From the NCBI GenBank assembly GCA_036517795.1, contig DATDTF010000011.1, positions 9,772-73,771 on the forward strand: a DNA stretch of 64,000 nucleotides, given 5' to 3'. Under the pieces are notes generated by a model that saw nothing but the letters and a program-made list of their open reading frames with translations, ran no database searches and had not been told where the DNA came from. Position numbers and translations under genes: made by a program. The stretch comes from Minisyncoccota bacterium. GTDB lineage: Bacteria > Patescibacteriota > Minisyncoccia > 2-02-FULL-40-12 > IGHO2-12-FULL-4. This document shows positions 1 through 64,000 of this stretch, piece by piece (positions within the stretch are counted from its first letter, which is position 1; every line of letters starts with the position of its first letter).

Positions 1-319
1 CAAAATCAAAACAACGGAAAAGAATGGCGCGTTGACATTGTATCTATAATAATCAATAAACTTGACAAAAAAGCAAGTATAGTTCACTTTAAGAATGCGT
101 TGGCCAATCACCAGTAATCAAACCAGTTGACATCCCGCAGGACAAAGAATATGCTTAGCCAAGACTACTGAAAAGAAAAGGGCAAATCCCAACAAAAGGC
201 GGGGTTTTCGACTCTATTCCTAGGTAGATTGTGTTGTTTCTTGACAACATTTTTCTAACACTGGGCCATAGAATTGAAAACTCTGTTTTTTTATTTGTCC
301 AAATTTAACGGAGGGGGAT

Positions 320-2026
320 ATGAGAATCTTTTCACTGGCAGCCGCTTTTTACCTGTTGTTTTTCGTATCAGCCTGCCAGATTGGAGCTCATCTTCCCGTC
401 CCAGGCCGCGAAAAAGAAAAACAAACAGAAGAACAAAAAGAGATAGCCAAACAAAAAAACTCTTTCTTAAATAAACTTAATTCTTTGGAAAAGAATTATC
501 ACTACCTGAACAGCAAGATGCTGGAAAAGCGAAGCCGGGGATACAATACCGCTGAAGCCGAGACTACCTTGACCGCCATACAAAAAAGTTTGGCCGAAGC
601 CAAAGATCTGGCTTATTGGGAAAATTTTGAAGAACTTAAGCTGAAGATTGAAGAAATAAAGATACTTAGTGAAAAGGCAGATGCTTTGATTAAGTCCGCC
701 CCTAAATTTGGCGATAAACCCATAAAAAAAGAAAAAGTACAAAGAAAATATGGACTTGACGACAGAGAGTGGGTCAGAGAAATAAGAGGCGAACCGGACA
801 GGTTGAACAAACATTACCGCTCGCCGATGAGGGTTGAGTTAAGGATTTCTGATCCTTCGGCAGAATTAACCAGCTCAAACTGCTGGAGTGGTTTTATGCA
901 TGTTTTCGTTATAGAAAACCCTCCAAATGTAGAGAGTTGGTATTATCCAGAAGACCAAACCATTTACGTCTTCATGGAAACCAACTCCATTGTTGATCAA
1001 TTCATGCTAAGAAGTGATCTGCCTAGCTCAGAAAGAGACCAACTGCTTACTCAGCTCTGCCCAGCACAGACCTACTCTGGCCACAAACTTATCTATGTTG
1101 GCCCACCCATAACCGATGCCAACCAAATCGTAGACCAGGTTTTTGCAGGATCATTCCGTAGCGCCGATATGTTCGGTGTCGGCGCTTTAGATCGACTGGC
1201 CAAAGCCACAGCCGCCCTACCTGACCTTTCCATAGCTTCCATCGCTTTCAATACCAAACTGGAACCACTGAATAGACAGCAAAAAGAAGAGTTCGATAAA
1301 TTTGCTGAACTTGTAAAGATTATCGATCCAGCTGTGGCCAATTTTATGACAGAAACCGGTGCCATCCAAGAATCTTCCGAACCGGAAAATGTGAAAGACA
1401 AAAAAACGAGGGATTTAATGGGACAGCAGTCCGCTAAAACAAAAAAGGTTCTTGAAGCAGTAAACAGAATCTATAAATGGCAAAGGACACTTAATCCCGA
1501 ACCTAAAGATATCGAGCGCCTAAGCAAACTTTTCCCCGAAAACGAGAAGGAAATTAAGGAGATTCTGGAATTATTCAGTCAAAGCTTGGCCAGTCTATCT
1601 GAACAGTTTGGAGACCTTAGCAAAGAACTCCTGAAATTCAAAAACAGCGGTTTTTTAGAGCTGATTTTTCAAAAGGATTATCCGCCGGCAACCTTTTTTC
1701 TGCTGGAGGGCGTCCGTTTTGAAGAAAAAAAACTTGCCAGTGGAGAAGTCCTTGAACTGCCGGACTTATCAGTAAAAATTACAGTTGAATTAAAAACCAG
1801 CAAGAAAGAACCGCCAACCTTGGTCAAAGAAATGCCGGAAATCAAAATTTCTACAGCCAACCAGTTTGTAAACGCGGTCAAAGAATCGCGCCGCTTAGCC
1901 AGTTTTGGTTTAACATTTCCGACAACCCTTAATCCGGGCAATTATCTGATTACCTTTTTAATTAGCGACAATCTGCGAGCAAAAATAGTCAAACAAACCG
2001 TCAATTGGATAGTTTTACCCGACTAA
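320..2026 (+). CDS. hypothetical secreted protein or lipoprotein (568 aa)
   Basis: Long ORF. N-terminal hydrophobic signal with a lipobox-like FFVSAC. Lys/Glu-rich coiled-coil-like body. No family recognised by eye. Confidence 0.45.
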   Translation: MRIFSLAAAFYLLFFVSACQIGAHLPVPGREKEKQTEEQKEIAKQKNSFLNKLNSLEKNYHYLNSKMLEKRSRGYNTAEAETTLTAIQKSLAEAKDLAYWENFEELKLKIEEIKILSEKADALIKSAPKFGDKPIKKEKVQRKYGLDDREWVREIRGEPDRLNKHYRSPMRVELRISDPSAELTSSNCWSGFMHVFVIENPPNVESWYYPEDQTIYVFMETNSIVDQFMLRSDLPSSERDQLLTQLCPAQTYSGHKLIYVGPPITDANQIVDQVFAGSFRSADMFGVGALDRLAKATAALPDLSIASIAFNTKLEPLNRQQKEEFDKFAELVKIIDPAVANFMTETGAIQESSEPENVKDKKTRDLMGQQSAKTKKVLEAVNRIYKWQRTLNPEPKDIERLSKLFPENEKEIKEILELFSQSLASLSEQFGDLSKELLKFKNSGFLELIFQKDYPPATFFLLEGVRFEEKKLASGEVLELPDLSVKITVELKTSKKEPPTLVKEMPEIKISTANQFVNAVKESRRLASFGLTFPTTLNPGNYLITFLISDNLRAKIVKQTVNWIVLPD

Positions 2027-2027
2027 C

Positions 2028-2052
2028 CGAGGCTTTACAGCCTCTTTTTTTT
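2028..2052 (+). terminator. rho-independent terminator
   Basis: GAGGCT..AGCCTC hairpin followed by a T8 run directly after the stop of the 320..2026 ORF. Confidence 0.6.
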
Positions 2053-2092
2053 GTGTTAATTTTTGCCAAGAACTTTGAAAAAGGAGCGCTAA

Positions 2093-2740
2093 TTGAAACT
2101 ACATACTCAAACCACTCAAACCGCTGTAGTTTTCCTAACCACTTTATTGGTTTTTGTTTCCAGTATCTTTACTGAATTCTCTTATGCCGTTGGTGGACCG
2201 CAGGAAAGCTGGCAACAAGAACCGACCGCCACGACAATTAAGATAGTAGACGGTTTCTTCCACCATCTAGATTTGGAAAAAAAACAAATGCTTGTTGCCA
2301 TAGACAGGCAGGGGAAGATACTACAAAGTATCAATCTTGGCCGAATAAAGTCCGTGTATCTTATCCAAGGCAAACCGGAGAAACTCAAGGGACTTCTGAC
2401 GGGCGGCTCAATCGGAGCTATCGTCGGTTTTTCTTCTCTTTTCTGGAAAAGCCTGACCGACTCCAACAAAGACGCGACGGACAATCAAAAAGACAACAAA
2501 CTGAACATCGCTGATTTGGCAATAAGAATCGGCGGCGGAGCGGGAGTTGGTCTGATTATCGGCTACTTCAGGGATCGGGGAGAAGAAAGCATAAGACCTT
2601 TTCCTGTCTACGATCCTGAAATTAGGCAAACCAATCCCCACCCCAGTATTGATTTTGGTAATATTGAAAACTTGGCAAAAATGCTAAGAGAGAAAGAGTC
2701 TTTTGTCCACGTCACTCTCAAAGAAAAGGAAGAAAAATGA
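2093..2740 (+). CDS. hypothetical secreted/membrane protein (215 aa)
   Basis: ORF with an N-terminal signal-like hydrophobic segment and a Gly-rich internal TM-like stretch. Its 4 nt overlap with the next ORF suggests co-translation. Confidence 0.35.
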   Translation: MKLHTQTTQTAVVFLTTLLVFVSSIFTEFSYAVGGPQESWQQEPTATTIKIVDGFFHHLDLEKKQMLVAIDRQGKILQSINLGRIKSVYLIQGKPEKLKGLLTGGSIGAIVGFSSLFWKSLTDSNKDATDNQKDNKLNIADLAIRIGGGAGVGLIIGYFRDRGEESIRPFPVYDPEIRQTNPHPSIDFGNIENLAKMLREKESFVHVTLKEKEEK

Positions 2741-3897
2741 ATAGAAATCTAAAGTTTCCCTACGTTTTTTTGCTTTGTTTTTTAAGTCTTAACCTTTCTT
2801 CACCGGGACAAGAGTCAACACAGTTCAAAGTAGAGGTAAAGAATGTTCACCTGCCCCTGCTAATTTTTGACAGGGGACAGGCAATAAAGCTTAACAAAGA
2901 AAACTTTAGAATTTTTGAGGGTGAAAAAAATGTTAACGGGCAAGTTGTCTGGGCGGAACAAGGGATAGTAAGTTTCAGCAGATATGAAGACCAGGCCATT
3001 GCTCTAGCGGTAGCCATAGACTCAAGCGAGTCTATGATTCCTACTTTTCAACCCAACACTCAACTTGAAGAAAACAAACTGGAGCAAGCCAAAAATGCCG
3101 CCCGTTCACTGTTTCAATCAGTTTTTAGGGAAGAAAAAGACATCGGCTTAGCTTCAGAAATCGCTTATGAAGTTAACTTTCTGGACTCTGGTAAGCTGGA
3201 AGAAGCTTTCGGCGTCAATATCCCAAGGAGTTTCTTTTTTAGAAACACCTATTTCTCCTTCATCAAAAAATACAACACCGTAACCCTTGCCTCAACCAGT
3301 CTTTTCATCAATCAGGACTGGACTGACAATCTAAAAAAAATTGAGATCGGCATAAGCAAAGCCAATCAGCCCGGAGGCAACACACCACTAAGAGACGCTG
3401 CGTTTAATTTAGCCCAACACTTTTCTCATGTTAACGGCGATTTCCTAAGAGTGGCGGTTATTCTGACCGACGGTCTGGACATGCCAGACCCCCAAACAAC
3501 GGGTGAGGTAAAAATCAACAGCCACAGTTTGGCCGAAGTTATAAGTGAACTGCAAAACAACCAAGTGTTGGTTTATACTGTCGGCCTTTACCAGCAGGAA
3601 CCGGCTCTTTTGTTCGGCTCTAATCGGGCAGTTCAGGTGACAGATTTTCTAGAAGAGTTGGCGAAAAACACAGGCGGACTGGCTTTCTTTGAAGCAAACC
3701 TCTCGAGGTTAAGCGCTGTATTTTTCAAAATTGGCGCGATGATTAGAAGTGTTAATTTTTTGAGCTATGAACCGACCAGCAACATTGAGGGCGCGAGACT
3801 AATCAAGGTAGAGACAGGGGGGTGGGATTACAACAAAAAATGGCACAAAAAAAACTACACTCTTTTTCACAGACAAGGATATTTTTACAAAAAGTAA
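2737..3897 (+). CDS. secreted von Willebrand factor A (vWA)-like domain protein
   Basis: Signal peptide. MIDAS-type DxSxS motif (AIDSSESM). Later GGNTPL and ILTDG motifs typical of vWA folds. Confidence 0.45.
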   Translation: MNRNLKFPYVFLLCFLSLNLSSPGQESTQFKVEVKNVHLPLLIFDRGQAIKLNKENFRIFEGEKNVNGQVVWAEQGIVSFSRYEDQAIALAVAIDSSESMIPTFQPNTQLEENKLEQAKNAARSLFQSVFREEKDIGLASEIAYEVNFLDSGKLEEAFGVNIPRSFFFRNTYFSFIKKYNTVTLASTSLFINQDWTDNLKKIEIGISKANQPGGNTPLRDAAFNLAQHFSHVNGDFLRVAVILTDGLDMPDPQTTGEVKINSHSLAEVISELQNNQVLVYTVGLYQQEPALLFGSNRAVQVTDFLEELAKNTGGLAFFEANLSRLSAVFFKIGAMIRSVNFLSYEPTSNIEGARLIKVETGGWDYNKKWHKKNYTLFHRQGYFYKK

Positions 3898-3927
3898 CGG
3901 ACGGCAAAACGCCGTCTTTTTATTTTT
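3898..3927 (+). terminator. rho-independent terminator
   Basis: GACGGC-AAAAC-GCCGTC hairpin plus a T-run 1 nt after the stop codon. Confidence 0.6.
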
Positions 3928-4186
3928 GTGTCGCTTCGCCAATACTGCTTTTTCCGGTCAATTAAAACCAAGCTTCGCAGATATAGCCTTTTCGGTACTT
4001 TCGTCTGCTCCAGCGGCAGACTCACTCGCTGTTCGCCTGGGTTTCAGGAGGAGTTAAGATTAATTATACTCCTCCTGACCAAGCAAACCGCAGGCTCACA
4101 GCGACCTCAAAGACTATATCTGCTACGCTTTCATATTTCACCCAATGTTAACCAAAAACCTCTTGTTTTCCAACATTTTTTGACCA

Positions 4187-4216
4187 TTGACTAGGGTGGT
4201 GTAAATTTGGTATAAT
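4187..4216 (+). promoter_or_regulatory. sigma70-like promoter (TTGACT, 18 nt spacer with TG extended -10, TATAAT)
   Basis: TTGACT at 4187-4192. TGgTATAAT at 4209-4216. About 100 nt upstream of the 4318 ATG. Confidence 0.5.
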
Positions 4217-4317
4217 ATAGATATAGTAAAGCACTTAGACAACCAAGACGAGGGTCGGATATTGAATCTTTAAAAAGGTCCGGCCTTGTCAGCCCAAACG
4301 GGCAAAAAGGAGAGCAA

Positions 4318-5067
4318 ATGAGAGCTTTGAGAATTTGGTTAGGTTTTTTATTGGGATTTCTGATTGGGGTGGTTTTTTTTACCTCAATCGGCTTGGCCCA
4401 GGACGAACTATCCAGGGTCATTAATAGCAATGTCCGGCTCATCGAGCGGAATCATGTCCGTGGGGACGTTGCCAATGCTCGGGCCGGAATCCACAATTTC
4501 ATGTACCATAACCAGTACGGTTATGGTTACGAAAACGACGGCTACTTCTATGGAACCGACCAGTACGGTCGGGGAAACCGTGGGAGGACCCGCATCAGTC
4601 CCATTGAAGTTGGGATTGGTGGAGCCATAATCGGCGGAACCGTCGGCGGATGGAAAGGCGCCGCTATTGGTGGCGTCAGTGGTTATTTCGGGACGAAGGC
4701 CGTAAAAGTCATCGTCAACCACAAAAGAAATAAGAAAGCCGAAAAAGAAGCCGAGGCTATGGCCACCCAAGCAGAGGCGGAAGCTCAAGCCATGCTTGAG
4801 AAAAAGTTTTTCTGGAACGACTTTGAGTCTGTATCCGTCGGGGTTTTCTATCAAGATAACTCCGGCTCACAGTACAAAAAGGTCGGTCCAGGACAACGTG
4901 TTGAGTTGTTCGTTCTGCCCGGTACCGAGATTGGAGTCATGGCCGAGAACATGACAACTCGGGAGGGACGAAATATTAACCTGGAGCTTCGATACGGAAA
5001 TGGTAAACAGAAGCTCCCTGCCAACTCCGGGTGGAGAGTATTCAACCCGGAGACAGGAGGCTATTAG
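4318..5067 (+). CDS. secreted/membrane glycine-zipper protein
   Basis: Signal peptide. GxxxG-rich stretch (GIGGAIIGGTVGGWKGAAIGGVSGYFG) typical of glycine-zipper 2TM domains. Confidence 0.4.
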   Translation: MRALRIWLGFLLGFLIGVVFFTSIGLAQDELSRVINSNVRLIERNHVRGDVANARAGIHNFMYHNQYGYGYENDGYFYGTDQYGRGNRGRTRISPIEVGIGGAIIGGTVGGWKGAAIGGVSGYFGTKAVKVIVNHKRNKKAEKEAEAMATQAEAEAQAMLEKKFFWNDFESVSVGVFYQDNSGSQYKKVGPGQRVELFVLPGTEIGVMAENMTTREGRNINLELRYGNGKQKLPANSGWRVFNPETGGY

Positions 5068-5426
5068 TGAAAGCAAATGTGAAGTGGCAACAGGGGGTAC
5101 TACGACCCTCTACGCCGATCCGAAGAAAAGAATCATTAACATCGACCAGTTGGTTTACATTTCTTCACTGGATGTTGGGACTGGGGGGAATTGCCCTCAT
5201 GGCTTGGATCTTCTTCGGAGGATTCAAGCTGGGGGAGCATTCTTCCGCCACCCCCATCCCAGTAAAAATTGAGGTACCGGGGCTAGAAAAAACTGCTACA
5301 GCGTTGGAGGCTGTAGCGGGGAAGTTGAAAGAAACTCCAACAACCCCATCAGCTTCGGGCGAAGTGGAAGAGGCTGGAGTAAAGCCTATTCCCAAGCCCA
5401 AAAGCTTATGGGAGTTGAATCCCTAG
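5067..5426 (+). CDS. small membrane protein (probable GTG start overlapping upstream stop, TAGTG)
   Basis: AGGAGG RBS at 5055-5060 and an in-frame GTG at 5067. One TM segment (WFTFLHWMLGLGGIALMAWIFFGG). The ORF track's ATG at 5031 lies inside the upstream gene. Confidence 0.3.
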   Translation: MKANVKWQQGVLRPSTPIRRKESLTSTSWFTFLHWMLGLGGIALMAWIFFGGFKLGEHSSATPIPVKIEVPGLEKTATALEAVAGKLKETPTTPSASGEVEEAGVKPIPKPKSLWELNP

Positions 5427-5456
5427 TTCTGTAGTTCTCTGGCCAAGAATTTCGGC

Positions 5457-5485
5457 CACCCTGTCTTAAAAAGACAGGGTTTTTC
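5457..5485 (+). terminator. rho-independent terminator
   Basis: ACCCTGTCTT-AAA-AAGACAGGGT hairpin followed by TTTTT. Confidence 0.6.
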
Positions 5486-5499
5486 ATTGATTGAAAGAT

Positions 5500-5530
5500 A
5501 ATCAATCCAAGGGCAGCCCTTGGATTGATT
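5500..5530. repeat. REP-like perfect palindrome (15 bp arms, AATCAATCCAAGGGC / GCCCTTGGATTGATT) upstream of the transposase
   Basis: Read directly from the sequence. It shares the CCAAGGGC/GCCCTTGG core with the two palindromes at 5713 and 6210. Confidence 0.7.
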
Positions 5531-5555
5531 GGTGTTTTGTTTTATACTTATTGTC

Positions 5556-6260
5556 ATGGAACGTAAAATTATCTTTTCACCAGGAGAGTACTATCATGTT
5601 TATAATCGTGGTGTTGAAAAACGTAAAATTTTTCTTGAGGATAGAGATTATAATCGTTTTTTAAAAATGCTTTTTTTGGCAAATGGGTCTAACCCAATTG
5701 TTTTTAAAACTGTCCAAGGGCTGCCCTTGGATAAACTTGAGCCAGGAGAAAGAGTGGTTGCTATTGGTGCTTTTGTTCTAATGCCCAACCATTTTCATAT
5801 TCTTGTAAAAGAAAGGGTGGCAGGTGGTTTAACAAACTTTATGCTGAAACTTACCACAGGATATGCTATGTATTTCAATAAAAAATATGAGAGAGTTGGT
5901 TCATTATTCCAGAGTAGGTTTAAGGCGGAACACGTTGACGATGACGACTATCTAAAATATTTATTTTCGTATATACATTTGAATCCAATTAAAATTATTG
6001 AGTCGTCTTGGAAAGAAACAGGGATAACGAACATTAAAAAAGCAGAAGTATTCCTCAATAACTACCGATATTCTAGTTACCCTGATTATGTAGCAGGGTA
6101 TAGGCCAGAAAAAAAGATTCTTAACCTGAAAGAGTTTCCAAATTATTTTGAAAATAAACATATTTTCGCCAACTTTCATAAGGAATGGTTGGTTTTAAAA
6201 GCCAACTATCATCAACTATCCAAGGGCTGCCCTTGGATAGTTGATGATTATAAAAAATAA
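5556..6260 (+). CDS. IS200/IS605-family (Y1 HUH) transposase, REP-associated tyrosine transposase (RayT)-like
   Basis: HUH motif MPNHFHILV. N-terminal GEYYHVYNRG. Catalytic-Tyr region FNKKYERVGSLFQSRF. Start trimmed to MERKII. Flanked by, and containing, REP-like hairpins. Confidence 0.7.
   Translation: MERKIIFSPGEYYHVYNRGVEKRKIFLEDRDYNRFLKMLFLANGSNPIVFKTVQGLPLDKLEPGERVVAIGAFVLMPNHFHILVKERVAGGLTNFMLKLTTGYAMYFNKKYERVGSLFQSRFKAEHVDDDDYLKYLFSYIHLNPIKIIESSWKETGITNIKKAEVFLNNYRYSSYPDYVAGYRPEKKILNLKEFPNYFENKHIFANFHKEWLVLKANYHQLSKGCPWIVDDYKK
5713..5731. repeat. REP-like palindrome inside the transposase CDS (TCCAAGGGC t GCCCTTGGA)
   Basis: Same core as the flanking palindromes. It encodes QGLPLD. 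Confidence 0.6.
6210..6246. repeat. REP-like palindrome (18 bp arms) at the transposase 3' end
   Basis: CATCAACTATCCAAGGGC t GCCCTTGGATAGTTGATG. It encodes the C-terminal LSKGCPWIVDD. Confidence 0.7.
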
Positions 6261-6710
6261 ATGCAATTTCTATCAAAAAGCTCAAAACAAACACAAAAAT
6301 TGGCAGAAAATTTGGCTAAGGAAAGTGTTAAAAAATACTTTCAAAAAAAAGGATCCTTGATAGTTGGTTTGGAAGGTGAGCTCGGTGCGGGAAAAACTAC
6401 TTTCGTGAAAGGTTTCGCCAAAGGCCTGGGTCTAAAAAATAAAATTTCCAGCCCGACTTTTGTTTTAATGAAATCCTATAACTTAAAACTTGTAACCTAT
6501 AACAATCTTTACCACATTGACGCCTATAGGCTCAAAGACCACAAAGATTTAATTAAACTGGGTATAAAAGAAATTTTAAATGACCCAAAAAATTTAGTCT
6601 TAATTGAATGGTCTGACAGAGTAAAAAAAATACTGCCAAAAAATTATCTGAAGATTCACATAGACCACATAGACGAGATGACCAGAAAGATCTTAATTAG
6701 GACCTTATAA
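6261..6710 (+). CDS. tsaE: tRNA threonylcarbamoyladenosine biosynthesis ATPase TsaE (YjeE)
   Basis: About 150 aa. P-loop GELGAGKTTFVKGFAKGLG, characteristic of TsaE. Confidence 0.65.
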   Translation: MQFLSKSSKQTQKLAENLAKESVKKYFQKKGSLIVGLEGELGAGKTTFVKGFAKGLGLKNKISSPTFVLMKSYNLKLVTYNNLYHIDAYRLKDHKDLIKLGIKEILNDPKNLVLIEWSDRVKKILPKNYLKIHIDHIDEMTRKILIRTL

Positions 6711-6816
6711 ACCTTCGCAAAAAAAGATTTTATTTAGAACCGAAGGCAAGTGCCTCTTTTGCAGTTCGGCGGCGACAGTCCGACGCAAAAAAGAGGCATC
6801 CCACGAAGGTTTTCTT

Positions 6817-9414
6817 ATGAAAAAGTTAATTCTAATTGACGCCAATGCTTTGGTCCACCGAGCCTTTCATGCTTTGCCGCCTTTAACTTCCCCGCAGGGC
6901 GTGATTGTCAATGCAGTTTACGGCTTTACCTCGGTACTGCTTAAGACCATAAAAGACATGCAGCCGGATTATATGGCTGCCGCTTTTGACTTGGCCGGAC
7001 CGACTTTCCGCCACGAAGAGTTTGAGGAATACAAAGCTCACCGCCAAAAAGCACCTGACGAACTTTATGCACAAATCCCTCTCATCCAAGAAGTTTTAAA
7101 AGCCTTCGGAATAGAAATTTTTACAAAAGAAGGTTACGAAGCTGATGACCTTATCGGTTCTTTGGCTGAAAAAGCTAAAAAAAATCAACAGAATGGCGGA
7201 CTGCAAACAGTTATTCTGACCGGGGATTTAGATACGCTCCAGTTAGTTGAAGATGATAAAGTCGTTGTTTTTACCCTACGCAAAGGAGTAAGCGATACGG
7301 TAACCTACAATGAAAAATCTGTCTTAGAACGTTATGGCCTGGAACCTTACCAAGTTGTGGATTTCAAAGGATTAAAAGGTGATCCGTCAGACAATATCCC
7401 CGGAGTTCCCGGTATAGGCGAAAAAACAGCTATGGCCCTCCTGCAAAAATATGAAACAGTTGAAAACCTATATGACCAGCTTAAGAAAATTAAAGAGTTC
7501 AAAAAAGGTGAGGTCTTGAGCGCCAAGCTGGCCCAGAAACTTAAAGAAAATGAAAAACAGGCAGTCTTCAGTAAAAGATTGGCAACAATCATCACTGATC
7601 TTGATATTGATTTCTCATTGGAGAAAGTAAATTGGAAAAATAAATATAACAAAGGAACAGTTACTCAAGTTCTGAAAAACTTAGGTTTTAACAGCCTACT
7701 TGCTCGCCTTCCGGACGGACAGGCATCCTTACCTGAACTTGACACAATAAAAAACAAAAACCAATCCGAAAATCGGGAAAGTGAGCAAAAGAGCTTGCGT
7801 TTTAATGAACCACAGCCTTTGATTTTACAAACTTCCGACCCGAGTGTCGCTTACTTAAACGGTGACACCACCACACCAGAAAAGATATCTTCAAAACTTA
7901 AAGATATCTTAGAAGATGGAAACATTGCCAAAAGAGGGCATAATCTGAAGCCTGTTGTTAAACTTCTCCTAAACCAAGACATCCGCGTTAAAAATCTTGA
8001 CTTTGACACGGCCCTGGCATCTTACTTGGTGAGACCGGAACTTAAAGACTACGACTTAGACAAAATCTACTTTATGGAGTTTGCCCAATCTTTTACAGAT
8101 ACGGGTTCAGCCTTACCAAAGTTAGTGGAGGTTCTCGGAAAAAAACTAAAAGAAAAAGGGCTGATGAAGGTTTTTGAAGAAATTGAAATGCCTCTTATCC
8201 CGGTTCTGGCGGAAATGGAAAAAAACGGCATCAAGATTAACACAGCCGGCTTGGAAAAATTATCAGAAAAAGTAAATACTGAAATTACCGGCTTGGAAAA
8301 GAAAATTTATGAATTAGCCGGACAAGAATTTAATATCAACTCACCCCAACAACTCGGAGAAATTCTTTTTGACAAGCTTCAACTTAAAACTAGGGTCAGG
8401 AAGACCGGCGGGGGAGCACGTTCAACGGCCGTGTCCGAACTTGAAAAACTGCACGACGAACATCCGATAATTAAGCTGGTCATGCAATACCGCGAACTTC
8501 AAAAACTGAAGACAACTTATATTGAACCGTTTCCGACTCTCGTTGACCCCGAAGATAGCCGCCTGCACACCACCTACAACCAAACAGGAACAGTTACCGG
8601 CAGGCTTTCCAGCCAAGACCCAAATCTCCAAAACATTCCCATTCGCACTGAACTTGGACAAGAGTTTAGAAAAGCCTTTGTTGCTGAAGACAGCTGGCAG
8701 CTTCTGTCACTTGATTATTCTCAAATTGAGTTAAGAGTAGCCGCCTACCTGTCTGGCGATCAAAAAATGATTGCGGCTTTTCAAAACAATGAAGACATTC
8801 ACACCAGAACCGCCGCCGAAGTATTTGAGGTCAGCCCCGATAAAGTTACCCATCAAATGCGTAGAGAAGCCAAAGCCCTCAACTTCGGCATTTTGTTCGG
8901 TATGGGAGTTCTGGGTTTTGCCCGTTCTGCGGGCGTGGATAAAATGCGCGCCAGAGAGTTTATTACAAAATATCTAAACAAGTTTTCAGGCATGGCAGAC
9001 TACATGGAAAAAGCCAAGACTGAAGCCAAAGAAAAAGGCTATGTTCAAACTTACTTCGGCAGAAGAAGGGATTTGCCGGAGATAAATTCCAGCATGCCTC
9101 ACATGGTAGCCCAAGCTGAAAGAATGGCCATTAATGCCCCGATACAAGGGACGGAAGCCGATATTATGAAGCTGGCAATGATAGGGGTTTACAATTTCAT
9201 ACACGAAAGTAAGATTGAAAACGAAGCTAGAATTTTACTTCAAGTCCATGATGAGTTACTGTGTGAAGTAAAGAAAGAGAAGATACGGGAGATATCAGGC
9301 AAATTTAAAGAAATTATGGAAAAAGTATGGACTCCCATCTCAAAAAACAACCAAGCTTCAGTTCCCATAGTAGTTGACGTGAAAATAGGGGAAAACTGGG
9401 CGGAAATGTCATGA
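6817..9414 (+). CDS. polA: DNA polymerase I
   Basis: 865 aa. N-terminal 5'-3' exonuclease (LILIDANALVHRAFHALP). Polymerase motifs DYSQIELR and QVHDELL. Confidence 0.9.
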   Translation: MKKLILIDANALVHRAFHALPPLTSPQGVIVNAVYGFTSVLLKTIKDMQPDYMAAAFDLAGPTFRHEEFEEYKAHRQKAPDELYAQIPLIQEVLKAFGIEIFTKEGYEADDLIGSLAEKAKKNQQNGGLQTVILTGDLDTLQLVEDDKVVVFTLRKGVSDTVTYNEKSVLERYGLEPYQVVDFKGLKGDPSDNIPGVPGIGEKTAMALLQKYETVENLYDQLKKIKEFKKGEVLSAKLAQKLKENEKQAVFSKRLATIITDLDIDFSLEKVNWKNKYNKGTVTQVLKNLGFNSLLARLPDGQASLPELDTIKNKNQSENRESEQKSLRFNEPQPLILQTSDPSVAYLNGDTTTPEKISSKLKDILEDGNIAKRGHNLKPVVKLLLNQDIRVKNLDFDTALASYLVRPELKDYDLDKIYFMEFAQSFTDTGSALPKLVEVLGKKLKEKGLMKVFEEIEMPLIPVLAEMEKNGIKINTAGLEKLSEKVNTEITGLEKKIYELAGQEFNINSPQQLGEILFDKLQLKTRVRKTGGGARSTAVSELEKLHDEHPIIKLVMQYRELQKLKTTYIEPFPTLVDPEDSRLHTTYNQTGTVTGRLSSQDPNLQNIPIRTELGQEFRKAFVAEDSWQLLSLDYSQIELRVAAYLSGDQKMIAAFQNNEDIHTRTAAEVFEVSPDKVTHQMRREAKALNFGILFGMGVLGFARSAGVDKMRAREFITKYLNKFSGMADYMEKAKTEAKEKGYVQTYFGRRRDLPEINSSMPHMVAQAERMAINAPIQGTEADIMKLAMIGVYNFIHESKIENEARILLQVHDELLCEVKKEKIREISGKFKEIMEKVWTPISKNNQASVPIVVDVKIGENWAEMS

Positions 9415-10382
9415 CAAAGATAATTACAATCGGGTTTTTAATTATTGCCGCAGTTGCCGGCTGGTTTCTGTTTTTCAGCGATAATAAAATTGAGGTCAAG
9501 AGAGGTGAAGCCATATTGGAAGGAATGAATTTTCCGGAATCGGACCTAGCCGGCATCAAATGTGAAAAAGCCAAGAACAGGCCCTTGGCCGTAATGCTTT
9601 CTTCTGACCCTGAAACTAGACCCCTTTCAGGCATCGGGGAGGCTGAATTAGTCTTTGAAATGCCCGTAACCGATGGCGGAGTCACAAGAATGATGGCCGT
9701 TTTTCAATGCAACTGGCCAAAAGAAATCGGCTCCATAAGATCATCGCGGTCAGACTTCATTCCATTGGTGCAGGGACTTGGGGCGATTTACGCCCACTGG
9801 GGAGGAGAGAAAGAAGCGCTTTCAGAATTAAACAGCGGAGCAGTTGACAACATCGATGCCATGAAATACGACGGCACAATATTTTACAGAAAAAAGGAAG
9901 CAAAACCTCCGCACAATGGCTTTACCAGCGCAGAACTTTTAAATAAGGCCATCGCCGAACTTGGCTATGGCCTTGGCAAATCATTGAGTTCTTATCCCCA
10001 CCAAAACTCAAAGAGCTCTGGCAACGTCCAACCGCCGAAAATTTACAAAAACGAATTTCAAATCTCTTGGGAATATAACTCTAACAACAACACCTACCGC
10101 CGAAAACGAGGCGGAAAGGATGAAACGGATAAAAACACATCACAACAGGTTGAGACAGAAAATATCGTCATCATGAAAACGACCTGGTCTCCCATCAGCA
10201 AAGACTACATCCGGGTAAAAACTGTCGGCTCCGGTGAAGCAATCTTCTACCAAAACGGGCAGGAAACCAAAGGCTCTTGGAAGAAAGGTTCAGTCAAAGA
10301 GAAGCTTTACTTTTACGACGACACCGGCAAAGAGATAAAATTTACACCCGGAACCACTTGGGTTGAGATAACCATAGACTGA
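9411..10382 (+). CDS. membrane-anchored DUF3048 (YerB-like) protein
   Basis: N-terminal TM anchor. The PLAVMLSSDPETRPLSGIGEAELVFEMPVTDGGVTRMMAVFQ pattern resembles the DUF3048 N-domain. Four-nucleotide overlap with polA. Confidence 0.35.
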   Translation: MTKIITIGFLIIAAVAGWFLFFSDNKIEVKRGEAILEGMNFPESDLAGIKCEKAKNRPLAVMLSSDPETRPLSGIGEAELVFEMPVTDGGVTRMMAVFQCNWPKEIGSIRSSRSDFIPLVQGLGAIYAHWGGEKEALSELNSGAVDNIDAMKYDGTIFYRKKEAKPPHNGFTSAELLNKAIAELGYGLGKSLSSYPHQNSKSSGNVQPPKIYKNEFQISWEYNSNNNTYRRKRGGKDETDKNTSQQVETENIVIMKTTWSPISKDYIRVKTVGSGEAIFYQNGQETKGSWKKGSVKEKLYFYDDTGKEIKFTPGTTWVEITID

Positions 10383-10383
10383 C

Positions 10384-11370
10384 ATGATTAATTTTTTTTA
10401 TGGCCAAGAAAGTTTTTCAGTTAAAGAAGCTGTCAAAAAAAAGACAGCTGATTTTTTAAAACTGAAACCCGGCTTGCTGGTTGAAAAAATTGATCTTGAC
10501 AAAGAGGAGGGGATAAAACCCCTAAAAGACGCTGTAGAAACCAGGTCCATCTTCAACGAAAACAAGCTTATTGTTGCCAACGGCCTATTTGCAAATAGCC
10601 AGACCCGCAAAGACGCTCTGGAGACGTTAAAAGAATATCAAAAAGAACCGGAAAAAAATTTATCTTTTTTGTTTTATGAATGTAGCTCCGGTTTGGAGTT
10701 AAACAAAAAAGACAAAAATCTTTTTAATTTTTTATCTCAAAATGCTCCAAAATCTGCAGAGATACTGCCGCTCAAAAACACTGCTTTGGAAAAATGGTGT
10801 ATAGAAGAGTTTGCTAAAGGAAAAATAAAAATACAAACCCCTGTAGTTAAAAAATTTCTTGCTCTTGTTTCGTATTCCCACGAATGGGCAAAAAACGAAG
10901 TCGCCAAATTGACGGCTTACAAAAACTTTGCCGGCCAAAACACAAACAAAGAAATAAAAGAAGCTGATCTTGATAAAATTGTGACACCAGAACTAGCATT
11001 TAACAATTTTGATTTAACAGATGCCATAGCCAGTAAAAACCACAGAAAAGCTATTCTGTTACTAGACCAATATCTTTCGGAAAACGGAGACCCAAATGCA
11101 ATCTTGGGCCTGATTATTTTTCAATTTAGAGCATTGCTCCGGGTCAAATCACTTATCAAAAAAAATGTTCCCACCAACCGGATAGCCGGTTTGACAAAAC
11201 TTCATCCATTCGTAGCCGCAAAAGCATCTAGTCAGGCCAAAATATTTGACCAAGAAGAACTAAAAAAAATTTACCAACACCTGCACTCCCTAGATCTTGA
11301 ATTCAAAAACGGTCAAACAGAAATTTTATCATCCCTATTCTGTCTCTTACTGGAAATGGGTGTAAAGTAA
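10384..11370 (+). CDS. holA: DNA polymerase III delta subunit (probable)
   Basis: 328 aa. Begins like HolA (FFYGQESFSVKEA) and has a delta-like C-terminal helical domain. Sits immediately downstream of polA. Confidence 0.5.
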   Translation: MINFFYGQESFSVKEAVKKKTADFLKLKPGLLVEKIDLDKEEGIKPLKDAVETRSIFNENKLIVANGLFANSQTRKDALETLKEYQKEPEKNLSFLFYECSSGLELNKKDKNLFNFLSQNAPKSAEILPLKNTALEKWCIEEFAKGKIKIQTPVVKKFLALVSYSHEWAKNEVAKLTAYKNFAGQNTNKEIKEADLDKIVTPELAFNNFDLTDAIASKNHRKAILLLDQYLSENGDPNAILGLIIFQFRALLRVKSLIKKNVPTNRIAGLTKLHPFVAAKASSQAKIFDQEELKKIYQHLHSLDLEFKNGQTEILSSLFCLLLEMGVK

Positions 11371-11400
11371 AAACCCGCTAACTCTGTTAACGGGGTATAT

Positions 11401-12915
11401 TTATTTATCCTTTTCAGTCTTGTGTTTATGACCGTCAAAACTATACAAAATTTGTTTTGAATCCTCGATACTCTCAAGGTAAACTTTTCTGTTCCAAAGA
11501 TAAAATATATTTCTCATTGTGCCCTCTCTATACTGGGGATCCATCTCTAAGCCGCTAAAGTCATGCTTTAAATACAACTGTTGCTGACCATTGTGATTCG
11601 AATTTTGAACTTTTATCGGCATCATCCCATACAAGGTAAATGCATGCTTCAGAAGCATTCTGATGACCTCCGGTCGGCTTTCTGCAATTCCATAAATCGT
11701 GTCGCCTGTTGAAGGATCCTCTTCCGCTTGATAAAGATACAAACGCATCTTTCTGATAAACTCGTCCGTAAAAAATTCCTCAATAATCATCCTATCGCTG
11801 TAGAAAGAGGCAACCTGAAATATCTTTTCTTTGCCTTTCATCGCACCGTTGTCCCAATAGGCTTTTTTTACAGGGTCTTCGCACAACTCAAAATCTCTGC
11901 CAAAACAACCCCTGTCCCAGCGCTCTTTAATATCTTCAAAAAGAGCTAGACCAACACGATACCAATTGAAGTCAGTCCGACTCTCTCTGGTAACAGCTGA
12001 GTGAAAATCGTTGAAAACACCATGGTCGTTTCCATCAAGAAGTTTTTCTTCAAACAACTTGCGCATAATCTGCAAATGCCAGTATGTAGCCCAGCCCTCA
12101 TCAGCCATTTTGGTACGACCCATCGGTGAAAGCGCCCGAGCCTGATTTCTGACAACACCCAGAACATCTTTCTGCCAAGGCTTGAGGGATAGAGAGTGTT
12201 TGATAATATAACCCAAAATATCATAAATCGGCCGTGGCGGGGCAAGTTGAGACAGATGCCTCAAATATTTTTCAATTTGATCTTTTTCTTCTTTGGTTAA
12301 AGGACTCTGAAATTCAGATCCAAAATCAGAATTTCTTTCCAGTTTAGCACGAGTGATTTCTATCAGTCTTTCTCTGGCCAGTTCGTTATCTAATTCTTCT
12401 TCCAAAAAAGGATCCAAGTGTTGCTGCCACTGGATGGACATTCCGGCATCAATTGTTTTCTCAACTTCATCCGCACCGTATTTTTCTTCATACTTCTTAA
12501 AACGGTCAGTGGCATCACGAGCTTCTTGGGCAATGTCGGCAAAAGAACGGCCGTGCTGAACGAGATTATTTCTTAAGAAGTAATCAACGTGACCAAAAAC
12601 GTGAGCAATAACCAGAACCTTTAAAGCAAAAGGGTTGGTTTCAACGACTAAAGCTTTCGGTCTCTCAAAATTCCAAACCTGTTCATATGGGATACCCTGG
12701 CCGGTATGTTCAAAAATAGTACGATGCATATCGTAGTCGCGACCAAAAGACCAGTGAGAAAAGTTTTTGGGAAAATTATAAGCCATACCCTCCAGAACCC
12801 TTTGCGCCGGAACGATCTCAAAATCTATATCTGTAGTGAGAAGACCAAACTCCTCGGCAATTTCTTTGATTCTTTTTTCCAAAAAAATCAGCCTTTCCAG
12901 TTCCAGTTTATCCAT
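11401..12915 (-). CDS. spoVR: SpoVR-family protein
   Basis: 504 aa. Size and motifs consistent with SpoVR/YcgB. Last gene of the prkA-yhbH-spoVR co-directional triad. Confidence 0.65.
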   Translation of the reverse strand: MDKLELERLIFLEKRIKEIAEEFGLLTTDIDFEIVPAQRVLEGMAYNFPKNFSHWSFGRDYDMHRTIFEHTGQGIPYEQVWNFERPKALVVETNPFALKVLVIAHVFGHVDYFLRNNLVQHGRSFADIAQEARDATDRFKKYEEKYGADEVEKTIDAGMSIQWQQHLDPFLEEELDNELARERLIEITRAKLERNSDFGSEFQSPLTKEEKDQIEKYLRHLSQLAPPRPIYDILGYIIKHSLSLKPWQKDVLGVVRNQARALSPMGRTKMADEGWATYWHLQIMRKLFEEKLLDGNDHGVFNDFHSAVTRESRTDFNWYRVGLALFEDIKERWDRGCFGRDFELCEDPVKKAYWDNGAMKGKEKIFQVASFYSDRMIIEEFFTDEFIRKMRLYLYQAEEDPSTGDTIYGIAESRPEVIRMLLKHAFTLYGMMPIKVQNSNHNGQQQLYLKHDFSGLEMDPQYREGTMRNIFYLWNRKVYLESIEDSKQILYSFDGHKHKTEKDK

Positions 12916-14233
12916 TCGTCCACCTCTCCTTTCTTAAAAATTCTTTTAGGGCCGGCAGAAGCTGCTCTTTTGTCTGAATAACAACGCCCAAAAAAGGATC
13001 TGTTTTTAGGGTAATCATGGTAATTTCAGGAGTTGAAACTTGTTGAGTGGAAAACTCTGACTTGATAGCAGACATCAGGCCAGAATCCGGTAGATTTTTG
13101 TTATATTTTTCCGACGGTTCAATTTCACCATAACCGAGCATATTTATTTTTTTGGCAAAAAGCTTTTTAATCTCTCCCATGGTCCGGTCATGATCAAAAT
13201 CCTCTCCGTCAGAAAAATGCCAGACATAGACATTGTATTGGCTGGTAGGGTATTCCTCCTCAACTAAACCATTAGCCAGCTCATAGGCTGTATAGCAATA
13301 AGTACCGCCACTTTCCTGGGTTTTGAAAAAAGTATCTTCATCAACTATCTTTGCTTGGGTATGATGGATAATAAAACGGATCTCTACGTGCTCATAAATT
13401 CTCTGTAAAAAGGTCACCAACCAAAACAACATTGACCTTGCCAGATATTTTTTTTGATCATACATGGAGCCTGAAACATCCATCATGGCAATGATTACCG
13501 CTTGCGATTGGTAACTGATATTAGGATCCACTTTCTCAAAACGCAAATCGTCTTTGGTAAAAACCGGAAAAGGCTCGACCCTTTCAGCTGTCACCTGAAA
13601 GTCGGGGTTACGAAGCATGGCCAAAGCATCACCCAAGTCACCTTGAGACTTCTTTAAAGCGTCAAAACAATTTAATTCCGACAAACCCGTCTCTTGGATT
13701 AGTGAATTCAAAAAGTTCCAAAATCTTTTCAAACCTTCCCTGACAGTAGCCCTGCTGTTAAGAAACGTCCAAGGACCAGACTTGACAATTCCCGTAATCT
13801 TATAGCCAAGTTCCAAAAGAATTGTCTTTAGCTGTTTTTCTTCAAGTTTGGGCAAACCCAAGTCCTCCAGCATAAGATCGATAAGCTCTTCCAGCTCAAC
13901 TTCAGTTTCAATAATATCCTGGCCGTGTTCGGAACCGGGCCTTCCACCAATAACATCCCCGGGCTCTCCTTCGCCTTGACCAATTCCAACGCCGTCACCC
14001 GTTTGACCGGGCCTGAATCTGGGTATCTGAAGACTTTTAACCGGTATCTTTATAATCTTGTTTCTTTTACCGGTTATGATGTTTTCGTTGGCAATAATAT
14101 GCGGAAGGTTGTTTTTTATGACCTCTTTTTGCTTATCTCTGTGACGCTTGGCGTCGGCCTTGCCTTGTTCAGAAACCATATCTGGTATAGTTATAGGCAT
14201 ATCCAATCTCCTTATTCGGTTTTCAAAATACAA
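12908..14233 (-). CDS. yhbH: YhbH/YeaH family protein (DUF444, vWA-like)
   Basis: 441 aa. MMDVSGSM vWA-like motif. Classic partner of PrkA. 8 nt overlap with spoVR. Confidence 0.7.
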   Translation of the reverse strand: MYFENRIRRLDMPITIPDMVSEQGKADAKRHRDKQKEVIKNNLPHIIANENIITGKRNKIIKIPVKSLQIPRFRPGQTGDGVGIGQGEGEPGDVIGGRPGSEHGQDIIETEVELEELIDLMLEDLGLPKLEEKQLKTILLELGYKITGIVKSGPWTFLNSRATVREGLKRFWNFLNSLIQETGLSELNCFDALKKSQGDLGDALAMLRNPDFQVTAERVEPFPVFTKDDLRFEKVDPNISYQSQAVIIAMMDVSGSMYDQKKYLARSMLFWLVTFLQRIYEHVEIRFIIHHTQAKIVDEDTFFKTQESGGTYCYTAYELANGLVEEEYPTSQYNVYVWHFSDGEDFDHDRTMGEIKKLFAKKINMLGYGEIEPSEKYNKNLPDSGLMSAIKSEFSTQQVSTPEITMITLKTDPFLGVVIQTKEQLLPALKEFLRKERWTNG

Positions 14234-14301
14234 AACTTGTCGACCCTAACTCTAAAAATAAAAAACCTCCCTGTCAATAAAGGAGGTTGTGTTATGAAAA
14301 C

Positions 14302-16362
14302 TTATTCACTAAGAAATTCTCTTGCTCTTTCAACCGCTTCGGCGGCACAAAATTTACAATGTCTGTCCTCTTCTCTTCCGGAAGGAGGGTTAGTCAAAGC
14401 CATAAACAAGTTATCAATTCTTCTCTTGTCGCCCTCCTCTTTGGGTCTATCTGTGGCCAAGACGGTGGTAAGTTGAGACTTGCTGTCAGCCAAAAGTTTT
14501 TTCTCTACCGCTCGGGACAATGGGGGATAAGAGTCGTAACCAAAGTTGGGATTTGCAGATTTGAAAACTATAATTTCTCCACGAAAGGTTTCGGCTTCTG
14601 ATTCGGTGATGGGGATATATGACTCAATGGATCTAAGAAATTTGGTGTCAGGCTCTTTTGGCTTTCCGGACATCTGATCACGCGGCACTTCAAAAATTTG
14701 ACCCTTCACTATTTTGCTTTTCTGGCTTCTTTCAAACTGAGCTTCCAGTATGTATTTATCAAATAACTCTCTGGCAAGATCATCATAAGCAGCAAGAAAA
14801 GCTCGGCTGACTGTTTTAACAATGAAATCTTTATACTCGCTGGGTACACCTTTGGCTTCACCAGCGGAAAGAAGAAGCTTAAAACGATCCAAGTCTTCGG
14901 GGGTGTAACCCATTCGATGTTCAAAGCCTCTGCGCAAAGCATAAATAGCTTTTAACGGGGTGAGGCAACCATTGTGGCCGGCCTCTTCAACAAGAGCGGT
15001 GTTCAGTGCGGCCAGCACATCACGAGAACCAACCCCAAACATTCCTTCTCTTTTAGATATGTCTTCGCTATTCTGTCCCTCTTCTAAAAGATGTCGGATG
15101 TCAACCGGTACCTTTTCTTTATTTTCAAGTTCGGTCAGAACTTTGTCACCATTATAGATCTTGAGTTTAGTCAGGCTGTCGATTCCAGTTTGGGACTGAC
15201 TTAGACGAGTCAAAATCGCAAAAGTAGCCGCTAGCTCAAGAGTGCCTGGAGCGATATGAATATTTTTTAACTTAGCGAAATCACTTTCCTGCTGAATCAA
15301 CTTTCTATAAACCCTTACTTCATCTTTCACTCTTGTTGGGTATGGAAAGGGGATAACAAAGAAACGGCTATGCAATCCTTCCTTGCCCGGACCCCTGGTA
15401 TTAAACTCTTTGAAACTTGCAAGGTTGGTATGACCAATAACAACCTCGTCAACAGAAATATGAGGAAAGTTCGAGCCCTCTATCTTAATCTCCTTTTCTT
15501 CAGCGACACTGAAAAAGACAGCCAATTGCTCTTTCTTGGCATTAGTTAGTTCTCTACCTTCAACCAAGCCTCTGTTTGCCTTTGGCAATTCTCCGGAGAG
15601 AGTAAAAGCAAGATGATGGTCATAACCTTTTTCCGGATTAGAGGTAACGCCAATATTCTCGTGGCCAACAAGTTTCGCTATGTCAGAAGCAATATCGTCG
15701 GTCGCTTCAAATGAGCTGATACCTCTTGTGCCTTGAATTGAAAAAGTAAACGTCTCAACAGGGATATCTAACCAACGCACTTCACCAGTGCTCTTGTCGG
15801 AAAATTCCTGTAAAAGATGCCGGCAAACCGGACAAAGGTCTCCCTCAATTTTCACGCCCAACTCGCCCTCAAACTGTTTCCTAAGATAACGCGGCAAAAG
15901 CAACAGAGGCTCCTGATGCATAGGACAGCCTTTTATACTGAAGACGAGCCTGGTATTGTAATCCTCCAAAGCCCCTTTTAGTATTTTAACAAAACTGGAC
16001 TTACCTGAAGCCGGTGGACCCACAAAAAGCAATATTTGCTTTCCGGTAGACAAACGAGCCGCTCCGGTTTCCAGAAAAGAAACAAATTGCGCAGTCGGCC
16101 TTTCTACACCAAAAAGTTTTTCAGAAAAAATACGATATCGCTTTTTTACACCCAGCCATCTTTCCCTTTCAGGGACCTCTTCTACACCGGCCGCTAAACA
16201 AGTTTCCAGCAGACGCGATGGAGAATTTTGGGCAATTAAGGAATCTTTTGTAACCAAACCAATATAATCCCTCAATGTAAGCTCCATGTGTTGCGACTTC
16301 TTAGCCTTTTTCCTGGCAACATCATTAGCATAGATTTGATCTAAGTTTAAATTACCAACCAT
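14302..16362 (-). CDS. prkA: PrkA-family serine protein kinase (AAA+ ATPase)
   Basis: 686 aa. Walker A GPPASGKSS. PrkA-like N-terminus. Downstream yhbH and spoVR. Confidence 0.8.
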   Translation of the reverse strand: MVGNLNLDQIYANDVARKKAKKSQHMELTLRDYIGLVTKDSLIAQNSPSRLLETCLAAGVEEVPERERWLGVKKRYRIFSEKLFGVERPTAQFVSFLETGAARLSTGKQILLFVGPPASGKSSFVKILKGALEDYNTRLVFSIKGCPMHQEPLLLLPRYLRKQFEGELGVKIEGDLCPVCRHLLQEFSDKSTGEVRWLDIPVETFTFSIQGTRGISSFEATDDIASDIAKLVGHENIGVTSNPEKGYDHHLAFTLSGELPKANRGLVEGRELTNAKKEQLAVFFSVAEEKEIKIEGSNFPHISVDEVVIGHTNLASFKEFNTRGPGKEGLHSRFFVIPFPYPTRVKDEVRVYRKLIQQESDFAKLKNIHIAPGTLELAATFAILTRLSQSQTGIDSLTKLKIYNGDKVLTELENKEKVPVDIRHLLEEGQNSEDISKREGMFGVGSRDVLAALNTALVEEAGHNGCLTPLKAIYALRRGFEHRMGYTPEDLDRFKLLLSAGEAKGVPSEYKDFIVKTVSRAFLAAYDDLARELFDKYILEAQFERSQKSKIVKGQIFEVPRDQMSGKPKEPDTKFLRSIESYIPITESEAETFRGEIIVFKSANPNFGYDSYPPLSRAVEKKLLADSKSQLTTVLATDRPKEEGDKRRIDNLFMALTNPPSGREEDRHCKFCAAEAVERAREFLSE

Positions 16363-16479
16363 AACTTCTCCTTAATTTTCAAAGACCACAAAGCTTAAAC
16401 TAGGTTAAAATATATTAAAAAGAATGGCAATATTGACTAAAGGCTTACACTGTTTTACTATTTAACGAGTTTTGCACCC

Positions 16480-18057
16480 ATGAACATAGACTATACTAAA
16501 TTAAGCAAATCTTTAGACCTTTCTGATAAAAAAGAAAGGTTTTTATATCGCCTTTTTGAGGTTTTGCCAGGCTTTTTGGCTTGGCTGACATTGTTTCTGA
16601 TTATCTTTTTATCTTTTGTTGCACCGGCTTTTACTGCCGTTTTTATCATATTATTTGACATCTATTGGCTTATCAAAACCGTCTATCTTTCTTTTCACCT
16701 AAGATACGCCTACAGAAAATTAAGACAAAATTTAACGATCGATTGGCTTGAGCGACTGGAAAAACTGCCAGTCACAGACTATAAATTACAGGAAGTTAAA
16801 TCTTGGCAGGACATCTATCACCTGATAATTTTGCCTCGTTACAAAGAGGGGGGAGAACTGGTTATGGCCTCCATTGAGAGCATACTAAACTCAGCTTACC
16901 CCAAAACAAAAATAATTTTAGTTCTGACTCAAGAGGCTAGAGCCGGCATTGAAGAAAACAAATTAGGCTACGAGTTGGAAAAAGAATATGGCAGCAATTT
17001 TTTTCAGTTCTTGGTTACCGAACACCCGGATAACCTGCAAGGTGAAATAACGGGAAAGGGCTCAAACGCAGCCTACGCCGGAAAAATTGCCAAAGAAAAA
17101 ATCATTGACGCCCTAGGAATCAAATATAATCATGTTATTGTCTCAAACTTTGATATTGACACAGTCGCTCCCAACCACTACTTTTCTCTTTTGACATATC
17201 TTTATCTTACCACCCAAGACTCCTTACATACCTCCTACCAACCCATCCCTCTCTACACTAACAACATCTGGGAAGCTCCGGCATTGGCCCGGGTAGTCGC
17301 TTTCTCTGCCACTTTCTGGCACACAATACAACAAGAAAGGCCGGAGAGACTAACCACATTTTCCAGCCACTCAATGCCTTTTCAGGCTTTAGTTGACGTT
17401 AATTTTTGGCAAACTAATATGGTCTCCGAGGACTCGAGAATTTTTTGGCAATGTTTCTTGAGATACAATGGCAACTACCGGGTTACACCTATGTTCTACC
17501 CTGTTTCTATGGATGCCAATGTTGCTCCGAGTTTTTGGCAAACAATGAAAAACATCTACAAACAACAGAGACGCTGGGGTTTCGGAGTAGAAAATGTGCC
17601 CTATTTCTTTTTCGGTTTTTATAAAAACAAACTGATACCTCTGAAAAAAAAGCTTTACTACATCTTTAATATTCTTGAGGGTTTCCATTCTTGGGCCACC
17701 AACGCGGTTATTATTTTCCTTCTTGGCTGGTTACCAGTAGTAGTGGGCGGCTCAAAATTCAATCAGTCTGTCTTGTCTCTAAATCTTCCTCAATTCACAA
17801 GGGTTATTATGAGCTTAGCTATGATTGGACTCATTTCTTCGGCTGTTTTGTCTGTTGTCCTTTTGCCTCCTCGGCCCCTACACTATCGACGTTTCAAGTA
17901 TCTATGGATGGTTTTGCAGTGGATATTATTCCCCATAACCACGATCATTTTAGGCGCCCTGCCGGGTTTGGAGGCTCAAACCAGACTGATGCTCGGAAAA
18001 TACCTAGGTTTTTGGGTTACTCCGAAAGTAAGCCGACGAAGTCTAAGGAACTCTTAG
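16480..18057 (+). CDS. processive family-2 glycosyltransferase (cellulose/chitin-synthase-like), polytopic membrane protein
   Basis: N- and C-terminal TM bundles flank a cytoplasmic GT2 domain. QRRWGFG (QxxRW) processivity motif. The C-terminal tail runs into a dispersed repeat. Confidence 0.55.
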   Translation: MNIDYTKLSKSLDLSDKKERFLYRLFEVLPGFLAWLTLFLIIFLSFVAPAFTAVFIILFDIYWLIKTVYLSFHLRYAYRKLRQNLTIDWLERLEKLPVTDYKLQEVKSWQDIYHLIILPRYKEGGELVMASIESILNSAYPKTKIILVLTQEARAGIEENKLGYELEKEYGSNFFQFLVTEHPDNLQGEITGKGSNAAYAGKIAKEKIIDALGIKYNHVIVSNFDIDTVAPNHYFSLLTYLYLTTQDSLHTSYQPIPLYTNNIWEAPALARVVAFSATFWHTIQQERPERLTTFSSHSMPFQALVDVNFWQTNMVSEDSRIFWQCFLRYNGNYRVTPMFYPVSMDANVAPSFWQTMKNIYKQQRRWGFGVENVPYFFFGFYKNKLIPLKKKLYYIFNILEGFHSWATNAVIIFLLGWLPVVVGGSKFNQSVLSLNLPQFTRVIMSLAMIGLISSAVLSVVLLPPRPLHYRRFKYLWMVLQWILFPITTIILGALPGLEAQTRLMLGKYLGFWVTPKVSRRSLRNS

Positions 18058-18130
18058 TCTGCCGAAGTTGCTCTGCCGACGTTTTACATCCGTAGTAGTC
18101 TGACAACCTCTTAAGTAAGCCGACGATACC
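18024..18130. repeat. dispersed intergenic repeat (family 2 copy)
   Basis: Reverse-complement match to segments of 22558..22730 (gtctgacaacctcttaagtaagccgacg vs cttacttaagaggttgtcagac). Contains GTTGCTCTGCCGACGTTTTA, which resembles the MITE 5' end. Confidence 0.6.
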
Positions 18131-20329
18131 CTACTCAAAATGCCTAATCTTCTGAAATTTAGCTAACTGATTTTTTAGAGCAGGATAACTTTTAAGATTT
18201 GGATCTTCCTTCAGTAAAAGCTTGGCTTCTAGCCGGGCTTTTTTTATTAGGTCTAAATCAGTCAAAGAAGCCATGGCTAAGTCAGGCAAGCCGGATTGTT
18301 TAGTACCGACAAATTCTCCCGGTCCGCGTAACAACAAATCTTGTTCAGCCAACTTGAAGCCGTCATCGGAAATCTCCAAAGCCCTTAGCCTCTTATTCTC
18401 AAAACGATTATTGCCGCCATTAACCAAAAAACAATACGACTGATGTTCCGCTCGCCCAACCCGGCCGCGAAACTGATGCAGTTGCGACAGTCCGAATCTT
18501 TCAGCATTCTCAATTAACATTACTGTAGCATTGGGAACATCCACTCCGACCTCAACAACCGAGGTGGATACCAAGATCTGATACTTTCCGTTTTTAAAAT
18601 CTTCCATTATTTTTTCCTTTTCTTTAGGCTTCATTTTTCCGTGAAGCATGGCAATCTTAAAATTAGGAAAAACTTTTTGTGAAAGTTTTTCATATTCGGT
18701 AGTGACGGCTTTGACTTCGGCCCACAAAATATTCATCTTGTTTTGTTGGGCAGAAGTTTTTACTGCTTCTTGCGGATTGCTAAGTTCGATGCGGGGACAT
18801 ATAACAAAAGTCTGCCGACCAGACAGAATTTCCTTTTCAACAAAACCGTAAACTTCGGCAGACTTATCTTTTGCAAAAACTTTGGTAATAATTTTCTTTC
18901 GGTCTTTCGGCTTTTCTTTAATTAAGGAAACGTCCAAGTCGCCGTATATAGTTAGCGCGAGTGTTCGTGGTATTGGCGTTGCAGTCATAGAGAGCAAATG
19001 TGGTGTCAAGGGTGCGGGGGATTGGGCGTCCCAGTGCCGATATTGCTTTGCCGGTATTTCTTCCCTTGTCCCTTGTCCCTTTACCAGTTGCATTCTCTGC
19101 TTTACACCAAAACGATGCTGTTCATCTATTATTATCAATCCCAAATTTTTAAATTTAACATCTTTTTGTATAACTGCGTGTGTGCCGACAACTATATCTA
19201 TCTCGCCATTTGAGATTTTCTTTTGCATTAAATTTTTAGAGATTTTTTCTTCAGTAACTTCGTCTATCGGCCACTGTTTTGCCTCACTTCCAGTCAGTAA
19301 ACCCACCCTGGTCCTTAATCTGCCAAGCAACGACTTTATGGTTGCATAATGCTGTTGCGCCAATATCTCCGTTGGTGCCATAAAAACCGTTTGAAAACCC
19401 GAGTTGGCGGTCTGACAGGCGGCAATAATCGCAACGATTGTCTTGCCTGAACCGACATCGCCATTTAATAGCCTATTCATAGGATAACTTCTGCCAAAAT
19501 CTTTCATAATCTCAAAAGCGCAAACCCTCTGATCATTAGTCAAAACAAACGGCAAGCTCCCGACAAACCCTTTTACCAACTCCGGTTTGAAAATTACCGA
19601 AGGCGCTTTAAGTTTGGAAAGACCGCGCCGACCCAAAAGAGACTTGATTTGAAACAAAAGCAATTCATCAAAGGCAACCCTTTTTCTGGCAACTCCAGCT
19701 TCCTCTAAAGATTCCGGAAAGTGAATTGTCTTTATTGCTAGGTCCAAGCTGGGAAAATTATATTTTTTTCTTACGTTTTCCGGCAGATGATCGGAAAACT
19801 TATCTGTAGCACCTAGCAAAGGTTTTATTAAAAAACGAAGGTATCTGGAGGAAATGCCCTCTGTCTCCGGATAGACAGGCACTAGTCTGCCGGTATGGAC
19901 CAAGTCAATCTTGGTCTCAAAAATTTTTTCATACGAAGGGCTGGAAAGATAAATTCCCCGCTTATCCAAAGCCACCTTACCGGATAAGCTGACGAGACTT
20001 CCTTCGACAAGAGAGTTTTCTATATATGGCTGATTAAACCAAACAGCTCTGGTCTGTTCATCACCGTCTTTTATGTGAGCCTCTGTTATGGACATCCGGC
20101 GGCGCCAAATATTAGTCGTTTTTATCTTCGCCACCTCGCCTATGATACTGATCACTTTGCCGACTTCTCCAACCTCACCCAGACCAACTGTTTGAGTGAA
20201 ATCTTCGTAACGGCTGGGAAAATGCCAGAGCAAATCTTTGACAGTTTTAATGCCCAGCCTTTTCAGTCTCGGCAAATTCTTAGGCCCAACTTTAGGCAAT
20301 TTTTCTATAGGAGTAAGCAAATCCAGCAT
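18131..20329 (-). CDS. recG: ATP-dependent DNA helicase RecG
   Basis: 732 aa. Walker A GDVGSGKT. DEQHRFGV. MTATPIPRTL. Carries an in-frame repeat-derived insertion (see findings). Confidence 0.85.
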   Translation of the reverse strand: MLDLLTPIEKLPKVGPKNLPRLKRLGIKTVKDLLWHFPSRYEDFTQTVGLGEVGEVGKVISIIGEVAKIKTTNIWRRRMSITEAHIKDGDEQTRAVWFNQPYIENSLVEGSLVSLSGKVALDKRGIYLSSPSYEKIFETKIDLVHTGRLVPVYPETEGISSRYLRFLIKPLLGATDKFSDHLPENVRKKYNFPSLDLAIKTIHFPESLEEAGVARKRVAFDELLLFQIKSLLGRRGLSKLKAPSVIFKPELVKGFVGSLPFVLTNDQRVCAFEIMKDFGRSYPMNRLLNGDVGSGKTIVAIIAACQTANSGFQTVFMAPTEILAQQHYATIKSLLGRLRTRVGLLTGSEAKQWPIDEVTEEKISKNLMQKKISNGEIDIVVGTHAVIQKDVKFKNLGLIIIDEQHRFGVKQRMQLVKGQGTREEIPAKQYRHWDAQSPAPLTPHLLSMTATPIPRTLALTIYGDLDVSLIKEKPKDRKKIITKVFAKDKSAEVYGFVEKEILSGRQTFVICPRIELSNPQEAVKTSAQQNKMNILWAEVKAVTTEYEKLSQKVFPNFKIAMLHGKMKPKEKEKIMEDFKNGKYQILVSTSVVEVGVDVPNATVMLIENAERFGLSQLHQFRGRVGRAEHQSYCFLVNGGNNRFENKRLRALEISDDGFKLAEQDLLLRGPGEFVGTKQSGLPDLAMASLTDLDLIKKARLEAKLLLKEDPNLKSYPALKNQLAKFQKIRHFE
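19025..19054. repeat. MITE-derived fragment in frame within recG
   Basis: ggcgtcccagtgccgatattgctttgccgg. Its reverse complement matches the MITE 3' end (caatatcggcactgggacgcc). It encodes KQYRHWDAQ, a roughly 16 aa extra segment between DEQHRFGV and MTATPIPRT. Confidence 0.6.
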
Positions 20330-20427
20330 ATAGTCTTAATAACATTTCTACCCATACCTTAAAAGCCTCTCTGTTTGAGATTTAAGCGATTGGAGTAAAA
20401 TGATAAAAGCAGAGACAGTCTCACGAT

Positions 20428-22524
20428 ATGAAAAAAAGTTTCCGTTTAATTCTAGTAAGTTTTGTTATTCTCTTTCTGGAGCTTCTTTTGATTAGGCTGG
20501 TTGAAACAGAAGTTAGGATTTTCGCCTATCTTTCAAATTTAATTCTGCTGGCAATATTCATAGGAACAGGAATCGGAATGTTGGTGAAAAAAGAATTTTC
20601 TTTGGTTCTTTCTTCGGTTTTACTCTTTGCAATTTCAGCGTCGCTTATCTCTGGGTTGTTTTCCGGCATAACTGAAATGATATCTCCTTTAAGCGAGAGC
20701 TTTATCTGGTTTCAGCCGACGCAGACGGATATTGTAGACGTCATTGCCGGTTTCTTTTTAACGGCCGTTTTATTTTTTGCCGTAATGACGGTTTTCATTC
20801 CGCTTGGCCAAAATCTGGGCAGAATGTTTAACAATACCAATCGTTTGATTCTTTGGTATTCCTTAAATGTGGCCGCTGGGGTGGCCGGTATGTGGAGTTT
20901 CTACGGACTATCTTTAATTAGCATCTCTCCCTACATAGGATTAGCCTTCGGTCAAATATTGCTGACCCTTTTGTTGGAAAATAAAAAAGGCCGGATTGTT
21001 TCGGGTGTTCTTGCTATTTTAATGCTGGGTATTGCTTATCAACCTTCCATAGTTCAAGAAGAAAAAACAATTTGGTCGCCATATCAAAAATTAAGCCTAT
21101 CCAGTCAATCGGAGAAATCTGATTTGCCGCCCGGTTATTTATTGAAAGTTAACAACGTTGGCTATATGGGGCTTCTAGATCTTTCTAACGCCTATAAAGA
21201 ACAGGTGGATGAGCGTTTGGCAAACCAAGAACTGCCGAAAAATTTTGACCTACGGTTTGCTGATCAATATGAATTGCCATTTCTTTTTAAACCGGCACCG
21301 GAGCGAGTTTTAATTATTGGCTCGGGCGGAGGCAACGATGTGGCCGCCGCTTTAAGAAAAGGAGCGGACAGAATTGATGCCATTGAGATTGACCCCAAAA
21401 TCGCAGAATTTGGAAAGATTTACCACCCCGAAAAACCCTACCAATCGCCTAAAGTAAATTTAATCATTGATGACGGCCGTTCTTTTTTCAAAGGTAGCAA
21501 GGAAAAATATGACCTTGTAATTCTGGGTCTGGCTGACTCTCATGCCCTCACTTCTTCGTTGACCAATGTCAGGTTGGACAACTTTCTTTACACCCAAGAA
21601 AGCTTTTCCGAAATCAAAAAAATTTTGAAGCCGGATGGAGTGCTAGCCGTTTCTTTTGATGTGCGGCGGCCATGGGTTGGAGCAAGAATAAAAAAAGGCC
21701 TTGCCGATTCTTTCGGCCGTTCTCCCGAAATTTTTAACTTTCAAGACATCAATATTTTCGGCTGGGGAGGGGTACTTTTTTTGGCCCAAAATTCATCGGG
21801 AACAATAGAAGCGGCTTTCCAAAACAATCCTGATTTTGAAAAATTCATAAACAGCCGTAAAGCTGACTTTAACCAAGAAGTTAAACCCTTAACCGATAAC
21901 TGGCCGTATCTTTATCTTGACCAGCCCCGCTTGCCTAAAATTCATTTGATAATTTCAGCTTTGCTTTTTCTTTTTTTCCTGCCTTTCGGCAAAAAACTTT
22001 TTATGGGGAGCCGTTTTAGTTGGCCGATGTTTTTTCTGGGCGCCGGATTTCTGCTCTATGAATTTTTCAATATCAGCCGGACCGGCTTGTTATTCGGCAA
22101 CACCTGGACCACAAATTTATTCACAATTACAGCAATTCTATTTTTTATTTTATTGGCGAATTTTCTGCATGCAAAACGTCCAATACCTTTGAAGGCTTCT
22201 TTTGCCGGGATTATTCTGTCTCTTGCTTTACAATTTATTATTCCGCTTGACTACTTCAACTCTTTTAATTTCTTTTTTAAAACAGTTTCAGCGTCCATTG
22301 TTTTAAATTTGCCGTTTTTCTTTTCCGCCTTGGCATTTATAGCTCTCTTCGCCCGGGCGCGGGAACGATCATCAGCACTCGCCAGCAATCTGATCGGCAG
22401 CGGCATAGGCGGGATACTTTCATTTGTAAGTTTTCTGTTCGGTCTGTCATCGCTTTTGATTGTCAGTCTGATTTTTTATATCTCAGCAATTTTTCTTCTC
22501 TTGTTTCGCGAAAGGGTAAAATAG
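20428..22524 (+). CDS. polytopic membrane protein with spermidine-synthase-like (class I methyltransferase fold) domain
   Basis: Multiple TMs at both ends. Central VLIIGSGGGNDVAAALRK ... DLVILGLADSH ... LKPDGVLAV resembles aminopropyltransferase/SpeE-like domains. Confidence 0.45.
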   Translation: MKKSFRLILVSFVILFLELLLIRLVETEVRIFAYLSNLILLAIFIGTGIGMLVKKEFSLVLSSVLLFAISASLISGLFSGITEMISPLSESFIWFQPTQTDIVDVIAGFFLTAVLFFAVMTVFIPLGQNLGRMFNNTNRLILWYSLNVAAGVAGMWSFYGLSLISISPYIGLAFGQILLTLLLENKKGRIVSGVLAILMLGIAYQPSIVQEEKTIWSPYQKLSLSSQSEKSDLPPGYLLKVNNVGYMGLLDLSNAYKEQVDERLANQELPKNFDLRFADQYELPFLFKPAPERVLIIGSGGGNDVAAALRKGADRIDAIEIDPKIAEFGKIYHPEKPYQSPKVNLIIDDGRSFFKGSKEKYDLVILGLADSHALTSSLTNVRLDNFLYTQESFSEIKKILKPDGVLAVSFDVRRPWVGARIKKGLADSFGRSPEIFNFQDINIFGWGGVLFLAQNSSGTIEAAFQNNPDFEKFINSRKADFNQEVKPLTDNWPYLYLDQPRLPKIHLIISALLFLFFLPFGKKLFMGSRFSWPMFFLGAGFLLYEFFNISRTGLLFGNTWTTNLFTITAILFFILLANFLHAKRPIPLKASFAGIILSLALQFIIPLDYFNSFNFFFKTVSASIVLNLPFFFSALAFIALFARARERSSALASNLIGSGIGGILSFVSFLFGLSSLLIVSLIFYISAIFLLLFRERVK

Positions 22525-22557
22525 TTTTAAAACTGGCCGTCTTTGTTCTATAATAAC

Positions 22558-22730
22558 AAAGAGATTGTCTAACTTCCATGTCGGTTACAATCTCGGTTTG
22601 CAACTTCGGAAGTTAAGAGGTTTGTGAACTTCTATGACTTACTTAAGAGGTTGTCAGACTTCTCTGGTTGCCTAACCTCGGTTTGCAATATCGGCAATTC
22701 AGAGACTTCAGACTTCGTTGGCTTACTTAC
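22558..22730. repeat. dispersed intergenic repeat (family 2, composite copy)
   Basis: Shares about 65 bp with 25925..25990. Has reverse-complement matches to 18024..18130. Contains caatatcgg. Confidence 0.6.
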
Positions 22731-22731
22731 T

Positions 22732-23058
22732 ATGTACTACCCCATCTTTCTTTTAGTTATGCTTGTCACAGCTTTAATTATTGAAAAAGTGTTCCATGAG
22801 CATCTCTTTCACTCTTTTAAAGAAAGGTCCCTGTGCATTATCATAGCCGTTGTAGCAATAATGGTATGGGATTTTTATGGAATACCCAGAGAACACTGGA
22901 TTTTTACAGGCAAAGGTATTTCTGGAATTTTTATTGGACCGATGCCAATAGAAGAAATCGGGTGGACTCTGTTTGTGCCCTATCTTTGGGTCACTATTTA
23001 TATTGCAATACACAGTATTTTTGATAAGAAAAGAAACAAAAACAAATGGAAGAGCTGA
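22732..23058 (+). CDS. lycopene-cyclase-domain (CrtYc/Yd-like) small membrane protein
   Basis: 3-TM protein with HWIFTGKGISGIFIGPMPIEEIGW, the hallmark PxEE-containing motif. Start trimmed to exclude repeat-encoded residues. Confidence 0.35.
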   Translation: MYYPIFLLVMLVTALIIEKVFHEHLFHSFKERSLCIIIAVVAIMVWDFYGIPREHWIFTGKGISGIFIGPMPIEEIGWTLFVPYLWVTIYIAIHSIFDKKRNKNKWKS

Positions 23059-23351
23059 TTATTTTAATTTTTTTGTTTGCGGCAACCGTTGTCTTGGAAA
23101 TAAAGTACAAGCTGGTTTTGTACCACTCAAAAAAAGAAAGAGTATGGACGACTCTGGTTGTGCTTATAATTATGATTGCGGAAGAACAGCTGGCGAGGAT
23201 AAACGAAATCTGGCTTTTCCCCGGCCCGGGAATGACGGGTATCTACATTTACGGTTTGCCGTTAGATTTATATCTTTTTTATGTCATTTTGCCCTATTTC
23301 GTTTTTGTAGTTTTTGAACTCATCCACAAAAAAATGGATAAAAATCGGTAA
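23046..23351 (+). CDS. lycopene-cyclase-domain small membrane protein (paralogous partner)
   Basis: EIWLFPGPGMTGIYIYGLPLDLYLF is the same motif pattern as the upstream paralogue. Overlapping gene pair, like heterodimeric CrtYc/CrtYd. Confidence 0.35.
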   Translation: MEELIILIFLFAATVVLEIKYKLVLYHSKKERVWTTLVVLIIMIAEEQLARINEIWLFPGPGMTGIYIYGLPLDLYLFYVILPYFVFVVFELIHKKMDKNR

Positions 23352-23353
23352 AC

Positions 23354-24427
23354 TCAACTGTGCAACTTTTTATCTCCAAGTTCATGTTTCTTCCACAAGT
23401 CAATATGTGGATTTATAACCCCCGTTTTCTTTTGAATATTTTTACTCCACTTTTGATTACCTAGATACCAAGTCACTGTTTCCGCCAGCATTTTTTTAAA
23501 TTTATATTTTGGTCTCCAACCAAGTTCTTTTGTAATTTTAGCATGGTCAATAGCGTATCGCCTATCATGACCCGGGCGATCAGCTACAAAGGTTATTAAA
23601 CTCTCTGGCTTGTTGAGTATGCCAAGAATCATCTTGGCTATTTCTAAATTGCTATGCTCCTCATCAGCTCCCATGTTATAGACATCTCCTGCTTCACCAT
23701 CAAACAAAACCTTGGTCAGACCCTCAACATGATCCAAAACATATATCCAGTCTCTGATATTTTTGCCGTCGCCATAAAGAGGCAAAGATTCATTTTTCAT
23801 CGCCCTTGAAGTAAAAAAGGGGATTAATTTTTCTGGATACTGATAAGGTCCAAAATTATTAGAGCAGTGAGTGACTACTAGTGGCAATTTCCATGTAAAA
23901 TGATAAGACCGGCAAAGAAGATCTCCGCCAGCTTTAGTAGAGGAGTAAGGTACATTAGGCTGATACTGGGTATTTTCGGTAAATTTTCCCTTTGAGCCTA
24001 TGGACAGACTGCCATAGACTTCATCGGTAGAAACAAATAATGCTTTCTCTATGCCATATTTTTTTATTGCTTCCAGTAAAACAAAAACTCCATAGACATT
24101 TGTGTCTATAAACTCTTTAGCGCCGACGTGAATACTCCTGTCAACGTGAGTTTCCGCAGCAAAGTTAATTAAAAAATCCGGTTTGTATTTTTTAAAAACA
24201 GTCTCAACTTTCTTGGCATCAGCAATATCTCCCTTAACAAAAGTGTAGCGTTTTTTAAATTTTGGGTTTAGTGAAATATCGGAAAGATTTTCCTTATTGC
24301 CGGAATAGGTAAGTTTGTCCAAGTTAATGACCTGCCAATCGGGATAGTTATTTAAAAAATGTCTAACAAAATGTCCGCCTATAAATCCGCAGCCACCGGT
24401 AACTAAAATTGTTTGATGTCTCTTCAT
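23354..24427 (-). CDS. rfbB: dTDP-glucose 4,6-dehydratase
   Basis: ILVTGGCGFIGGHF NAD-binding motif and SDR-extended fold. Start trimmed to MKRHQT because the longer ORF runs into a tRNA. Confidence 0.85.
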   Translation of the reverse strand: MKRHQTILVTGGCGFIGGHFVRHFLNNYPDWQVINLDKLTYSGNKENLSDISLNPKFKKRYTFVKGDIADAKKVETVFKKYKPDFLINFAAETHVDRSIHVGAKEFIDTNVYGVFVLLEAIKKYGIEKALFVSTDEVYGSLSIGSKGKFTENTQYQPNVPYSSTKAGGDLLCRSYHFTWKLPLVVTHCSNNFGPYQYPEKLIPFFTSRAMKNESLPLYGDGKNIRDWIYVLDHVEGLTKVLFDGEAGDVYNMGADEEHSNLEIAKMILGILNKPESLITFVADRPGHDRRYAIDHAKITKELGWRPKYKFKKMLAETVTWYLGNQKWSKNIQKKTGVINPHIDLWKKHELGDKKLHS

Positions 24428-24436
24428 TTTCCTATG

Positions 24437-24523
24437 TGGTGCCGGTGGTGGGAGTCGGACCCACAATCCCTTACGGGCGACGCATCTTAAGTGCGTTGCG
24501 TATGCCAATTCCGCCACACCGGC
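24437..24523 (-). tRNA. tRNA-Leu(UAA), type II with long variable arm
   Basis: GCCGGTG acceptor. D-arm GGCGGAATTGG. Anticodon loop CTTAAGA. Long variable arm. T-arm GGGTCCGACTCCC. Confidence 0.75.
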
Positions 24524-24528
24524 ATTAG

Positions 24529-25023
24529 TTATATAAAGATCTTTTTAGTGTTTTTATCTCTGTTTTTTCCTCTGTGCGTTAACTGCAAGCTATGACAATT
24601 TGGGCAGAGTATCCTTAGGTTTTCTAAACGATTATCGTGCCTATCACCATTAATATGATCTAGTTCTAACGGGATCCTATTATCAACTGACTTTTTTGAC
24701 CATCCACACTCTTCACAACTCATACTTTTAAGATTAACCTGAAAAAGTCTCTTTTTTAACTTAAAGCTTTGATAGGTACTGTTTCTGATTAATATTTTCT
24801 CCAACGGTATTAGTGGTTTTCCGAGTCCACGTAGACCCTTATTCCAAGCCTTGCCTTTAAAATGTTTCGTACTGAAGTTGTTTTCTTCAATATATTTCTT
24901 TAGCTGTTCATAATTACCACCAGCTTCCCTCAACTTCAACTTTGCCAAAACTTGCCTATAGCTAGGAGATTTTTTGACTGCTTCTCGCAGTTGCTCTGTC
25001 GTCCAAGTTCTCTTTTTGCCCAT
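24529..25023 (-). CDS. HNH endonuclease (free-standing, homing-endonuclease-like)
   Basis: INGDRHDNRLENLRILCPNCH and CEECGW zinc-ribbon/HNH motifs. Sits between rfbA and tRNA-Leu. Confidence 0.6.
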   Translation of the reverse strand: MGKKRTWTTEQLREAVKKSPSYRQVLAKLKLREAGGNYEQLKKYIEENNFSTKHFKGKAWNKGLRGLGKPLIPLEKILIRNSTYQSFKLKKRLFQVNLKSMSCEECGWSKKSVDNRIPLELDHINGDRHDNRLENLRILCPNCHSLQLTHRGKNRDKNTKKIFI

Positions 25024-25116
25024 AACTGAATTGTAACAAACGGAAGACGCATGGCAAAGACAAGTTATTAACGTATGCCAATTAAAATACTTTTAACTAA
25101 AGAAAGGTTATCTTCT

Positions 25117-25821
25117 TTACCTTTTCTTCTTAGCCCATTCTATAGCTTGAGCCAAAGAATGAAAAGTGCCGGCATCAACCCAAAAGCCTTTTACAAATTC
25201 TGCTTTCATTTTTTTGTCGTTAATGTAAGCATTATTCACATCGGTAATTTCTAACTCACCACGAACCGACGGTTTAAGCGTGCGGATAATATCAAACACT
25301 TTTGAATCATACTGATATAGACCGGTAACAGCAAAGGGGGAGAGCGCTTTTTTGGGCTTTTCAATTACAGCCGAGACCCGTTTACCTTTCAATGTTGCCA
25401 CACCGAATCTCTCCGGATCAGGAACTTTTTTTAAAAATATTCTTGCTCCTTCCTTAAAAGCTTTTATCGCTTCGGGAAAACTCTCTTCAAAAATGTTGTC
25501 ACCCAAGATTACGGTCATCAAATCTTCGCCGACAAATTCTTCGGCCAACAAAAGTGCGTGGGCAATTCCTATGGCTTCTTCTTGAACTTTGTAAGTAAAA
25601 TTCGCACCAAAGTCCCTACCTGAACCAAGATATTCTATAAAATCCCCCGAATGTTCACGGCCCGAAACAATAAGAATGTCTTTGATGCCGGAGCGAAGCA
25701 AAGTATTAAGAGGATACTCAATCAAAGCCCGATCAAAAACGGGCAACAAATTTTTATTTATCAGGTTGGTTAATGGCCTCAAGCGTATACCATTACCGCC
25801 TGCCAAGATGACACCCTTCAT
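25117..25821 (-). CDS. rfbA: glucose-1-phosphate thymidylyltransferase
   Basis: MKGVILAGGNGIRLRPLT nucleotidyltransferase signature. Start trimmed because the longer ORF overlaps tRNA-Cys. Confidence 0.85.
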   Translation of the reverse strand: MKGVILAGGNGIRLRPLTNLINKNLLPVFDRALIEYPLNTLLRSGIKDILIVSGREHSGDFIEYLGSGRDFGANFTYKVQEEAIGIAHALLLAEEFVGEDLMTVILGDNIFEESFPEAIKAFKEGARIFLKKVPDPERFGVATLKGKRVSAVIEKPKKALSPFAVTGLYQYDSKVFDIIRTLKPSVRGELEITDVNNAYINDKKMKAEFVKGFWVDAGTFHSLAQAIEWAKKKR

Positions 25822-25823
25822 AG

Positions 25824-25896
25824 AGGCGCCGATGGGACTTGCACCCACGAATCGCGGTTTTGCAGACCGCTGCGTTAGCTACTTCGCCACGGCGCC
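25824..25896 (-). tRNA. tRNA-Cys(GCA)
   Basis: GGCGCCG acceptor. Anticodon loop CTGCAAA. T-arm GGGTGCAAGTCCC. Confidence 0.7.
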
Positions 25897-25924
25897 ATCT
25901 TAATTTTTAACTTTTTCAATTAAA

Positions 25925-25990
25925 GACTGTCTAACTTCGACGGTCAAGATAACCTCGGTTTTCAACTTCGGAAGCTAAGAGGTTTCTTTT
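25925..25990. repeat. dispersed repeat (family 2 copy)
   Basis: tgtctaacttcgacggtcaag..cggttttcaacttcggaagctaagaggtttc is near-identical to part of 22558..22730. Confidence 0.6.
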
Positions 25991-26319
25991 ATTCGACGGG
26001 TTACGTTTTCTATTTTCGCCGCCCTTTCTTCTGTTTCGTCCAGGACAAAAAACAATTTGGGTACCGGACGCATTTGCAGTTTCTTGTTAAGTGTTTGTTG
26101 AAAAAAATATATGCTTCTGTTGATACTCTCCAGAGCCTGCCGGCCGGCGTCCAGAGGAAAAACAGAAACATAAACCCTAACGTGGTTTAAATCTTCAGAA
26201 ACAACCGCCCTGGTAACTGTAACCAGAGCTTCAACATCAAGATCAAGTTCGCGATGCAAAATCTTGCCCACTTCATCTCTAATCAAATCATTTATTTTTT
26301 CCCGACGATGAGAGTCCAT
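25975..26319 (-). CDS. rbfA: ribosome-binding factor A
   Basis: 114 aa immediately downstream of infB. RbfA-like N-terminus. Confidence 0.7.
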   Translation of the reverse strand: MDSHRREKINDLIRDEVGKILHRELDLDVEALVTVTRAVVSEDLNHVRVYVSVFPLDAGRQALESINRSIYFFQQTLNKKLQMRPVPKLFFVLDETEERAAKIENVTRRIKETS

Positions 26320-26321
26320 GA

Positions 26322-27893
26322 TTATAGAGATTTTTTAATTCTTTCTTCTTCATAAACCTCCAGGATGTCTCCTTCTTTAACAAACATATTTGGAGCGATT
26401 GGCTGGCCGAAATCAACTCTTAAACCGGCTTCCAAACCTTCTGCAACTTCTTCCACATCCGCTTTTTGCTGTTGAAGCTGTCCGAGTTTTCCTTTCGTTA
26501 TTACATTACTGTTTCTAGTCACCTCAATCAATGCGCCTCTCTTGATTTTACCAGAAATCACTTTTCCTCCCACAACCTGATTTTTAGGGTCCTTTTTGAA
26601 TAAGGCCAACACCTTAAGCCTACCCAAGGAAATTCTATTAATTTCCGGATCTAAAAGGTCGGACATCTTTCTTTTTACCTCCTCCACCAGCTCATAAATT
26701 ATGTCAAAAGATTCTACCACTATCCCATCCCTTTCCGCCATTTGACGGAGAGAACTACTGGCCGGAACATGAAATCCCACCACCATAGACTTTGTCGCTA
26801 TGGCTTTTTTGATGTCACCTTCCGAGATGTTGCCAATGCCAAAATCCACAACTTTGTATCCGACTTCTTCTGATTTTATTGTTCTCAAAACTTGGTCAAT
26901 TGCCTCAAGAGAGCTTGAGACGTCAGCTTTAACTATTAAATTCAGACTTTTATTTTTACTCTTTTCCGGCCCGCTTGCTTGAATAAAAATTACCGGCCGG
27001 CCAAGAATTGAATTCTCTTTAGCTAACTTCAAAGCTTCTTCTCTGGAATCACTTCTCTTCACAACTTCGCCCAAAACCGGAGAGCTGGCCCAACCCAAAA
27101 CTACCGCCGGCTGTGACGGACCAGCCTTAGTCAAATTCCTACCTAAGAAATCCGCCATTGATTTAATTCTAACTGCTTCCGGGCCGGTTATAATCCAGTC
27201 ATTTGTATGAAAGAACCCGCTTTTGACTAAAATGGTAGCCACATGACCGCGTCGATTATCCAAATAGGAATCAATTATAACTCCCGTAGCAGAAGCATCA
27301 TCTGATTTAAGCTCTTCCAATTCGGCTACTAAAAGAATCATCTCCAACAAAGAATCTATACCTTGACCGGTTTTCGCTGAAACTTCTATTACCGGCGTCT
27401 TGCCGCCCCACTCTTCTATGAAAACATTGTTTTCTGAAAGTTCCTGCTTAACCTTCTGCACATTAGCGTTTTCTTTGTCTACTTTATTTATGGCGACAAT
27501 AAAAGGCGTCTTAGTCTCTTCAATAATTTTGATGGCTTCCTTTGTCTGAGGTTTTACACCCTCATCGGCGGCCACAACTAAAATTGCCACGTCAGCCACA
27601 TTAGCACCTCTGGAGCGTATGGCTGAAAAAGCCTCATGACCGGGAGTGTCCAGAAAAGTTATGGTGCGCAAGCTCGGCAGTGCAATATCGGAGGTTGGTT
27701 GGTTGTCTTTAGTTGACACTTCTACCTGATAAGCACCGATGTGCTGGGTAATCCCACCTGCTTCTCCTTCGGCAATTTTGGTTTTACGAATGTAATCCAA
27801 AATTTTAGTCTTACCATGGTCAACATGTCCCAAAACAACCACAATTGGTGGTCTGGTTTGAAAATTTACCTTTTTTTCCTGTGTTTCTGCCAT
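26322..27893 (-). CDS. infB: translation initiation factor IF-2 (short form)
   Basis: G-domain motifs [16 protein letters not shown] and NKVD. Beta-barrel domains. Carries an in-frame repeat insertion before DTPGH. Confidence 0.9.
   Translation of the reverse strand: [523 protein letters not shown]
27669..27702. repeat. MITE 5'-end fragment in frame within infB
   Basis: Minus strand reads caaccaacctccgatattgcactgccgagct and encodes [11 protein letters not shown], absent from canonical IF-2 between GAYxVE and ITFLDTPGH. Confidence 0.65.
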
Positions 27894-27949
27894 ATTAGAA
27901 GTTCAGAAAATATAGCATTTTAAAGTGTTTTGGGCAAATAAAAAAACCG

Positions 27950-28010
27950 TCCCTTAGGGACGGTGTCGGTTGCCTGATACCGGCAACTTTTTATAAGTTT
28001 AGCTACTGGC
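27950..28010 (-). terminator. tandem hairpin terminator downstream of the PBP gene
   Basis: On the minus strand, GTTGCCGGTATCAGGCAAC then CCGTCCCTAAGGGACGG followed by a T7 run. Confidence 0.5.
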
Positions 28011-28076
28011 TGTTATGGTCCAATCCAGAAAAGCCTCCTGAAGCATATTTACCGTCAACAAATTTGCTCACAAGCA

Positions 28077-30071
28077 TTAATTTGCATTGGGGTTTATTAA
28101 TTTCTGAACCTTTTCTTCCACTGACGTAGAAAAAATTTCTTTAGGTTTATCTTTGTATATTTCTTCTATAATTCGCCTGCATATTGGAGCGGCAAGCAAA
28201 CCTCCGGTCTGTCTGGCACCAATGCTTTTGGGCGTGTCATAGCCAAGCCTGACTCCAACCGTATAACCACGAGCACCGGGGGTAAAACCAAAAAACAAAA
28301 CGTCGCGGGATTCGTTTGTTGTTCCCGTCTTGCCGGCAACTTTCTGTTCTATGCCCTTGAAAGTAAGTTTGGCTGTTCCTATTTCCGTAACCGCTCTCAT
28401 CAAAGCCGTCATATCTTCTGCAACCTCGGGAGAAAGAACATTTTTTGCTGCCGGCTCTTTCTGATAAAGAATTTTGCCTTCAGAGTCGGCAATTTCGTAA
28501 ACAATAACCGGTTCGTAGTAAGAACCCTGGTTTGGAAAAACAGAAAAAGCCGCTGTAAGCTCCAGCAGACCCACCGACGAAGCACCGATAGCAGTCGGCA
28601 AATAAGGATCAAGTTTGCTTTTTATACCCATCTCATGAGCCGTTGCTATGACATCTTTGATACCGATTCTGCTGGCTAGAAATATTGTCGCAACATTTCT
28701 AGAAAGCACTAAACCCCGCCAAAGGTCAATAAAACCCATAAAATCCGGGTGTGACTTTTCACGAAAGTTTTTAGGACTCCACCATTTAAGGACTTTGCCA
28801 TGAAAACTTATTTTCCCAGGCAAGTGGATTGGACAGTCACAGATTTTGTCATAGAAACTCCAACCTTCTTTCAAGGCGGTAGCATAAGTAAAAATTTTAA
28901 AAGCCGAACCCGGTTGCCGAATGGCAGACTGTTGGACAGCGCGGTTGTACTTGGTTTCGGCAAAATCATGCCCACCGACAACAGCCACTATTTTGCCGGA
29001 AAAATTCTCAATCACCACTACCGCACCCTCGAGTTTTTCTTTGTCGTTTTTCCAATCCGAGTTTAATTTTGCCAAATGTTCCTTCAGAACTTCGGTTACA
29101 GTTTTCTGTATGCGGCTGTCTATGGTAGTTTTAACTTTCAAGCCGCCATTGTGCCATATTTGGTCCCGGTTGTAGCCTTTTTCCAAGAGTGTTCTTCTCG
29201 CAAAATCTTTGGCATAGTCAAAACTCGGTTCTGTTTTGGAAATGTTCAAGTTAATTGCCTCAAGTTTGAAACGTTCATATTCTTCTTTTGTTATAAATTT
29301 GTTTTCGGCCATCAGCATCAAAACCCGGTTTCTTCTTTCAACAGCCGCTTTTTCCTGATTTATAGGCGAAAACCTAGCGGGGGACTTGATTAACGCTGCC
29401 AAAACTGCCGCTTCAGGGACAATTAAGTCCTTCAACTCTTTGCCAAAATAGTAGCGGCTGGCTTCAACTACGCCGAAACGGCCGTGGCCTAAATAGACAT
29501 AGTTAACATAGGTTTCAAAAATTTCTTCTTTGCTATAATGCTTCTCCAACTGCACAGCCAAACGGGCTTCTTTCCACTTTCTTTTATATCCCATTTCTCT
29601 GTTTTTGAATTCGGGCACCTCATCTTCGTAGAGCAAGCGGGTTAGCTGTTGAGTGACGGTGCTTGCTCCCGAAACCGTCCTTCTGGCCAGCGTGTTGTGA
29701 ACGAAAGCCCTGACTATAGAGATTGGGTCAATGCCGAAGTGATAAAAACTGTAAAAAAACCTTTCATCTTCAGTCGCAAGTACGGCGTTTTTGACAAGCG
29801 GAGGAATATCTTTGAATTTTACCGGATCACGGTTTTCATAAAAGAATCTGCCGGCAATTTTTTCGTCTTTGGAATAGATATAGGAAGAACGGTTAAGTTT
29901 CAGGTCAGAAAGCTTTTTGACATTCGGCAAATCGCTTGTTTTAAGATACACGTACAGGAAAAAAACGCCGCCAGCGGCTATTGCCAAGACGACTATCACG
30001 CAAAACATCAAAAACAAGTAAAGGGCAATTTTCTTAAGTAATTCCACCTGCTGCCTCTTTTCAAAGTTCAA
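28077..30071 (-). CDS. class A penicillin-binding protein (transglycosylase/transpeptidase)
   Basis: N-terminal TM. GT51 motifs (ATEDERFFYS..GIDPISIVRA). Transpeptidase SAFK and KTGT motifs. Confidence 0.8.
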   Translation of the reverse strand: MNFEKRQQVELLKKIALYLFLMFCVIVVLAIAAGGVFFLYVYLKTSDLPNVKKLSDLKLNRSSYIYSKDEKIAGRFFYENRDPVKFKDIPPLVKNAVLATEDERFFYSFYHFGIDPISIVRAFVHNTLARRTVSGASTVTQQLTRLLYEDEVPEFKNREMGYKRKWKEARLAVQLEKHYSKEEIFETYVNYVYLGHGRFGVVEASRYYFGKELKDLIVPEAAVLAALIKSPARFSPINQEKAAVERRNRVLMLMAENKFITKEEYERFKLEAINLNISKTEPSFDYAKDFARRTLLEKGYNRDQIWHNGGLKVKTTIDSRIQKTVTEVLKEHLAKLNSDWKNDKEKLEGAVVVIENFSGKIVAVVGGHDFAETKYNRAVQQSAIRQPGSAFKIFTYATALKEGWSFYDKICDCPIHLPGKISFHGKVLKWWSPKNFREKSHPDFMGFIDLWRGLVLSRNVATIFLASRIGIKDVIATAHEMGIKSKLDPYLPTAIGASSVGLLELTAAFSVFPNQGSYYEPVIVYEIADSEGKILYQKEPAAKNVLSPEVAEDMTALMRAVTEIGTAKLTFKGIEQKVAGKTGTTNESRDVLFFGFTPGARGYTVGVRLGYDTPKSIGARQTGGLLAAPICRRIIEEIYKDKPKEIFSTSVEEKVQKLINPNAN

Positions 30072-30108
30072 TTTTTACTGTTGAATAAGTTATCACTACT
30101 GGAGGTCT

Positions 30109-31233
30109 TTGACAATGGTTGAAAAAAGAGCCGATATTGCTGTAATTGGCGCGGGGGTTGTGGGCTGCGCAATCGCCAGACAGCTGTCTATAACTAGACC
30201 TAGCACAAAAATTGTTGTTTTGGAAAAACTAAGGAGCGTTGGTCTGGAGACCAGCAGTTTAAACAGCGGTGTCTTACACTCCGGCATTCATCAAAATCCA
30301 AACTTTCTAAAGTCAAAACTAGCCAGAGAAGGCAGTAAGATGGCGGCCTATTACATGAAAATCCGCTCCCTGCCGGTGATGCACTGCGGGATGCTGATAG
30401 TGGTTTCTCAAGAGTCTCTAAGGCATGGGCTTTATAAAGAATGGCTAGATTTATGGCAACTGATAAAAAAGGGTAAAGAGCAAAAAATTAACTTAAAATT
30501 TTTGACACCACTTGGAATTAAAAAAATTGAGCCAAACATCAGAGCTCTCGGCGGTATTTTTATTTCCAACGTTTGGGTTATCGACCCGACAACTTTAGTT
30601 AATTCACTTTATAAAGAGGCTCAAGCAAATGGCGTCAGTTTCTTTTTTGAAAGTCCGGTTATTTCAGCAGACAAAACCAATGGCACCTATCTGCTTTCAA
30701 CGCCCAACAAAGAGTTCTCTGCAAAAAAAGTAGTCAATGCGGCGGGTCTTTACGCCGACGAGGTTGCCCGAATGGCCGGTTTTGCGGAATATAAAATCTA
30801 CCCTTGGCGAGGTGAATATTATGAAGTAATAGGAGAAAAGAAAAAATTGGTCAGCCGTTTGGTTTATCCGGCACTGCCCGCCAATTATCCCGGAAAGGGA
30901 ATTCACTTTAGTCCCAGAGTTGACGGCAGATTATTCGTAGGCCCGAATGCCCGACCAGTTCCCAGAAAAAATTTTTACATAGAATGCAAAACTTCTGTTG
31001 CAGAATTTTTAAGGGCTGTCCAGCGCTTCTGTCCGCAAATTAAAGAAGAAGATTTGGTTTGGGCCTATTCTGGCATCCGACCCAAACTGACTAACGCCGC
31101 CGAAGAATCGGACTTTATAATAAAGTTAGACAATCAGAACCCCCACTGGTTGAATCTTGTCGGCGTTGAATCACCCGGACTTTCTTCTGCTATGGCCATT
31201 GCTGAATATGTAGAAAAGCTTTTCAAAAGCTAA
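30109..31233 (+). CDS. FAD-dependent oxidoreductase (DAO family, L-2-hydroxyglutarate/glycerol-3-phosphate oxidase-like)
   Basis: GAGVVGCAIARQL dinucleotide-binding motif at the N-terminus. 374 aa. Confidence 0.55.
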   Translation: MTMVEKRADIAVIGAGVVGCAIARQLSITRPSTKIVVLEKLRSVGLETSSLNSGVLHSGIHQNPNFLKSKLAREGSKMAAYYMKIRSLPVMHCGMLIVVSQESLRHGLYKEWLDLWQLIKKGKEQKINLKFLTPLGIKKIEPNIRALGGIFISNVWVIDPTTLVNSLYKEAQANGVSFFFESPVISADKTNGTYLLSTPNKEFSAKKVVNAAGLYADEVARMAGFAEYKIYPWRGEYYEVIGEKKKLVSRLVYPALPANYPGKGIHFSPRVDGRLFVGPNARPVPRKNFYIECKTSVAEFLRAVQRFCPQIKEEDLVWAYSGIRPKLTNAAEESDFIIKLDNQNPHWLNLVGVESPGLSSAMAIAEYVEKLFKS

Positions 31234-31433
31234 CCCACTTAACAGTGGGTTTTTTATAACTGGCGGAGGGTAGAGGAGTCTCCTTCGCCTCTCGTCGCGC
31301 CGTCGCGCTCCTCGGGCTAGGCACCATCTCGCGGTGACCGCTGGTGCGGTCACATCGCTCCGATGTTCGACTCCCACCACCTCTATTCCAAGACGGATTT
31401 AAACGTGCCTAAAGGCACCTTCAAATCCGTATG

Positions 31434-31515
31434 CGGAGGGTAGAGGAGTCGAACCTCTAAGGGCTTGCGCCCGGCGGTTTTCGAAACCGCTGCCATACCA
31501 TTAGGCGAACCCTCC
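31434..31515 (-). tRNA. tRNA-Ser(CGA), type II
   Basis: GGAGGGT acceptor. Anticodon loop TTCGAAA. 15 nt variable arm. T-arm AGAGGTTCGACTCCTCT. Hairpin terminator at 31383-31425. Confidence 0.75.
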
Positions 31516-31566
31516 AGACTTAGTAAATTAGCATTTTTAAGGTCTTTTTTCAACAAAAAAGCGGAT

Positions 31567-32262
31567 TTATTTCCGCTCATTTATACACTCCTCAAAATCC
31601 CCAAAAAAAGTCGGTACCGGAAAAACCATAACATGAAGACAGTTGTTATAAAACTCGTCTCTGACATGGATAAGGTTTAGATTCTGTAATTCCAGCAGAT
31701 ATTCCTTTAGCCAGCATAGTTCATCTCTTATTAAGTCCTTGGTGCTAATGTCAAAAGTTGCACCGGTAAGATGGCTGGACTGACGGTCAAGATTTTCCTC
31801 GTCCCAAATCGCATTTGGATTCCTTCTGGCCAAAGCTTTCTGATATTTTCTATGCCTAACAAGGCCCGTAATTTTGACTTTCTTTTTACTTCTCTTCTTG
31901 ATCTTCTGGGTATGTTCGTAAAAATCCTTGCTAAGTTGATTGATAAAAACCAAAGTCCAGGGACTTATGAAATGGGTTCTTTTATCCAGACTTGGGTCAA
32001 CAAAAAAATACTGCGTAGATGACGGAACGGAAACCAATTTCTTTAACCGCACGGCTTCTTTAACCTCTGACTCGTTCTCAAACCGCTGAAGTTTCCAGAG
32101 ATCAACCACAAAATTCTGCTTCTCCAACGAGTATTTGCCGAAAAAAGCTTCTTTAAAATCTTTGGCAGAATACTTTGAATTACAGCAACAATAAACCCTT
32201 GCTTCAGTATGTGCTGCTGAACAAAAGAAAAAAAACAAAAAACTTAAAAGAACTTTTGCCAT
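31567..32262 (-). CDS. hypothetical secreted protein (231 aa)
   Basis: Signal peptide MAKVLLSFLFFFFCSAAHTEA. No recognised domain. Confidence 0.35.
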   Translation of the reverse strand: MAKVLLSFLFFFFCSAAHTEARVYCCCNSKYSAKDFKEAFFGKYSLEKQNFVVDLWKLQRFENESEVKEAVRLKKLVSVPSSTQYFFVDPSLDKRTHFISPWTLVFINQLSKDFYEHTQKIKKRSKKKVKITGLVRHRKYQKALARRNPNAIWDEENLDRQSSHLTGATFDISTKDLIRDELCWLKEYLLELQNLNLIHVRDEFYNNCLHVMVFPVPTFFGDFEECINERK

Positions 32263-32295
32263 TGATGCGCTCCGATTTGTAAAGTTTCACCTTTG

Positions 32296-32366
32296 TGGAC
32301 CTACCGGGATTCGAACCCGGGACTAGCCCATGCCATGGGCTCGTGTTACCCCTATACCATAGGCCC
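32296..32366 (-). tRNA. tRNA-Ala(GGC) (probable)
   Basis: GGGCCTA acceptor with G3:U70. Anticodon loop ATGGCAT. T-arm CCGGGTTCGAATCCCGG. The D-stem has one mismatch. Confidence 0.5.
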
Positions 32367-33050
32367 TCTATAGGTTGCATTTAGTACTCTAATTATCGCG
32401 TCAATTTCGTTATATATTCCAGCATTAAGCAAATCAATTTTACAAACTCCTGGATATTTTTTCTTTTTAGTAGGCTTACCGATTGTTCGCTTATCAACTC
32501 TAGCTTTATAAAACTTGTTCTGCGGTATATTAGTAACCTTAGACCAGAAATGCTCTAGTTTTTTAATATTCTGATCAGCCCTACATTGTAGCGTACACCT
32601 AAAACTATCCTCGTAAAATTTAAAGCAAAATCTAAGCAAAACCAGAAAGAGGCTTATTATCTTAGGGTCTGAGTTGGCAAAAGATAAAGACCCTCTCTTG
32701 CCTTTTGATCCTTCGGCTGCATAAAGCAAGGAAAGGGCAATTTTGGCTACATCTTTGTTTTTTAATTTATCTAATAGATATCTATTTTTTTGAAAAAGAG
32801 AACTTAGATATTTTTCTCTTTTGGCCTTATTAACTGCAACCGCAATCAACCTACCACGTTCACCAGACTCTTTAACAATTTTGCATATTTTGTCCTTATA
32901 GTAATCTGGAAGAGATACATTTCTACACCAATAAGATAGCGTACTTTTAGGAATGTCGGACTTTAAAATTGCGCGAATCTCGCTAAAGGTCTTCCCATTC
33001 TTTCTTTCTTTAATAACCCTTTCCTGCAGGTAACTGTGGTTTGAAAGCAT
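32352..33050 (-). CDS. LAGLIDADG-type homing endonuclease-like protein (putative)
   Basis: LSLLYAAEGS matches the LAGLIDADGS consensus position by position. HTH-like N-terminus. The 3' end overlaps the tRNA-Ala 5' end by 15 nt. Confidence 0.35.
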   Translation of the reverse strand: MLSNHSYLQERVIKERKNGKTFSEIRAILKSDIPKSTLSYWCRNVSLPDYYKDKICKIVKESGERGRLIAVAVNKAKREKYLSSLFQKNRYLLDKLKNKDVAKIALSLLYAAEGSKGKRGSLSFANSDPKIISLFLVLLRFCFKFYEDSFRCTLQCRADQNIKKLEHFWSKVTNIPQNKFYKARVDKRTIGKPTKKKKYPGVCKIDLLNAGIYNEIDAIIRVLNATYRGPMV

Positions 33051-33089
33051 GTTTTAATTGTACCACAGAGCTTGTCCACGAGCAAAAAA

Positions 33090-33130
33090 GTAAGTACGCT
33101 CTGACGTTGACTGCTCCGCCGCTGAGCTAC
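33090..33130 (-). pseudogene. tRNA 5'-half fragment (GGGCCTG-TA-GCTCAGCGGCGGAGC), no matching 3' half found
   Basis: Canonical acceptor and D-arm, then the sequence diverges. Lies just upstream of the LAGLIDADG-like ORF. Confidence 0.4.
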
Positions 33131-33140
33131 AGGCCCTTTT

Positions 33141-33530
33141 TTAATAAGTGGAGAATCTTTTTTCTTTAAATTTTTTGTCGCTTTGCTTTTTGCTCTCCTT
33201 GTCATACCAATCTATAATATTTAAAGCGTCTGCGTAGTTTTCATCCATCAATTCTGCCGGTACATCCACCCCTTTAAGCACCTTTTTAATCGCCGCAAAA
33301 ACTTTTTCTCTCTCGAATTTATGGTCTTCGGAAGCAACCATACCAAAACTCGGATTGTTTTTGCGCAACTCTGTCAAGCGTCCTGCCTTGTAGCGTCTAA
33401 AAATATTAATGACATCATTCAGTTCCGAGTCACTCAACTCTTTCAGGCCTCTTGAAAAATCCGACTTAATTTCAACTCTTGGCCCGGAAAACTTATCTTC
33501 TCTTTTTTCTGTTTGCATATTAGTTAACAT
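33141..33530 (-). CDS. hypothetical protein (129 aa)
   Basis: ORF only. Charged, no recognised motif. Confidence 0.25.
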   Translation of the reverse strand: MLTNMQTEKREDKFSGPRVEIKSDFSRGLKELSDSELNDVINIFRRYKAGRLTELRKNNPSFGMVASEDHKFEREKVFAAIKKVLKGVDVPAELMDENYADALNIIDWYDKESKKQSDKKFKEKRFSTY

Positions 33531-33645
33531 TTAAAATTTCAATTGAAAAATATCACAAAAGTGATAGAATGGCAACCGACGGCGTGAAAACTCGGCAAAG
33601 AAAAATATCGGCAGATAAGAGATTTGTGGATTTCGTCAGCTTACT

Positions 33646-33717
33646 GCCCTCGTAGTTCAATGGACAGAACAAGACACTCCTAGCGTCTAGATCCATGTTC
33701 GACTCATGGCGAGGGCA
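33646..33717 (+). tRNA. tRNA-Arg(CCU)
   Basis: GCCCTCG acceptor. D-arm TAGTTCAATGGA. Anticodon loop CTCCTAG. T-arm CCATGTTCGACTCATGG. Confidence 0.7.
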
Positions 33718-33726
33718 CAAAGATAA

Positions 33727-35199
33727 ATGAAACTACCCGAAGAAGTAAAATTGATTTTAGAAAAGCTAACTGAAAACAATTTTCAGGCTTTTGTTGTTGG
33801 TGGCTGTGTGCGCGATTTATTGATGGGCAAAGAACCAAAAGACTGGGACGTAACAACAAATGCCAAGCCCGAAGAAATACAAAAAATTTTTCCTGACAGT
33901 TTTTATGAAAACGAGTTTGGTACGGTAGGCGTAAAGGTTTCAAGGAAAGTAAGCCCTCCGAATGCCGATATTGCAAATTCTCTTCAAGTAGTTGAGGTTA
34001 CTACCTACAGAACCGAGTCCAAATACACCGACAAAAGACATCCCGACAAAATTGAATTTGCCGACAAGCTTGAGGACGATTTAAAAAGAAGAGACTTCAC
34101 TGTTAATGCACTGGCCATGGACAGTGAGGGAAATATTATTGACCTTTTTAATGGGCAGAATGATTTGAAAAAAAAGATTGTTAAGGCCGTCGGCAATGCC
34201 GAAGAAAGGTTCTCTGAAGACGCTTTGCGCATGATAAGAGCAATAAGACTGGCTACGGTATTGGGCTTTGAGATTAAGACTGAAACACTGAAAGCCATCA
34301 AAGCAAAGCACTTACTAATGCAAATAATTTCAAAAGAGAGAATCAGGGATGAATTTGTAAAAATTATAAATTCTCCAGAGGCAAAAGCCGGCATGGAGTT
34401 GTTAAGAGAGACTGAACTAATGAGATATGTTGTTCCGGAAATCCTTGAAGGAGTCGGGGTGGAACAGAACCTCCACCATATTTATACTGTCTGGGAACAC
34501 AACGTCCGTGCTCTGCAATATGCCTGCGATAAAAACTATTCCACCGAAGTAAGGCTGGCTTCTTTACTGCATGATATCGGCAAACCCAGAGCAAAAAGAG
34601 GGGAGGGTAGAAATTCCACTTTTTATGGACACGAAGTTGTGGGAGCCAGAATGACTGCTCAAATTCTTGATCGTTTGAAATTGTCCAAAAACCAGACAGA
34701 TAAAATCACTAAATTGGTCAGATGGCATCTTTTCTATTACAATGTCGGCGAAGTTACCGAAAGCTCGGTTAGACGCTTGGTTGCTAATATAGGCAAGGAA
34801 AACGTTGAAGATTTGATTAAAGTCAGGGAGGCCGACCGTATTGGTTCCGGTACACCCAAGGCCAAGCCCTATAAGCTCCGCCATTTACAGTTTGTAATTG
34901 ATAAAGTGGCCCGAGATCCAATATCTCCAAAGATGCTTAAAGTTAACGGCAACGATATTATGAAACTCTTAGATATGGTTCCCGGACCAAAAATCGGTCT
35001 GATTATGTCCGCATTAATGGACGAAATACTTGACGACCCGACCAAAAATACCAAAGATTATTTAGAAAAAAGGGTAGAGGAACTAAGCAAACTTCCAGAC
35101 AAAGAACTTCTGAACTTGGGTCAGCAGGGAAAATCCAAGCTGGCTGAAGAAGAAGAAAAAGAAGTGGAGAAAATTAAGCAAAAGCATTTTGTAAGTTAA
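33727..35199 (+). CDS. cca: CCA-adding tRNA nucleotidyltransferase with HD domain
   Basis: FVVGGCVRDLLMG...DWDV head-domain motifs. HDIGKP HD motif. Embedded in a tRNA cluster. Confidence 0.85.
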   Translation: MKLPEEVKLILEKLTENNFQAFVVGGCVRDLLMGKEPKDWDVTTNAKPEEIQKIFPDSFYENEFGTVGVKVSRKVSPPNADIANSLQVVEVTTYRTESKYTDKRHPDKIEFADKLEDDLKRRDFTVNALAMDSEGNIIDLFNGQNDLKKKIVKAVGNAEERFSEDALRMIRAIRLATVLGFEIKTETLKAIKAKHLLMQIISKERIRDEFVKIINSPEAKAGMELLRETELMRYVVPEILEGVGVEQNLHHIYTVWEHNVRALQYACDKNYSTEVRLASLLHDIGKPRAKRGEGRNSTFYGHEVVGARMTAQILDRLKLSKNQTDKITKLVRWHLFYYNVGEVTESSVRRLVANIGKENVEDLIKVREADRIGSGTPKAKPYKLRHLQFVIDKVARDPISPKMLKVNGNDIMKLLDMVPGPKIGLIMSALMDEILDDPTKNTKDYLEKRVEELSKLPDKELLNLGQQGKSKLAEEEEKEVEKIKQKHFVS

Positions 35200-35204
35200 A
35201 TTTT

Positions 35205-35276
35205 CGGGCTGTAGTGTACCGGCAACACGGGTCGTTCGGGTCGATCAGACAGAGGGTTCGATTCCCTCCAGCCCGA
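35205..35276 (+). tRNA. tRNA-Pro(CGG)
   Basis: C1:G72 acceptor (CGGGCTG/CAGCCCG), typical of tRNA-Pro. Anticodon loop TTCGGGT. T-arm GAGGGTTCGATTCCCTC. Confidence 0.7.
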
Positions 35277-35368
35277 CAACATGAGTTTATATTTATCAAG
35301 AATAACTAGGCTTGGGCCTATAGCACAGTGGTAATGCGCCGCATTTTCACCCCGTTAGAAATGCCTCT

Positions 35369-35443
35369 GGGCCAGTAGCTCAGCGGCAGAGCACTGCATT
35401 CGCATTGCAGGGGTCGGGGGTTCAATTCCCCCCTGGTCCACCA
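35369..35443 (+). tRNA. tRNA-Ala(CGC) with encoded CCA
   Basis: GGGCCAG acceptor with G3:U70. D-arm TAGCTCAGCGGCAGAGCA. Anticodon loop TTCGCAT. T-arm GGGGGTTCAATTCCCCC. Flanked by a 15 bp inverted repeat. Confidence 0.8.
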
Positions 35444-35610
35444 GCATTTCTAACGGGGCGCAATTGCAATAGAGATGGGGGATTCTCCCTAATTTTTTAA
35501 CGCTCGTTATGCCTTCGGCATAAACACTCGCTAAAATTAGGAGTTAAAGTGAAGTAGTTCATTTTAACTGCCCCTAGGTCCACCAAGAGAAATTAAAGAT
35601 TAAAAAATCA

Positions 35611-35636
35611 CGCGAGAATGCGTGATTTTTCTAAAG
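35611..35636. terminator. bidirectional hairpin terminator
   Basis: AAAAATCACGC-GAGAA-TGCGTGATTTTT lies between the tRNA cluster (+) and nadV (-). Confidence 0.55.
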
Positions 35637-35642
35637 AACTAT

Positions 35643-37034
35643 TTAAACTCGGGCTCTTTTGCGAATTTCTTCAAAGGTCTGGTCAACAAGAAGGACGCCA
35701 TTGCGAAAAACTTCTGTGAGCTGGTTGGGCAAAACATTACCGTCCAACCTTACTGTCTTAAATGTACCATCAACATCTCTAATCAAGGCCAATCGGCCGC
35801 TTTTAGATTTTTTGTCTGGGTCAGTAACTGGGTTTTTAGAAACATCACGCCACTGATCACCAACACAAACCGCACTACACTTAAAAGCAAATTTCTGTGA
35901 GTCCCGATTGACTTTCTGAAGAAGACCACCACCAGAACCGAACGTTATATTATCTGCAGACCAATTTCTGTCTTTAACTGCTTCCAAAACGGAGCCAATC
36001 ATATCGTGGTCAATTCCATCTCCTTGAATAACTCTAACGTGAGGATCCAGTATACGATAACCTTTTTTATTCAGAGAAGAACCAAAAGCTTCACCGAGAA
36101 TATCCAGAATCTCCGGCACGATGTCTGGTGGATTACCACTATCTGGCCTGATAACCACAACACCATTTCTGGACAAAACCTTATCACGTAGTTGCTTGCC
36201 CCAAATATTTCGACAAGCGTTAAAAACATCGTAGCTGTCACTTACCACCGCCACTAAGCCTTCGGGAAACTGGGTAAGCATATTGTCATAAGCATAAACT
36301 TCGTTCTCCCGACCCCAGGAAGTAATAGTGCTATGTTCGGCAGCCGGAACTGAAAAACCGGCCATTTCTTCACCATAATATTCTTCCAGAAGTTCTATTG
36401 CCGCTAAGGTATCCGTCCCCTTGAAGTTAACCAGATGGCTGGCACCTCCAATCGCAGCCGACTCAACACTAGTGCTTCCCCTAAAACCAAAATCATGAAG
36501 CTTAAAGTCAATCAGGTTTGGGTCACCAGTATCTTCTAGGTACTTAAGGATTAGCTTTCTGGACATGCGACTATTTGTACAGACAGTTGAAGGATACCAG
36601 GACTGAACAAGCACTGTCTCAAAGTAACTTGTCAACCACCGGCAGTTTGGATCGGTACTTTCAACAGTCATAAGAACATTGGATACGGGGACAGTTGAAC
36701 CCTCAAGAACCGCCCGGATTGAAAGTGGCGGAGTGCCACCATATTCATTAAGAATATATTTCCAGCCGCGTTCATAGAAAATAGCATTGTTGTTAAAGTG
36801 TCTTGAAAAAAAAGTCGAAGCTTTTTCTAGATTATCTTTAGTAACCCTAGCATTAACAAAGTGCTTTTTCAGAATATATTGAAGGCCAAAGAAAGTAACC
36901 TCCGGCCAGCGCCCGCCACGACTCTCAAAGTAAGAGTGGACGTTGGTAACATTGTGGGGGTACTGAAAAGCATGCGAAACTTTATAACTATCCGTCAGTC
37001 CAATTATGCCAAGCCTTTTAAAGGTGCTTCTCAT
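35643..37034 (-). CDS. nadV: nicotinamide phosphoribosyltransferase
   Basis: 463 aa. N-terminal GLTDSYKVSHAFQYP matches the NAMPT/NadV signature. Confidence 0.7.
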   Translation of the reverse strand: MRSTFKRLGIIGLTDSYKVSHAFQYPHNVTNVHSYFESRGGRWPEVTFFGLQYILKKHFVNARVTKDNLEKASTFFSRHFNNNAIFYERGWKYILNEYGGTPPLSIRAVLEGSTVPVSNVLMTVESTDPNCRWLTSYFETVLVQSWYPSTVCTNSRMSRKLILKYLEDTGDPNLIDFKLHDFGFRGSTSVESAAIGGASHLVNFKGTDTLAAIELLEEYYGEEMAGFSVPAAEHSTITSWGRENEVYAYDNMLTQFPEGLVAVVSDSYDVFNACRNIWGKQLRDKVLSRNGVVVIRPDSGNPPDIVPEILDILGEAFGSSLNKKGYRILDPHVRVIQGDGIDHDMIGSVLEAVKDRNWSADNITFGSGGGLLQKVNRDSQKFAFKCSAVCVGDQWRDVSKNPVTDPDKKSKSGRLALIRDVDGTFKTVRLDGNVLPNQLTEVFRNGVLLVDQTFEEIRKRARV

Positions 37035-37959
37035 TCTTCTCTCCTTTTCTTTCTTTCAAATATTCAACAAGTCTTTGGCCCAGTTCCTTGTGCTCATCCA
37101 CTAAAATTTCCGGAATTTTACTAATCGGAACCTTTATTAATTCTGCAATATCATCGTCCGCTTGAGGCTTACCAAAAACATAAGAGGCCAAATAAAAAGC
37201 GGTCAGAATTTTGTCGCCATGACCTCTGTAACGCCAATCATCAATCCGGAAGGAGCCCAGAAACTCAAGACCGCCTATTTCAACATGAGCTTCCTCGTTT
37301 ACCTCACGCCGAACAGCGACTTCAAAGTTTTTGTCACTCGGATCAAGGAAGCCACCAATAAAGCGGGGACATTTTTCAGCAGGCTTTCGACAAAGCAAAA
37401 CTTGAGCCTCACCTTTTCCGTTTTCCGGCTCCATAAGTATCGCCACGTCTATCGTCTGATGAGAAATCAAACGCCGATTAGTACAGGCATAAATAACACC
37501 CGCTCTGAAGTCCGCCGAATCACGAATATTTTGAGCAATCTCTTCTCTTGTCTCTGTGGCCGAAGGAACAACTACTGTCTCCAGCTCAACAATCGGCCAC
37601 TTACCAAAGTAATGACCGACAAAACTGTCGCGCGAACCGTAAAGAATCGCTTGACTGTTTGGAAATGCTTGACTAATAACTTTATCCAATCGCTTTGACC
37701 ATTCCTGATCAGAACCTGTATCATGAATCGGCATAATAGTTGCCCACGGAAAAGCACTTTGCATCATCCGGGCTCTGGTAGGATAGTCCAGCGGATCTTC
37801 AGCCGAAAGCTGGACAGAGCTGCAACCCAGACAAATTAAAACTTTGCCATGTCTCTTGTGAACTTCCTCTATCAAGTTACTGTGGCCCTGATGAGGCATA
37901 TCCACCTGAAACCTACCGACAATAACCCCAACTTTACTCACAAAAGCACCTCCTTTCAT
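37018..37959 (-). CDS. nadM: bifunctional NMN adenylyltransferase / Nudix ADP-ribose pyrophosphatase
   Basis: N-terminal cytidylyltransferase motif GRFQ..HQGH. C-terminal Nudix box (GGFLDP...REVNEEAHVE). 17 nt overlap with nadV. Confidence 0.7.
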   Translation of the reverse strand: MKGGAFVSKVGVIVGRFQVDMPHQGHSNLIEEVHKRHGKVLICLGCSSVQLSAEDPLDYPTRARMMQSAFPWATIMPIHDTGSDQEWSKRLDKVISQAFPNSQAILYGSRDSFVGHYFGKWPIVELETVVVPSATETREEIAQNIRDSADFRAGVIYACTNRRLISHQTIDVAILMEPENGKGEAQVLLCRKPAEKCPRFIGGFLDPSDKNFEVAVRREVNEEAHVEIGGLEFLGSFRIDDWRYRGHGDKILTAFYLASYVFGKPQADDDIAELIKVPISKIPEILVDEHKELGQRLVEYLKERKGEKNEKHL

Positions 37960-38044
37960 AACAATTTATTAAGAAACTCTTGGCCAATGAAGGCCAAGCT
38001 TTAGCGTCTAAAGCCAAAGCTTGAACTTCATTAAGCCTGAAGTT

Positions 38045-38725
38045 TTAAATTATTTCAACCAGCTTAAGTTTGTCACTTTTAAAACGATAAAGAGCTGCCG
38101 GACGGTTAGCCAGACCTCTTAACTCTTCTTTAACTGGCAGTAATATTCGCAAGGACAATATTTTTTTTCTGAAATTGCGTCTGTCCAGTCTTTTGTGAAG
38201 AATCGTCTCGTATAGATTCTGCAGTTCTGTTAGAGTAAATCTCTTGGGCATGAGAGTGAAGGCTATATTGGTGTAAGTTAATTTGGATTTAAGCCTTTCA
38301 AATGCAAATTTAATTACTTCTGCATGATCATACGCCAAGTGGGGGAGTTCCTTGACCGAAAACCAGCAAGCCTCATACTTTTGATCCGAATCCTTTTTAT
38401 ATTTCAACTTCGCCTCTTGACCCAAACCAAGATAAGCAACCGCCACAACCCTACCTCTCGGGTCTCTGTGAATACCGCTGAAAGTGTAAAGCTGTTCTAA
38501 ATAAGCGTTTTTTACACCACCTTTTCCCCAGAGATGCCTCCAAGCCGCTCGATCAGCCGTCTCTTTAGGATCGATCAAACCGCCGGGCAAACCCCAATGG
38601 TTAGCATAATAAGGAGGACGATCAACTTTAATCAAACGAACCAAAAGCTCTTTATTTTCAAAGGTAAAAAGAGCTGTATCAGCTGCCAAGACCGCAAATT
38701 TAAGTTTTGGTGTCGGTTTTTTCAT
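38045..38725 (-). CDS. nrtR: Nudix-related transcriptional regulator (NrtR-like): Nudix-like domain plus C-terminal winged helix
   Basis: Degenerate Nudix N-domain (HWGLPGGLIDPKE). C-terminal HTH-like segment. Adjacent to NAD salvage genes. Confidence 0.45.
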   Translation of the reverse strand: MKKPTPKLKFAVLAADTALFTFENKELLVRLIKVDRPPYYANHWGLPGGLIDPKETADRAAWRHLWGKGGVKNAYLEQLYTFSGIHRDPRGRVVAVAYLGLGQEAKLKYKKDSDQKYEACWFSVKELPHLAYDHAEVIKFAFERLKSKLTYTNIAFTLMPKRFTLTELQNLYETILHKRLDRRNFRKKILSLRILLPVKEELRGLANRPAALYRFKSDKLKLVEII

Positions 38726-38857
38726 GATTGTTTGTTAGTGTATTATATACACATACTACTCCCGCTTAAAAAACCTGTCAAGCCCAGTAGTCAACTTTAT
38801 ATGTCTGTTGACTTTAATTAGTGTTAGTAATACACTATCTATATTAGTCCATCACCT

Positions 38858-39703
38858 ATGCAAAGTCAAATAAAAACTATCGGTTTCTTTTATAGAGAGA
38901 ATCATTCTCTTAGTAAAGTCTGGGAGAACAAGATTGTAAAATGGCTTAAAAATAAATATCCAAAAGTTAAAGTTGTCCGAAAGCACCCGGAATTTTTGAT
39001 AGTTCTTGGAGGTGACGGCACAATACTGGAAGCAGTGAGAAAATTTGCTAAAAATACAGCTCCCACAATCTTGGGTCTCAATTTGGGTCATGTTGGTTTT
39101 TTAGCCTCAATAAGAAATCCGAAAAACTTTCTGACTGGTCTTGATAAGCTCTTTAAAGAAGGGCCCCGAATAATAAAAAAACTGATGGTGGAGGTTGAAG
39201 TAATCAGAAACAACAAAAAAGTATTCAGAACTAACGCCTTTAACGACGTTGTTGTTGAAAACCCTTTAGGGGTAGTGGAAATTGAGGTTAAAATTGAAAA
39301 AGATACAATTCAATGCGTTAGAGGCACCGGAGTTATGGTTTCTACAGCCAGCGGTTCAACAGCTTTCAACCTTTCAGCTCATGGACCAATCGTTATGCCG
39401 GATATAAAGTGCCTGATTGTGACTGAAATAATGGATCATAACATTCCGACACCCAGCATAATCGTTAAGCGGAACAGGGAAATAGAAATTAAAATCGCCA
39501 GTTTTAGGGAAAGAAAACTGATATCTTTAACCAAAACTAAAGAACCTTTTGATGTACTACTGATTGCCGACGGAGAAAACTTGTTTCCACTAAAAGAAAA
39601 GGATGCGGTTTTAGTCAGACGATCTTCGCGTTTAGTAAAGTTCGCTGAACTGGAAAAAAATTACTTTTTCAAAAGTCTGCAGGAAAAATTTTACTTCGGA
39701 TAG
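38858..39703 (+). CDS. nadK: NAD+ kinase
   Basis: GGDGTILEA motif and NGSTAFNLSAHGPIV. Confidence 0.85.
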   Translation: MQSQIKTIGFFYRENHSLSKVWENKIVKWLKNKYPKVKVVRKHPEFLIVLGGDGTILEAVRKFAKNTAPTILGLNLGHVGFLASIRNPKNFLTGLDKLFKEGPRIIKKLMVEVEVIRNNKKVFRTNAFNDVVVENPLGVVEIEVKIEKDTIQCVRGTGVMVSTASGSTAFNLSAHGPIVMPDIKCLIVTEIMDHNIPTPSIIVKRNREIEIKIASFRERKLISLTKTKEPFDVLLIADGENLFPLKEKDAVLVRRSSRLVKFAELEKNYFFKSLQEKFYFG

Positions 39704-39706
39704 TTT

Positions 39707-39778
39707 GTCCCCGTAGCTCAGCGGAAGAGCGCTTCCCTCCGAAGGAAGAGGCCGACCGTTCAAATCGGTCCGGGGATA
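39707..39778 (+). tRNA. tRNA-Arg(CCG)
   Basis: D-arm TAGCTCAGCGGAAGAGC. Anticodon loop CTCCGAA. T-arm GACCGTTCAAATCGGTC. Acceptor has G1:U72. Confidence 0.65.
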
Positions 39779-39856
39779 CAAATAAATCAGAGGGTCTGTT
39801 TTTTTTATTTTTAATCAGCTTGAAAATGTGCTAATGATAGAAGGTCATAAGCAAAT

Positions 39857-41833
39857 ATGCCTAGTGGTCTTTTTGAAGGTTTAAACGAAAAACAATTAGA
39901 AGCAATACAGACCACGGAAGGTCCTGTTTTGGTTATTGCCGCCGCCGGCAGCGGTAAAACCAAGGTTCTGACTCACCGAATTGCCCACCTCATTCAGCGA
40001 GGGATAAAACCAGAAAACATACTGGCGGTCACTTTCACAAATAAAGCGGCGGGTGAGATGAGAGAGCGAGTTCGCAATTTACTCAAAAACTCTTCTGTTT
40101 TACCGCTACTTGGCACATTCCATTCAATATCAGCAAGGTTGTTAAGAAACGAGCTCGGGAAACTTGATTTGCCTTATGACTCTAATTTCGTGATTTACGA
40201 CACTGAAGACCAGCTGGGCGTTATCAAAAAGGTTATGGAGGAGTTGGAAATTGATAGTAAGAAAACAAATCCTCGGGCTATCCTTTCCAGAATATCGGAA
40301 GCGAAAACAAACTTAGCCGGACCAGAAGAGTATGTGAAATCCGCAAAAGATTTTTTCTCAAAAACAGTCGCCAGGATTTATCCGCTTTACCAAAAAAATC
40401 TTGAAACCAGCAACGCGATGGACTTTGATGATCTTCTTTTTTTGACAGTGAAAATGCTTAAACAAGAGAAAAACATACTGGAAAAATATCAAAACCTCTT
40501 TAGATATATCCTGGTTGATGAATACCAAGACACAAACAAACCACAATATCTTTTTCTGAAAATGCTGGCCCAAAAGCATAAAAATATTATGGCGGTGGGA
40601 GACGACTATCAATCAATATATTTATTCCGCCAGGCTGACATCCGTAATATTTTGAGTTTTGAAAAAGACTATCCGGAAGCTAAAATTGTTTTTTTGGAGC
40701 AAAACTATCGTTCCACCCAAAATATTCTGGCTGCCGCCCAGAACATAATCTCAAATAATAAGTTCCAGCGACATAAAAATCTCTGGACTGAAAATCAGGA
40801 AGGGGAAAAAATACTGCTCGCCGAACTCAGCAACGAAAGGGAAGAAGGCGGATTCATAACCGACGAAATAAAGAAGGGTCTGAAAACCGGCGCTGATTTG
40901 AACGACTTTTGCATCCTGTACCGAACGCACGCCCAGTCGCGTGCAATTGAAGAAGCCATGTTAAAAGCCGGTTTGCCTTACAAAATCATCGGCGGTTTAA
41001 AATTCTATGAGAGAAAAGAAGTTAAAGACATTTTAGCTTATTTGAGACTTCTGCTTAACCCGACAGACAACTTCAGTTTAGAAAGAATACACAACGTGCC
41101 AAGCAGGGGAGTAGGCAAAAAAACTTTTGAGAAGATATTGGAAACACAAAAACAGAAATCTTCCAAAAGCGTTTTTGAACTTTTCAAAGACCATAGAGAA
41201 GAATTAGACAAAAAGGCTTTATCCGGTTTAGCTTCGCTGAGCAAAACCATGAACAGCTTGGAAGAAAAACTGGACGAATTTTACCTCTCAAAACTTATAA
41301 AAAAACTTCTTCAGGAGATTGATTACCAAAAATTTCTTCAGGAAAAAACCGTTGACAGCGAGTCCCGCTGGGAAAACGTAAAAGAGCTTCTGACAGTTAC
41401 GGCAAAATATGACAGTTTGAAATCCCGTGAATCTCTTCCGATTTTTCTGGAAGAAGTTTCACTTATACAGGAAACGGATCAAATCAAAAACCAAGAAAAA
41501 AATGTAACCCTCATGACGATGCACGCTTCCAAAGGTTTGGAATTTCCTACCGTTTTTTTAGCCGGCATGGAAGAAGGACTATTCCCTCATCCCAGGTCGA
41601 CTCTTGATCCGGTTGAATTGGAAGAAGAGAGAAGGCTATGCTACGTCGGAATCACCAGAGCCAAAGAAAAACTTTACTTGACTCATTGTCAAAACCGCAT
41701 GGTTTATGGCTCTTCACAATTCAACCCAATCTCAAGATTTGTTTCTGAAATACCAGAGGACTTTGTCTCCGAAAACGCAAAAAAACCATTTAGGCGAGAT
41801 TTTAATTATGAGGACTTCATAGATTATGATTAA
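39857..41833 (+). CDS. pcrA: ATP-dependent DNA helicase PcrA/UvrD
   Basis: LNEKQLEAIQ..GPVLVIAAAGSGKT Walker A. DEYQDTN motif. 658 aa. Confidence 0.85.
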   Translation: MPSGLFEGLNEKQLEAIQTTEGPVLVIAAAGSGKTKVLTHRIAHLIQRGIKPENILAVTFTNKAAGEMRERVRNLLKNSSVLPLLGTFHSISARLLRNELGKLDLPYDSNFVIYDTEDQLGVIKKVMEELEIDSKKTNPRAILSRISEAKTNLAGPEEYVKSAKDFFSKTVARIYPLYQKNLETSNAMDFDDLLFLTVKMLKQEKNILEKYQNLFRYILVDEYQDTNKPQYLFLKMLAQKHKNIMAVGDDYQSIYLFRQADIRNILSFEKDYPEAKIVFLEQNYRSTQNILAAAQNIISNNKFQRHKNLWTENQEGEKILLAELSNEREEGGFITDEIKKGLKTGADLNDFCILYRTHAQSRAIEEAMLKAGLPYKIIGGLKFYERKEVKDILAYLRLLLNPTDNFSLERIHNVPSRGVGKKTFEKILETQKQKSSKSVFELFKDHREELDKKALSGLASLSKTMNSLEEKLDEFYLSKLIKKLLQEIDYQKFLQEKTVDSESRWENVKELLTVTAKYDSLKSRESLPIFLEEVSLIQETDQIKNQEKNVTLMTMHASKGLEFPTVFLAGMEEGLFPHPRSTLDPVELEEERRLCYVGITRAKEKLYLTHCQNRMVYGSSQFNPISRFVSEIPEDFVSENAKKPFRRDFNYEDFIDYD

Positions 41834-42758
41834 AGATAAAATAGTGAATAAAAAATATCAACCATCTTCCGACATTGCACTGCCGAGCTTTAGCGCCGTC
41901 AGCAAAAGTAAACCAAAAAGGGACTTCGCCAAAGGCGCGGAATGTCAAAGACAAGCTCAACATCGGCATCGGGACGCCAAAAAACTAGGACAAAACTTTC
42001 TAAAAAACACCGGAATACTTAAATCCATCGTTGGGATGGCTGAAATTTCAGCCGACGATATTGTTTTGGAGGTAGGCGCCGGCACGGGTCTGCTCACAGA
42101 GAAGCTAGCCGAAACCGGAGCCAAAATAATTGCTGTTGAAAAAGACCGGAACTTGATTCCGATTCTGGAAACCAAGTTTAAAAATCAAAAAAATGTTACA
42201 ATAATTGAAGGCGATATATTAAGGTTCGACCTTAATCTGACCAAGGTCGAACCTTGGAAATACAAGGTAGTGGGAAACATTCCGTATTATCTAACTTCGC
42301 ATTTGATAAGAAAAGTTTTAGAAGATTGGCCCACACCAAAACTAATTTTGTTCATGTTACAAAAAGAGGTGGCTCAAAGGATAGTTGCCAAACCTCCGAA
42401 AATGAACTTGCTTGCCTTATCTGTCCAGCTTTATGCGGACGCCCAGATAATGAGGAGCGTCTCAAAGAAAAATTTCTGGCCAGAACCAAAAGTTGATTCA
42501 GCTTTAATAAAAATACTGCCTAAAGACCGAGACGCAAAAGAAAAAAATGACATTGAAAAGATTTTGAAATTAGCTCGTTTGGCTTTTAGCGGTAAAAGAA
42601 AACAAATACTAAACAGTCTTTCAACCGGATTAAAAATTCCAAAGGAAAAACTTATCGGTACACTTCAGGAAGCCGGCATTGACAGCAAAAGACGCCCCGA
42701 GTCTCTAGAAATCAGCGAATGGTTAAAACTAAACCAAACTTTATCTTCGCAGTTTTAG
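41826..42758 (+). CDS. rsmA: 16S rRNA (adenine1518/1519-N6)-dimethyltransferase RsmA/KsgA
   Basis: KKLGQNFL start-of-family motif. SAM-binding VLEVGAGTGLLT. The roughly 50 aa N-terminal extension is encoded by a MITE copy. No in-frame ATG lies between the element and the KsgA core. Confidence 0.75.
   Translation: MIKDKIVNKKYQPSSDIALPSFSAVSKSKPKRDFAKGAECQRQAQHRHRDAKKLGQNFLKNTGILKSIVGMAEISADDIVLEVGAGTGLLTEKLAETGAKIIAVEKDRNLIPILETKFKNQKNVTIIEGDILRFDLNLTKVEPWKYKVVGNIPYYLTSHLIRKVLEDWPTPKLILFMLQKEVAQRIVAKPPKMNLLALSVQLYADAQIMRSVSKKNFWPEPKVDSALIKILPKDRDAKEKNDIEKILKLARLAFSGKRKQILNSLSTGLKIPKEKLIGTLQEAGIDSKRRPESLEISEWLKLNQTLSSQF
41868..41976. repeat. MITE-like element, full-length copy (about 109 bp) inside the rsmA 5' region
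   Basis: 5' tccgacattgcactgccgagctttagc ... aaaagggacttcgccaaaggcg ... caacatcggcatcgggacg 3'. Terminal inverted repeats CCGAYATTG/CAAYATCGG. Confidence 0.7.
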
Positions 42759-44305
42759 GTGGTTTGCTTCTGGCTTTTTCTTTGCCTTTTTTTAACCTCG
42801 GCTGGCTGGTGTTTCCCGCTCTGATACTTTTTCTTATCCTTCTGGAAATTCACCCGGAAAAAGCCTTTTCAAACGGCTTTTGGTTTGGTTTGGTTTATTT
42901 TTTGTCCGTCTTCAGATGGTTTTGGGACACTTATCCTCTTGAGGGGCTTGGCTTTGAAAATCCTTATCTTGCCGCCGGTATTTTGGCCTTTGCTTGGCTT
43001 CTGACTGCTCTGGCAATGTCTCTTCTTTGGGCAACGGCATTTTGGCTTTCTAAAAAAACAGAGAAAAAAACAAGCTGGACGGCTTTGCTTGTTTTCCCTT
43101 CAATATTTGTCGTATTTGAATACTTGAGAGCTTTTGTAATTTCCGCCCTCTGGTTCAGTCCGGGCAATATAATTTCTCCGGATTGGACAGCCGGCAACCT
43201 TGCTTACAATTTGCACAGCAACGGCTTAGTTCTCAAAATCTCGTCTCTGCTTGGCATCTACGGCGTTTCTTTTTTTGTCTTTCTCGCCGCCGTTTTAGTT
43301 TTTCTGTTTTTGGAAAAAAAACAATTTAAAAAGCTTTGGGTTTTTGTCGCTGTCTTAATCTTTTTTTCCTACGCCCCTTATCATTGGTTCTCCCCCGACA
43401 AAAGCGAAGAGAAAACAAAAGTAGCGGCCGTCCAAAGCTACATTCCAAGCCAGAAAAACTACAGCCCCAAAGAGCAGCTTTCTTTCTTTAAAAAACAACT
43501 TGAACTTCTGGACAAAATCGCCAAAGAACAACCCGAAACCAAACTGGTAGTTTTTCCCGAGGCCAGCAACTTTTTCACCAATCTAAGTTTATTTGGCAAC
43601 ACTCTAGATGTCGGCTTCTACTTCAATAATTTGTTTCCATCTGAAACTGCTGTTTTAGACAACTCTCATATACAGGAAAACTTTCTGAAAAAATCCAAAA
43701 CCATATACTTGGACTCCAAAAACGGTGTGGTTGGAGATTATGACAAAAAGCTTTTGACCCCGGGAGGGGAGTACGCGCCTTACCTTTTCAGTCTGTTGGA
43801 CAGAGTTTTGGGTATTGACTCTGAAGAACTGAAAAATTTTGAGGGGCTCCAAAGCGGCCGCAAACCGCCCTCCGCCGTAAAAACGGGTAACATAAATTTA
43901 GGCGCACTGGTGTGTTCCGATATTTCTTCGCCGTCCTTGGCCAGAAACATTTCCCTGTCCGGCGGAGAACTTATAGCCGTTCAAGGCAGTTTTGCTTTCG
44001 CCAACGGCTCCAAAGATTTAATCAGCCAAGTCAAAGCCATGGCCGCTTTGCGAGCCGCTGAAAACAACAAACACCTGATATATGCCGCAAATTATGGGCC
44101 GTCTTTTATAGTTTCCGGCAGTGGGAAAATGCTAAAAGAAAGCCGGAACAGAGGTTTTGAGATATTAACAGCTGATGTTGTATTAAATAAAGACAAAACA
44201 ATATATAATAAACTAGGAGATGGGCCGATTTTATTGGCCTCTTTGAGTGTATTGATAACCAGTTTTTTCTTTACTCCCAAAAAAAAGAAAAATGAATACA
44301 ACTAA
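42719..44305 (+). CDS. lnt: apolipoprotein N-acyltransferase
   Basis: About 7 N-terminal TMs plus a CN-hydrolase domain. Candidate E-K-C triad in VVFPEAS, KKLLTPGGEY and GALVCSD. Confidence 0.65.
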   Translation: MVKTKPNFIFAVLGGLLLAFSLPFFNLGWLVFPALILFLILLEIHPEKAFSNGFWFGLVYFLSVFRWFWDTYPLEGLGFENPYLAAGILAFAWLLTALAMSLLWATAFWLSKKTEKKTSWTALLVFPSIFVVFEYLRAFVISALWFSPGNIISPDWTAGNLAYNLHSNGLVLKISSLLGIYGVSFFVFLAAVLVFLFLEKKQFKKLWVFVAVLIFFSYAPYHWFSPDKSEEKTKVAAVQSYIPSQKNYSPKEQLSFFKKQLELLDKIAKEQPETKLVVFPEASNFFTNLSLFGNTLDVGFYFNNLFPSETAVLDNSHIQENFLKKSKTIYLDSKNGVVGDYDKKLLTPGGEYAPYLFSLLDRVLGIDSEELKNFEGLQSGRKPPSAVKTGNINLGALVCSDISSPSLARNISLSGGELIAVQGSFAFANGSKDLISQVKAMAALRAAENNKHLIYAANYGPSFIVSGSGKMLKESRNRGFEILTADVVLNKDKTIYNKLGDGPILLASLSVLITSFFFTPKKKKNEYN

Positions 44306-45284
44306 GACAATCAAAATATTTATGGTCATCCTGTTTGGAGCAGCCGGTTTAGTGTTGGCAAGAGTTGGTATTCTAATTAACAAGGCTTTCCACCCAGCCA
44401 CTGCCGCCATCTCTTTGCCGACTAAGGTTGATTACGAAGACAGCGACGACTTTGACCACGACGGCTTAAAAAATGCCGAAGAAGCGGTTTGGGGAAGCGA
44501 CCCATATAATCCCGATACCGATGGAGACGGCTATCTAGACGGTGAAGAAGTTTTTTCAGACCACAGCCCTACACAAGCAAATGATGACTCTCTTGCCAAA
44601 ACCAGAGAGTTTCTCGGCCTAAATTCAACAGAAAGATTAGCATATCTTGTTACTGGAGGAATATTAAGCGGTGACCTAAAAACCGGCAACCCTCAGATCT
44701 ACGCTCAATCAGTTGACAATACTGCCACAGCTACTGTCTACTCTGTCTTGTCGGCTTTAGAAGACATAAACGTCGGAGAAGAAATTAAAAACTTGGTTCC
44801 TGACTCAAAAGAATCGCAGGAAAAATATTTGAATGAGATTTTTAAAGTCGTATCTGGAGACATAACCGAACTTCTTCTTGGTCAGCCCAAAGAACTTGTT
44901 CTCCTTTTCAGTCCAGATCAAAACAACACAAGCAGAGAAATATATACCGACGAACAAAAAGAGAGAATAAAGACTAAATTCTTGCAACATTCCATAAAAT
45001 TCTCACAAGCTTTTGATCAACTTAATAATACTGAAGTTCCTCAAAGCTTGTCAAACATTCATAAAAAAACTCTAACACTTCTAAAAAAACTTGAACTGTA
45101 TTACCGCTCCATAGCTCTTTCAGCGGACGACCCTTTGAAGCAAATGATTGTTCTCGGCAATTTACAAAGTGTCTATCTGGAAGCCCAGCCCATTATTTTG
45201 GAAATTAACAGCAAGATAAAATCCAACAACCTCACTCCTCCTGACAGTGACTTTTTCGACATAACTCTGCTTTTGAATCAGTAA
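44292..45284 (+). CDS. membrane-anchored secreted protein with thrombospondin-type-3-like Ca-binding repeats
   Basis: Signal anchor. DSDDFDHDGLKNAEE and DTDGDGYLDGEEV (DxDxDGxxDxxE) repeats. 14 nt overlap with lnt. First gene of the T4SS-like operon. Confidence 0.4.
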   Translation: MNTTKTIKIFMVILFGAAGLVLARVGILINKAFHPATAAISLPTKVDYEDSDDFDHDGLKNAEEAVWGSDPYNPDTDGDGYLDGEEVFSDHSPTQANDDSLAKTREFLGLNSTERLAYLVTGGILSGDLKTGNPQIYAQSVDNTATATVYSVLSALEDINVGEEIKNLVPDSKESQEKYLNEIFKVVSGDITELLLGQPKELVLLFSPDQNNTSREIYTDEQKERIKTKFLQHSIKFSQAFDQLNNTEVPQSLSNIHKKTLTLLKKLELYYRSIALSADDPLKQMIVLGNLQSVYLEAQPIILEINSKIKSNNLTPPDSDFFDITLLLNQ

Positions 45285-45292
45285 AATTTTTT

Positions 45293-46384
45293 ATGAGAAA
45301 AAAAATAGTGATTTTAGTGCTCATCTTTTCTCTGGGTTTTAGTGCTCCTCTTTACGTTGCCCGAGGCGCAGCTATGGTTTTGTGGGTGGTCAAAGAGTTT
45401 GGTCTAGATTTGGTCGCCAGAGCTTTATCGAGAAGATTGCTTACAGCTTTGAATGATAGCGTCGTCGAAGCCATCAATCAACTGGGTGTTGAGGGTGGCA
45501 AGCCAGGAGCAACTTTTGTTCAAAACTGGAAAAGATTTTTGGCAGATGCTCAAAGAATAGGTGAAAATCAGTTTCGCAGTCAGTTGAGTTATGTCATTAG
45601 AAACGGCTTTCTTTGCGGTGATTTGCAAGGACCTCTTGCAACAGCCTTTCAAGCAACGGCTGGAGATTACATTAACATTGGTGAACCCGATTTAAATGCT
45701 GAACTTCAGCAAAGCACCCTGACACCATTTCAAACAAAAATAAAGTGTACTCTGCCAAATAGTGTACGAGAGGCTTTCAAAAAAGACTTTGGCAAGGGCG
45801 GAGGCTGGGAAACTTGGTCAAGAATAGTCCAACCTCAAAACAACTTATCCGGTGCACTGACTATCTCCCTTGAAGAACTGGCAAAGCAACGAGCTTCGCA
45901 AGAGTCAGCCAGACAAAATCAAGTAGCAGCGGGCAGTGGTTTTGCCGGAGTGCAAGACAGCTGTAAAGGTTTCGGAGCTAACTCCAAATGCTCTTTTTTG
46001 GGTGAAGTTGTCACACCCGGTGATATGCTAAGTGAGGGTGCCGCTGACTGGCTGGATTCCAACTCCAAATGGTTTGTTTCTTCCGATGAACTTTCGGAAG
46101 TTCTAATCAATATTATTAACGCCGCAGTCGGTAAACTGCAAAACTTTATAGCCAGCAAAACGTTTGGACTGCTTGGGGTACCGGCCGGTTCATCCTCTCA
46201 AGACAACTCTGCGAGTCAAGCCGGACAATACACTGGCAGGGTGCAAAATGATTGTATACCACTATGTATTACCCCAAAGAACAACGGCTGTGACAACACC
46301 AATCTTTTTACTTTTCCTGAAACGATAGACACTTGTTATGCTAAAGCCAAAGCCGAATGTGATAAACAATGCGCCGTACCTTAA
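45293..46384 (+). CDS. secreted protein with Cys-rich C-terminus
   Basis: Signal peptide. C-terminal CIPLCITPKNNGCDN...CYAKAKAECDKQC. Confidence 0.35.
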   Translation: MRKKIVILVLIFSLGFSAPLYVARGAAMVLWVVKEFGLDLVARALSRRLLTALNDSVVEAINQLGVEGGKPGATFVQNWKRFLADAQRIGENQFRSQLSYVIRNGFLCGDLQGPLATAFQATAGDYINIGEPDLNAELQQSTLTPFQTKIKCTLPNSVREAFKKDFGKGGGWETWSRIVQPQNNLSGALTISLEELAKQRASQESARQNQVAAGSGFAGVQDSCKGFGANSKCSFLGEVVTPGDMLSEGAADWLDSNSKWFVSSDELSEVLINIINAAVGKLQNFIASKTFGLLGVPAGSSSQDNSASQAGQYTGRVQNDCIPLCITPKNNGCDNTNLFTFPETIDTCYAKAKAECDKQCAVP

Positions 46385-46492
46385 GCTTAAAAAATGAAAG
46401 GCAGAACAATCTACAAAAAAAATAAAATTCATACTATCAATTTTCATTCTGGCTGTTTTTGTTTTTTCAACATCAAAAACTAACATATCTTT

Positions 46493-48802
46493 ATGTCTTT
46501 ATTTAGTATCAGCGACATAGTAAATTCTGCCATTGCTAAGATTATCTTATACATTCAAGGATTGGTCATGGGCTTCATAGGCACGGCTTTGGCATGGACA
46601 GCCTATGCCCTGGCTTGGTTCCTTAAATTTCAGGGAGGATTTTTTGAAGAGGTCGCCATTGTCAAAACTTCTTGGGAAGTTTTTCGCAACTTCGCCAACA
46701 TGTTTTTCATCTTAATTCTGATTATCATCGCCTTCGCCACTATTTTTGATATTCAAAACTACAACTGGAAGGGTCTGATGGCCAAGTTTATCGTCGCCGC
46801 TCTTTTGATAAATTTCAGTTTGGCAATAGGTGGATTTTTGATAGATGTTTCCAACAACTTATCAAACTTAGTGCTCAACCAGTTTGGTGATATCACCAGC
46901 GATCTGGCCGGCGGTTTTGGAATTACTAAACTAGGCGCCGCTTTGGGCGGAGGCACTAGTAGTATAAAAGCTGTTCTGGAAAAGTCTGCAGGTGACCCAG
47001 AAGCTTTAGCTCTGGGCGTCATAATCTCACTTAGTGGCATGCTGATTGTAGCCGTTATTACCTTACTCTCAATGCTCGCCGCCCTAGTTTTTTCCATGAT
47101 AAGAGTGCCTATTCTCTGGGCACTACTGATTGTCTCACCCCTAGCTTGGATCACCGGAATTTTACCTAACACCAGAGAGTTCAATAAAAAATGGTGGAAC
47201 TGGTTTATCGGCTGGACTTTCTTTCTGCCGACCTACCTATTTGCCCTTATGATGGGCATAGCAATTCTCAAAGGCAGGCCAGACTTAAGCGCCGCCGCAG
47301 TTTTTGCAGAACAGGCAAGCGGACCGGAAGGTCTGCCGACCAGAGCCGCCAACTTCTTTGGTTTCGCATTTCAAGATGTATTCTATTGGGGACTGACTGT
47401 AATTATTCTAATCGGCGGCCTGGCCGCTTCACTCAAGGCCAGTTTTGCCGCCGGCAGCGGCGCCACCAAAGCTTTCGGCAATATCAGTGGGACTATAAAC
47501 AACTGGGCCAAAAGAAAGGCCTACATTCCGGCCATCCAAAAAGCCGGCAAAGAAAAGCTGGCCGAGATTCAGGATACCGGGCTACAAGGCAAAGTCGGCC
47601 GCTTCCTGTATGGCGGCGAGAGGGCAGAGAGACTGCGGGCAGCAAGAGTCGCCGGTCTTTTAGGCAAAAAAGAAGCTATGTCTGAAGCCGAAGCGGCAGA
47701 AGTTCAGAAAAATTATGCCAAATACAAAGCCGAGGGTCTTGATAAAGACAAGACTGCTTTGGACGCTTTAAACAAACAAATTGGTACAGGCAGTCTTAGT
47801 AAATTCCAGGAACTGGCCGCCAGAAAACTGCGTGCTGAAAATGGTTGGGTTGCTGAAGGCAAAGCTGGAGAAACCGAGATAGAAGAAACGATCAGAACTG
47901 CCGGAGAGAATAGCAAGTTTGCACAAGAGTATGTTGACGCTCTTAAAAAGAATGGTTTTGAGGAGGCTCTGGGAAGCCAAGCTCAAGCGGAAGATCTCGC
48001 CAAGAGAACAACCATCTTGCCTCTAAAAAAGGCTATTTTGGAAACCATGATTAAGAATAACCAAATTCTCAGCGACACCATGGCTGAAATGGTTTTAGGA
48101 GTATTCAAAAACGATTCCAAGGCTGTCAAAGATGAAATTGAAAAGGGTTTACAGAAAAATATTAAAAACTTCTCTGACACCAAGAAGAAAAATGACCGAG
48201 CCGCCTATCTCCTTGACGCCAGCAAGAACAAAGGTATTAAACGGATACTAGCGAGGCAAATGTCTGAAGATGGTGAAATAAATACATACCAAAAATACAA
48301 AACTGCCGCCGAACTGTTCGGTGGAGAAAATGAAACCGAATCTAGAGACATGCTTAACAAAATAATTAAAGACAAACCACTTGGTCATGCTGATATTTTG
48401 TTTAGACAGAAACTGGCTAAAGCCGAAGCTGATGATACAATTTTGGTCGCAGATTACGACCCTCTAAGCCCGACCGCGACTACTCCTGCCAGAGAAAAAG
48501 AGTTTGTTGATCAGATTAAAGAAAAACTCCCCAAAATGGGCGCTAAGGCTATCGCCGAGACAGACATAGATATCTGGGAAAGACCTGTTTTTGAGACTGT
48601 TTTGAAAGATAAAATTGGTGAGCTAGAAAGAAAGGAACCAAGCAAACTAGGCAAAACTGGCGGAAGGGGCAAGGCAGGAGCAGGTAAGAGATATCTCTTA
48701 AGAATCATGAAAGTGTTTGAGCTTGACCCCAATCCCGAAAAAGAAGTTATTATGGAAAGAATCATAGCAGCGTCTAAAGCGGCCGGCATGCCCTGGCCTT
48801 AA
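46493..48802 (+). CDS. VirB6/TrbL-like polytopic membrane protein with long charged C-terminal domain (putative)
   Basis: About 8 TM helices in the first 330 aa, Trp-rich, then about 440 aa of Lys/Glu-rich coiled-coil-like region. Position matches PrgH/VirB6 in Gram-positive T4SS operons. Confidence 0.4.
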   Translation: MSLFSISDIVNSAIAKIILYIQGLVMGFIGTALAWTAYALAWFLKFQGGFFEEVAIVKTSWEVFRNFANMFFILILIIIAFATIFDIQNYNWKGLMAKFIVAALLINFSLAIGGFLIDVSNNLSNLVLNQFGDITSDLAGGFGITKLGAALGGGTSSIKAVLEKSAGDPEALALGVIISLSGMLIVAVITLLSMLAALVFSMIRVPILWALLIVSPLAWITGILPNTREFNKKWWNWFIGWTFFLPTYLFALMMGIAILKGRPDLSAAAVFAEQASGPEGLPTRAANFFGFAFQDVFYWGLTVIILIGGLAASLKASFAAGSGATKAFGNISGTINNWAKRKAYIPAIQKAGKEKLAEIQDTGLQGKVGRFLYGGERAERLRAARVAGLLGKKEAMSEAEAAEVQKNYAKYKAEGLDKDKTALDALNKQIGTGSLSKFQELAARKLRAENGWVAEGKAGETEIEETIRTAGENSKFAQEYVDALKKNGFEEALGSQAQAEDLAKRTTILPLKKAILETMIKNNQILSDTMAEMVLGVFKNDSKAVKDEIEKGLQKNIKNFSDTKKKNDRAAYLLDASKNKGIKRILARQMSEDGEINTYQKYKTAAELFGGENETESRDMLNKIIKDKPLGHADILFRQKLAKAEADDTILVADYDPLSPTATTPAREKEFVDQIKEKLPKMGAKAIAETDIDIWERPVFETVLKDKIGELERKEPSKLGKTGGRGKAGAGKRYLLRIMKVFELDPNPEKEVIMERIIAASKAAGMPWP

Positions 48803-48807
48803 ATAAA

Positions 48808-49299
48808 ATGAGAAATATCTACAGTCCAATTGAAGTTGATGACGACTCTTTACTGCTTGACGACGAAAAGCACGAGTTGTTTTACTCAAAAATTAATGCC
48901 TTGCCTCAAAACATTCAAGACTTGCTTTTTTCTTTGGACACAGAGGATAAATTAAAAAATATAGCTGTTCAAACCAAACTAAACCAGAATCAATCCATCG
49001 AGCTGACTCGCTTGGTTAGGGATGTGTTGATAAATGAAATCTATCTTGGAGACATAATCAAAGAGTCACAAAAACGCCTTGTTGTTAGTGAAGAATTTGC
49101 CCGTGAAATTGCCAACCAAATTGTTTCTGTAATTCTTGCTCCTGCCCTTGAAGATATTAAAAAAATTCACGTTGAGAAGTTCGGACGTCCCGCTGCCGAC
49201 GTTGCCACGCCTTCTAACAGCAAGTCACAAATCCCAGAAAGAGACAAGCCCCAGATAATAAACCCTGGCAATATAGTAAATCTTAGAAACAAAAATTAG
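48808..49299 (+). CDS. hypothetical protein (163 aa) in T4SS-like operon
   Basis: ORF only. 6 nt after the upstream stop. Confidence 0.3.
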   Translation: MRNIYSPIEVDDDSLLLDDEKHELFYSKINALPQNIQDLLFSLDTEDKLKNIAVQTKLNQNQSIELTRLVRDVLINEIYLGDIIKESQKRLVVSEEFAREIANQIVSVILAPALEDIKKIHVEKFGRPAADVATPSNSKSQIPERDKPQIINPGNIVNLRNKN

Positions 49300-49301
49300 C
49301 A

Positions 49302-49607
49302 ATGAGGTTTCAAGTTCCACAATTTATAGAGACGGAAGAAAAGATAATCGGACCCTTTACGATTAAGCAGTTCATTTTTATCACTATCGGCGGAATGCTT
49401 TTGTTCTTAATCTTTTTTCTGGTTACTCCCGGCTGGTTTGTGATTTTAGCCATACCCGTCATAGCTATTACTTTAAGTTTAGCGCTGATAAAAGTCGCTG
49501 AAATGCCTCTTTACTTATATCTTGCCCACGCTTTGAGCTTTGCTTTTAACCCGAAGAGGTATATCTACAGACCCGACCAAGAAGAAATAAATCATGGCCC
49601 AAAATAA
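49302..49607 (+). CDS. VirB3/PrgI-like small 2-TM protein (putative)
   Basis: 101 aa, two TM helices. Immediately precedes and overlaps the VirB4 N-terminal ORF by 14 nt, as virB3-virB4 pairs do. Confidence 0.35.
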   Translation: MRFQVPQFIETEEKIIGPFTIKQFIFITIGGMLLFLIFFLVTPGWFVILAIPVIAITLSLALIKVAEMPLYLYLAHALSFAFNPKRYIYRPDQEEINHGPK

Positions 49608-50217
49608 AAACCTGAACACGAAACAATTCGTTGACATTCACGACATTAAAGACGGCGTGGTCATACTTAAAAACGGCTCACTGCGCTTAATTTTAGAAAT
49701 TAGCTCCGTTAATTTTGATTTGAAATCAAGCGACGAACAGACGGCCATTATCAAAGCTTTTCAAAATTTCTTAAACTCACTTGATTTTCCTCTGCAAATT
49801 GTCGTGCATTCACGCCAGCTTGATATTAAAAACTATTTGGCTAAAACCCAAGTCCTTGTTGACCAGCTGGACAACGAACTTTTAAAAATTCAGGGAATTG
49901 AGTACATAAGATTTATAAAAGGCTTGACCGAGCTGGCCAACATTATGTCCAAAAGTTTTTATGTCGTGGTGCCTTTATACATAACTGAAGCCGCCTCAAA
50001 AAAGAGCCTTTTGGAAAACATAAAAAGCGTTTTTGGCACTGCCGCTCAAAAAATAAAGAGTCTTGAAGAACAAGACTTCAGTATATATAAAAGCCCGATA
50101 GAACAGCGGGCTGAAATTATAATGGAAGGCTTGCGCGGTATGGGCCTTGCTTCAAAAGTTTTGGACAAAGAAAGTTTAGTAAAAATATTCTACAATCTTT
50201 TTAACCCAAATGCCTAA
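49594..50217 (+). CDS. VirB4/TrbE-family ATPase, N-terminal domain (separate ORF)
   Basis: VDIHDIKDGVVILKNGSLRLILEISSVNFDLKS resembles the VirB4/TraE N-terminus. Ends 8 nt inside the next ORF. Confidence 0.55.
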   Translation: MAQNKNLNTKQFVDIHDIKDGVVILKNGSLRLILEISSVNFDLKSSDEQTAIIKAFQNFLNSLDFPLQIVVHSRQLDIKNYLAKTQVLVDQLDNELLKIQGIEYIRFIKGLTELANIMSKSFYVVVPLYITEAASKKSLLENIKSVFGTAAQKIKSLEEQDFSIYKSPIEQRAEIIMEGLRGMGLASKVLDKESLVKIFYNLFNPNA

Positions 50218-51982
50218 CGACCCAAACAAAATTACAGAGATAAAAACATCTGAATTTCTGGATGACCAGCTGGCTCCCAGCGCTATTAATATCTCCGGCA
50301 ATAACTTGCAAATCGGCGCCCGGTTTGCCAAGACTTTGTTTTTATCAACTTTGCCTAGATACCTAAACACTCAGTGGTTTTCGCCCGTCATCAATTTAGA
50401 CAGAGTTTTGGACATCTCAATCTACTTTCATCCGGCTGACTCGGGTACTGTTCTAAAAAAGTTAAGAGACAAGCTTGCCCGCTTGCAGGCTGAGGCCATA
50501 GAAGAAGCCAATCAAGGCAAGGTTCGCAACCCCATTCTTGACACGGCCATTTCGGACATTGAAGACTTGCGGGACACTATTCAGCAGGGGACAGACAGAT
50601 TTTTTGAGTTCGGCGTCTATATCACAATTTACGGCCAGAGCGAAAAAGACTTAGATGAGACTGAGTCAAAAATCAGAGGCCTGTTTGAGGCGCAGTTAAT
50701 TTATCTCAAACCGGCAACTTTCAGAATGAAAGAGGGTTTCCTTTCAACCCTGCCTTTGGATAACGACCTTTTAAACGCCCACAGTTCTCTGAACACTCAA
50801 CCCATTTCTTCGGTGTTTCCTTTTGTTTCTTACGACTTAACTTCTGACAGCGGCCTTCTGTACGGCATCAATACCCACAACAACTCCCTGATTCTTTTTG
50901 ACCGTTTTTCTTTGGAAAACTACAACAGTGTCGTTTTCGGCAAATCTGGGGGGGGTAAAAGCTACGTCGTTAAGTTAGAGATTCTAAGAAGCTTAATGTT
51001 AGGCACCGAGGTTTTCATAATTGACCCGGAAAACGAATACAAATACCTAGCTGATACAGTAGGCGGTTCTACGGTCAACATCTCCGTTGCTTCCGATAGC
51101 CACATTAACCCGTTTGACCTGCCTCAACCGGCGGCGGGAGAAGAGTTCAAAGATATCTTTCGGACACACATTTTGGACTTAACCGGTTTGTTTAAATTAA
51201 TGCTGGTAGAGCTTACGCCGGAAGAAAGCTCTTTACTTGACGAGGCGCTGATTCAGTCTTACGCCTTAAAAGACATAACTATGGAGAGCAATAACAGCCA
51301 AGGCGAGGTGCCGCTACTCTCTGACTTCCAAAATATTCTTGAAGGGCTTGCCGGAGCCGAATCTATGGCCATCCGGATAAAAAAATACACCGAAGGAACC
51401 TTTGCCGGATTTTTAAACAGACCGACAAATGTTTCCTTGGACAATAGGTTAGTTCTCTTCAGTATCAGAGACATGGAAGAAGAGTTGAGACCTATCGCCA
51501 TGTACCTTGTCTTAAATTATATCTGGACAAAGGTCCGCACTGTACTTAAAAAGAGAACCCTTGTCGTGGACGAGGCTTGGTGGTTGCTTAAATATGAGAT
51601 TGGCGGAGCTTTTTTGTACAATGTGGCCAAGAGAGCAAGAAAGTACTTTTTGGGACTGACAACAATTTCACAAGATGTGCCTGACTTTCTAAATTCTTCT
51701 TATGGCAAAGCAATCGTCACCAACTCCTCAATTCAAATTTTAATGAAGCAATCCGCCGCCTCAATTGAAGGCGTTAAGCAAACATTTAACCTTACCGATG
51801 CTGAAAAATTCTTTCTGCTGGAAGCCGGTGTCGGACACGGACTATTCTTTGCCGGCTCTAACCACGTCGGCATCAGAGTGGTTGCCTCATACACTGAAGA
51901 CCAAATTATCACTTCCGACCCCCGCCAGATTTTAGAAATTGAGAGAGCGAAAAAAGAGTGGGCCGAACAGCAAAAAACTTAG
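50210..51982 (+). CDS. VirB4/TrbE/CagE-family T4SS ATPase (C-terminal ATPase domain)
   Basis: Walker A FGKSGGGKSY. Walker B and signature LVVDEAWWLL (DEAW). TTISQDVPDF (TQ motif). Confidence 0.75.
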   Translation: MPNDPNKITEIKTSEFLDDQLAPSAINISGNNLQIGARFAKTLFLSTLPRYLNTQWFSPVINLDRVLDISIYFHPADSGTVLKKLRDKLARLQAEAIEEANQGKVRNPILDTAISDIEDLRDTIQQGTDRFFEFGVYITIYGQSEKDLDETESKIRGLFEAQLIYLKPATFRMKEGFLSTLPLDNDLLNAHSSLNTQPISSVFPFVSYDLTSDSGLLYGINTHNNSLILFDRFSLENYNSVVFGKSGGGKSYVVKLEILRSLMLGTEVFIIDPENEYKYLADTVGGSTVNISVASDSHINPFDLPQPAAGEEFKDIFRTHILDLTGLFKLMLVELTPEESSLLDEALIQSYALKDITMESNNSQGEVPLLSDFQNILEGLAGAESMAIRIKKYTEGTFAGFLNRPTNVSLDNRLVLFSIRDMEEELRPIAMYLVLNYIWTKVRTVLKKRTLVVDEAWWLLKYEIGGAFLYNVAKRARKYFLGLTTISQDVPDFLNSSYGKAIVTNSSIQILMKQSAASIEGVKQTFNLTDAEKFFLLEAGVGHGLFFAGSNHVGIRVVASYTEDQIITSDPRQILEIERAKKEWAEQQKT

Positions 51983-51991
51983 TCAACACTT

Positions 51992-52660
51992 ATGGCCGAC
52001 CAAATAGAAGAATCGTCCGAAAATGAAACTGATGAAGAAGAAGCGATAGCTTTAGTTTTTCAAACTGAACAAGAACTAAATTTGGCCAAACAGAGATTGC
52101 TGGCAGTTTCAGAAGAAGGACAAAGCTATAAAAACCCTTCTTTACTAAAATATGGATTTTTATTTTTTGTCGCTGGTGCCATAGATGCCGTTGATTTTTT
52201 GGATTTGACAGGTGCGGGCATAATAATTGCAAAGATAGTTTCTATAGCCGGAACTTGTATTATATATTTCACTTTATGGCTTACCGACAGCCGATTCAAA
52301 AAAGCCCATGAACTTATTGGCAATCTGGAAGAAGCAATCTTGGATGTTCAGCAAAAAGCAGCCAGAGTAAGCAGTTTGGCAATGAGAACATCTCGAGTTC
52401 TTAGCAAGATACCTGGCATGAAAGGATTGGCCAGAAGAATACCGAGAACTATGGTTAAAATTAGACGATTAGCCCGTAAAAACCCGCTTACGAAAGTTCT
52501 AATTGGAGGTGCAATTAACCTCATACCATTTCTGGCAATAATTAATCTAATGATAGTTTGGGTATGGCTAAATTATCACGACGAGAAAAAAGCCTTCAAG
52601 CACGCCCGACAGTCATCACAAGAGGCGTTAACACAAATTGAAATGACGGGAACAGCATGA
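51992..52660 (+). CDS. membrane protein (222 aa), acidic N-terminus, 3 TM, in T4SS-like operon
   Basis: ORF with clear TM helices. Occupies the position of VirB8/PrgL-like proteins. No motif support. Confidence 0.3.
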   Translation: MADQIEESSENETDEEEAIALVFQTEQELNLAKQRLLAVSEEGQSYKNPSLLKYGFLFFVAGAIDAVDFLDLTGAGIIIAKIVSIAGTCIIYFTLWLTDSRFKKAHELIGNLEEAILDVQQKAARVSSLAMRTSRVLSKIPGMKGLARRIPRTMVKIRRLARKNPLTKVLIGGAINLIPFLAIINLMIVWVWLNYHDEKKAFKHARQSSQEALTQIEMTGTA

Positions 52661-52686
52661 TAAAGTAGAGTCAGTGGTAAGAAACT

Positions 52687-52795
52687 CAATTTAATTCCGA
52701 TATTGCTCTGCCGAGCTTTAGCAAGTGTCAGCTGGGATAAAGTCAAAAGGGACTTTGCCAAAGGCGGAGTGTGTCAAAGACAAGAACAATATCGG
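52687..52795. repeat. MITE-like element, full-length copy (intergenic)
   Basis: ccgatattgctctgccgagctttagc...aaaagggactttgccaaaggcgg...caatatcggcattgggacg. About 80% identical to the 41868 copy. Confidence 0.7.
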
Positions 52796-52805
52796 CATTG
52801 GGACG

Positions 52806-53900
52806 ATGAACCAAAAAACAATTCTTACAATTCTAATACTTGTGCTGGCTGGTATAGTAACCTTTTTGGGAGGCTACCTTTTGGCAAACAAAGGCACCGG
52901 ACAAACTGCCAACATAGCCGGACTGAACCGTTTTTCAAATTTCTCCGCCAATAAGCCCGAATCTGAAAAAACCACTACAGTAAAGTTAAACCGCTTGAGC
53001 AGTGTCAAGGTTGTGAGTCCGGCCATTTCTGAAAACGGCAGAAATATTAACTACTTTGAAAAGGGCACGGGAAAAATTTTCTCCAGTGACTTTGCCGGAC
53101 AAAGCATTAATATTATCAACGGCAACATTAAAGAAGACGTTACCGGAGCTGTCTGGTCAAAAAACGGTTGGCAAGCAGTTGTCGCAAGAAAAACTTCCCG
53201 CGGACAAGTTTTTAGCCTGTCTGACTTAAAAATTGACATATTAACAGATCTAAATGAAAAGATGTCAGGAATAACCTGGTCTCCGGACGGACAAAAAATA
53301 GCTTACTTGTTTTTTGACTCTTCAGCAGAAGAAGGAAACATCAGTATTGCAAATCCCGATGGCTCATCCTTTAAAAACGTTCTGCCCACCAGAAATAGCC
53401 AATTAAAAATATCTTGGCCCAGTAAGGATAGCCTTGCTTTCTATAGTCCGAGTGGGGTAGACCGAAGTTTGTTCCTGCTAAATATGGAAACTGGGGAGCT
53501 GGAGAAAATTTTGGAGTCAGCCAACAACTTAAAAACTCTCTGGTCTCCAGATGGCTTAAATTTAATTTATTCTCACAGCAAAGAGGACGGTAGTGTAGTG
53601 ACAAACTTGCTTCAACTTAAAGAAGATAACCGTTCTGTTTTAGATCTCAGCCTGCAGACCAATGCCGATAAATGCGTTTGGAGTTTAAACTCACAAAAAT
53701 TTTATTGCGGAGGAACTAAAGCCGACGGCGCGGAGGAGGGTCTTTATGAATTTGACCTAACTAAAAAGGAATTTGGTTTGGTGTTTCAGTCCAGTTCTGT
53801 CGACCAAATTGAAATTGAAAAACCTTTCTTATCACCAGTAGAAAATTTCATCTTTTTTACAAACGGCTACGATCAGTATCTCTTCTCTATTAGCCTTTAA
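52806..53900 (+). CDS. secreted PD40/TolB-like beta-propeller repeat protein
   Basis: N-terminal TM/signal (MNQKTILTILILVLAGIV). Repeated WSPDGxxIAY / WSPDGLNLIYS motifs. Start trimmed to exclude repeat-encoded residues. Confidence 0.5.
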   Translation: MNQKTILTILILVLAGIVTFLGGYLLANKGTGQTANIAGLNRFSNFSANKPESEKTTTVKLNRLSSVKVVSPAISENGRNINYFEKGTGKIFSSDFAGQSINIINGNIKEDVTGAVWSKNGWQAVVARKTSRGQVFSLSDLKIDILTDLNEKMSGITWSPDGQKIAYLFFDSSAEEGNISIANPDGSSFKNVLPTRNSQLKISWPSKDSLAFYSPSGVDRSLFLLNMETGELEKILESANNLKTLWSPDGLNLIYSHSKEDGSVVTNLLQLKEDNRSVLDLSLQTNADKCVWSLNSQKFYCGGTKADGAEEGLYEFDLTKKEFGLVFQSSSVDQIEIEKPFLSPVENFIFFTNGYDQYLFSISL

Positions 53901-53939
53901 AATAAAAACTGGGATTATATAATCCCAGTTTTTATTACT

Positions 53940-54455
53940 TTATATTATTAGAGGTCGAATCACCACTCTTCTTTCCGGCTCTTCACCGATGCTCTCCGTT
54001 TCCAAATCCGGATGGGAAGCCAATTCAACGTGAATCAAGCGTCTTTCATAAGATGACATTGGATCCAAAGCTTCAGCTTTTTTGCTGACCTTGACCCTGT
54101 TTGCCACTTCCAAAGCCTTTTCTACCACCTGCTGTACTCGCAGCTTTCTATAGTCGTTAATATCAACCATAAAAGAGAAAGGTTTAGGAGACGGGGAAGT
54201 ATTTAAAAGTTTAGTTTTTTTGAAATACAGAAGTTTGATTATGTGTTCGACGGCCTTTATGTTCTGGCCGTTTTTTCCTATCAAAGCGCTCAAGTCTTCA
54301 TTCGAGCTGACGGCAACAACCTTCAGACTTTGATCTTTCTCATTAGAAAAAATATTCACACTTGTTTCATAGCCAAGTTTATCCAGAACGTCTTTGGCAA
54401 CGTTTTCTAAAATTACGGGCTTTTCGTCTATTTTTTCATTTAGATTTTCGTTCAT
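53940..54455 (-). CDS. jag: Jag/KhpB RNA-binding protein (KH + R3H)
   Basis: 171 aa downstream of yidC. R3H-like C-terminus (EPERRVVIRP). Confidence 0.6.
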   Translation of the reverse strand: MNENLNEKIDEKPVILENVAKDVLDKLGYETSVNIFSNEKDQSLKVVAVSSNEDLSALIGKNGQNIKAVEHIIKLLYFKKTKLLNTSPSPKPFSFMVDINDYRKLRVQQVVEKALEVANRVKVSKKAEALDPMSSYERRLIHVELASHPDLETESIGEEPERRVVIRPLII

Positions 54456-54464
54456 TTTAGTAAC

Positions 54465-55199
54465 CTAGCTCGGCAAATTGGGAAATTTTTTGTTTATATA
54501 TAACTGTTCAAACATTGAAAACAAAGTGGTAACCGCCCAATATAAAACAAGTCCGGCTGGCAACTTCCAGCCAATAATTATAATCATAATTGGGAAAAAA
54601 TACAACATTTGCTTATTCATTGCCCCCATGCCAAAACTATCTTTTAAAGCCTCTTTGGAGCCAGAATCTGCCGTTTGTCCTTGCTTTGCAAAACTAAGCT
54701 TGGAGTGAAAAAACTGAAAAGCGCCGGAAATAACGGCCAAAGCCGGGCTGTTTTTTGACAAATCAAAAAAACCGAAAGAGATGCTGTTTATGGTATCGGG
54801 GTTTTTTATAAAACCGTAGAGCAGACCCAAACTCTCCGGCTTAAAGCCGTTGGCAAAAGCTCTATACAAAGCGAACAACACGGGAAGCTGGATTATGAGA
54901 GGTAAACAACCGGAAGCCGGATTAACTTTATTTTCTTTGTAGAGAGCCATGACTGCTTGGGCTTGGGCTGCCTTATCGTCTTTGTACTTCATCTGCAACT
55001 CCTTAATTTTCGGCTGAAGCCTAGCCATCAGTTTTTGTGAACGCAAAGCTTTGACAGACAGCGGCATGAAAATCAATCTTACCAATAATGTCAAAACTAT
55101 TATTGCCAAACCGAAGTCGGACCCTGGAATCAGGTTGTAGATAAAAACTAAAAAATTAAATATTGGTCTGTATAAAGCCTCGTTAAAAATGGTTGACAT
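54465..55199 (-). CDS. yidC: membrane protein insertase YidC/Oxa1 (short form)
   Basis: 244 aa, 5 TM. Conserved position in the rpmH-rnpA-yidD-yidC-jag block. Confidence 0.8.
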   Translation of the reverse strand: MSTIFNEALYRPIFNFLVFIYNLIPGSDFGLAIIVLTLLVRLIFMPLSVKALRSQKLMARLQPKIKELQMKYKDDKAAQAQAVMALYKENKVNPASGCLPLIIQLPVLFALYRAFANGFKPESLGLLYGFIKNPDTINSISFGFFDLSKNSPALAVISGAFQFFHSKLSFAKQGQTADSGSKEALKDSFGMGAMNKQMLYFFPIMIIIIGWKLPAGLVLYWAVTTLFSMFEQLYINKKFPNLPS

Positions 55200-55200
55200 A

Positions 55201-55458
55201 TTAAATCAAGTCTTGGCCGCCCAAAGGATGGCACTTGCTTATTCTTTTTAAACTTAAAATTGAGCCCTTAATCAAACCCTGCTCTTGAATAGCTTCAGTA
55301 AAATAATCAGAGCAGGTAGGATAAAATCGGCAGCTTGTCGGAAAAAAAAGATGAGGAGACACTGCCAACAAATAAGAAAAGTTTCTTTTATAAACTCTTG
55401 TCACTTCTTGCAATATCTTAACGAACAGTTTGTTGTTTAAAATTTTATTAGACATCAC
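55201..55458 (-). CDS. yidD: membrane protein insertion efficiency factor YidD
   Basis: [10 protein letters not shown]...CHPLGGQD motif. Confidence 0.7.
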
Positions 55459-55467
55459 TTAACAGAG

Positions 55468-55809
55468 CTAGACAATATTGGCTTTTCTAAAAATTTCTAA
55501 TAGACTCTCTTTGGCTTCCGAAAATTTATTTTCTTTGAGGCTTGATTGGATGACGACAACGACATCAACATGTACTTTACAAAAAGTAAAAACTGACGCC
55601 AAAACACTAAAAACAATTCTTTTAACCTTATTCCGCAAAACTGCGTTTTGAATAAATTTTGATGGAACTATTACAGCTCCCCGGCAAAACGAAAAACTGT
55701 TTTTAGATACTTTCACCAGCAATAAATGACTTCTAAAACTTCTGCCTGCTTTAAAAATCCGATCTAAATCTTTTTTGCTCTTGATTCTGTGCTTTTTAGA
55801 TAGAGCCAT
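55468..55809 (-). CDS. rnpA: ribonuclease P protein component
   Basis: 113 aa, basic. Located between rpmH and yidD. Confidence 0.75.
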   Translation of the reverse strand: MALSKKHRIKSKKDLDRIFKAGRSFRSHLLLVKVSKNSFSFCRGAVIVPSKFIQNAVLRNKVKRIVFSVLASVFTFCKVHVDVVVVIQSSLKENKFSEAKESLLEIFRKANIV

Positions 55810-55821
55810 GTCATTTTCAGC

Positions 55822-55959
55822 TTAAACAGTAAGCTTGTGCCGGCCTTTGCGTCGGCGTCTTAACAGCACTTTTCGCCCTGATTTTTTCTGTGATCTTTTC
55901 AAAAATCCGTGCTTGTTTTTCCTCTTTTTGGTTTTAGGACGATATAATGTTGATTTCAT
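55822..55959 (-). CDS. rpmH: 50S ribosomal protein L34
   Basis: Not in the ORF track (45 aa). Manual translation gives MKSTLYRPKTKKRKNKHGFLKRSQKKSGRKVLLRRRRKGRHKLTV. Confidence 0.85.
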   Translation of the reverse strand: MKSTLYRPKTKKRKNKHGFLKRSQKKSGRKVLLRRRRKGRHKLTV

Positions 55960-55981
55960 ATAAGTAATATATACTATTCTG

Positions 55982-56092
55982 CCGATATTGCAATTTGCCG
56001 AGTTTTCACACTACCAGCTGGGATTAGGTAATTAGTGACCGCTGACAACGTCGGGCTCGTGAAATTCAAAAAGTTCAATATCGGCATTGGGG
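55982..56092. repeat. MITE-like element, full-length copy between rpmH and dnaA
   Basis: ccgatattgcaatttgccgag...cagctggga...ttcaatatcggcattgggg. Same terminal inverted repeats and central CAGCTGGGA as the 52687 copy. Confidence 0.65.
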
Positions 56093-56206
56093 CGGTCATC
56101 CACTTTTTATAAACAATTTATAAACTAAAGCACTCTGTTTTTAAGTCTGCCTGTTTATCTTAGAATTAGGGAAGAATAAATAATGAGCAACGATAATTAA
56201 TTAACT

Positions 56207-56243
56207 CCCGACATTGACACTGCCGAACTTTAGCACCGTCAAC
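56207..56243. repeat. MITE 5'-half solo copy
   Basis: cccgacattgacactgccgaactttagcaccgtcaac. Confidence 0.5.
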
Positions 56244-56271
56244 TAGAAGAAAGTAATTAGGAAAAACAAAT

Positions 56272-57636
56272 ATGACCAAAGAAGAATTATGGAAAGCTGT
56301 TTTGGGAGAGATGGAGCTTTCTCTTTCCAAAGCCAACTTTACCACCTGGTTTAAAAACACTTCCATATTAGCCAATGAGGGGGTTTTGGTCATAGTCGGA
56401 GTCCCTAACGGATTCATCAAAGAATGGTTAGAAAACAAATTCCATAAACAGATACTGACTTCTATACAAACTTTTTCTCCGGAAATTAGAGAAATTAAAT
56501 ACACCATCGGCAACAGTTTACCCCAATCAACTATCAAAAAGGATTTTTCTCAATTCATTACAGAACGGGTGTTTGAAAACAAACAACCTGCCGATATTAA
56601 TCCCCAAACGAATTTAAACAAAAAATATTCTTTTGACTCTTTTATCGTCGGTTCTCACAATGAGTTGGCTCATGCCGCAAGCTCGGCTGTAGCCAAAAAT
56701 CTCGGTAAGGCTTATAACCCTCTGTTTATTTACGGTGGAGTCGGTTTAGGAAAAACTCATTTATTACAAGCTACCGGCAACAAGATTCTGGAAGACGACC
56801 CGACCAAAAAAGTCCTTTATATTCCTTCAGAAAGAATTACGGCTGAAATTGTTGAGTCTGTAAGAAATAAAAATGTTGAAGAACTTAAAAGTAGGTATGC
56901 AAAACTGGACATGCTTATTGTTGACGATATTCAGTTCATAGCCGGAAAAGAAAAAACTCAAGATATCTTTTTTGCAACCTTTAATGAGCTGTATGGGAAG
57001 AACAAGCAGATCATCTTATCATCAGATAGGCCGCCTAAAGCAATACCTGCATTGGAAGAAAGACTTAGATCCCGTTTTGAAGGGGGAATGATTGCCGATA
57101 TAAACATACCCGACTTTGAAACGAGACTGGCTATTTTGAAGCTAAAAACTAAACAAAAGGATATTATTTTAGATGAAAATGTCCTGGGTTACATAGCAAC
57201 AAATATACAAAAAAATATAAGAGAACTGGAAGGCGCTTTAAACAGAATTATTGCTGTAAGCCAGATTTATAACAAAACTCTGGATGTTAAAGAGGTTAAA
57301 AAACTGCTGGCGACTTACTTGAGTACACCCTATAAAAAAACTACACCTCAATTGATTTTAAAGTCAGTTTCTGACTTCTACAATATTTCGCCAAGCGATT
57401 TAATAAAAAGAAGCCGCAAGAAAGAGGTGGTAAGACCCAGACAGATTGCCATGTATTTATTGAGAGAAGAAACCAAATCGTCTTTTCCGGAAATCGGTCA
57501 GAAGTTAGGAGGTAGAGACCACTCCACAGTAATTCATGCTTATGAAAAAGTAAAAACAGAAGAAGAAACGGATGAAATTACAAAACAAGAGATTGTTTTA
57601 ATCAAAGAAAGAATATATCAATCCTTTGATAAATAA
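56272..57636 (+). CDS. dnaA: chromosomal replication initiator DnaA
   Basis: AAA+ Walker A GGVGLGKTHLL. DnaA N-terminus. C-terminal DNA-binding domain (RPRQIAMYL..GGRDHSTV). Confidence 0.9.
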   Translation: MTKEELWKAVLGEMELSLSKANFTTWFKNTSILANEGVLVIVGVPNGFIKEWLENKFHKQILTSIQTFSPEIREIKYTIGNSLPQSTIKKDFSQFITERVFENKQPADINPQTNLNKKYSFDSFIVGSHNELAHAASSAVAKNLGKAYNPLFIYGGVGLGKTHLLQATGNKILEDDPTKKVLYIPSERITAEIVESVRNKNVEELKSRYAKLDMLIVDDIQFIAGKEKTQDIFFATFNELYGKNKQIILSSDRPPKAIPALEERLRSRFEGGMIADINIPDFETRLAILKLKTKQKDIILDENVLGYIATNIQKNIRELEGALNRIIAVSQIYNKTLDVKEVKKLLATYLSTPYKKTTPQLILKSVSDFYNISPSDLIKRSRKKEVVRPRQIAMYLLREETKSSFPEIGQKLGGRDHSTVIHAYEKVKTEEETDEITKQEIVLIKERIYQSFDK

Positions 57637-57884
57637 GTTAAAATAATTGTTGATAAGGTTGTTAACATTTTTGGGATTACTGGATGACAGTTTGAGTACA
57701 ACTTTCAACTTACAAATATTTTTTGAAAGTTAAGCTATTTTTCTACCAAGGTTATTAAATCTTTATCAACAGTATTTCCTATAAATAAAATATGAAAAAG
57801 ATTTTATTTATCAATGTTTTCTAACTGTTATCCACAATTATTGCTATCTTAATAATAGTAATAATAAATCTTTATCTAATTATT
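57637..57884. promoter_or_regulatory. probable oriC (DnaA boxes plus AT-rich unwinding element) in the dnaA-dnaN spacer
   Basis: Perfect TTATCCACA at 57828-57836. TTATCAACA-type boxes near 57652 and 57771. Long A/T tracts (aataatagtaataataaatctttatctaattattatgattat). Confidence 0.5.
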
Positions 57885-58976
57885 ATGATTATTACAGTCA
57901 ATCAAAAAAACCTTAAAAGAAGTCTGACTTTGGTGGAAAGAATTGTTTCCAAGAATCTTACTTTACCGGTACTCCAAAATATTGTTCTAAAAACAGAAAA
58001 CGGAAGACTAAAAATATCATCAACTAATCTTGAAATTGGGATGAATTCTTGGATTGGAGCAAAAATTGAAGAGGAGGGAGAGATAGCAGTGCCGGCAAAA
58101 GTGTTTTCTGACTTTATTGACAATATACAGGATGAAAAAATAACCATAAATTCCAAAGAACATGTTATTTCAATAAACTCTGACAGTTATAAAACTAAAA
58201 TTATTGGTTTTTCGGCCAAAGACTTTCCAATCATACCAAGGGTAAAAGAAAACAGTTTTATCAAAATTCCGTCACAAGAATTTTTAGAGATACTGTTGAC
58301 CGTTATTGATTCGGTTTCTTTGTCAGAAAGCAGGCCGGAGCTGTCAGGTATTTTAATTAATTTTTCTGCTGACAAAATTGAAGGGGCGGCAACTGACAGT
58401 TTCAGATTGGCCGAAAAAGTTTTAAATATAAAAAATAGCAAACCAGAACAAAGCATCATTCTTCCAAGAGTAACGGCACAAGAGTTGATCAGAATTCTTC
58501 CGGGACTAGAAAATATTTCTATTTCAATTTCAGACAATCAGATATTTTTTGTTTCTGAAGATTTGGAAATTGTTTCAAGATTGATAGACGGTTCTTATCC
58601 AGATTATAAAAAAGTCATACCGGAAAGGCGGATATCAAGAGTACTCGTAAAAAAAGAAGAAATTGAAAAAAGCGTGCGTTTAGCTGGAGTTTTTTCGTCT
58701 CACATTTCCGATATTAAAATAAATGGGGAAAGCGAGGGTTTGAGAATTGCCGCCAAAAATACTGACAAAGGAGAAGCTTCTTCATGGATTAGCAGCGCCA
58801 TTGTCAAAGATGAACCTTTTGAGGTAATGGTAAATTACAGATACTTAATGGATGGTTTAAAAATTATTCCCACAGAAAATATAGTTTTAGAGTTTACAGG
58901 AGAAGGCAATCCTTTAATTATAAGACCAGAAGAAAGAAAAGATATTACTTACTTGATTATGCCTTTGAGAAACTAA
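57885..58976 (+). CDS. dnaN: DNA polymerase III beta sliding clamp
   Basis: 363 aa directly after dnaA. Three-domain clamp size and pattern. Confidence 0.85.
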   Translation: MIITVNQKNLKRSLTLVERIVSKNLTLPVLQNIVLKTENGRLKISSTNLEIGMNSWIGAKIEEEGEIAVPAKVFSDFIDNIQDEKITINSKEHVISINSDSYKTKIIGFSAKDFPIIPRVKENSFIKIPSQEFLEILLTVIDSVSLSESRPELSGILINFSADKIEGAATDSFRLAEKVLNIKNSKPEQSIILPRVTAQELIRILPGLENISISISDNQIFFVSEDLEIVSRLIDGSYPDYKKVIPERRISRVLVKKEEIEKSVRLAGVFSSHISDIKINGESEGLRIAAKNTDKGEASSWISSAIVKDEPFEVMVNYRYLMDGLKIIPTENIVLEFTGEGNPLIIRPEERKDITYLIMPLRN

Positions 58977-58999
58977 GGTTTTTTCTGACCGCAACTTAT

Positions 59000-59284
59000 A
59001 TGGAACTTTTGAAAAAAAGATTTAGCAGTTTAAAAAAAGATTTAGAAGAGAGAACTAAACAGGATAGAATTTTTAGAGAATTATTTAAACAAACATTAAT
59101 AAAAATTTTTAACACAGATAAAAATTTAAAATATGTTAAAAATTTTTATTTAAAATCTAATTTGGTTTTTTTGGAAACAAAAAATAAATCTTTTGCACAG
59201 GAAGTAAGTTTAAGAGAGGCTGAAATTATCAAACAGGTCAATCAAAAATTTATTTTTGCGATAAAAAGAATCGTTATAAAATAA
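59000..59284 (+). CDS. small Lys-rich protein, possibly DUF721/DciA-like
   Basis: 94 aa immediately after dnaN. Weak similarity to DUF721 C-terminal pattern (LVFLETKNKSFAQEVSL). Speculative. Confidence 0.25.
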   Translation: MELLKKRFSSLKKDLEERTKQDRIFRELFKQTLIKIFNTDKNLKYVKNFYLKSNLVFLETKNKSFAQEVSLREAEIIKQVNQKFIFAIKRIVIK

Positions 59285-59290
59285 ACCCAA

Positions 59291-61390
59291 TTAATTAGCA
59301 GGTGGTCCGAAGTTTTTTCTGACTGTTTCTTCCCAGTTTTTAAATTGGGGATCTTGATAAGGATCTGAAGGAAAATCTCCTCTGGGGTCGTTCTTTTTTG
59401 AGTAGTATAAAATGCTGTGTATGTCTTTTGAGTCTCCCGTGTTTATTGGCAAGTAAGAACCATTAAGCATTATTTTATCTACTTCTATCGGATCCGGTTG
59501 TAAAAATTCTTCAGGGGTGCTTTCTTTTAGAGCTGTGGCCAGAAATTCGTGCCAAATAGGCCCGGAAGCAGAGATACCAGCACCTTGTTTAGTCATTGAG
59601 GTATTGTCGTTGTTACCGACCCAAACGCCTACGCTTAATGAGGGCGTGTATCCAAGAACCCAGGCATCCCTGTTTTCTTGAGTGGTTCCAGTTTTTGCGG
59701 CAACAGGCCTATCGGGGAAGTATAGGCTGCTGTTGGCGCCAAAAACAGCTGTACGCGACGAATTGTCAGAAAGGATACTGGTGATAGTTCTTGCTATTTG
59801 GGATTCAATCACCCTTTCTTCTTTCGGTTTGTATTCTTCTAAAATATTTCCTTCAGAATCTTCTATTTTTAGTATTAAAGCGGGGGATTGACGTATTCCG
59901 TCGTTAGCGAATGTCCCATAAGCGGAAACCATATCAATTAGCTTTACTTCGGCTCCTCCTAAAACCAAAGATAATCCAAAATTTTTACGGTTTTCCTCAA
60001 GCGTAGAAATGCCTATTCTCTGGGCGAAGTTAATTGTGTCGTCTATCCCGGCCAAATATAGTGTTTTTACGGAAGGCACATTGAGAGATTGGGCTAGGGC
60101 TTGGCGCATTGTTACCGGACCCCTGAACCTTGCATCATAGTTTTGTGGATGATAACAATCCAACCCGAACGAGTCTTTTTCCTGACTGCTGTCGGCGAGG
60201 CATTGAGGATTAAATTCCGTTTTAAGATCAAAAAGTATGGTTGAGTCGGTATATCCTTTTTCTATCGCTACGGCGTAAGCGAAGGGCTTAAAAGACGATC
60301 CAGGTTGGCGTCTTGCCGTTGCAACGTTAAAGTTACCTTCATTGGCCAAGTCGAAGTAGTCTCTTGAACCAACCATCGCAAGAACATGGCCTGTACGAGG
60401 ATTTATCGCCGTTAAGGCGGCGTTCTTTGCTTTGTACTGCTTTTCGTTTTTTTCCGCATGGCTACTTATTGCTTGTTCAGCGATTCCTTGGAGATTGTAA
60501 TCAAGGGTGGTAAATATTTTTAGTCCGCCATTTTCTACCATTTCTTCTCCGTATTTTTTTATCAAATAGTCTTTTACTAAAATAACAAAATGCGGAGCTA
60601 TGATGTTTTCACGCGAAGGCTTAAAACTAAGTTTTTCGTTGATTGCAGTGTTATGTTGGTTTTCATCAACATAACCAAGAAGGAGCATTTTTTCTAAGAT
60701 ACCGTTTTTTCTTTTCAGCGCTTCGTCCAGATGCTCGCCGTAAGGAGAATAGTAAGAAGGTGCTTTGGGCAAGGCGGCCAGCAAAGCGGCTTCAGCGAGA
60801 GAGATACTATTTGCTTGTTTCCCAAAAAAAGTTTGGCTGGCCGCTTCGACGCCGTAAGAGTTAGAACCATAAGGTATCTGGTTCAGATACATCCAGAAAA
60901 TCTGGTCTTTTGAAAATTTACGCTCTATTTCTATTGAAAGTAACGCTTCTTTGATTTTTCTTGATGTAACGGAAAAAAAGTTTTGACGCTGGTCGCCGAG
61001 CAGAGCATTTTTTATCAGTTGCTGGGTAATTGTTGAACCGCCTTGGGAAATTCTAAATTCAGTAAGGTTTTTTATAAAAGCTCGGATAATTCCCTTAAAG
61101 TCCAGACCTTGGTGGGAATAAAAAGAAGAATCTTCCGAAGCCAATGTGGCGAGTTTTATATTTTCAGGCATTCTTTCCCAAGGGACGATAGTTCTTTTTT
61201 CTTCGCCGTGAATATCATACAAAACAGTATTGCCGGTTCTGTCATAAATCTTGGTAGATTCACTGACCCTTCTTGAGATTATGGTTTCAGGATCTGGCAG
61301 GTCCTTTGCCACATACAAAAACAAGGCGGTAGTCAAGACAAGCCCGATTATCAGCAGCAAAAAAAGGGTAAGTAAAAAAGATTTAAACAT
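59291..61390 (-). CDS. class A penicillin-binding protein (second copy)
   Basis: N-terminal TM. GT51 motifs (ASEDSSFYSHQGLD). Transpeptidase SSFK and KTGT. Confidence 0.8.
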   Translation of the reverse strand: MFKSFLLTLFLLLIIGLVLTTALFLYVAKDLPDPETIISRRVSESTKIYDRTGNTVLYDIHGEEKRTIVPWERMPENIKLATLASEDSSFYSHQGLDFKGIIRAFIKNLTEFRISQGGSTITQQLIKNALLGDQRQNFFSVTSRKIKEALLSIEIERKFSKDQIFWMYLNQIPYGSNSYGVEAASQTFFGKQANSISLAEAALLAALPKAPSYYSPYGEHLDEALKRKNGILEKMLLLGYVDENQHNTAINEKLSFKPSRENIIAPHFVILVKDYLIKKYGEEMVENGGLKIFTTLDYNLQGIAEQAISSHAEKNEKQYKAKNAALTAINPRTGHVLAMVGSRDYFDLANEGNFNVATARRQPGSSFKPFAYAVAIEKGYTDSTILFDLKTEFNPQCLADSSQEKDSFGLDCYHPQNYDARFRGPVTMRQALAQSLNVPSVKTLYLAGIDDTINFAQRIGISTLEENRKNFGLSLVLGGAEVKLIDMVSAYGTFANDGIRQSPALILKIEDSEGNILEEYKPKEERVIESQIARTITSILSDNSSRTAVFGANSSLYFPDRPVAAKTGTTQENRDAWVLGYTPSLSVGVWVGNNDNTSMTKQGAGISASGPIWHEFLATALKESTPEEFLQPDPIEVDKIMLNGSYLPINTGDSKDIHSILYYSKKNDPRGDFPSDPYQDPQFKNWEETVRKNFGPPAN

Positions 61391-61403
61391 GTGGCACGAT
61401 AGT

Positions 61404-61470
61404 CAACCAACTTCCGATATTGCGCTGCCGAACTTTTGCGCTTTGGAAGTTAGGTAGCCAGTTAGATTTA
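61404..61470. repeat. composite dispersed repeat (MITE 5' end plus family-2 segment)
   Basis: caaccaacttccgatattgcgctgccgaacttttgcg followed by ctttggaagttaggtagcc. Confidence 0.5.
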
Positions 61471-61562
61471 AGCATTCGGTTATTTTGCCACAATTAAATG
61501 ACTTTTTCAATCTTCGTACTGAAGTATTTGAATAAAATAGAGCCAAAGGGTATTATTGGATT

Positions 61563-62771
61563 ATGGCGAAAGTTATTACCGATGAATCTAAAATTAATGA
61601 AGTTTTTGGAAGAAATATAGAAGCAGTTTTCCCTTCTGTGGATAAGGCTAAAGAAATTTTTAAGTCTGGACGCAGGCTGACTTTTTATCTGGGAATAGAC
61701 CCAACTGGTCCGGATATTCACTTAGGTCACACTACAAATCTTTTTGTTCTCAAGAAATTAATTAGTCTGGGACATAAAGTGATTTTGCTGATAGGAGACT
61801 TTACCGCTCAAACCGGCGATCCTACAGGCAAAGATACTGCCCGCAAATCTCTTTCGGTCAAGGAAGTTGAAGACAACATGAAGACTTATATAAAGCAGGT
61901 GATAAAAATCTTGCCCAAAGGTTCTTTTGAGTTGAAATACAACAGCAAGTGGCTTGGCAAACTGACATTTAATGAAATAAGAAAACTTGCCCGCCAGGTA
62001 ACTGTTCAACAAATGATTACTAGAGATATGTTTCAAAGGCGGCTAACTGAAAATAAACCAATATCATTGGAAGAATTTCTTTATCCCTTAATGCAGGGCT
62101 ATGATTCGGTTGCGATGAAAGTTGATGGCGAGGTTGGCGGTACCGACCAAACATTTAACATGATGGTCGGCCGAGATTTGGTTAAGTCGTTTCTAGGCAA
62201 GGACAAAATTGTCATTACCACGAAGTTGTTAGAAGATCCGGAGACGGGCAAAAAGTTAATGAGCAAAAGTGAAGGCCACTATGTTTCTCTTAACGATTCT
62301 CCACAAGAAATGTTCGGTCGGGTTATGTCTTTGACTGATAGTGCAATCTTGCCTTTATTTAAGTTTGCAACAGAACTCTCAGATCAGAAAATTGCTGAAA
62401 TTGAAGAGCGGCACAAAAATAGTGAGAACCCCAAAAAGCTGAAAGAAGAATTGTCTTTTGAGTTGGTTAAAATGTATCATGGCGAAAAAGAAGCTCAAAA
62501 AGCCAAGGAAGAATTTAGTAGAGTTTTTAGCCGTCATGAACCTCCCGAAAAAATGGAGGAGATTCAATGGAAAGGAGACATTTTAAACACAAGTTTTATT
62601 GCAGGCATTGTCGTTTCCAAAGGAGAAATCAAAAGACTTGTTGAGCAAGGAGCGGTAAGTTTGGACGATAAAGTTGTTGAAAATTGGAATGAAAATATGG
62701 AAATTAAAGAAGAGGGCTCGATTCTTAAAATAGGCCCAAGAAAATTTTATAAAGTAAAACCCAATAAATAA
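61563..62771 (+). CDS. tyrS: tyrosine--tRNA ligase
   Basis: HIGH motif (DIHLGHTTNL). KMSKS motif (KLMSKSEGH). C-terminal S4-like domain. Confidence 0.85.
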   Translation: MAKVITDESKINEVFGRNIEAVFPSVDKAKEIFKSGRRLTFYLGIDPTGPDIHLGHTTNLFVLKKLISLGHKVILLIGDFTAQTGDPTGKDTARKSLSVKEVEDNMKTYIKQVIKILPKGSFELKYNSKWLGKLTFNEIRKLARQVTVQQMITRDMFQRRLTENKPISLEEFLYPLMQGYDSVAMKVDGEVGGTDQTFNMMVGRDLVKSFLGKDKIVITTKLLEDPETGKKLMSKSEGHYVSLNDSPQEMFGRVMSLTDSAILPLFKFATELSDQKIAEIEERHKNSENPKKLKEELSFELVKMYHGEKEAQKAKEEFSRVFSRHEPPEKMEEIQWKGDILNTSFIAGIVVSKGEIKRLVEQGAVSLDDKVVENWNENMEIKEEGSILKIGPRKFYKVKPNK

Positions 62772-62774
62772 ATA

Positions 62775-62798
62775 ACCCCCCTAGGGGGGTTATTTATT
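62775..62798. terminator. bidirectional hairpin terminator
   Basis: AACCCCCCTAGGGGGGTT perfect palindrome flanked by A/T runs. Lies between tyrS (+) and the acidic ORF (-). Confidence 0.6.
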
Positions 62799-62992
62799 TA
62801 GTTGAGGGTGTCTTCTACTGCTTCAGCATCGCTATCATCCTTAGCTTCTTCGTTGTCGTCTTCTAAATCATCATCATCGTCATCTTCTTTTGGTTCAGCA
62901 GTGTCCTCTACAGGGTCTTGGACAAAGTTATTGTCTTCATCCAACTTCCATGTGTTTGTAATCATTTTGATTTTATTAATAAGTTTAGTCAT
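62798..62992 (-). CDS. small highly acidic protein (64 aa)
   Basis: ORF with about 45% Asp/Glu (DDDDDDLEDDNEEAKDDSDAEAVED). Has its own terminator. Function unknown. Confidence 0.3.
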   Translation of the reverse strand: MTKLINKIKMITNTWKLDEDNNFVQDPVEDTAEPKEDDDDDDLEDDNEEAKDDSDAEAVEDTLN

Positions 62993-63039
62993 ATACGACC
63001 TTGGGATATTGTATTCAAATAAAAATTTATGTCAACTTT

Positions 63040-63516
63040 TTATCCCCACTTTGTGGTATTAGCACAACAAATTGCTATTGCCAAAGCGTCGGCGGCATCG
63101 TCAGGTTGGGGTATTTCTTTTAGTCCCAAAATTAAACTAATGATTTTTTGAACTTGTTTTTTGTCAGCCCGGCCGTAATTAGAAACAGCCTGCTTGACTT
63201 GCAAAGGCGTGAATTCGCTTACTTCCACTCCAAGTTTTTGCAAAGCCAAGAGTATGACACCTTTTGTTTCGCTGACTCGGGTTATGGTCTTGGCATTTTT
63301 AAAAAAGAAGAGCTTTTCAATGCCGGCTTTGTCCGGCTGGTGTTTCTTTATAAGCTTCTCAAAAAAGTCATAAACAGAAGTAATGCGGTTGCTGGTTTCA
63401 GTTCCTGTCTGGACTCTAAAAACTCCATAGTCAAGGCAAAGCAGGCCCTTTGCTCCAGTTTCTACTACGCCGTAGCCTATGATTGTGGTTCCAGGGTCAA
63501 TCCCTAATATTTTCAT
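63040..63516 (-). CDS. ruvC: crossover junction endodeoxyribonuclease RuvC
   Basis: MKILGIDPGTTIIGYGVV N-terminus and RNase-H-like fold length. Confidence 0.85.
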   Translation of the reverse strand: MKILGIDPGTTIIGYGVVETGAKGLLCLDYGVFRVQTGTETSNRITSVYDFFEKLIKKHQPDKAGIEKLFFFKNAKTITRVSETKGVILLALQKLGVEVSEFTPLQVKQAVSNYGRADKKQVQKIISLILGLKEIPQPDDAADALAIAICCANTTKWG

Positions 63517-64000
63517 TGGTATATATTTCCTGAACGTCTTCGTTATTGTCTAATTCTTCAAATAATTTATCCAGCACATTTTTATTATTTTGGTCTTGGA
63601 TTGTGATTGGATACTTAGCAACAAAGTCGTTGTTTTTCTTTTCAAAAGCCCACATAATCGAGCCTGACTGCGCCATTTTCACCCCATGTTTTGAGAGAAT
63701 ATTTTTTATTTCTCCGATTGTCCGGTTTTTGTTATCGGTAATCGCAGTGATAATTATATTTACCGATTCGGGGCCTACCGTTTCAATTAGAAGTTCTTCA
63801 AGTTGTGCTAGGTCTTTTTCAGCTACTCTTTTTAGGGCTCTTTCTATGTTGTCTTTCGGCATGTTCAAAGACCGGGCTTTTTCAACAGCGTTTTTAAGTT
63901 CCATATTTTTTTCCGGATCCGAGCCTTTTCGGGCGGCTATTGATATGAGTTTTGAAATTTTAGAAAAAACCCGACCCTTTTTTTGGTCAGCGATACCTTT
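63497..64000 (-). CDS. yebC: YebC/PmpR-family transcriptional regulator (partial; 5' end beyond window)
   Basis: C-terminal and middle domains match YebC. Translation continues upstream of the ORF-track Met (…KGIADQKKGRVFSKISKLISIAARKGSDPEKN…) to the window edge. Confidence 0.7.
   Translation of the reverse strand, partial: KGIADQKKGRVFSKISKLISIAARKGSDPEKNMELKNAVEKARSLNMPKDNIERALKRVAEKDLAQLEELLIETVGPESVNIIITAITDNKNRTIGEIKNILSKHGVKMAQSGSIMWAFEKKNNDFVAKYPITIQDQNNKNVLDKLFEELDNNEDVQEIYTNENIRD

Follow-up and report, generated by a model that had tools for sequence, protein, structure and literature searches.

A Y1/HUH transposase gene from a Minisyncoccota bacterium with matching hairpins at both ends and within its reading frame

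The window, i.e., the whole 64-kb stretch of DNA that was analysed, carries one copy of a Y1/HUH tyrosine-transposase gene. The gene is preceded by one perfect palindrome, contains a second and ends in a third, and is directly followed by tsaE, whose ATG abuts the transposase stop codon (TAAATG). The features of the locus, in coordinates of the window, are as follows.

5500..5530, no strand assigned: left terminal palindrome/hairpin, 15-bp arms around a central A; left boundary of the proposed cassette
5520..5548, + strand: putative promoter, -35-like TTGGAT (5520-5525), 17-nt spacer, -10 TATACT (5543-5548)
5556..6260, + strand: Y1/HUH tyrosine-transposase gene, 234 aa plus stop; Pfam PF01797
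5713..5731, no strand assigned: internal in-frame palindrome, 9-bp arms, centre T at 5722
6208..6248, no strand assigned: right terminal palindrome/hairpin, 20-bp arms around a central T; right boundary of the proposed cassette
6261..6710, + strand: tsaE, Pfam TsaE 127.7 bits; context, outside the cassette

The gene product belongs to the RayT branch of the Y1/HUH tyrosine transposases. It matches Pfam PF01797 (Y1_Tnp) over residues 68-141 with 32.1 bits (gathering threshold 23, E 1.4e-07) and carries the HUH motif H79-F80-H81 (5790-5798), a class-2 Y-x-x-x-N-P catalytic-tyrosine motif beginning at Y139 (YIHLNP, residues 139-144; 5970-5987) and an "SS" motif, S173-S174, within Y-S-S-Y. Residues H79, H81, Y139, N143, and P144 are invariant among 21 homologues. 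Because a sequence search of solved structures gave only marginal matches (ISDra2 TnpA at E 0.8-0.9), a fold search was needed. With an AlphaFold model of the protein (pLDDT 79) as query, Foldseek returned as top PDB match RayT bound to a REP hairpin (4er8_A; E 5.9e-05, probability 1.00), followed by the TnpA structures of IS608, ISDra2, and IS200. A first-pass annotation of the locus had named the protein an IS200/RayT-type transposase; Pfam and the fold bear out the Y1/HUH family and the RayT branch, but against the NCBIfam RayT equivalog NF047646 (REP_Tyr_transpos) the protein scores 41.8 bits, below the cut-off of 80. No Pfam domain other than Y1_Tnp is detected at E ≤0.1, C-terminal HTH domains (Bac_DnaA_C, HTH_23, HTH_28) included, and a PHROGs search of the region returned nothing. 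In Patescibacteria, protein clusters of this transposase family number more than 7,600. Alignments to most homologues span just 91-93% of the query, and the tail Y218-D231 is non-conserved and modelled with a pLDDT below 50.

The three palindromes share the core CCAAGGGCNGCCCTTGG, which occurs exactly three times in the whole window (at 5507, 5714, and 6220), always at the Y1 gene, against 0.01 occurrences expected from shuffles. Outside the gene, the 64 kb contain no copy even when two mismatches are allowed. The first-pass annotation was right about three perfect palindromes with a common core and about arms of 15 bp upstream and 9 bp inside. Its remaining measurements need correction: the right arms are 20 bp long instead of 18, the left hairpin ends 25 nt rather than 27 before the ATG at 5556, and the right palindrome occupies codons 218-231 of 234, encoding the tail Y218-D231, and not the last 12 codons. 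Perfect hairpins with a stem of at least 9 bp number 12 in the 64 kb, three of them being those of the Y1 gene. Folded as single-stranded DNA, the left, internal, and right hairpins reach -14.2, -7.6, and -20.0 kcal/mol, respectively (z -5.8, -3.5, and -10.4). Their feet read AATC.../ATCA... and lack the GT[AG]G guide tetranucleotide at the 5' side, and an Rfam search of the region found no family. The earlier description of the palindromes as REPs, in the sense of a dispersed extragenic family, does not hold in the window for want of both further copies and this foot; loci that have tsaE and no Y1 gene contain no such hairpins either. Kinship with the other repeat of the window (CCGATATTGCNCTGCCGAGCTTT), previously called a MITE family and tied to the same system, was rejected, the two having nothing in common.

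The arrangement recurs in related genomes. Among 83 related Patescibacteria loci, 61 have matching upstream and downstream hairpins, defined by a longest shared stretch of at least 12 nt (2% in a between-locus control). The upstream hairpin lies about 50 nt before the ATG and the downstream one between roughly -50 and +80 nt relative to the stop codon. Hairpin sequences vary widely from locus to locus, and the stems are perfectly Watson-Crick paired without G-U pairs, with loops of 1-5 nt and an xxAGG...CCTxx apex. Because the same triad recurs with locus-specific sequence, the palindromes are supported as cognate hairpins tied to the Y1 gene; their count in the window, together with the family-wide covariation within loci, rules out chance or codon-driven palindromes. 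Loop flips are seen among close relatives and also from one end of a cassette to the other (30 inverted vs 23 direct). The relative orientation of the three hairpins is variable, which is odd if strand-specific recognition of single-stranded DNA matters. Inspection by eye of the sequences flanking the hairpins in the 61 loci revealed no conserved tetranucleotide, guide, or cleavage motif. Distant copies in the flanks of other loci amount to 9 in 273 kb, about one extra per 30 kb.

Judged from the sequence, the likely -35 box of the Y1 gene, TTGGAT, sits in the right arm of the left palindrome. The hexamer is weak, and because it matches at just 3/6 positions, a consensus promoter scan makes no call here. 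The 7-nt distance from the end of the -10 box to the ATG points to a leaderless or near-leaderless Y1 mRNA. A promoter-like site in antisense direction lies at 6276-6247. A TAnnnT box is found 3' of the upstream hairpin in 59 of 61 related loci and lies 6-12 nt before the ATG in 49. The -35 position then coincides with the loop or the 3' arm of the hairpin, and an overlap of hairpin and putative promoter is counted in 59 of the 61. An action at the RNA level, in which the palindromes would work as mRNA hairpins in translation, stability, or termination instead of as DNA hairpins, is very improbable. The upstream hairpin lies upstream of or over the -35 box and would hence be outside the gene's own transcript. 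The stems with their exclusively Watson-Crick pairs, the lack of an Rfam match, and the occurrence of both orientations and of flipped loops, which are neutral for DNA but alter an RNA loop, point the same way. In favour of an RNA role stand the transcription of the internal and 3' hairpins, the place of the 3' hairpin at the stop codon just before tsaE, and the known RNA-level action of REPs elsewhere in bacteria (PMC3733652).

The unit of homology is bounded by the hairpins. Between L071 and L081, whose cassettes are 81% identical, homology runs from one outer hairpin foot to the other, with unrelated sequence on either side, and between the window and L003 divergence starts at the left hairpin. 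A recombination break at the internal hairpin was also considered for this last pair and rejected, since the right break of the mosaic falls mid-gene near 5940 and only the left break is at a hairpin. One locus, L086, has a homologue of the upstream gene and tsaE (82% identity) with neither Y1 gene nor hairpin; it represents an empty site, too diverged to serve as proof of precise excision. In L084, an intact cassette adjoins fragments of a second Y1 gene (a nested or disrupted copy), and single genomes can hold two diverged copies, as in L058/L066 (about 75% DNA identity) and L049/L069. Mobility and nesting, both raised in the first-pass annotation, thus have some support from the breaks at the hairpin feet, the empty site, and the nested copy. 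The suggestion does not extend to the internal palindrome, which holds one fixed in-frame position family-wide and is neither a fresh insertion nor a product of nesting. Movement must be rare, because the Y1 gene keeps its place beside tsaE in relatives with TsaE proteins only 60-80% identical and because similar cassette pairs mostly share similar flanks too.

These last observations would also suit a domesticated, immobile RayT-like gene, whose palindromes act as a double-stranded operator, insulator, or terminator for the gene and tsaE and whose presence or absence results from ordinary deletion and homologous recombination. The single copy in 64 kb, the promoter overlapped by the left hairpin, and the terminator-like scores of both terminal hairpins are in keeping with this account, and RAYTs generally resemble vertically inherited single-copy genes (PMC5581495). 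It is nevertheless unlikely. The synteny on which it draws is restricted to the closest relatives (L001-L005), tsaE being adjacent in 0 of 80 more distant genome loci, and universal tsaE synteny as a housekeeping sign is thereby ruled out. Homology in L071/L081 that stops exactly at the hairpin feet between unrelated flanks, the nested or disrupted copy in L084, the two diverged copies per genome, and the strict conservation of the catalytic HUH and tyrosine residues all argue against domestication, and terminators need no match to a coding palindrome.

The internal palindrome spans codons V53-D59 (V-Q-G-L-P-L-D), with the central T at 5722 as the middle base of codon L56. In CAA-GGG-CTG-CCC-TTG (Q-G-L-P-L), mirrored codons are mutual reverse complements. 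The copy lies between helix A and the HUH strand, N-terminal to HUH (79-81), in an indel-rich loop whose length varies more than that of any other in the protein. The cognate 15-mer, which in the window is CAAGGGCWGCCCTTG, is present in frame at the same aligned position (codons 53-59) in 29 of the 83 loci and covaries there with the flanks. It is dispensable, because 54 of the 83 loci lack it, including an entire clade with CTAGG-type hairpins. In 23/25 loci, the internal copy has the same apical 5 nt as the flank hairpin of its own locus, vs 4.3% between loci. Position and frame are fixed across proteins that are about 50% identical, and the sequence is wholly replaced in step with the flanks, the internal hairpin being of the type GAAGGCC in L059, CGAGG in L038, and ATAGG in L017. 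Residue pairs follow the reverse-complement codons (Q-L, E-F, G-P/T/S/A, and R-P), with Q-L in 96 of 121 homologues and G-P/T/S and R-P as the inner pair. Through this in-frame hairpin, whose sequence shifts in concert with the two terminal copies, part of the transposase sequence is thus set by a DNA structure.

Within the same cassette, the internal palindrome could be inert: an in-frame copy resembling a REP that a flexible surface loop accommodates, homogenised mechanically by template switching or gene conversion and unused by the enzyme. The indel-rich location, the absence from most loci and from one entire clade, and the variable orientation of the copy agree with this somewhat unlikely reading, as do the loop flips, which indicate hairpin-mediated template switching, and the precedent of in-frame REPs in RayT and other genes (PMC6006769, PMC3733652). 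Mismatches between internal and flank copies are bimodal, however, with 0-2 or at least 5 and none at 3-4 (control segments show ≤2 in 1/244), and this lack of intermediates argues for active maintenance. Against inertness also count the fixed position and frame despite full replacement of the sequence to match the flanks (L059, L038, and L017) and the acceptance of non-conservative changes, P to S, T, or A, as the price of retained pairing.

A search of the literature on Y1 transposases in CPR or Patescibacteria found no paper. The closest known systems are compared with the cassette in the following. Among these, REPtrons are reportedly described by Nunvar (2010) and Ton-Hoang (2012). REPtrons consist of tnpA-REP/RayT genes with cognate REP hairpins on both sides, as for E. 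coli RayT (PMC6006769). Like them, the cassette has a Y1/HUH enzyme with a class-2 Y-x-x-x-N-P motif and RayT as best fold match, a gene bracketed by locus-specific and often inverted cognate palindromes, and a low copy number with largely vertical inheritance at short range. Unlike them, it lacks the GT[AG]G foot and a dispersed REP population, with no further copy in the 64 kb and about one more per 30 kb of sequence flanking other loci. Its palindromes are perfect, have 1-5-nt loops, and stand exactly at the unit ends, and its protein of 234 aa has FQ instead of the W[EQ] motif and falls below the NCBIfam RayT equivalog threshold.

TnpA-Y1 subclass 2.1 is characterized by NH[YF]H, FQ, Y[IV]HLNP, an SS tail motif, and a median length of 238 aa, and it is reported to lack nearby REP-like hairpins and to have TIRs with GGGGWSAS and a C-terminal HTH (Bac_DnaA_C and related) (PMC6006769). 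The TIRYT "TIRtrons" carry matching flank repeats at fixed distances, which may reach into the ORF at its 5' or 3' end and may be self-complementary (PMC3733652). Subclass 2.1 and the TIRYT "TIRtrons" also correspond to Bertels group 1. The motif set of the cassette protein (NHFH, LFQ, YIHLNP, the SS tail motif, and 234 aa vs a median of 238) appears to fit subclass 2.1, as judged by inspecting motifs against Table 1 of PMC6006769 and not by the authors' HMMs. As in TIRtrons, the Y1 gene is flanked by matching repeats at fixed distances. In contrast to subclass 2.1, the cassette ends not in GGGGWSAS TIRs but in perfect hairpins whose apex reads xxAGG...CCTxx, the protein has no C-terminal Pfam domain, and there is a coding third copy. 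Patescibacteria are absent from the sampling of both studies (PMC3733652, PMC6006769).

Embedded REPs had seemed unusual in the first-pass annotation, which is partly right: in-frame REPs inside the tnpA-REP gene are already known from subclass 2.4, whose members have WQ and YIxNNP motifs and occur in Cyanobacteria and Bacteroidetes (PMC6006769). Common to both is a cognate palindrome within the transposase ORF that leaves the frame intact and sits in a peripheral loop. The cassette copy differs in being N-terminal to HUH at a single, fixed, codon-symmetric position, in covarying with the flank copies and flipping its loop, and in its FQ and YIHLNP motifs. With IS200/IS605 elements (IS200, IS608, and ISDra2), the cassette shares its compactness (about 700-750 bp), a Y1/HUH enzyme, a hairpin at either end, a promoter in the left end, and a hairpin-bounded unit of homology. 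Those elements (subclass 1.1) differ from it by a Y-x-x-x-Q motif and enzymes of about 150 aa, as opposed to YIHLNP and 234 aa; by imperfect, subterminal hairpins that differ between the left and right ends; and by many near-identical copies per genome, often with a tnpB partner, where the 64-kb window shows a single copy without tnpB. HUH initiators can have their nick site inside their own gene, as at the origins in phiX174 gene A and pT181 repC. The cassette resembles these in that the coding sequence of an HUH-type nuclease includes the enzyme's own recognition hairpin or site, here putative, although the phiX174 and pT181 sites are rolling-circle replication origins of phages and plasmids.

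The best explanation, with a probability of roughly 0.55, is that 5500-6248 forms one REPtron/TIRtron-like mobile cassette of about 750 bp, in which the palindromes are recognition sites of the enzyme, the left hairpin is autoregulatory, and the coding copy is kept by concerted evolution. The proposed order is left hairpin, promoter, Y1/HUH gene (RayT/TIRYT branch, subclass 2.1-like), and right hairpin, and the palindromes most likely constitute the sites recognised by the cassette's own enzyme. On the model of IS608 TnpA and E. coli RayT, a dimeric enzyme would bind the hairpins in single-stranded DNA, Y139 would cut at or next to the hairpin feet, and the strands would then be rejoined, such that the unit from hairpin to hairpin may be excised, inserted, or exchanged. 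Binding to, or extrusion of, the left hairpin over the -35 box may throttle transcription and so provide autoregulation. The third copy would stay near-identical to the termini through concerted evolution, whether by co-selection for binding of the same enzyme, by hairpin-templated gene conversion, or by both, and would act as a bound, non-terminal site, a decoy or regulator and not a transposon end.

A further proposal about the in-frame hairpin can be put forward only tentatively. It may be a functional third recognition site (autoregulatory, decoy, or nick), with selection on DNA structure fixing the loop as Q/E-G-x-P/T/S/A-L/F, that co-evolves with the terminal hairpins and flips by hairpin-mediated inversion. 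Together, the loci would then represent a previously undescribed class within subclass 2.1, namely Y1 cassettes bounded by hairpins and spread across Patescibacteria.

The cassette extends the range of RayT/TIRYT systems to the reduced genomes of Patescibacteria, where a subclass reported as hairpin-free has cognate terminal hairpins. Genes of this kind are currently annotated only as "transposase" or "hypothetical", and their final ~15 codons are hairpin-encoded and not conserved protein. The coding hairpin is a clean natural case of DNA secondary structure constraining a protein, with residue covariation that follows reverse-complement codons. Enzyme and hairpin sequence vary jointly between loci, which turns the family into a ready data set on how Y1/HUH enzymes read hairpins, of use in engineering ssDNA-specific nucleases and ligases.

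The Y1/HUH transposase gene (ATG at 5556, stop codon at 6258-6260, 234 aa) is accompanied by three perfect palindromes that share the core CCAAGGGCNGCCCTTGG, which on direct reading of the sequence occurs in the 64-kb window three times, at 5507, 5714, and 6220, compared with 0.01 matches expected from dinucleotide-preserving shuffles. This confirms the first-pass annotation of three perfect palindromes with a common core at this gene; the 3′ arms, given there as 18 bp, measure 20 bp.

Palindromes of the Y1 gene
5500-5530, left perfect palindrome, 15-bp arms, centre A
5713-5731, internal perfect palindrome, 9-bp arms, centre T, codons V53-D59
6208-6248, 3′ perfect palindrome, 20-bp arms, centre T, codons 218-231

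As single-stranded DNA, the left, internal, and 3′ hairpins fold with -14.2 (z -5.8), -7.6 (z -3.5), and -20.0 kcal/mol (z -10.4), respectively, and they make up three of just 12 perfect hairpins in the window whose stems reach at least 9 bp. The best reading of 5500-6248 is a hairpin-bounded Y1 cassette, with the palindromes as predicted cognate hairpins of the Y1 enzyme.

The protein matches Pfam Y1_Tnp at 32.1 bits (gathering threshold 23) and stays below the NCBI RayT equivalog cut-off (41.8 vs 80 bits). More than 7,600 related protein clusters exist, the named ones being Parcubacteria/Patescibacteria, and H79, H81, Y139, N143, and P144 are invariant across 21 aligned homologues. The top PDB match of its AlphaFold model (mean pLDDT 79) is E. 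coli RayT with bound REP hairpin (4er8, E 5.9e-05), followed by the IS608, ISDra2, and IS200 transposases. The length of 234 aa and the motifs NHFH, FQ, YIHLNP, and a tail SS motif, matched by eye rather than with the authors' models, fit subclass 2.1 (TIRYT, Bertels group 1) of Quentin et al. 2018 (PMC6006769). The C-terminal ~17 residues are unconserved (91-93% query coverage in most matches) and have pLDDT below 50; the ORF thus reads through the 3′ hairpin DNA only incidentally.

The arrangement recurs across the family. The three closest homologues (71-73% identity), located on their contigs and read, all have palindromes ~50 nt 5′ of the ATG, at codons 53-59, and at the stop codon, with cores that vary jointly inside each locus. 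In L003, a close relative with the Y1 gene beside tsaE, the upstream hairpin is ATACAAGGACCGTCCTTGTAT and the internal one ACAAGGACCGTCCTTG, the latter encoding Q-G-P-S-L. A further 80 loci were fetched from species-representative genomes and 83 non-redundant loci analysed, and in 61 of these the upstream and downstream hairpins have at least 12 nt in common (2% for random locus pairs). Hairpin sequences are highly diverse across loci (TACAAGGTT, CTAGGTCTTGCCTAG, CCAGGAAGGCC, TCTCCGCTAGGA, and others), and most types keep an xxAGG-loop-CCTxx apex. In 30 loci the loop at one cassette end is the reverse complement of that at the other; in 23 the two loops are identical. Beyond 300 nt from the gene, additional cognate hairpins are infrequent, yet far above chance (9 in 273 kb), and none were found at tsaE loci lacking the Y1 gene. 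In some loci, 3-4 cognate hairpins form a small array 5′ of the gene at ~35-210 nt spacing (L009, 2782-2972; L077, 2867-2976; L059, 2674-2993), local amplifications reminiscent of REP clusters.

The cassette boundaries are defined by comparisons between loci. The cassettes of L071 and L081 are 81% identical in unrelated flanks, their homology starting within 1-2 nt of the left hairpin's outer foot and ending at that of the right hairpin; the stems match exactly, and one of the loops is inverted. L086, an empty-site relative found by scanning with TsaE, the neighbouring protein, has a TsaE (82% identical) and both upstream-gene homologues with neither Y1 gene nor hairpin, and its tsaE lies only 32 nt beyond the upstream terminator. 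The window and L003 have flanks 90-95% identical and fall to 55-75% from ~5480 to ~5940, diverging from just before the left hairpin to mid-gene; this is a mosaic whose left break coincides with the cassette end. Across this interval L003 carries another allele, covering the left and internal hairpins and the gene's 5′ half, and its decayed 3′ hairpin (CCAGGGTTTACCCTTGG) is mismatched to its own new 5′ and internal hairpins. L084 (2729-4100) contains an intact Y1 cassette with long inverted terminal repeats that include the hairpin AAGGTTcAACCTT, adjoining a stop-codon-containing N-terminal fragment (residues 1-91) and a reversed C-terminal fragment (residues 132-212) of a second Y1 gene, which looks like nesting plus rearrangement. 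A purely regulatory, immobile Y1 gene is less likely given that homology breaks fall on hairpin feet. Frequent movement of the cassette is counter-indicated by the Y1-tsaE order, retained in relatives with TsaE merely 60-80% identical, and by the flanks that most similar cassette pairs also share. Among the 80 loci that are more distant, no Y1 gene lies beside tsaE.

The internal copy occupies the protein's most length-variable loop, between helix A and the HUH strand. Of the 61 loci whose flanks are paired, 21 carry the cognate 15-mer with at most two mismatches in this segment by a tolerant test, compared with 1/244 control segments from the same genes; counting single-flank-hairpin loci raises this to 29/83. 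These loci are spread across the protein tree, but a large clade whose hairpins are of the CTAGG type has none of them. Where an internal xxAGG..CCTxx hairpin is present (25 loci), its five apical bases are the same as in the flank hairpin of that locus in 23 (4.3% between loci). The centre of the palindrome falls within a codon (here, on the middle base of L56), which makes codons at mirrored positions reverse complements of each other and yields the pairs Q/L from CAA/TTG, E/F from GAA/TTC, G with P, T, S, or A from GGN/NCC, and R/P from AGG/CCT. The signature is detectable from proteins alone, with Q/L at positions 54/58 in 96 of 121 sequences and G-P, G-T, G-S, or R-P at 55/57 in 88. Loop inversion alters the central codon, cga (R) in L023 and tcg (S) in L031, whose hairpins are otherwise identical. 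This third, in-frame copy would be maintained through concerted evolution. A serious rival is that it is passive and homogenised by template switching; a putative bound regulatory or decoy site is favoured because loci have either a near-identical copy or none, the mismatch distribution being bimodal (0-2 or at least 5, none at 3-4).

The left hairpin also overlaps a putative promoter.

Putative promoter elements of the Y1 gene
5520-5525, -35 TTGGAT, within the left hairpin's right arm
5543-5548, -10 TATACT, 17 nt after TTGGAT, ending 7 nt from the ATG

A TAnnnT box follows the upstream hairpin in 59 of 61 loci, 6-12 nt from the ATG in 49 of those, which places the implied -35 in the hairpin loop or 3′ arm. 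With just 3/6 matching bases in its -35, this promoter was missed by a simple consensus scan; we therefore go no further than to infer hairpin/promoter overlap, a leaderless start, and autoregulation. A role of the hairpins at the RNA level is unlikely, as the transcript does not include the upstream copy, loop orientation switches freely, G-U pairs are absent from the stems, and no Rfam match was obtained. A strong promoter-like site at 6276-6247 (-), TTGATA-18-TATAAT (11/12), points antisense toward the 3′ hairpin and Y1 gene, its -10 box overlapping the end of that hairpin's right arm; by consensus match only, it could drive an antisense RNA. The Y1 stop and tsaE start are contiguous (TAAATG, 6258-6263), leaving tsaE in the window without a separate upstream region, and its transcription may now be supplied by the cassette. 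The gene upstream of the cassette terminates in a clear terminator hairpin (5458-5480). Two hypothetical ORFs without Pfam match, upstream of the cassette at 4318-5426, lie in the most GC-rich part of that window end (48% vs ~37-42%).

The window holds further repeats and palindromes.

Other repeats and palindromes
27663-27711 (-), CCGATATTGCNCTGCCGAGCTTT repeat
33584-33615, CCGATATTGCNCTGCCGAGCTTT repeat
41846-41984, CCGATATTGCNCTGCCGAGCTTT repeat
52674-52813, CCGATATTGCNCTGCCGAGCTTT repeat
55978-56102, CCGATATTGCNCTGCCGAGCTTT repeat
61391-61439, CCGATATTGCNCTGCCGAGCTTT repeat
53901-53936, loopless perfect palindrome AATAAAAACTGGGATTAT|ATAATCCCAGTTTTTATT, 36 nt, 18-bp arms
62765-62800, loopless perfect palindrome TAAATAAATAACCCCCCT|AGGGGGGTTATTTATTTA, 36 nt, 18-bp arms

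The second repeat family is defined by the conserved box CCGATATTGCNCTGCCGAGCTTT, with ~130 nt of similarity between two copies; its members are intergenic or just 5′ of gene starts, e.g., before an rsmA/ksgA-like ORF. They are probably the "MITE family" to which the Y1 hairpins had been tied, and they show no similarity to those hairpins. The earlier interpretation of the palindromes is partly supported: the association with the transposase stands and this tie does not. The two 36-nt palindromes likewise have no relation to the Y1 hairpins; they may act as bidirectional terminators. A stretch of ~15 kb (24440-39778) carries eight tRNA genes, distributed over both strands.

RayT genes flanked by cognate palindromes are well known, and the cassette architecture resembles REPtron/TIRtron and minimal IS200. 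In contrast to known systems, the palindromes here are perfect and terminal, the hairpins lack a GT[AG]G foot, and no dispersed REP population is seen. TIRYTs have been described with TIRs that overlap ORF ends and can be self-complementary (PMC3733652). Subclass 2.1 is reported without hairpins, unlike the present cassettes, and in-frame REPs occur between HuH and Y in tnpA-REP genes of subclass 2.4 (PMC6006769), whereas the coding copy here occupies a single, constant, codon-symmetric position N-terminal to HUH and varies in step with the flank copies. A literature search found no paper on the Y1 family in Patescibacteria. The chief value of this system lies in the covariation across the family and in a protein sequence constrained by DNA structure.

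Follow-up and report, generated by a model that had tools for sequence, protein, structure and literature searches.

The recG gene of a Paceibacteria genome encodes a helicase with an extra segment in its catalytic core, which raises the question of where this segment comes from and whether it serves the enzyme. A preliminary description of the 64-kb window (the whole stretch of DNA analysed here, 64,000 nt) had attributed it to a dispersed repeat and likened it to the Rickettsia palindromic elements (RPE). These are short (~100-150 bp) dispersed repeats with palindromic ends (Ogata et al. 2000, summarised in PMC10969869), many copies of which lie in frame within unrelated housekeeping genes, where they add a peptide while the protein is not destroyed (PMC10969869).

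An in-frame insertion in the helicase core of RecG

The product of recG is 100% identical to a protein annotated at NCBI as 'ATP-dependent DNA helicase RecG' of Candidatus Paceibacterota. It contains the Pfam domains RecG_wedge, DEAD, Helicase_C and RecG_dom3_C; the wedge domain, the SF2 helicase motifs and full-length similarity to the solved RecG of T. maritima (1gm5; phmmer, E=2e-136) identify it as RecG. An assembly artefact was rejected because the identical protein is present on 20 contigs from several sources.

In the ORF, which reads ...DEQHRFGVKQRMQLVKGQGTREEIPAKQYRHWDAQSPAPLTPHLLSMTATPIPRT..., an in-frame block is placed between helicase motif II (DEQH) and motif III (TAT). The presence of a repeat insertion at this site, with the sequence and coordinates first reported (plus strand 19025-19054, ggcgtcccagtgccgatattgctttgccgg), was confirmed; its size was not, since the actual block comprises 60 nt rather than 30 (Table 1). 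The GC content of the insert is 58%, compared to 41.6% in the remaining recG. The linker exceeds that of E. coli RecG by 17 residues in the alignment with 9wm0, where about 16 had been estimated, and that of T. maritima RecG (1gm5) by 20 residues. Peptides spanning the junctions would read ...IPAKQYR and HWDAQSPAPLTPHLLSMTATPIPR. An intein was rejected: even mini-inteins require about 130 aa and splicing blocks (N-terminal C/S/T; C-terminal HN followed by C/S/T), whereas the insert consists of 20 aa (GTREEIPAKQYRHWDAQSPA) followed by P, without splicing residues.

An AlphaFold2 model of the protein (mean pLDDT 82; Foldseek TM 0.69-0.70 to 1gm5) shows coil at residues 418-443 with pLDDT <50 at 422-438, and the alignments with 1gm5 and 9wm0 place the gap after a helix and before a strand. 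The insert is thus predicted to be a disordered, surface-exposed and permissive segment, in line with the exposed loop that had been expected. Judged by SF2 helicase topology, the loop would lie on the side of RecA-like domain 1 that faces away from the ATP cleft.

The insertion belongs to a dispersed repeat family

The repeat family has a length of about 130 nt and terminal inverted repeats of 12-13 nt which are predicted to pair as a terminal stem. Its copies consist of conserved arms (CTGCCGAYATTGC ... GCAAYNTCGGCAS, invariant across 21 copies), a variable, modular middle that differs among subfamilies, and a 3' unit, GCAAYNTCGGCACYGGGACG, that can recur every 21 nt. As conservation extends about 20 nt beyond the 5' arm and 8 nt beyond the 3' arm, the inverted-repeat arms are subterminal. 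Three full and about seven partial copies (~10 in total) are dispersed in the window. Dozens more, including tandem arrays, were found in the metagenome-assembled genome CAYILQ01 and in Yanofskybacteria MGKD01, and the family occurs in at least two Paceibacteria genomes besides that of the window.

A profile HMM was built from 21 full-length copies of three genomes, with the recG copies excluded. The minus strand of recG aligned to the 3' half of this model (Table 1), in agreement with the proposed origin from the 3' terminus of the repeat. The outer ~17 nt of the aligned stretch (19073-19089) are native recG codons (QLVKGQ), and the upstream third of the insert fits the family loosely (HMM alignment posterior 0.4-0.7). 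The single copy closest to the best-kept core is located in another genome (L011). Further matches to the 21-mer CAATATCGGCACTGGGACGCC, with three mismatches each, were found at 41958 and 52787, where the two best full copies in the window have their 3' ends; 100 shuffles of the sequence gave none. Owing to the terminal inverted repeats of the family, the plus strand at the insert also resembles the 5' end of the repeat (nhmmer, E=0.097). The fragment is assigned to the 3' end on the minus strand by its GGGACG box and by the longer alignment.

Table 1. Coordinates of recG, its insertion and other copies of the repeat family in the window.
Feature	Position	Strand	Basis or remarks
recG, 732 aa, intact, all helicase motifs	18131..20329	-	ORF, database identity and Pfam
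60-nt in-frame insertion, read as GTREEIPAKQYRHWDAQSPA, residues G420-A439	19013..19072	-	gap in P0003, P0004, P0101, 1gm5 and 9wm0
Stretch aligned to 3' half of repeat HMM, model positions 67-139	19019..19089	-	nhmmer E=1.2e-6, 23.3 bits
Best-kept core GGCAAAGCAATATCGGCACTGGGACGC: 3' inverted-repeat arm GCAATATCGGCA and terminal CTGGGACG box	19026..19052	-	26/27 identical to L011:5746-5879
12-nt insert tail CAATCCCCCGCA, translated QSPA	19013..19024	-	kept in all four insert-bearing recG genes; not seen in free copies
Full copy, translated in frame near RsmA N-terminus (ORF 41826-42758)	41854..41981	+	nhmmer E=6e-26
Full copy, intergenic	52678..52813	+	nhmmer E=1e-31
Full copy upstream of dnaA (56272-57636, Pfam)	55962..56102	+	nhmmer E=5e-21
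5' half copy just upstream of dnaA start	56192..56261	+	nhmmer E=1.9e-5
5' module only, upstream of class I (Trp/Tyr) tRNA synthetase gene (61563-62771, Pfam tRNA-synt_1b)	61405..61439	+	nhmmer E=5.8e-5
42-nt in-frame insert DNQPTSDIALPSLR in G domain of IF2 (infB), repeat 5' module	27666..27707	-	nhmmer E=2.9e-5 for 27664-27696
3' unit, antisense, in C-terminal tail of hypothetical ORF 48808-49299	49178..49224	-	nhmmer E=1.3e-5
Weak 5'-module-like fragment, spacer just downstream of recG stop	18054..18093	+	nhmmer E=0.012; direct-repeat family D1
Fragment of 5' part, intergenic, next to tRNA-Arg	33571..33618	-	nhmmer E=4e-4; inverted-repeat pair I7

In a metagenome scan, the unit together with the tail (GGGACGCCCAATCCCCCGC) was detected solely in recG contexts (P0011, P0059) and as chance high-GC matches, so that the tail is not assignable to a free element. 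A weak resemblance to unit and tail was seen in the NrdJ copy L012 (27/31 for P0011). No free copy found accounts for the tail.

The repeat is present at some sites and absent from the same sites in related genomes, as seen with the recG insert, the IF2 insert and the pair P0059 and P0101. Filled and empty sites (window and P0003 for recG, window and L025 for infB) are too diverged for exact junctions to be defined, and no obvious target-site duplication was apparent; the left recG boundary contains a 7-nt slippage repeat, GGGACAA. Judged from sequence, the family appears to behave like a MITE or an RPE, and we infer its mobility from distribution alone.

Rfam contained no match to the repeat at the gathering score or at E≤1, and none of the seven predicted pairs showed a compensatory change. 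Fold z-scores of single copies were mostly unremarkable (-0.7 to -2.7); only one copy, which has an additional hairpin inside, reached -4.4, and the value for the recG fragment was +0.9. Promoter and terminator scans of one full copy and of the recG insert revealed nothing meaningful, and a blastn search of phage genomes with a full copy gave no match. The translated element from the RsmA N-terminus (46 aa) yielded no candidate in a word-index search of protein databases and nothing at E≤0.001 when compared by phmmer with 1.84 billion representatives, a query of this length being too short for the result to be informative on prevalence.

In-frame copies in other genes

The reading of the family as RPE-like is supported by further in-frame copies. 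Hosts in the window are IF2 and RsmA in addition to RecG, and in CAYILQ01 they include NrdJ, SecD, PBP2 and others; at least four of the roughly ten copies in the window lie inside conserved genes. The anticipated recurrence of signature peptides or DNA in conserved genes was thus found both in the window and in relatives. The 14-aa insert DNQPTSDIALPSLR in IF2 (infB, 26322-27893) has no counterpart in IF2 of the P0003 genome, the closest orthologue available. In RsmA (310 aa, NCBI-annotated), a whole copy is translated ahead of the methyltransferase domain (RrnaAD, beginning at residue 49), and the N-terminal peptide QAQHRHRDAKK that had been assigned to this protein is real. By contrast, the ORF at 52703 said to produce RQEQYRHWDD is just a 96-codon stop-to-stop frame. 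The real gene starts in another frame at ATG 52806, directly adjoining the GGGACG at the 3' end of the intergenic copy, and encodes a membrane-anchored beta-propeller protein (364 aa, recorded at NCBI and UniRef).

The same DNA is read differently in different hosts, the 3' unit being translated as QYRHWD in recG and as N(F/L)G(S/T)GT in NrdJ. It also occurs in antisense orientation inside genes (loop 3 of the P0002 RecG, PBP2, and 49178-49224 of the window). Fragments of the family were found in two more RecG loops (loops 2 and 3) in P0002, P0009 and P0047, so that three different loops of this protein have been hit across the relatives.

Distribution of the insert among RecG relatives

An alignment of 117 related RecG proteins was evaluated with respect to linker length. 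The linker measures 19 aa in 53 of them and 19-22 aa in 74, whereas 43 contain some insertion at this site and only four contain the insert described here; a long linker conserved among relatives without repeat homology, the alternative put forward at the outset, was not found. With 74 of the 117 linkers short and gaps in 1gm5 and 9wm0, the short linker is ancestral. An ancestral long linker followed by losses was rejected, given the short linkers in outgroups and in most relatives and insert DNA that is too alike in distant genes.

The insert-bearing genes belong to three separate clades, each with an insert-free sister. Three other RecG lineages have an insert that is near-identical even at synonymous sites, and in each case it is missing from the nearest relatives; it is thus neither private to the genome of the window nor a recent hit there. 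The gene in the window and P0011 are identical at 27 of 27 positions in the insert core, compared to 63% nucleotide and 40% third-position identity gene-wide, and P0002 and P0011 are 92-97% identical over the insert. What is conserved is the DNA and not the peptide, since part of this DNA is translated in a different frame in the sister gene P0002: compensating -1/+1 shifts give EEIPAKQY in the window and DANIGKEH in P0002.

Similarity extends into the neighbouring codons, although these comparisons rest on 11 codons (409-419) and 16 codons (440-455). In these two flanks the gene in the window is 82% and 81% identical to P0011 but only 48% and 62% to P0003, which is the closer gene overall. 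Conversely, P0059 and P0101, which are 87% identical overall (93% at the amino acid level) and differ by the insert, share just 37% and 62% in the same flanks. About 80 nt of flanking recG thus seem to travel with the insert, which points to spread of insert and flanks by homologous recombination.

Discussion

Our favoured reading, which we hold with considerable though not full confidence, is that a repeat fragment was fixed in frame in recG as a tolerated passenger loop and spread by recombination. The inserted block would be a decayed remnant of the 3' end of a small dispersed, non-coding repeat, transcribed and translated with recG as a loop of 20 residues that connects the helix after motif II to the motif III strand. 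This loop is probably disordered and solvent-exposed, and would be a neutral passenger rather than a functional module; the structural permissiveness of the insertion site may explain its survival. The insert probably originated in a single event or in a few events and would then have moved among Paceibacteria lineages within a recG segment of about 140 nt by homologous recombination, with local reshaping by slippage or by gene conversion against other genomic copies.

Repeated transposition into a preferred target, in at least three lineages and without recombination between recG genes, might also have produced the pattern. The family has struck recG at three different loops in different lineages, so repeated insertion does happen. 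Moreover, the native AAG GGA CAA contains GGGAC, the pentamer of the unit's terminal box, which offers possible microhomology, and slippage variants of 6-7 nt occur at the left boundary. This explanation, however, predicts free copies ending in ...GGGACGCCCAATCCCCCGCA, whereas the 12-nt tail common to all four inserts is found in no free copy. Flanking codons are also more alike among insert-bearing genes than gene-wide kinship predicts, and P0059 departs from its 87%-identical sister exactly in the patch around the insert. We therefore consider independent insertion unlikely. Far more improbable still is an adaptive interaction surface of RecG that resembles the repeat by chance or convergence. 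The peptide ..RHWDAQSPA.. is indeed common to four RecGs and the ORF stays intact, but the DNA matches a non-coding repeat significantly and is translated in other frames at other loci, sister genes differ in reading frame over the N-terminal half of the peptide, disorder is predicted, and the loop is missing from the nearest relatives of each carrier.

A different question is whether selection keeps the recG copy because its 3' unit functions as a signal in the DNA or RNA, for example as a protein-binding site or as an RNA element for translation or processing. The gene in the window and P0011 agree at all nine third positions, compared with 40% over the whole gene, and the unit TCGGCACYGGGACG is near-invariant in at least three genomes whose RecGs are just ~60% identical; its phase of 21 nt corresponds to about two helical turns. 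The unit adjoins the start codon in seven of 21 full copies, including those at rplX (in two genera) and rpsK, and every intergenic copy examined is co-oriented with the downstream gene. A signal could also account for the DNA identity across lineages that is ascribed above to recent transfer. Yet frozen synonymous sites are equally to be expected after a recent lateral transfer or gene conversion, the unit also lies antisense inside the genes named above, most RecGs manage without it, and neither an Rfam match, covariation, a promoter-like site nor a special fold of the recG fragment (z=+0.9) was found. Retention of the recG copy as such a signal seems unlikely to us, and we give similarly little credence to the wider proposal that the unit acts in cis as a signal recognised by the ribosome or by some conserved protein of Paceibacteria. 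If it were true, the copies in recG, infB and rsmA would be live internal sites, for instance for protein binding, translation or processing, in a lineage in which the signals of gene expression have hardly been studied.

The passenger reading places the family beside known elements. With RPE it shares dispersal, inverted-repeat ends, in-frame copies in unrelated conserved genes and a small-genome host, as well as permissive sites, which are here permissive by prediction. It differs in its host (Paceibacteria, of the CPR, instead of Rickettsia), in its modular middle and the 21-nt 3' unit that forms tandem arrays, in the many intergenic copies that end exactly at a start codon, and in its occurrence in several genera. 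Furthermore, the recG copy is a 60-nt 3' fragment rather than a whole element and has seemingly spread by recombination of the host gene. To our knowledge, there is no sequence relationship between the two, and 'RPE-like' denotes a functional class only, without membership in RPE-1 to RPE-10. Bacterial MITEs with intragenic copies, such as ERIC/IRU, Correia/NEMIS and BOX (PMC10969869), are likewise similar in being non-autonomous and mostly intergenic, with terminal inverted repeats, co-transcription with neighbours and occasional in-frame ORF fusions. In the Paceibacteria family the share of copies inside conserved genes seems much higher, and its placement here follows from sequence and distribution, not from an identified target-site duplication, transposase or parent IS.

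REP/BIME elements, which are strictly extragenic imperfect palindromes of 20-40 nt, were rejected on account of the ~130-nt unit and the many intragenic copies. The same RecG loop carries, in other Paceibacteria (P0032, P0056, P0078, P0110), in-frame cassettes flanked by inverted repeats that encode a PF13366 domain (PD-(D/E)XK, 'GxxExxY') and resemble 23S-rRNA intervening sequences. The recG repeat has no ORF and is unrelated to them in sequence. Their occurrence in this loop marks it as a general landing pad.

Proteins and rRNAs of CPR/Patescibacteria are known for unexplained extra segments. Repeat fragments fixed in loops of RecG, IF2, RsmA, NrdJ, SecD and PBP2 provide a concrete source for some of them. 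One RecG loop has received several unrelated elements, ranging up to an entire cassette with a nuclease domain, and the insert would be passed from species to species along with a short stretch of recG. A literature search for palindromic elements, in-frame insertions or MITEs in CPR/Patescibacteria retrieved no relevant report; selfish DNA in genes is a kind of phenomenon known from Rickettsia, of which we found no published Paceibacteria case. The finding overturns nothing; it would widen the RPE paradigm, known from Rickettsia, to include a second and very distant group with reduced genomes. In practical terms, in-frame inserts of this type inflate apparent protein divergence, create repeat-induced assembly breaks and, for CPR marker genes, can lead structure prediction and alignment-based phylogeny astray.

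An in-frame, repeat-derived insertion in RecG

Public sources assign proteins identical to those of the AT-rich window (GC about 41%) to an uncultured Candidatus Paceibacterota/Harrisonbacteria bacterium (Parcubacteria, CPR). The product of its recG gene matched T. maritima RecG (structure 1gm5; E=2e-136), on which its AlphaFold2 model superposed with a TM score of 0.69-0.70. Between motifs II and III it reads VKQRMQLVKGQ-GTREEIPAKQYRHWDAQSPA-PLTPHLLS. The 30 bases singled out in the preliminary description (19025-19054) were found exactly as quoted, in the middle of a 60-nt insert. GC content of the insert is 58% versus 41.6% in the remainder of recG, and only 1% of the other 60-nt windows of the gene were as high. 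Alignment of RecG orthologues, as had been proposed, gave a short linker in most relatives: 19 aa in 53 and 19-22 aa in 74 of 117 related RecGs (counted where the motifs could be located). The closest insert-free genes read KNQ/ELTPHLLS (P0003; 77% amino acid identity to the window RecG over aligned codons) and KNQ/ATTPHLLS (P0004). At the insert position T. maritima RecG is gapped by 20 residues and E. coli RecG by 17, where about 16 had been stated before for E. coli. On this evidence the extra block is an insertion.

A profile of 21 repeat copies, none from recG, aligned the 3' half of the element to 19089-19019 on the minus strand (E=1.2e-6), and the insert core (19026-19052) shared 26 of 27 bases with a copy in CAYILQ01, a MAG rich in the repeat. 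This bears out the earlier derivation of the insert from the repeat 3' terminus; the 21-mer then pointed out had no chance match in 100 shuffles. The plus strand at the insert also resembles the repeat 5' end (E=0.097) because the arms are inverted repeats; the GGGACG box and the greater length of the alignment decide for the 3' end. For the final 12 nt (CAATCCCCCGCA, 19013-19024) no match was found among free repeat copies, and a metagenome scan for the unit plus this tail returned recG as the sole context; the NrdJ copy in CAYILQ01 weakly resembles the tail.

Coordinates of features (window positions unless a residue or a locus in another genome, L, is named)
Feature	Position	Strand	Details
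recG	18131-20329	minus	complete 732-aa RecG; wedge domain and all SF2 motifs
Motif II, DEQHRFG	residues 402-408		window RecG
Motif III, MTATPIPRT	from residue 448		window RecG
recG insert	19013-19072		60 nt, in frame; residues G420-A439
Full repeat copies	41854-41981, 52678-52813, 55962-56102		~130 nt
Partial repeat copies	56192-56261, 61405-61439, 27664-27696, 49178-49224, 33571-33618, 18054-18093
Element/ATG junctions	52800-52808; L001, L018, L007, L019, L006
IF2 (infB) insert	27666-27707		14 aa DNQPTSDIALPSLR; repeat 5' module between GAYQVE and ITFLDTPGH, G domain
RsmA insert	41854-41981		whole repeat copy, ~43 aa near N-terminus, translated before methyltransferase domain
Loop-insert loci	L043:11258-11344; L044:10481-10591
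PF13366-insert locus	L045:4063-6822
Second repeat family	22562-22709, 25924-26004, 18076-18119		direct and inverted copies
Palindrome ATCCAAGGGCTGCCCTTGGAT	5498-5526, 5708-5733, 6214-6245		GC-rich, perfect
tRNA-Ala(CGC)	35369-35443		inverted repeat 35341-35467

Structure of the insert loop

In the AlphaFold2 model of the window RecG (75-sequence alignment, mean pLDDT 82), a predicted coil (residues 418-443) joins a helix (409-417) to a strand (444-449), with pLDDT below 50 at residues 422-438. The structural check suggested earlier thus placed the insert in a low-confidence coil. In the SF2 RecA-like fold, functional motifs lie at the C-terminal strand ends and helix-to-strand loops on the opposite edge. 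Being such a loop, the insert is expected from this established topology to face away from the ATP cleft. RNA folding of the recG fragment was unremarkable (z=+0.9).

A second loop with pLDDT below 50 (18743-18784, residues 516-529) precedes LWAEVKAV. At this site P0003 carries 25 aa (MNPVRERPRRERVASATSGRLFSNR), P0009 and P0047 carry repeat 3' units, and P0002 an antisense 3' half.

Anatomy of the repeat family

When a single genome was scanned for each species, the 5' motif turned up many times in CAYILQ01 and in the Yanofskybacteria MAG MGKD01, and nhmmer detected dozens of copies in both, including tandem arrays. In the alignment of 21 full copies both arms (CTGCCGAYATTGC and GCAAYNTCGGCAS) are invariant, conservation extends some 20 bases beyond the 5' arm on its outer side, and a 3' box, YGGGACG, is shared; the middles belong to at least four unrelated modules. 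Searches revealed no Rfam family for the repeat, no match in phage genomes, no promoter-like site within it and no covariation of its terminal stem among the 21 copies.

Since the arms are invariant and the middles interchangeable, the sequences fit a putative non-autonomous mobile element with protein-recognised ends. Comparison of filled and empty sites of recG and infB showed no clear target-site duplication. Two features are more than a MITE alone would show. Copies of the 3' unit (GGCAAYNTCGGCACYGGGACG) follow one another in tandem every 21 nt at four loci (L003, L005, L009, L012), and in 7 of the 21 full copies this unit ends right at an ATG (..GGCACTGGGACG then ATG), with no Shine-Dalgarno-like spacer in between. 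The genes so abutted include rplX in two genera (CAYILQ01 and MGKD01), rpsK and the window gene at 52806, and all intergenic copies examined share the orientation of the downstream gene. On a minority reading, prompted by the arrays, the ATG abutment and the co-orientation, the 3' unit would be a cis-acting signal.

The ~1-kb spacer that precedes dnaA (56272-57636) contains two copies (55962-56102 and 56192-56261). As dnaA coincides with the cumulative GC skew minimum (region 55200-57636), this is probably the region of the replication origin.

In-frame copies in other genes

The proposal of a genome-wide, RPE-like phenomenon was upheld: RecG, IF2 and RsmA are in-frame hosts in the window, and NrdJ, SecD, PBP2, a sigma-region-4/HARE-HTH protein and a TPR protein in CAYILQ01. 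IF2 from the P0003 genome lacks the 14-aa insert. The methyltransferase domain of RsmA starts only at residue 49; the 310-aa form is the NCBI annotation. The NrdJ insertion spans ~240 nt, or 1.7 repeat copies, and in the hosts with mappable domains, SecD and PBP2, the copies sit between Pfam domains. Across relatives the family has hit three different RecG loops: P0002, sister of the window gene, carries, behind QWPTDE, a repeat 5' module (..PTSDVALPRFS..) and, ahead of LWAEVKAV, a 3' half in antisense (nhmmer E=2.4e-10), and the 3' units of P0009 and P0047 (..RHWD/VWAEVKAV) occupy the same third loop. The ORF at 52703 (RQEQYRHWDD), previously cited as an example, is merely an open frame over an intergenic copy; the true gene starts at ATG 52806. 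Since the reading frame differs among hosts (QYRHWD in recG, N(F/L)G(S/T)GT in NrdJ), the conserved entity is the DNA rather than a peptide.

An antisense 3' unit (49178-49224) in the C-terminal tail (..KFGRPAADVATPS..) of a hypothetical ORF (48808-49299) may be a further in-frame insert of opposite orientation.

According to a review of MITEs (PMC10969869), Rickettsia palindromic elements (RPEs) are short palindromic repeats, often in frame in housekeeping genes and compatible with the host fold. The present family matches them in behaviour; its host differs from that of RPE families proper, and membership is not claimed. Literature searches, incomplete in coverage, yielded nothing on elements of this type in CPR/Patescibacteria, which is absence of evidence only.

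Other elements in the RecG loop and in the window

Linkers of 23-46 aa, with several unrelated insert types, occur in 39 of the 117 RecGs, which makes the motif II-III loop a hot spot for insertions in general. P0018 has a 7-nt tandem repeat, ACTAC[TA][CA], present again within another gene of the same contig (L043, ~13857-13890), and P0009 carries an AT-rich hairpin element. In four Paceibacteria proteins (P0032, P0056, P0078, P0110) the loop holds an in-frame insert of 164-177 aa with a PF13366 (PD-(D/E)XK, 'GxxExxY') domain, bounded by CGCGGAA/TTCCGCG inverted repeats that are translated as ..INAELTRKSAE.. and ..NSASGPQSSA..; in P0099 and P0048 the domain is missing, but sequences similar to the flanks are present. 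The 164-177-aa insert resembles a mobile nuclease cassette of the rRNA-intervening-sequence kind, translated inside a helicase.

The window contains further repeats: (i) a second, unrelated family (..CCTCGGTTTGCAACTTCGGAAGTTAAGAGGTTT..), one copy of which occupies the spacer that immediately follows recG; (ii) the palindrome, found three times within ~750 nt and overlapping an ORF listed at 5529-6260; (iii) a 35-nt inverted repeat, 80% complementary, that brackets tRNA-Ala(CGC), possibly as a processing stem or as one more small element.

History of the recG insert

The insert is also carried by P0002 (GARDANIGKEHRRWDAQSPA), P0011 (RDANIGKEPRHWDAQSPA) and P0059 (TQGQYRHGDAQSPA). In a neighbour-joining recG tree built with the linker left out, the window gene grouped with P0002, and the sister of this group was the pair P0003 and P0004, both lacking the insert; P0011 and P0059 fell in two further clades, the latter adjoining insert-free P0101 (93% amino acid, 87% nucleotide identity). 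Window and P0011 inserts are identical at 27 of 27 bases (CGG CAC TGG GAC GCC CAA TCC CCC GCA), with only 63% identity over the whole gene and 40% at third positions; P0002 and P0011 inserts reach 92-97%. In the flanks (codons 409-419 and 440-455) identity is 82% and 81% between window and P0011 and 48% and 62% between window and P0003, the reverse of the gene-wide order. Exactly there P0059 and P0101 drop to 37% and 62%, from 86-89% on either side.

Because the insert DNA is near-identical in distant genes and the flanks are alike, the simplest reading is that a recG segment of ~140 nt including the insert would have been exchanged between lineages via homologous recombination. A weaker alternative is that the repeat transposed independently into a preferred recG site; against it speaks the shared 12-nt tail, present in no free copy.

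Beyond the patch around the insert, P0059 and P0101 (L024, L041), recG genes with 87% identity, contain two further short blocks of low identity (alignment columns ~680-700 and ~820-830), a hint that recG of Paceibacteria often undergoes mosaic recombination.

Two shifts that offset each other, -1 and +1, separate the inserts of the window gene and P0002 (EEIPAKQY versus DANIGKEH), and the window insert is nearer to the family consensus. Both findings suggest that slippage, or gene conversion with copies elsewhere in the genome, reshaped the insert, and that this part of the peptide is under no selection. The preliminary observation is confirmed and its interpretation supported, with one correction: the recG insert is a partly decayed piece of the repeat that lineages share laterally, not a fresh local insertion.

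Follow-up and report, generated by a model that had tools for sequence, protein, structure and literature searches.

The locus analysed here raises the question of how a short peptide segment came to lie within the G domain of translation initiation factor IF-2, and whether that segment was once part of a dispersed repeat. An earlier note on this stretch of DNA, which is 64 kb long and is referred to below as the window, had proposed that a repeat had become coding sequence of the factor. We consider it highly probable that the segment is a copy of the 5' module of such a repeat, likely gained in the lineage of the window from its own genome, and that it is read in frame.

The protein is a bacterial IF-2 (InfB): it contains the Pfam domains GTP_EFTU, IF-2 (PF11987), EF-G_D2, and GTP_EFTU_D2, IF-2 structures in the PDB match residues 12 to 521 with E values as low as 1e-109, and Foldseek aligns it with 3JCJ_f at a TM score of 0.81. 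Its best homologues are IF-2 proteins of Candidatus Yanofskybacteria, and the host is a Yanofskybacteria-like bacterium of the Candidate Phyla Radiation (CPR). As had been observed earlier, the reading frame is preserved and motifs G1 (GHVDHGKT), G2 (GGITQHIG), and G3 (DTPGH) are intact, as is G4 (NKVD), with the invariant residues of each retained. The insert corresponds to the repeat's 5' module and occupies the tip of the beta2-beta3 hairpin in the G domain, between G2 and G3; the earlier note had placed it in frame at 27669-27702, and the frame stands, but the codon count gives the slightly wider limits listed in Table 1. Canonical IF-2 was said to be shorter in this region, and E. coli IF2 (3JCJ and 6O7K) does show a gap at the insert position, as do the closest orthologues; a blastn alignment of the window with the syntenic contig of a relative (L004) is interrupted exactly at the insert. 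In an AF2 model of the protein, strands at residues 53 to 59 and 76 to 82 enclose a coil at residues 60 to 75, with pLDDT values below 50 at residues 63 to 73. The model thus predicts a disordered surface loop that would leave the GTPase motifs untouched, in keeping with what had been expected of the insertion.

The relationship of the insert to the repeat family is evident at the nucleotide level. The minus-strand 31-mer CAACCAACCTCCGATATTGCACTGCCGAGCT at 27671-27701 resembles the plus-strand sequences at 41859-41889 and 61404-61434, with three mismatches in each case, and no match of this kind arose in 100 dinucleotide shuffles. The core CCGAYATTGNNCTGCCGARYT occurs exactly four times in the window, at 27671 (minus strand), 41869, 52697, and 61414, where 0.04 occurrences would be expected. 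An nhmmer profile built from nine full-length copies of the repeat, with IF-2 copies excluded, recovered both the IF-2 stretch and all five of the dispersed copies that the earlier note had listed. The concern that similarity might fall to chance on proper alignment was not borne out; it rose, with E values of 1.5e-7 in the window, 7e-11 in the IF-2 gene of locus L001, and 6.6e-16 in those of L099, L100, and L101. The left-arm variant CAACCAWCYTCCGA is confined to the window, where IF-2 and two intergenic copies have it, and to L007, a contig of the same species; the other 131 loci lack it. Since the left arm of the IF-2 copy is restricted to the intergenic copies of its own genome, a local, lineage-specific acquisition or gene conversion can be argued.

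Table 1. Positions in the window of infB, its insert, and segments related to the repeat
Feature	Position	Strand	Basis or remark
infB, translation initiation factor IF-2	26322-27893	minus	ORF, 523 aa; short form with G domain and domains II-IV
14-codon (42-nt) in-frame insert D63-R76 in IF-2	27666-27707	minus	Delimited against insert-free orthologues P0002 and P0003
IF-2 stretch matching the repeat profile	27661-27697	minus	nhmmer E=1.5e-7, model positions 9-46
Genome-specific left arm CAACCAACCTCCGA in IF-2	27688-27701	minus	Variant comparison among repeat copies
Degenerate 5'-half copy, spacer downstream of recG	18051-18118	plus	nhmmer E=0.002
60-nt (20-codon) in-frame RecG insertion GTREEIPAKQYRHWDAQSPA	19013-19072	minus	20-residue gap in alignment with L004 RecG
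Degenerate 5'-half copy	33576-33619	minus	nhmmer E=0.01; 46 nt upstream of ORF 33141-33530 (minus)
Full-length copy, in frame as residues ~12-51 of RsmA (KsgA) ORF 41826-42758	41860-41976	plus	nhmmer E=3e-26
Full-length copy, spacer after ORF 51992-52660	52686-52805	plus	nhmmer E=4e-28
Degenerate full-length copy, rnpA-dnaA spacer	55974-56094	plus	nhmmer E=1.5e-11
5'-half-only copy	56198-56261	plus	nhmmer E=1.3e-7, model positions 5-68
5'-half-only copy	61404-61448	plus	nhmmer E=3.3e-7

About 10 copies of the repeat lie in the window and more than 40 intergenic copies were found overall, the core being matched at least 16 times in one MAG and 4 times in a second. The family is modular; the 5' half also occurs alone, and tandem arrays are formed. 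The copy beginning at 52686 directly adjoins the ATG (52806) of the gene for a beta-propeller-like membrane protein (Pfam annotation), a start-codon offset of 0; the half copy beginning at 56198 stops 10 nt short of the ATG of dnaA (56272); and that beginning at 61404 is situated between the divergent genes for PBP1 (59291-61390, minus strand) and a Trp/Tyr-tRNA synthetase (61563, plus strand; Pfam). Of all copies in the window, the last of these is most closely related to the IF-2 insert, with which it shares the variant CAACCAACYTCCGA. The copy in RsmA constitutes an N-terminal extension: the Pfam domain RrnaAD begins at residue 49, and direct reading of the sequence revealed no in-frame ATG, GTG, or TTG between codon 7 and KKLGQNFL. 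The RecG insertion is located between helicase motifs II and III of a protein in which Pfam identifies DEAD and RecG domains. It holds the 3' module of the repeat at 19027-19052, with agreement at 25 of the 26 positions and an nhmmer E value of 0.002; its left junction reads AGGGACA AGGGACA AGGGAAG. A weak antisense match in ORF 48808-49299 (E=0.05, ...PAADVATPS...) was considered too weak to be called a further copy.

Comparison with relatives provides an unusually complete series of states at one codon position of IF-2, namely an empty site, a 42-nt remnant, a 66-nt remnant, a remnant with a nested insertion, and the full element. The two closest orthologues (P0002 and P0003, 86% and 84% identity) and most of the 120 best IF-2 homologues are without the insert, and the extra segment is therefore not a general property of related IF-2 proteins. 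Five carriers were found. The IF-2 gene of L001 contains a longer remnant (model positions 10 to 69), and L099, L100, and L101 hold a complete element at the same loop and in frame (model positions 7 to 122), with both modules present and in the correct order in L099; in L003, a 39-nt hairpin insertion is nested amid the repeat core. The inserts measure 42, 66, 42, and 81 nt in four of the five carriers, the fifth being the complete element; all are stop-free and are multiples of three, and all five carriers have the same 5' junction and frame (G[AT]CAA...CCGA, 20 nt). In neighbour-joining trees of this one protein, IF-2, the window sequence groups with P0002 and P0003 at 100% bootstrap and the carriers are never monophyletic. 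L004, over the 21 kb that are syntenic (21.5 kb of this insert-free relative were covered), is devoid of the IF-2, RecG, and recG-downstream spacer copies.

We suggest that a short, 5'-module form of a modular repeat of 120 to 160 nt, resident in Yanofskybacteria-like Patescibacteria, was copied into the beta2-beta3 turn of IF-2, most likely in the window's own lineage after its split from the insert-free nearest relatives, and that one of the host genome's own copies served as the source, through insertion or gene conversion. As the insert spans 42 nt and has no stop codon in the frame used, the ribosome would read straight through it, and IF-2 would gain 14 residues as a disordered surface loop; conservation of the frame suggests that the segment is indeed translated, and it is probably neutral. 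The loop is hypervariable across Parcubacteria, with many unrelated inserts of 6 to 27 residues in IF-2 homologues; insertions at so permissive a site would survive selection, which would account for the presence of one family at this site in three or more IF-2 lineages, one of them with a complete element. In the window, the family has likewise been absorbed in frame into RecG and RsmA. The mechanism of insertion and the number of independent events are inferred. We also considered a homology-driven insertion, but an nhmmer search with the 5' extension against insert-free genes gave no match at the loop. Mimicry of a start codon, by insertion upstream of an internal ATG, was likewise set aside: the carriers have T, P, or K after the insert rather than M, and L099 continues CAAGATC.

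A different history with the same origin, which we regard as possible but rather unlikely, would have a single complete element inserted in the ancestor of a large Yanofskybacteria clade, retained in P0013 and P0014, trimmed at its 3' end in the window and in P0004, P0005, and P0006, and lost in P0002, P0003, P0007, P0008, and many others. The identity of the 5' junction, the frame, and the 20-nt left-arm length in five carriers are compatible with such an event, as are the graded remnants (model positions 7 to 122, 10 to 69, 9 to 46, and 11 to 48) and the capacity of the loop to accept any length, which would render deletions neutral; moreover, P0021, the sister of P0013 and P0014 (70% bootstrap), has GGCTCGGGAC, which faintly resembles the 3' module. 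This history nonetheless demands that the element was lost completely, and independently, at least four or five times, and it sits poorly with the private left-arm variant of the window copy and with the lack in L004 of any syntenic copy, not just that of IF-2. The insert cores of the window and L001 are identical at 32 of 33 positions although the genes are only 68% identical, and 10 of 11 third codon positions of the core agree, compared with 43% across the gene (partly a hand count). The notion that IF-2 inserts of the PSAGSGLKK and SQGSGPTK type are decayed 3' modules also failed, since they have only an 8-mer in common and gave no profile match. Were selection on nucleotides responsible instead, the core TCCGAYATTGCNCTGCCGAGCTT would be a binding site or signal maintained in infB, with the 14 residues as a by-product. 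In intergenic copies the core hardly varies from one genus to another, its synonymous sites in distant IF-2 carriers are more conserved than the rest of the gene, and the family is concentrated before genes of the translation apparatus; yet the close carriers L002 and L003 are more divergent within the insert than over the gene as a whole, the sole difference in 1,572 nt between the infB genes of the window and L007 falls inside the core (CCGATATTG to CCGATCTTG), L003 tolerates its nested insertion in mid-core, and the nearest relatives manage without the insert. We accordingly give such a cis-acting function little credence.

An ordinary lineage-specific expansion of the loop that came to resemble the repeat by chance or by convergence of amino acids is exceedingly improbable and, as far as sequence evidence can do so, is refuted. 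The hypervariability of the loop lends it some plausibility, and an S41 peptidase from Udaeobacter contains, by chance, the peptide SDIALPSL and even the 22-nt core, but chance would not be expected to yield profile E values down to 6.6e-16 with two modules in the correct order, to leave the shuffled sequences without a single match, or to place a genome-specific variant in both IF-2 and intergenic copies. The Udaeobacter match, together with others in Verrucomicrobia and further single matches to the core pattern, was discarded as a conserved S41 peptidase motif or as chance rather than as the element. It is very improbable, too, that the segment is missing from the mature protein through assembly chimerism, splicing, or translational bypassing. 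Repeats can mislead assemblers, but independent assemblies, made from several samples, agree in showing in-frame inserts at this position, every length variant is stop-free and a multiple of three, the truncated copies have no ends in common on which a splicing machinery could act, and Rfam gave no intron or ribozyme match.

The behaviour of the family had been likened to that of Rickettsia palindromic elements (RPEs), and the analogy holds for behaviour but does not amount to membership of that family. RPEs are portrayed, in the part of PMC10969869 that draws on Ogata et al. (2000, 2002), as short dispersed repeats that occur between genes and in frame within unrelated, often essential genes. 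The repeat described here is similar in size (~100 to 150 nt), in occupying intergenic and in-frame sites, in adding peptides at positions compatible with the fold, and in inhabiting the reduced genomes of host-dependent bacteria; besides IF-2, in-frame copies were found in RecG and RsmA in the window and, on other CPR contigs, in a GalT-like protein, a DivIC-like protein, and a small protein. Word-indexed peptide searches for further host proteins returned nothing usable, and when the frame-A peptide P0121 served as query in an exhaustive phmmer search, only the peptide itself and beta-propeller repeat proteins with scores summed over many blades were retrieved; the DNA of the best match, a phage-tail-like locus, is unlike the element, and we therefore treated that match as repeat-inflated. 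RPEs reside in Alphaproteobacteria and the present repeat in Patescibacteria, and no sequence kinship is expected; with a Yanofskybacteria-like CPR host, we make no claim of RPE membership. Unlike RPEs, the repeat lacks an overall palindrome, has inverted motifs of only 9 to 12 nt and no stable consensus fold, is modular with a 5' half that circulates alone and with tandem arrays, lies with its 3' end at start codons, and recurs at the same IF-2 codon position in several lineages.

The description of the element as MITE-like and of roughly 110 bp requires some adjustment. In being short, non-coding, dispersed, and multi-copy it agrees with MITEs, and its inverted motifs are reminiscent of terminal inverted repeats, but the core measures ~120 nt (~160 nt with the 5' extension) and comparison of filled and empty sites in IF-2, RecG, and the spacer downstream of recG gave no clear target-site duplication. 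Nor was a transposase or a parent IS noticed among the few ORFs that were annotated. The two inverted motifs, CCGA-NN-TTG(C) and (G)CAA-NN-TCGG, do not vary except at NN, where changes occur without compensation, and differ from those of MITEs and modular repeats in being placed ~10 nt inside the conserved ends. RNAalifold returned -5.9 kcal/mol for 21 copies, with an invariant 6-bp UGCCGA/UCGGCA pairing as the only one; it detected no covariation in 8 or in 21 copies, the arms do not co-vary, and there was no overall palindrome with a stable hairpin. Only tRNAs exceeded the Rfam gathering threshold in the whole window, and none was obtained for 52600-52900 even at E values as high as 10. Among known modular repeats, the Correia/NEMIS, ERIC, pneumococcal BOX, and RUP elements are likewise small, non-coding, multi-copy sequences, intergenic or intercistronic in location and co-oriented with the downstream gene; they have inverted terminal motifs, which those of the present repeat resemble, and BOX shares with the repeat a modular construction in which internal modules vary. 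Copies of ERIC and BOX are sometimes intragenic and carry ORFs (PMC10969869).

Length variation between beta2 and beta3, the interswitch region, occurs in the IF-2/eIF5B family at the same site as the insert, between the G2 threonine and the DTPGH of G3, and this segment is longer in archaeal and eukaryotic a/eIF5B. We know of no natural interswitch expansion that has been traced to a dispersed repeat; the window insert stands apart from other expansions in that its donor family is identified at the nucleotide level. The finding marks a position of the IF-2 G domain at which insertions are tolerated. To our knowledge, in-frame colonization of essential genes by dispersed repeats was hitherto essentially a curiosity of Rickettsia, and it is now apparent, at nucleotide-level resolution, in a new phylum, in the CPR. 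Such repeats provide a concrete origin for some of the insertions, hitherto unexplained, that lend CPR proteins and ribosomal components their odd appearance, and annotators should be wary of treating repeat-derived segments as domain features.

In ~20 genes, many of them for ribosomal proteins, the 3' end of the repeat directly abuts the start codon, an exact juxtaposition of which we know no description for Correia/NEMIS, ERIC, BOX, or RUP elements. We tentatively raise the idea, which we consider unlikely to be correct as it stands, that the repeat acts as an intercistronic leader cassette, able to propagate itself and to be integrated, or homogenized, precisely against start codons. It might then supply a non-Shine-Dalgarno initiation signal or an RNA-processing signal (...YGGCAYYGGGACG|AUG), and the in-frame copies in IF-2, RecG, and RsmA would be off-target by-products that give essential proteins new peptide segments. 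A sigma-70 promoter in the core was also entertained and rejected, a scan having placed no promoter-like site on the conserved modules. If true, the leader cassette would represent a previously undescribed organization of gene expression in Patescibacteria; a donor family that ends at ribosomal-protein start codons is in any event a lead on translation start or the processing of operon transcripts in these little-studied organisms. Genes of the translation apparatus and the cell cycle with which the repeat is associated at the start codon are those for L24, L29, L36, S3, S8, S10, S11, S13, RF, and FtsZ.

The minus-strand ORF that carries the repeat-like segment encodes a short-form IF-2 (523 aa) whose top homologues are Candidatus Yanofskybacteria IF-2 proteins and whose residues 12-521 align to solved bacterial IF-2 structures (E=1e-109). 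An earlier note had proposed that a selfish repeat was inserted in frame here and had recommended bounding it by alignment with orthologues. The segment was missing from the two nearest relatives, P0002 (86% identity) and P0003 (84%), both of which are short at the site, and E. coli IF2 is gapped there; the bounds obtained are listed in the table. Blastn of L004, the locus of P0002, against the window was interrupted precisely at the insert (L004 9955-10173 matching window 27939-27721, and L004 10196-11529 matching window 27655-26323). The segment as proposed, a minus-strand 31-mer at 27671-27701, matched 41859-41889 and 61404-61434 with three mismatches each, with no such match in 100 shuffles, and a 21-nt degenerate core occurred exactly four times in the window against 0.04 expected; the repeat match within IF-2 is real and beyond chance.

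The stretch from GAY to DTPGH is a hot spot of length variation in the 120 best IF-2 homologues: about 4 to 5 residues make up the short form (xNGK, xKDK), and in many of these proteins unrelated inserts extend the loop by up to 27 residues. Recurrent insert types of other kinds occupy it across Parcubacteria (P0009-P0120: ...PSAGSGLKK, ...SQGSGPTK, TTNDQRPTTK, ATSDKRQAIK and VPQEPKSxxGG...), one of which, ISKFKEE... in P0024, is internally duplicated; these may originate in other repeat families, and their derivation from decayed 3' modules of the present repeat was tested and found to be unsupported.

An nhmmer profile built from nine full-length copies, none from IF-2, recovered every repeat copy listed in the earlier note, together with two degenerate 5'-half copies and a 3' module within recG that are new. 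IF-2 genes of other lineages also matched. The remnant inserts of the window, L001, L002 and L003 comprise 42, 66, 42 and 81 nt, and the full insert of P0013/P0014, likewise in frame, translates with its 3' module to 38 residues that start after DDK; no stop codon was present in the four remnants or the complete element. These profile matches, in frame and free of stops, settle, at the level of sequence comparison, that the IF-2 segment is a member of the repeat family, compatible with read-through translation. In L003 (720-800), a 39-nt GC-rich hairpin, TACCTGTCCGACTTCGCCTGGACGAAGTCCTGGCGGGCG, is nested in frame within the repeat-derived insert and reads TCPTSPGRSPGGR; it is an insertion within an insertion, and its source looks to be a different repeat.

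Repeat-derived segments and associated features (coordinates without a prefix are window positions; L numbers are comparison loci)
Feature	Location	Profile positions	E value	Remarks
IF-2 ORF (infB)	26322-27893 (-)			
IF-2 insert, window	27666-27707	9-46	1.5e-7	D63-R76; 42 nt by codon count
IF-2 insert, P0004	L001	10-69	7e-11	24 additional nt follow element onward
IF-2 insert, P0005	L002	11-48	9e-4	
IF-2 insert, P0006	L003	8-31	0.011	Broken by nested hairpin insertion
IF-2 insert, P0013/P0014	L099/L100/L101	7-122	6.6e-16	Complete element
RecG	18131-20329 (-)			
RecG insertion	19013-19072			20 residues, GTREEIPAKQYRHWDAQSPA, between DEQHRFG and SMTATPIPRT
3' module within recG	19027-19052			
Degenerate 5'-half copies	18051-18118; 33576-33619			
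RsmA ORF	41826-42758			Whole element, residues ~12-51; Pfam RrnaAD from residue 49
Start-codon copy, window	52686-52805			Ends at ATG of ORF 52806
Start-codon copies, other loci	L104:4153-4272; L113:3810-3931, 5872-5991; L119:663-787; L011:2870-2992; L102:2159-2274; L114:235-572; L049:7019-7136, 7664-7783; L129:579-703			
rnpA-dnaA spacer	55810-56271			Copies at 55974-56094 and 56198-56261
Tandem arrays	L069:5586-5886; L104:3845-4284; L114:957-1241; L011:113-584, 2076-2230			
S41 peptidase core matches	L109:3722-3814; L117:2137-2230; L123; L124; L127; L128; L008; L019; L026; other Udaeobacter loci			
Homing-endonuclease-like ORFs	24529-25023 (-); L130:6833-7327			HNH-like motif by eye (window); HNH (L130)
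Homing-endonuclease-like ORFs	L004:12599-13033; L002:2880-3575; L099:12058-12744			LAGLIDADG

The donor element comprises some 40 nt of A-rich 5' extension that is only loosely conserved, a 5' module (...CAAYYWAAYT-TCCGAYATTGCNCTGCCGAGCTTTNGC), a middle that varies between subfamilies and in some copies forms a hairpin of differing size, and a 3' module (AAG-N-CAAYNTCGGCAYYGGGRCG); the 5' half also circulates alone, and head-to-tail arrays occur with a period of about 88, 141 or 143 nt. Three units lie 5' of the L24 gene in L104; together they are open over 141 codons in one frame, that of the L24 ATG, and lack a start codon. The window also contains three copies of a second, related variant (minus strand ...CTTCCGAAGTTGMAAACCGAGRTT...; 22562-22709 and 25924-26004), one of which overlaps the final nine codons and the stop of rbfA, the gene directly downstream of infB. 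When one genome per species was scanned for the exact core, multiple copies turned up in only two CPR MAGs, CAYILQ01, labelled Saccharibacteria (about 16 matches, part of them tandem), and Yanofskybacteria RIFCSPHIGHO2_12_FULL_45_19b (four matches). The remaining single hits, which arose at about the chance rate or lay in an S41 peptidase gene of Udaeobacter, were rejected as family members. In that conserved (tail-specific) peptidase gene of soil Verrucomicrobia, 21 to 22 nt of the core are exact and encode an 11-residue motif; this match is a coincidence multiplied by phylogeny and cautions against calls made from pattern alone. Copies within one genome are more alike than copies at the equivalent gene junction in other genomes (those of CAYILQ01 upstream of the L36 and L24 genes, for example, differ from those of MGKD01/L104), which indicates turnover or concerted evolution.

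After the loop columns had been removed, a neighbour-joining tree of 40 IF-2 proteins placed the window protein together with P0002 and P0003, both insert-free, with 100% support (200 bootstraps); carriers were monophyletic in no tree, and P0013/P0014 never fell within the window's clade. No repeat match was obtained in the syntenic 21.5 kb of L004, which lacks both the RecG insertion and the spacer copy downstream of recG. The left-arm variant of the window IF-2 copy, CAACCAWCYTCCGA, is present at three places in the window (IF-2, 41859 and 61404) and, among 132 fetched loci, elsewhere only in L007, a contig of the same species taken from a different assembly, whose infB differs from that of the window at a single position in 1572 nt, within the insert core (window 27686 versus L007:10208, A to C, I70L). 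The 33-nt core of the distant carrier L001 differs from that of the window at one position and agrees at 10 of 11 third-codon positions, against 68% identity for the whole genes and 43% at their third positions; in the close pair L002/L003, divergence within the insert exceeds that of the gene. Taken together, the tree, the synteny, the private variant, the likeness of distant carriers and the divergence of close ones lead us to favour acquisition or conversion from local copies, lineage by lineage, over constraint in situ. At least three separate events in IF-2 are rather probable; a single old insertion followed by graded decay and repeated loss, which would accord with a 5' junction and frame that are identical in all carriers, is a distinctly less likely course.

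An AlphaFold2 model of the window IF-2, built with 52 aligned orthologues (mean pLDDT, 81.7), reproduced the IF-2 fold (TM 0.81 by Foldseek against 3JCJ_f, E. coli IF2 bound to the ribosome). When the insertion was mapped onto this model, as had been suggested, it fell in a predicted coil, residues 60-75. Because this coil, with pLDDT below 50 at 63-73, is flanked by strands 53-59 and 76-82, the insert is predicted to lie where the beta2-beta3 (interswitch) hairpin turns. It starts 14 residues past the G2 threonine and ends six residues ahead of the G3 aspartate; from general G-domain architecture, the hairpin tip would face away from both nucleotide and sarcin-ricin loop.

Several unrelated genes hold the repeat in frame, so that the behaviour that the earlier note likened to Rickettsia palindromic elements is general for the family. 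Within the RecG insertion, 25 of 26 positions agree with the 3' module, and in the RsmA ORF there is no other in-frame start ahead of KKLGQNFL. On metagenomic CPR contigs, in-frame profile matches lie between RAKRP and CPFE in a GalT-like enzyme, in the part that extends a DivIC-like protein at its C terminus and, at two places, in a small protein. The left junction of the RecG insertion (19050-19075, minus strand) reads AGGGACA AGGGACA AGGGAAG, three tandem 7-mers resembling the element's internal AAGGGAC, which could be a trace of microhomology or slippage left when the segment was inserted. The RecG of the closest relative (L004:15290-17536) bears its own 32-residue insertion, DSKSATPPTLDPRLFAREFSSRGVADLPNLTI, where that of the window has none; from this, in-frame insertions in conserved proteins seem common in the group. 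The frame-A peptide of one subfamily of the repeat (P0121) aligns at 30 to 40% identity with each blade, a beta-propeller repeat of about 50 residues (consensus ...SDxIxQYSLxT...QDNxPTG), of giant phage-tail-associated proteins (P0122-P0126; L133:654-10745), and two conserved blade motifs coincide with the two DNA modules; there is no DNA similarity, and this likeness is probably a repeat-inflated coincidence.

The donor family is also associated with start codons. Of 43 distinct copies whose 3' end (...YGGCAYYGGGACG) is intact, 12 are followed directly by ATG, 6 overlap GTG (GGGAC-GTG), 2 have ATG at +1 or +3, and 9 run into the next tandem unit; the contact, at offset 0 for ATG or -1 for GTG, involves some 18 to 20 different genes, including those for L24, L29, S8, S3, S10, S13, S11, L36, a release factor and FtsZ. 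In ribosomal-protein operons the repeat occupies entire intercistronic spacers, and no Shine-Dalgarno sequence remains at the normal spacing. Since Pfam domains begin at residues 1-5 in L29, S8, S13 and L36, these start codons are genuine. The rnpA-dnaA spacer, the usual location of the replication origin, holds two copies, the second stopping 10 nt ahead of the dnaA ATG. The repeat had no Rfam match, 21 diverse copies showed no conserved RNA structure or covariation, and the conserved modules showed no likeness to sigma-70 promoters. Start-codon contact, no RNA fold, no promoter and within-genome homogeneity, weighed together, led us to class the family as a propagating intercistronic repeat of MITE/RPE-like type, with a possibly functional relationship to translation start sites. 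The MITE-like label of the earlier note suits its size and copy number. The inverted motifs, CCGA-NN-TTG and CAA-NN-TCGG, lie ~10 nt inside the conserved ends and vary at NN without compensation; they look like TIR-like sequences recognised by a protein rather than an RNA helix. Comparison of filled with empty sites at IF-2, RecG and the spacer downstream of recG showed no clear target-site duplication.

Rickettsia palindromic elements, dispersed repeats that lie in frame within many genes where the structure tolerates them (Ogata et al. 2000, 2002, as reviewed in PMC10969869), show the closest known behaviour. The likeness claimed is one of behaviour and not of membership: the host phylum differs, and the repeat lacks their defining palindromic fold. 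Full-text searches, incomplete in coverage, turned up no account of elements of this kind in Patescibacteria, nor any report of an initiation factor carrying an RPE. The finding of the earlier note is thus real and its interpretation supported by the profile match and by in-frame copies in IF-2 and other genes; it is extended by the complete element at the same IF-2 site in another lineage, by further genes that host the repeat in frame and by the link of the donor family to start codons. Downstream of infB-rbfA, a free-standing homing-endonuclease-like ORF differs in type among relatives at this one locus, which suggests that the locus was invaded repeatedly.
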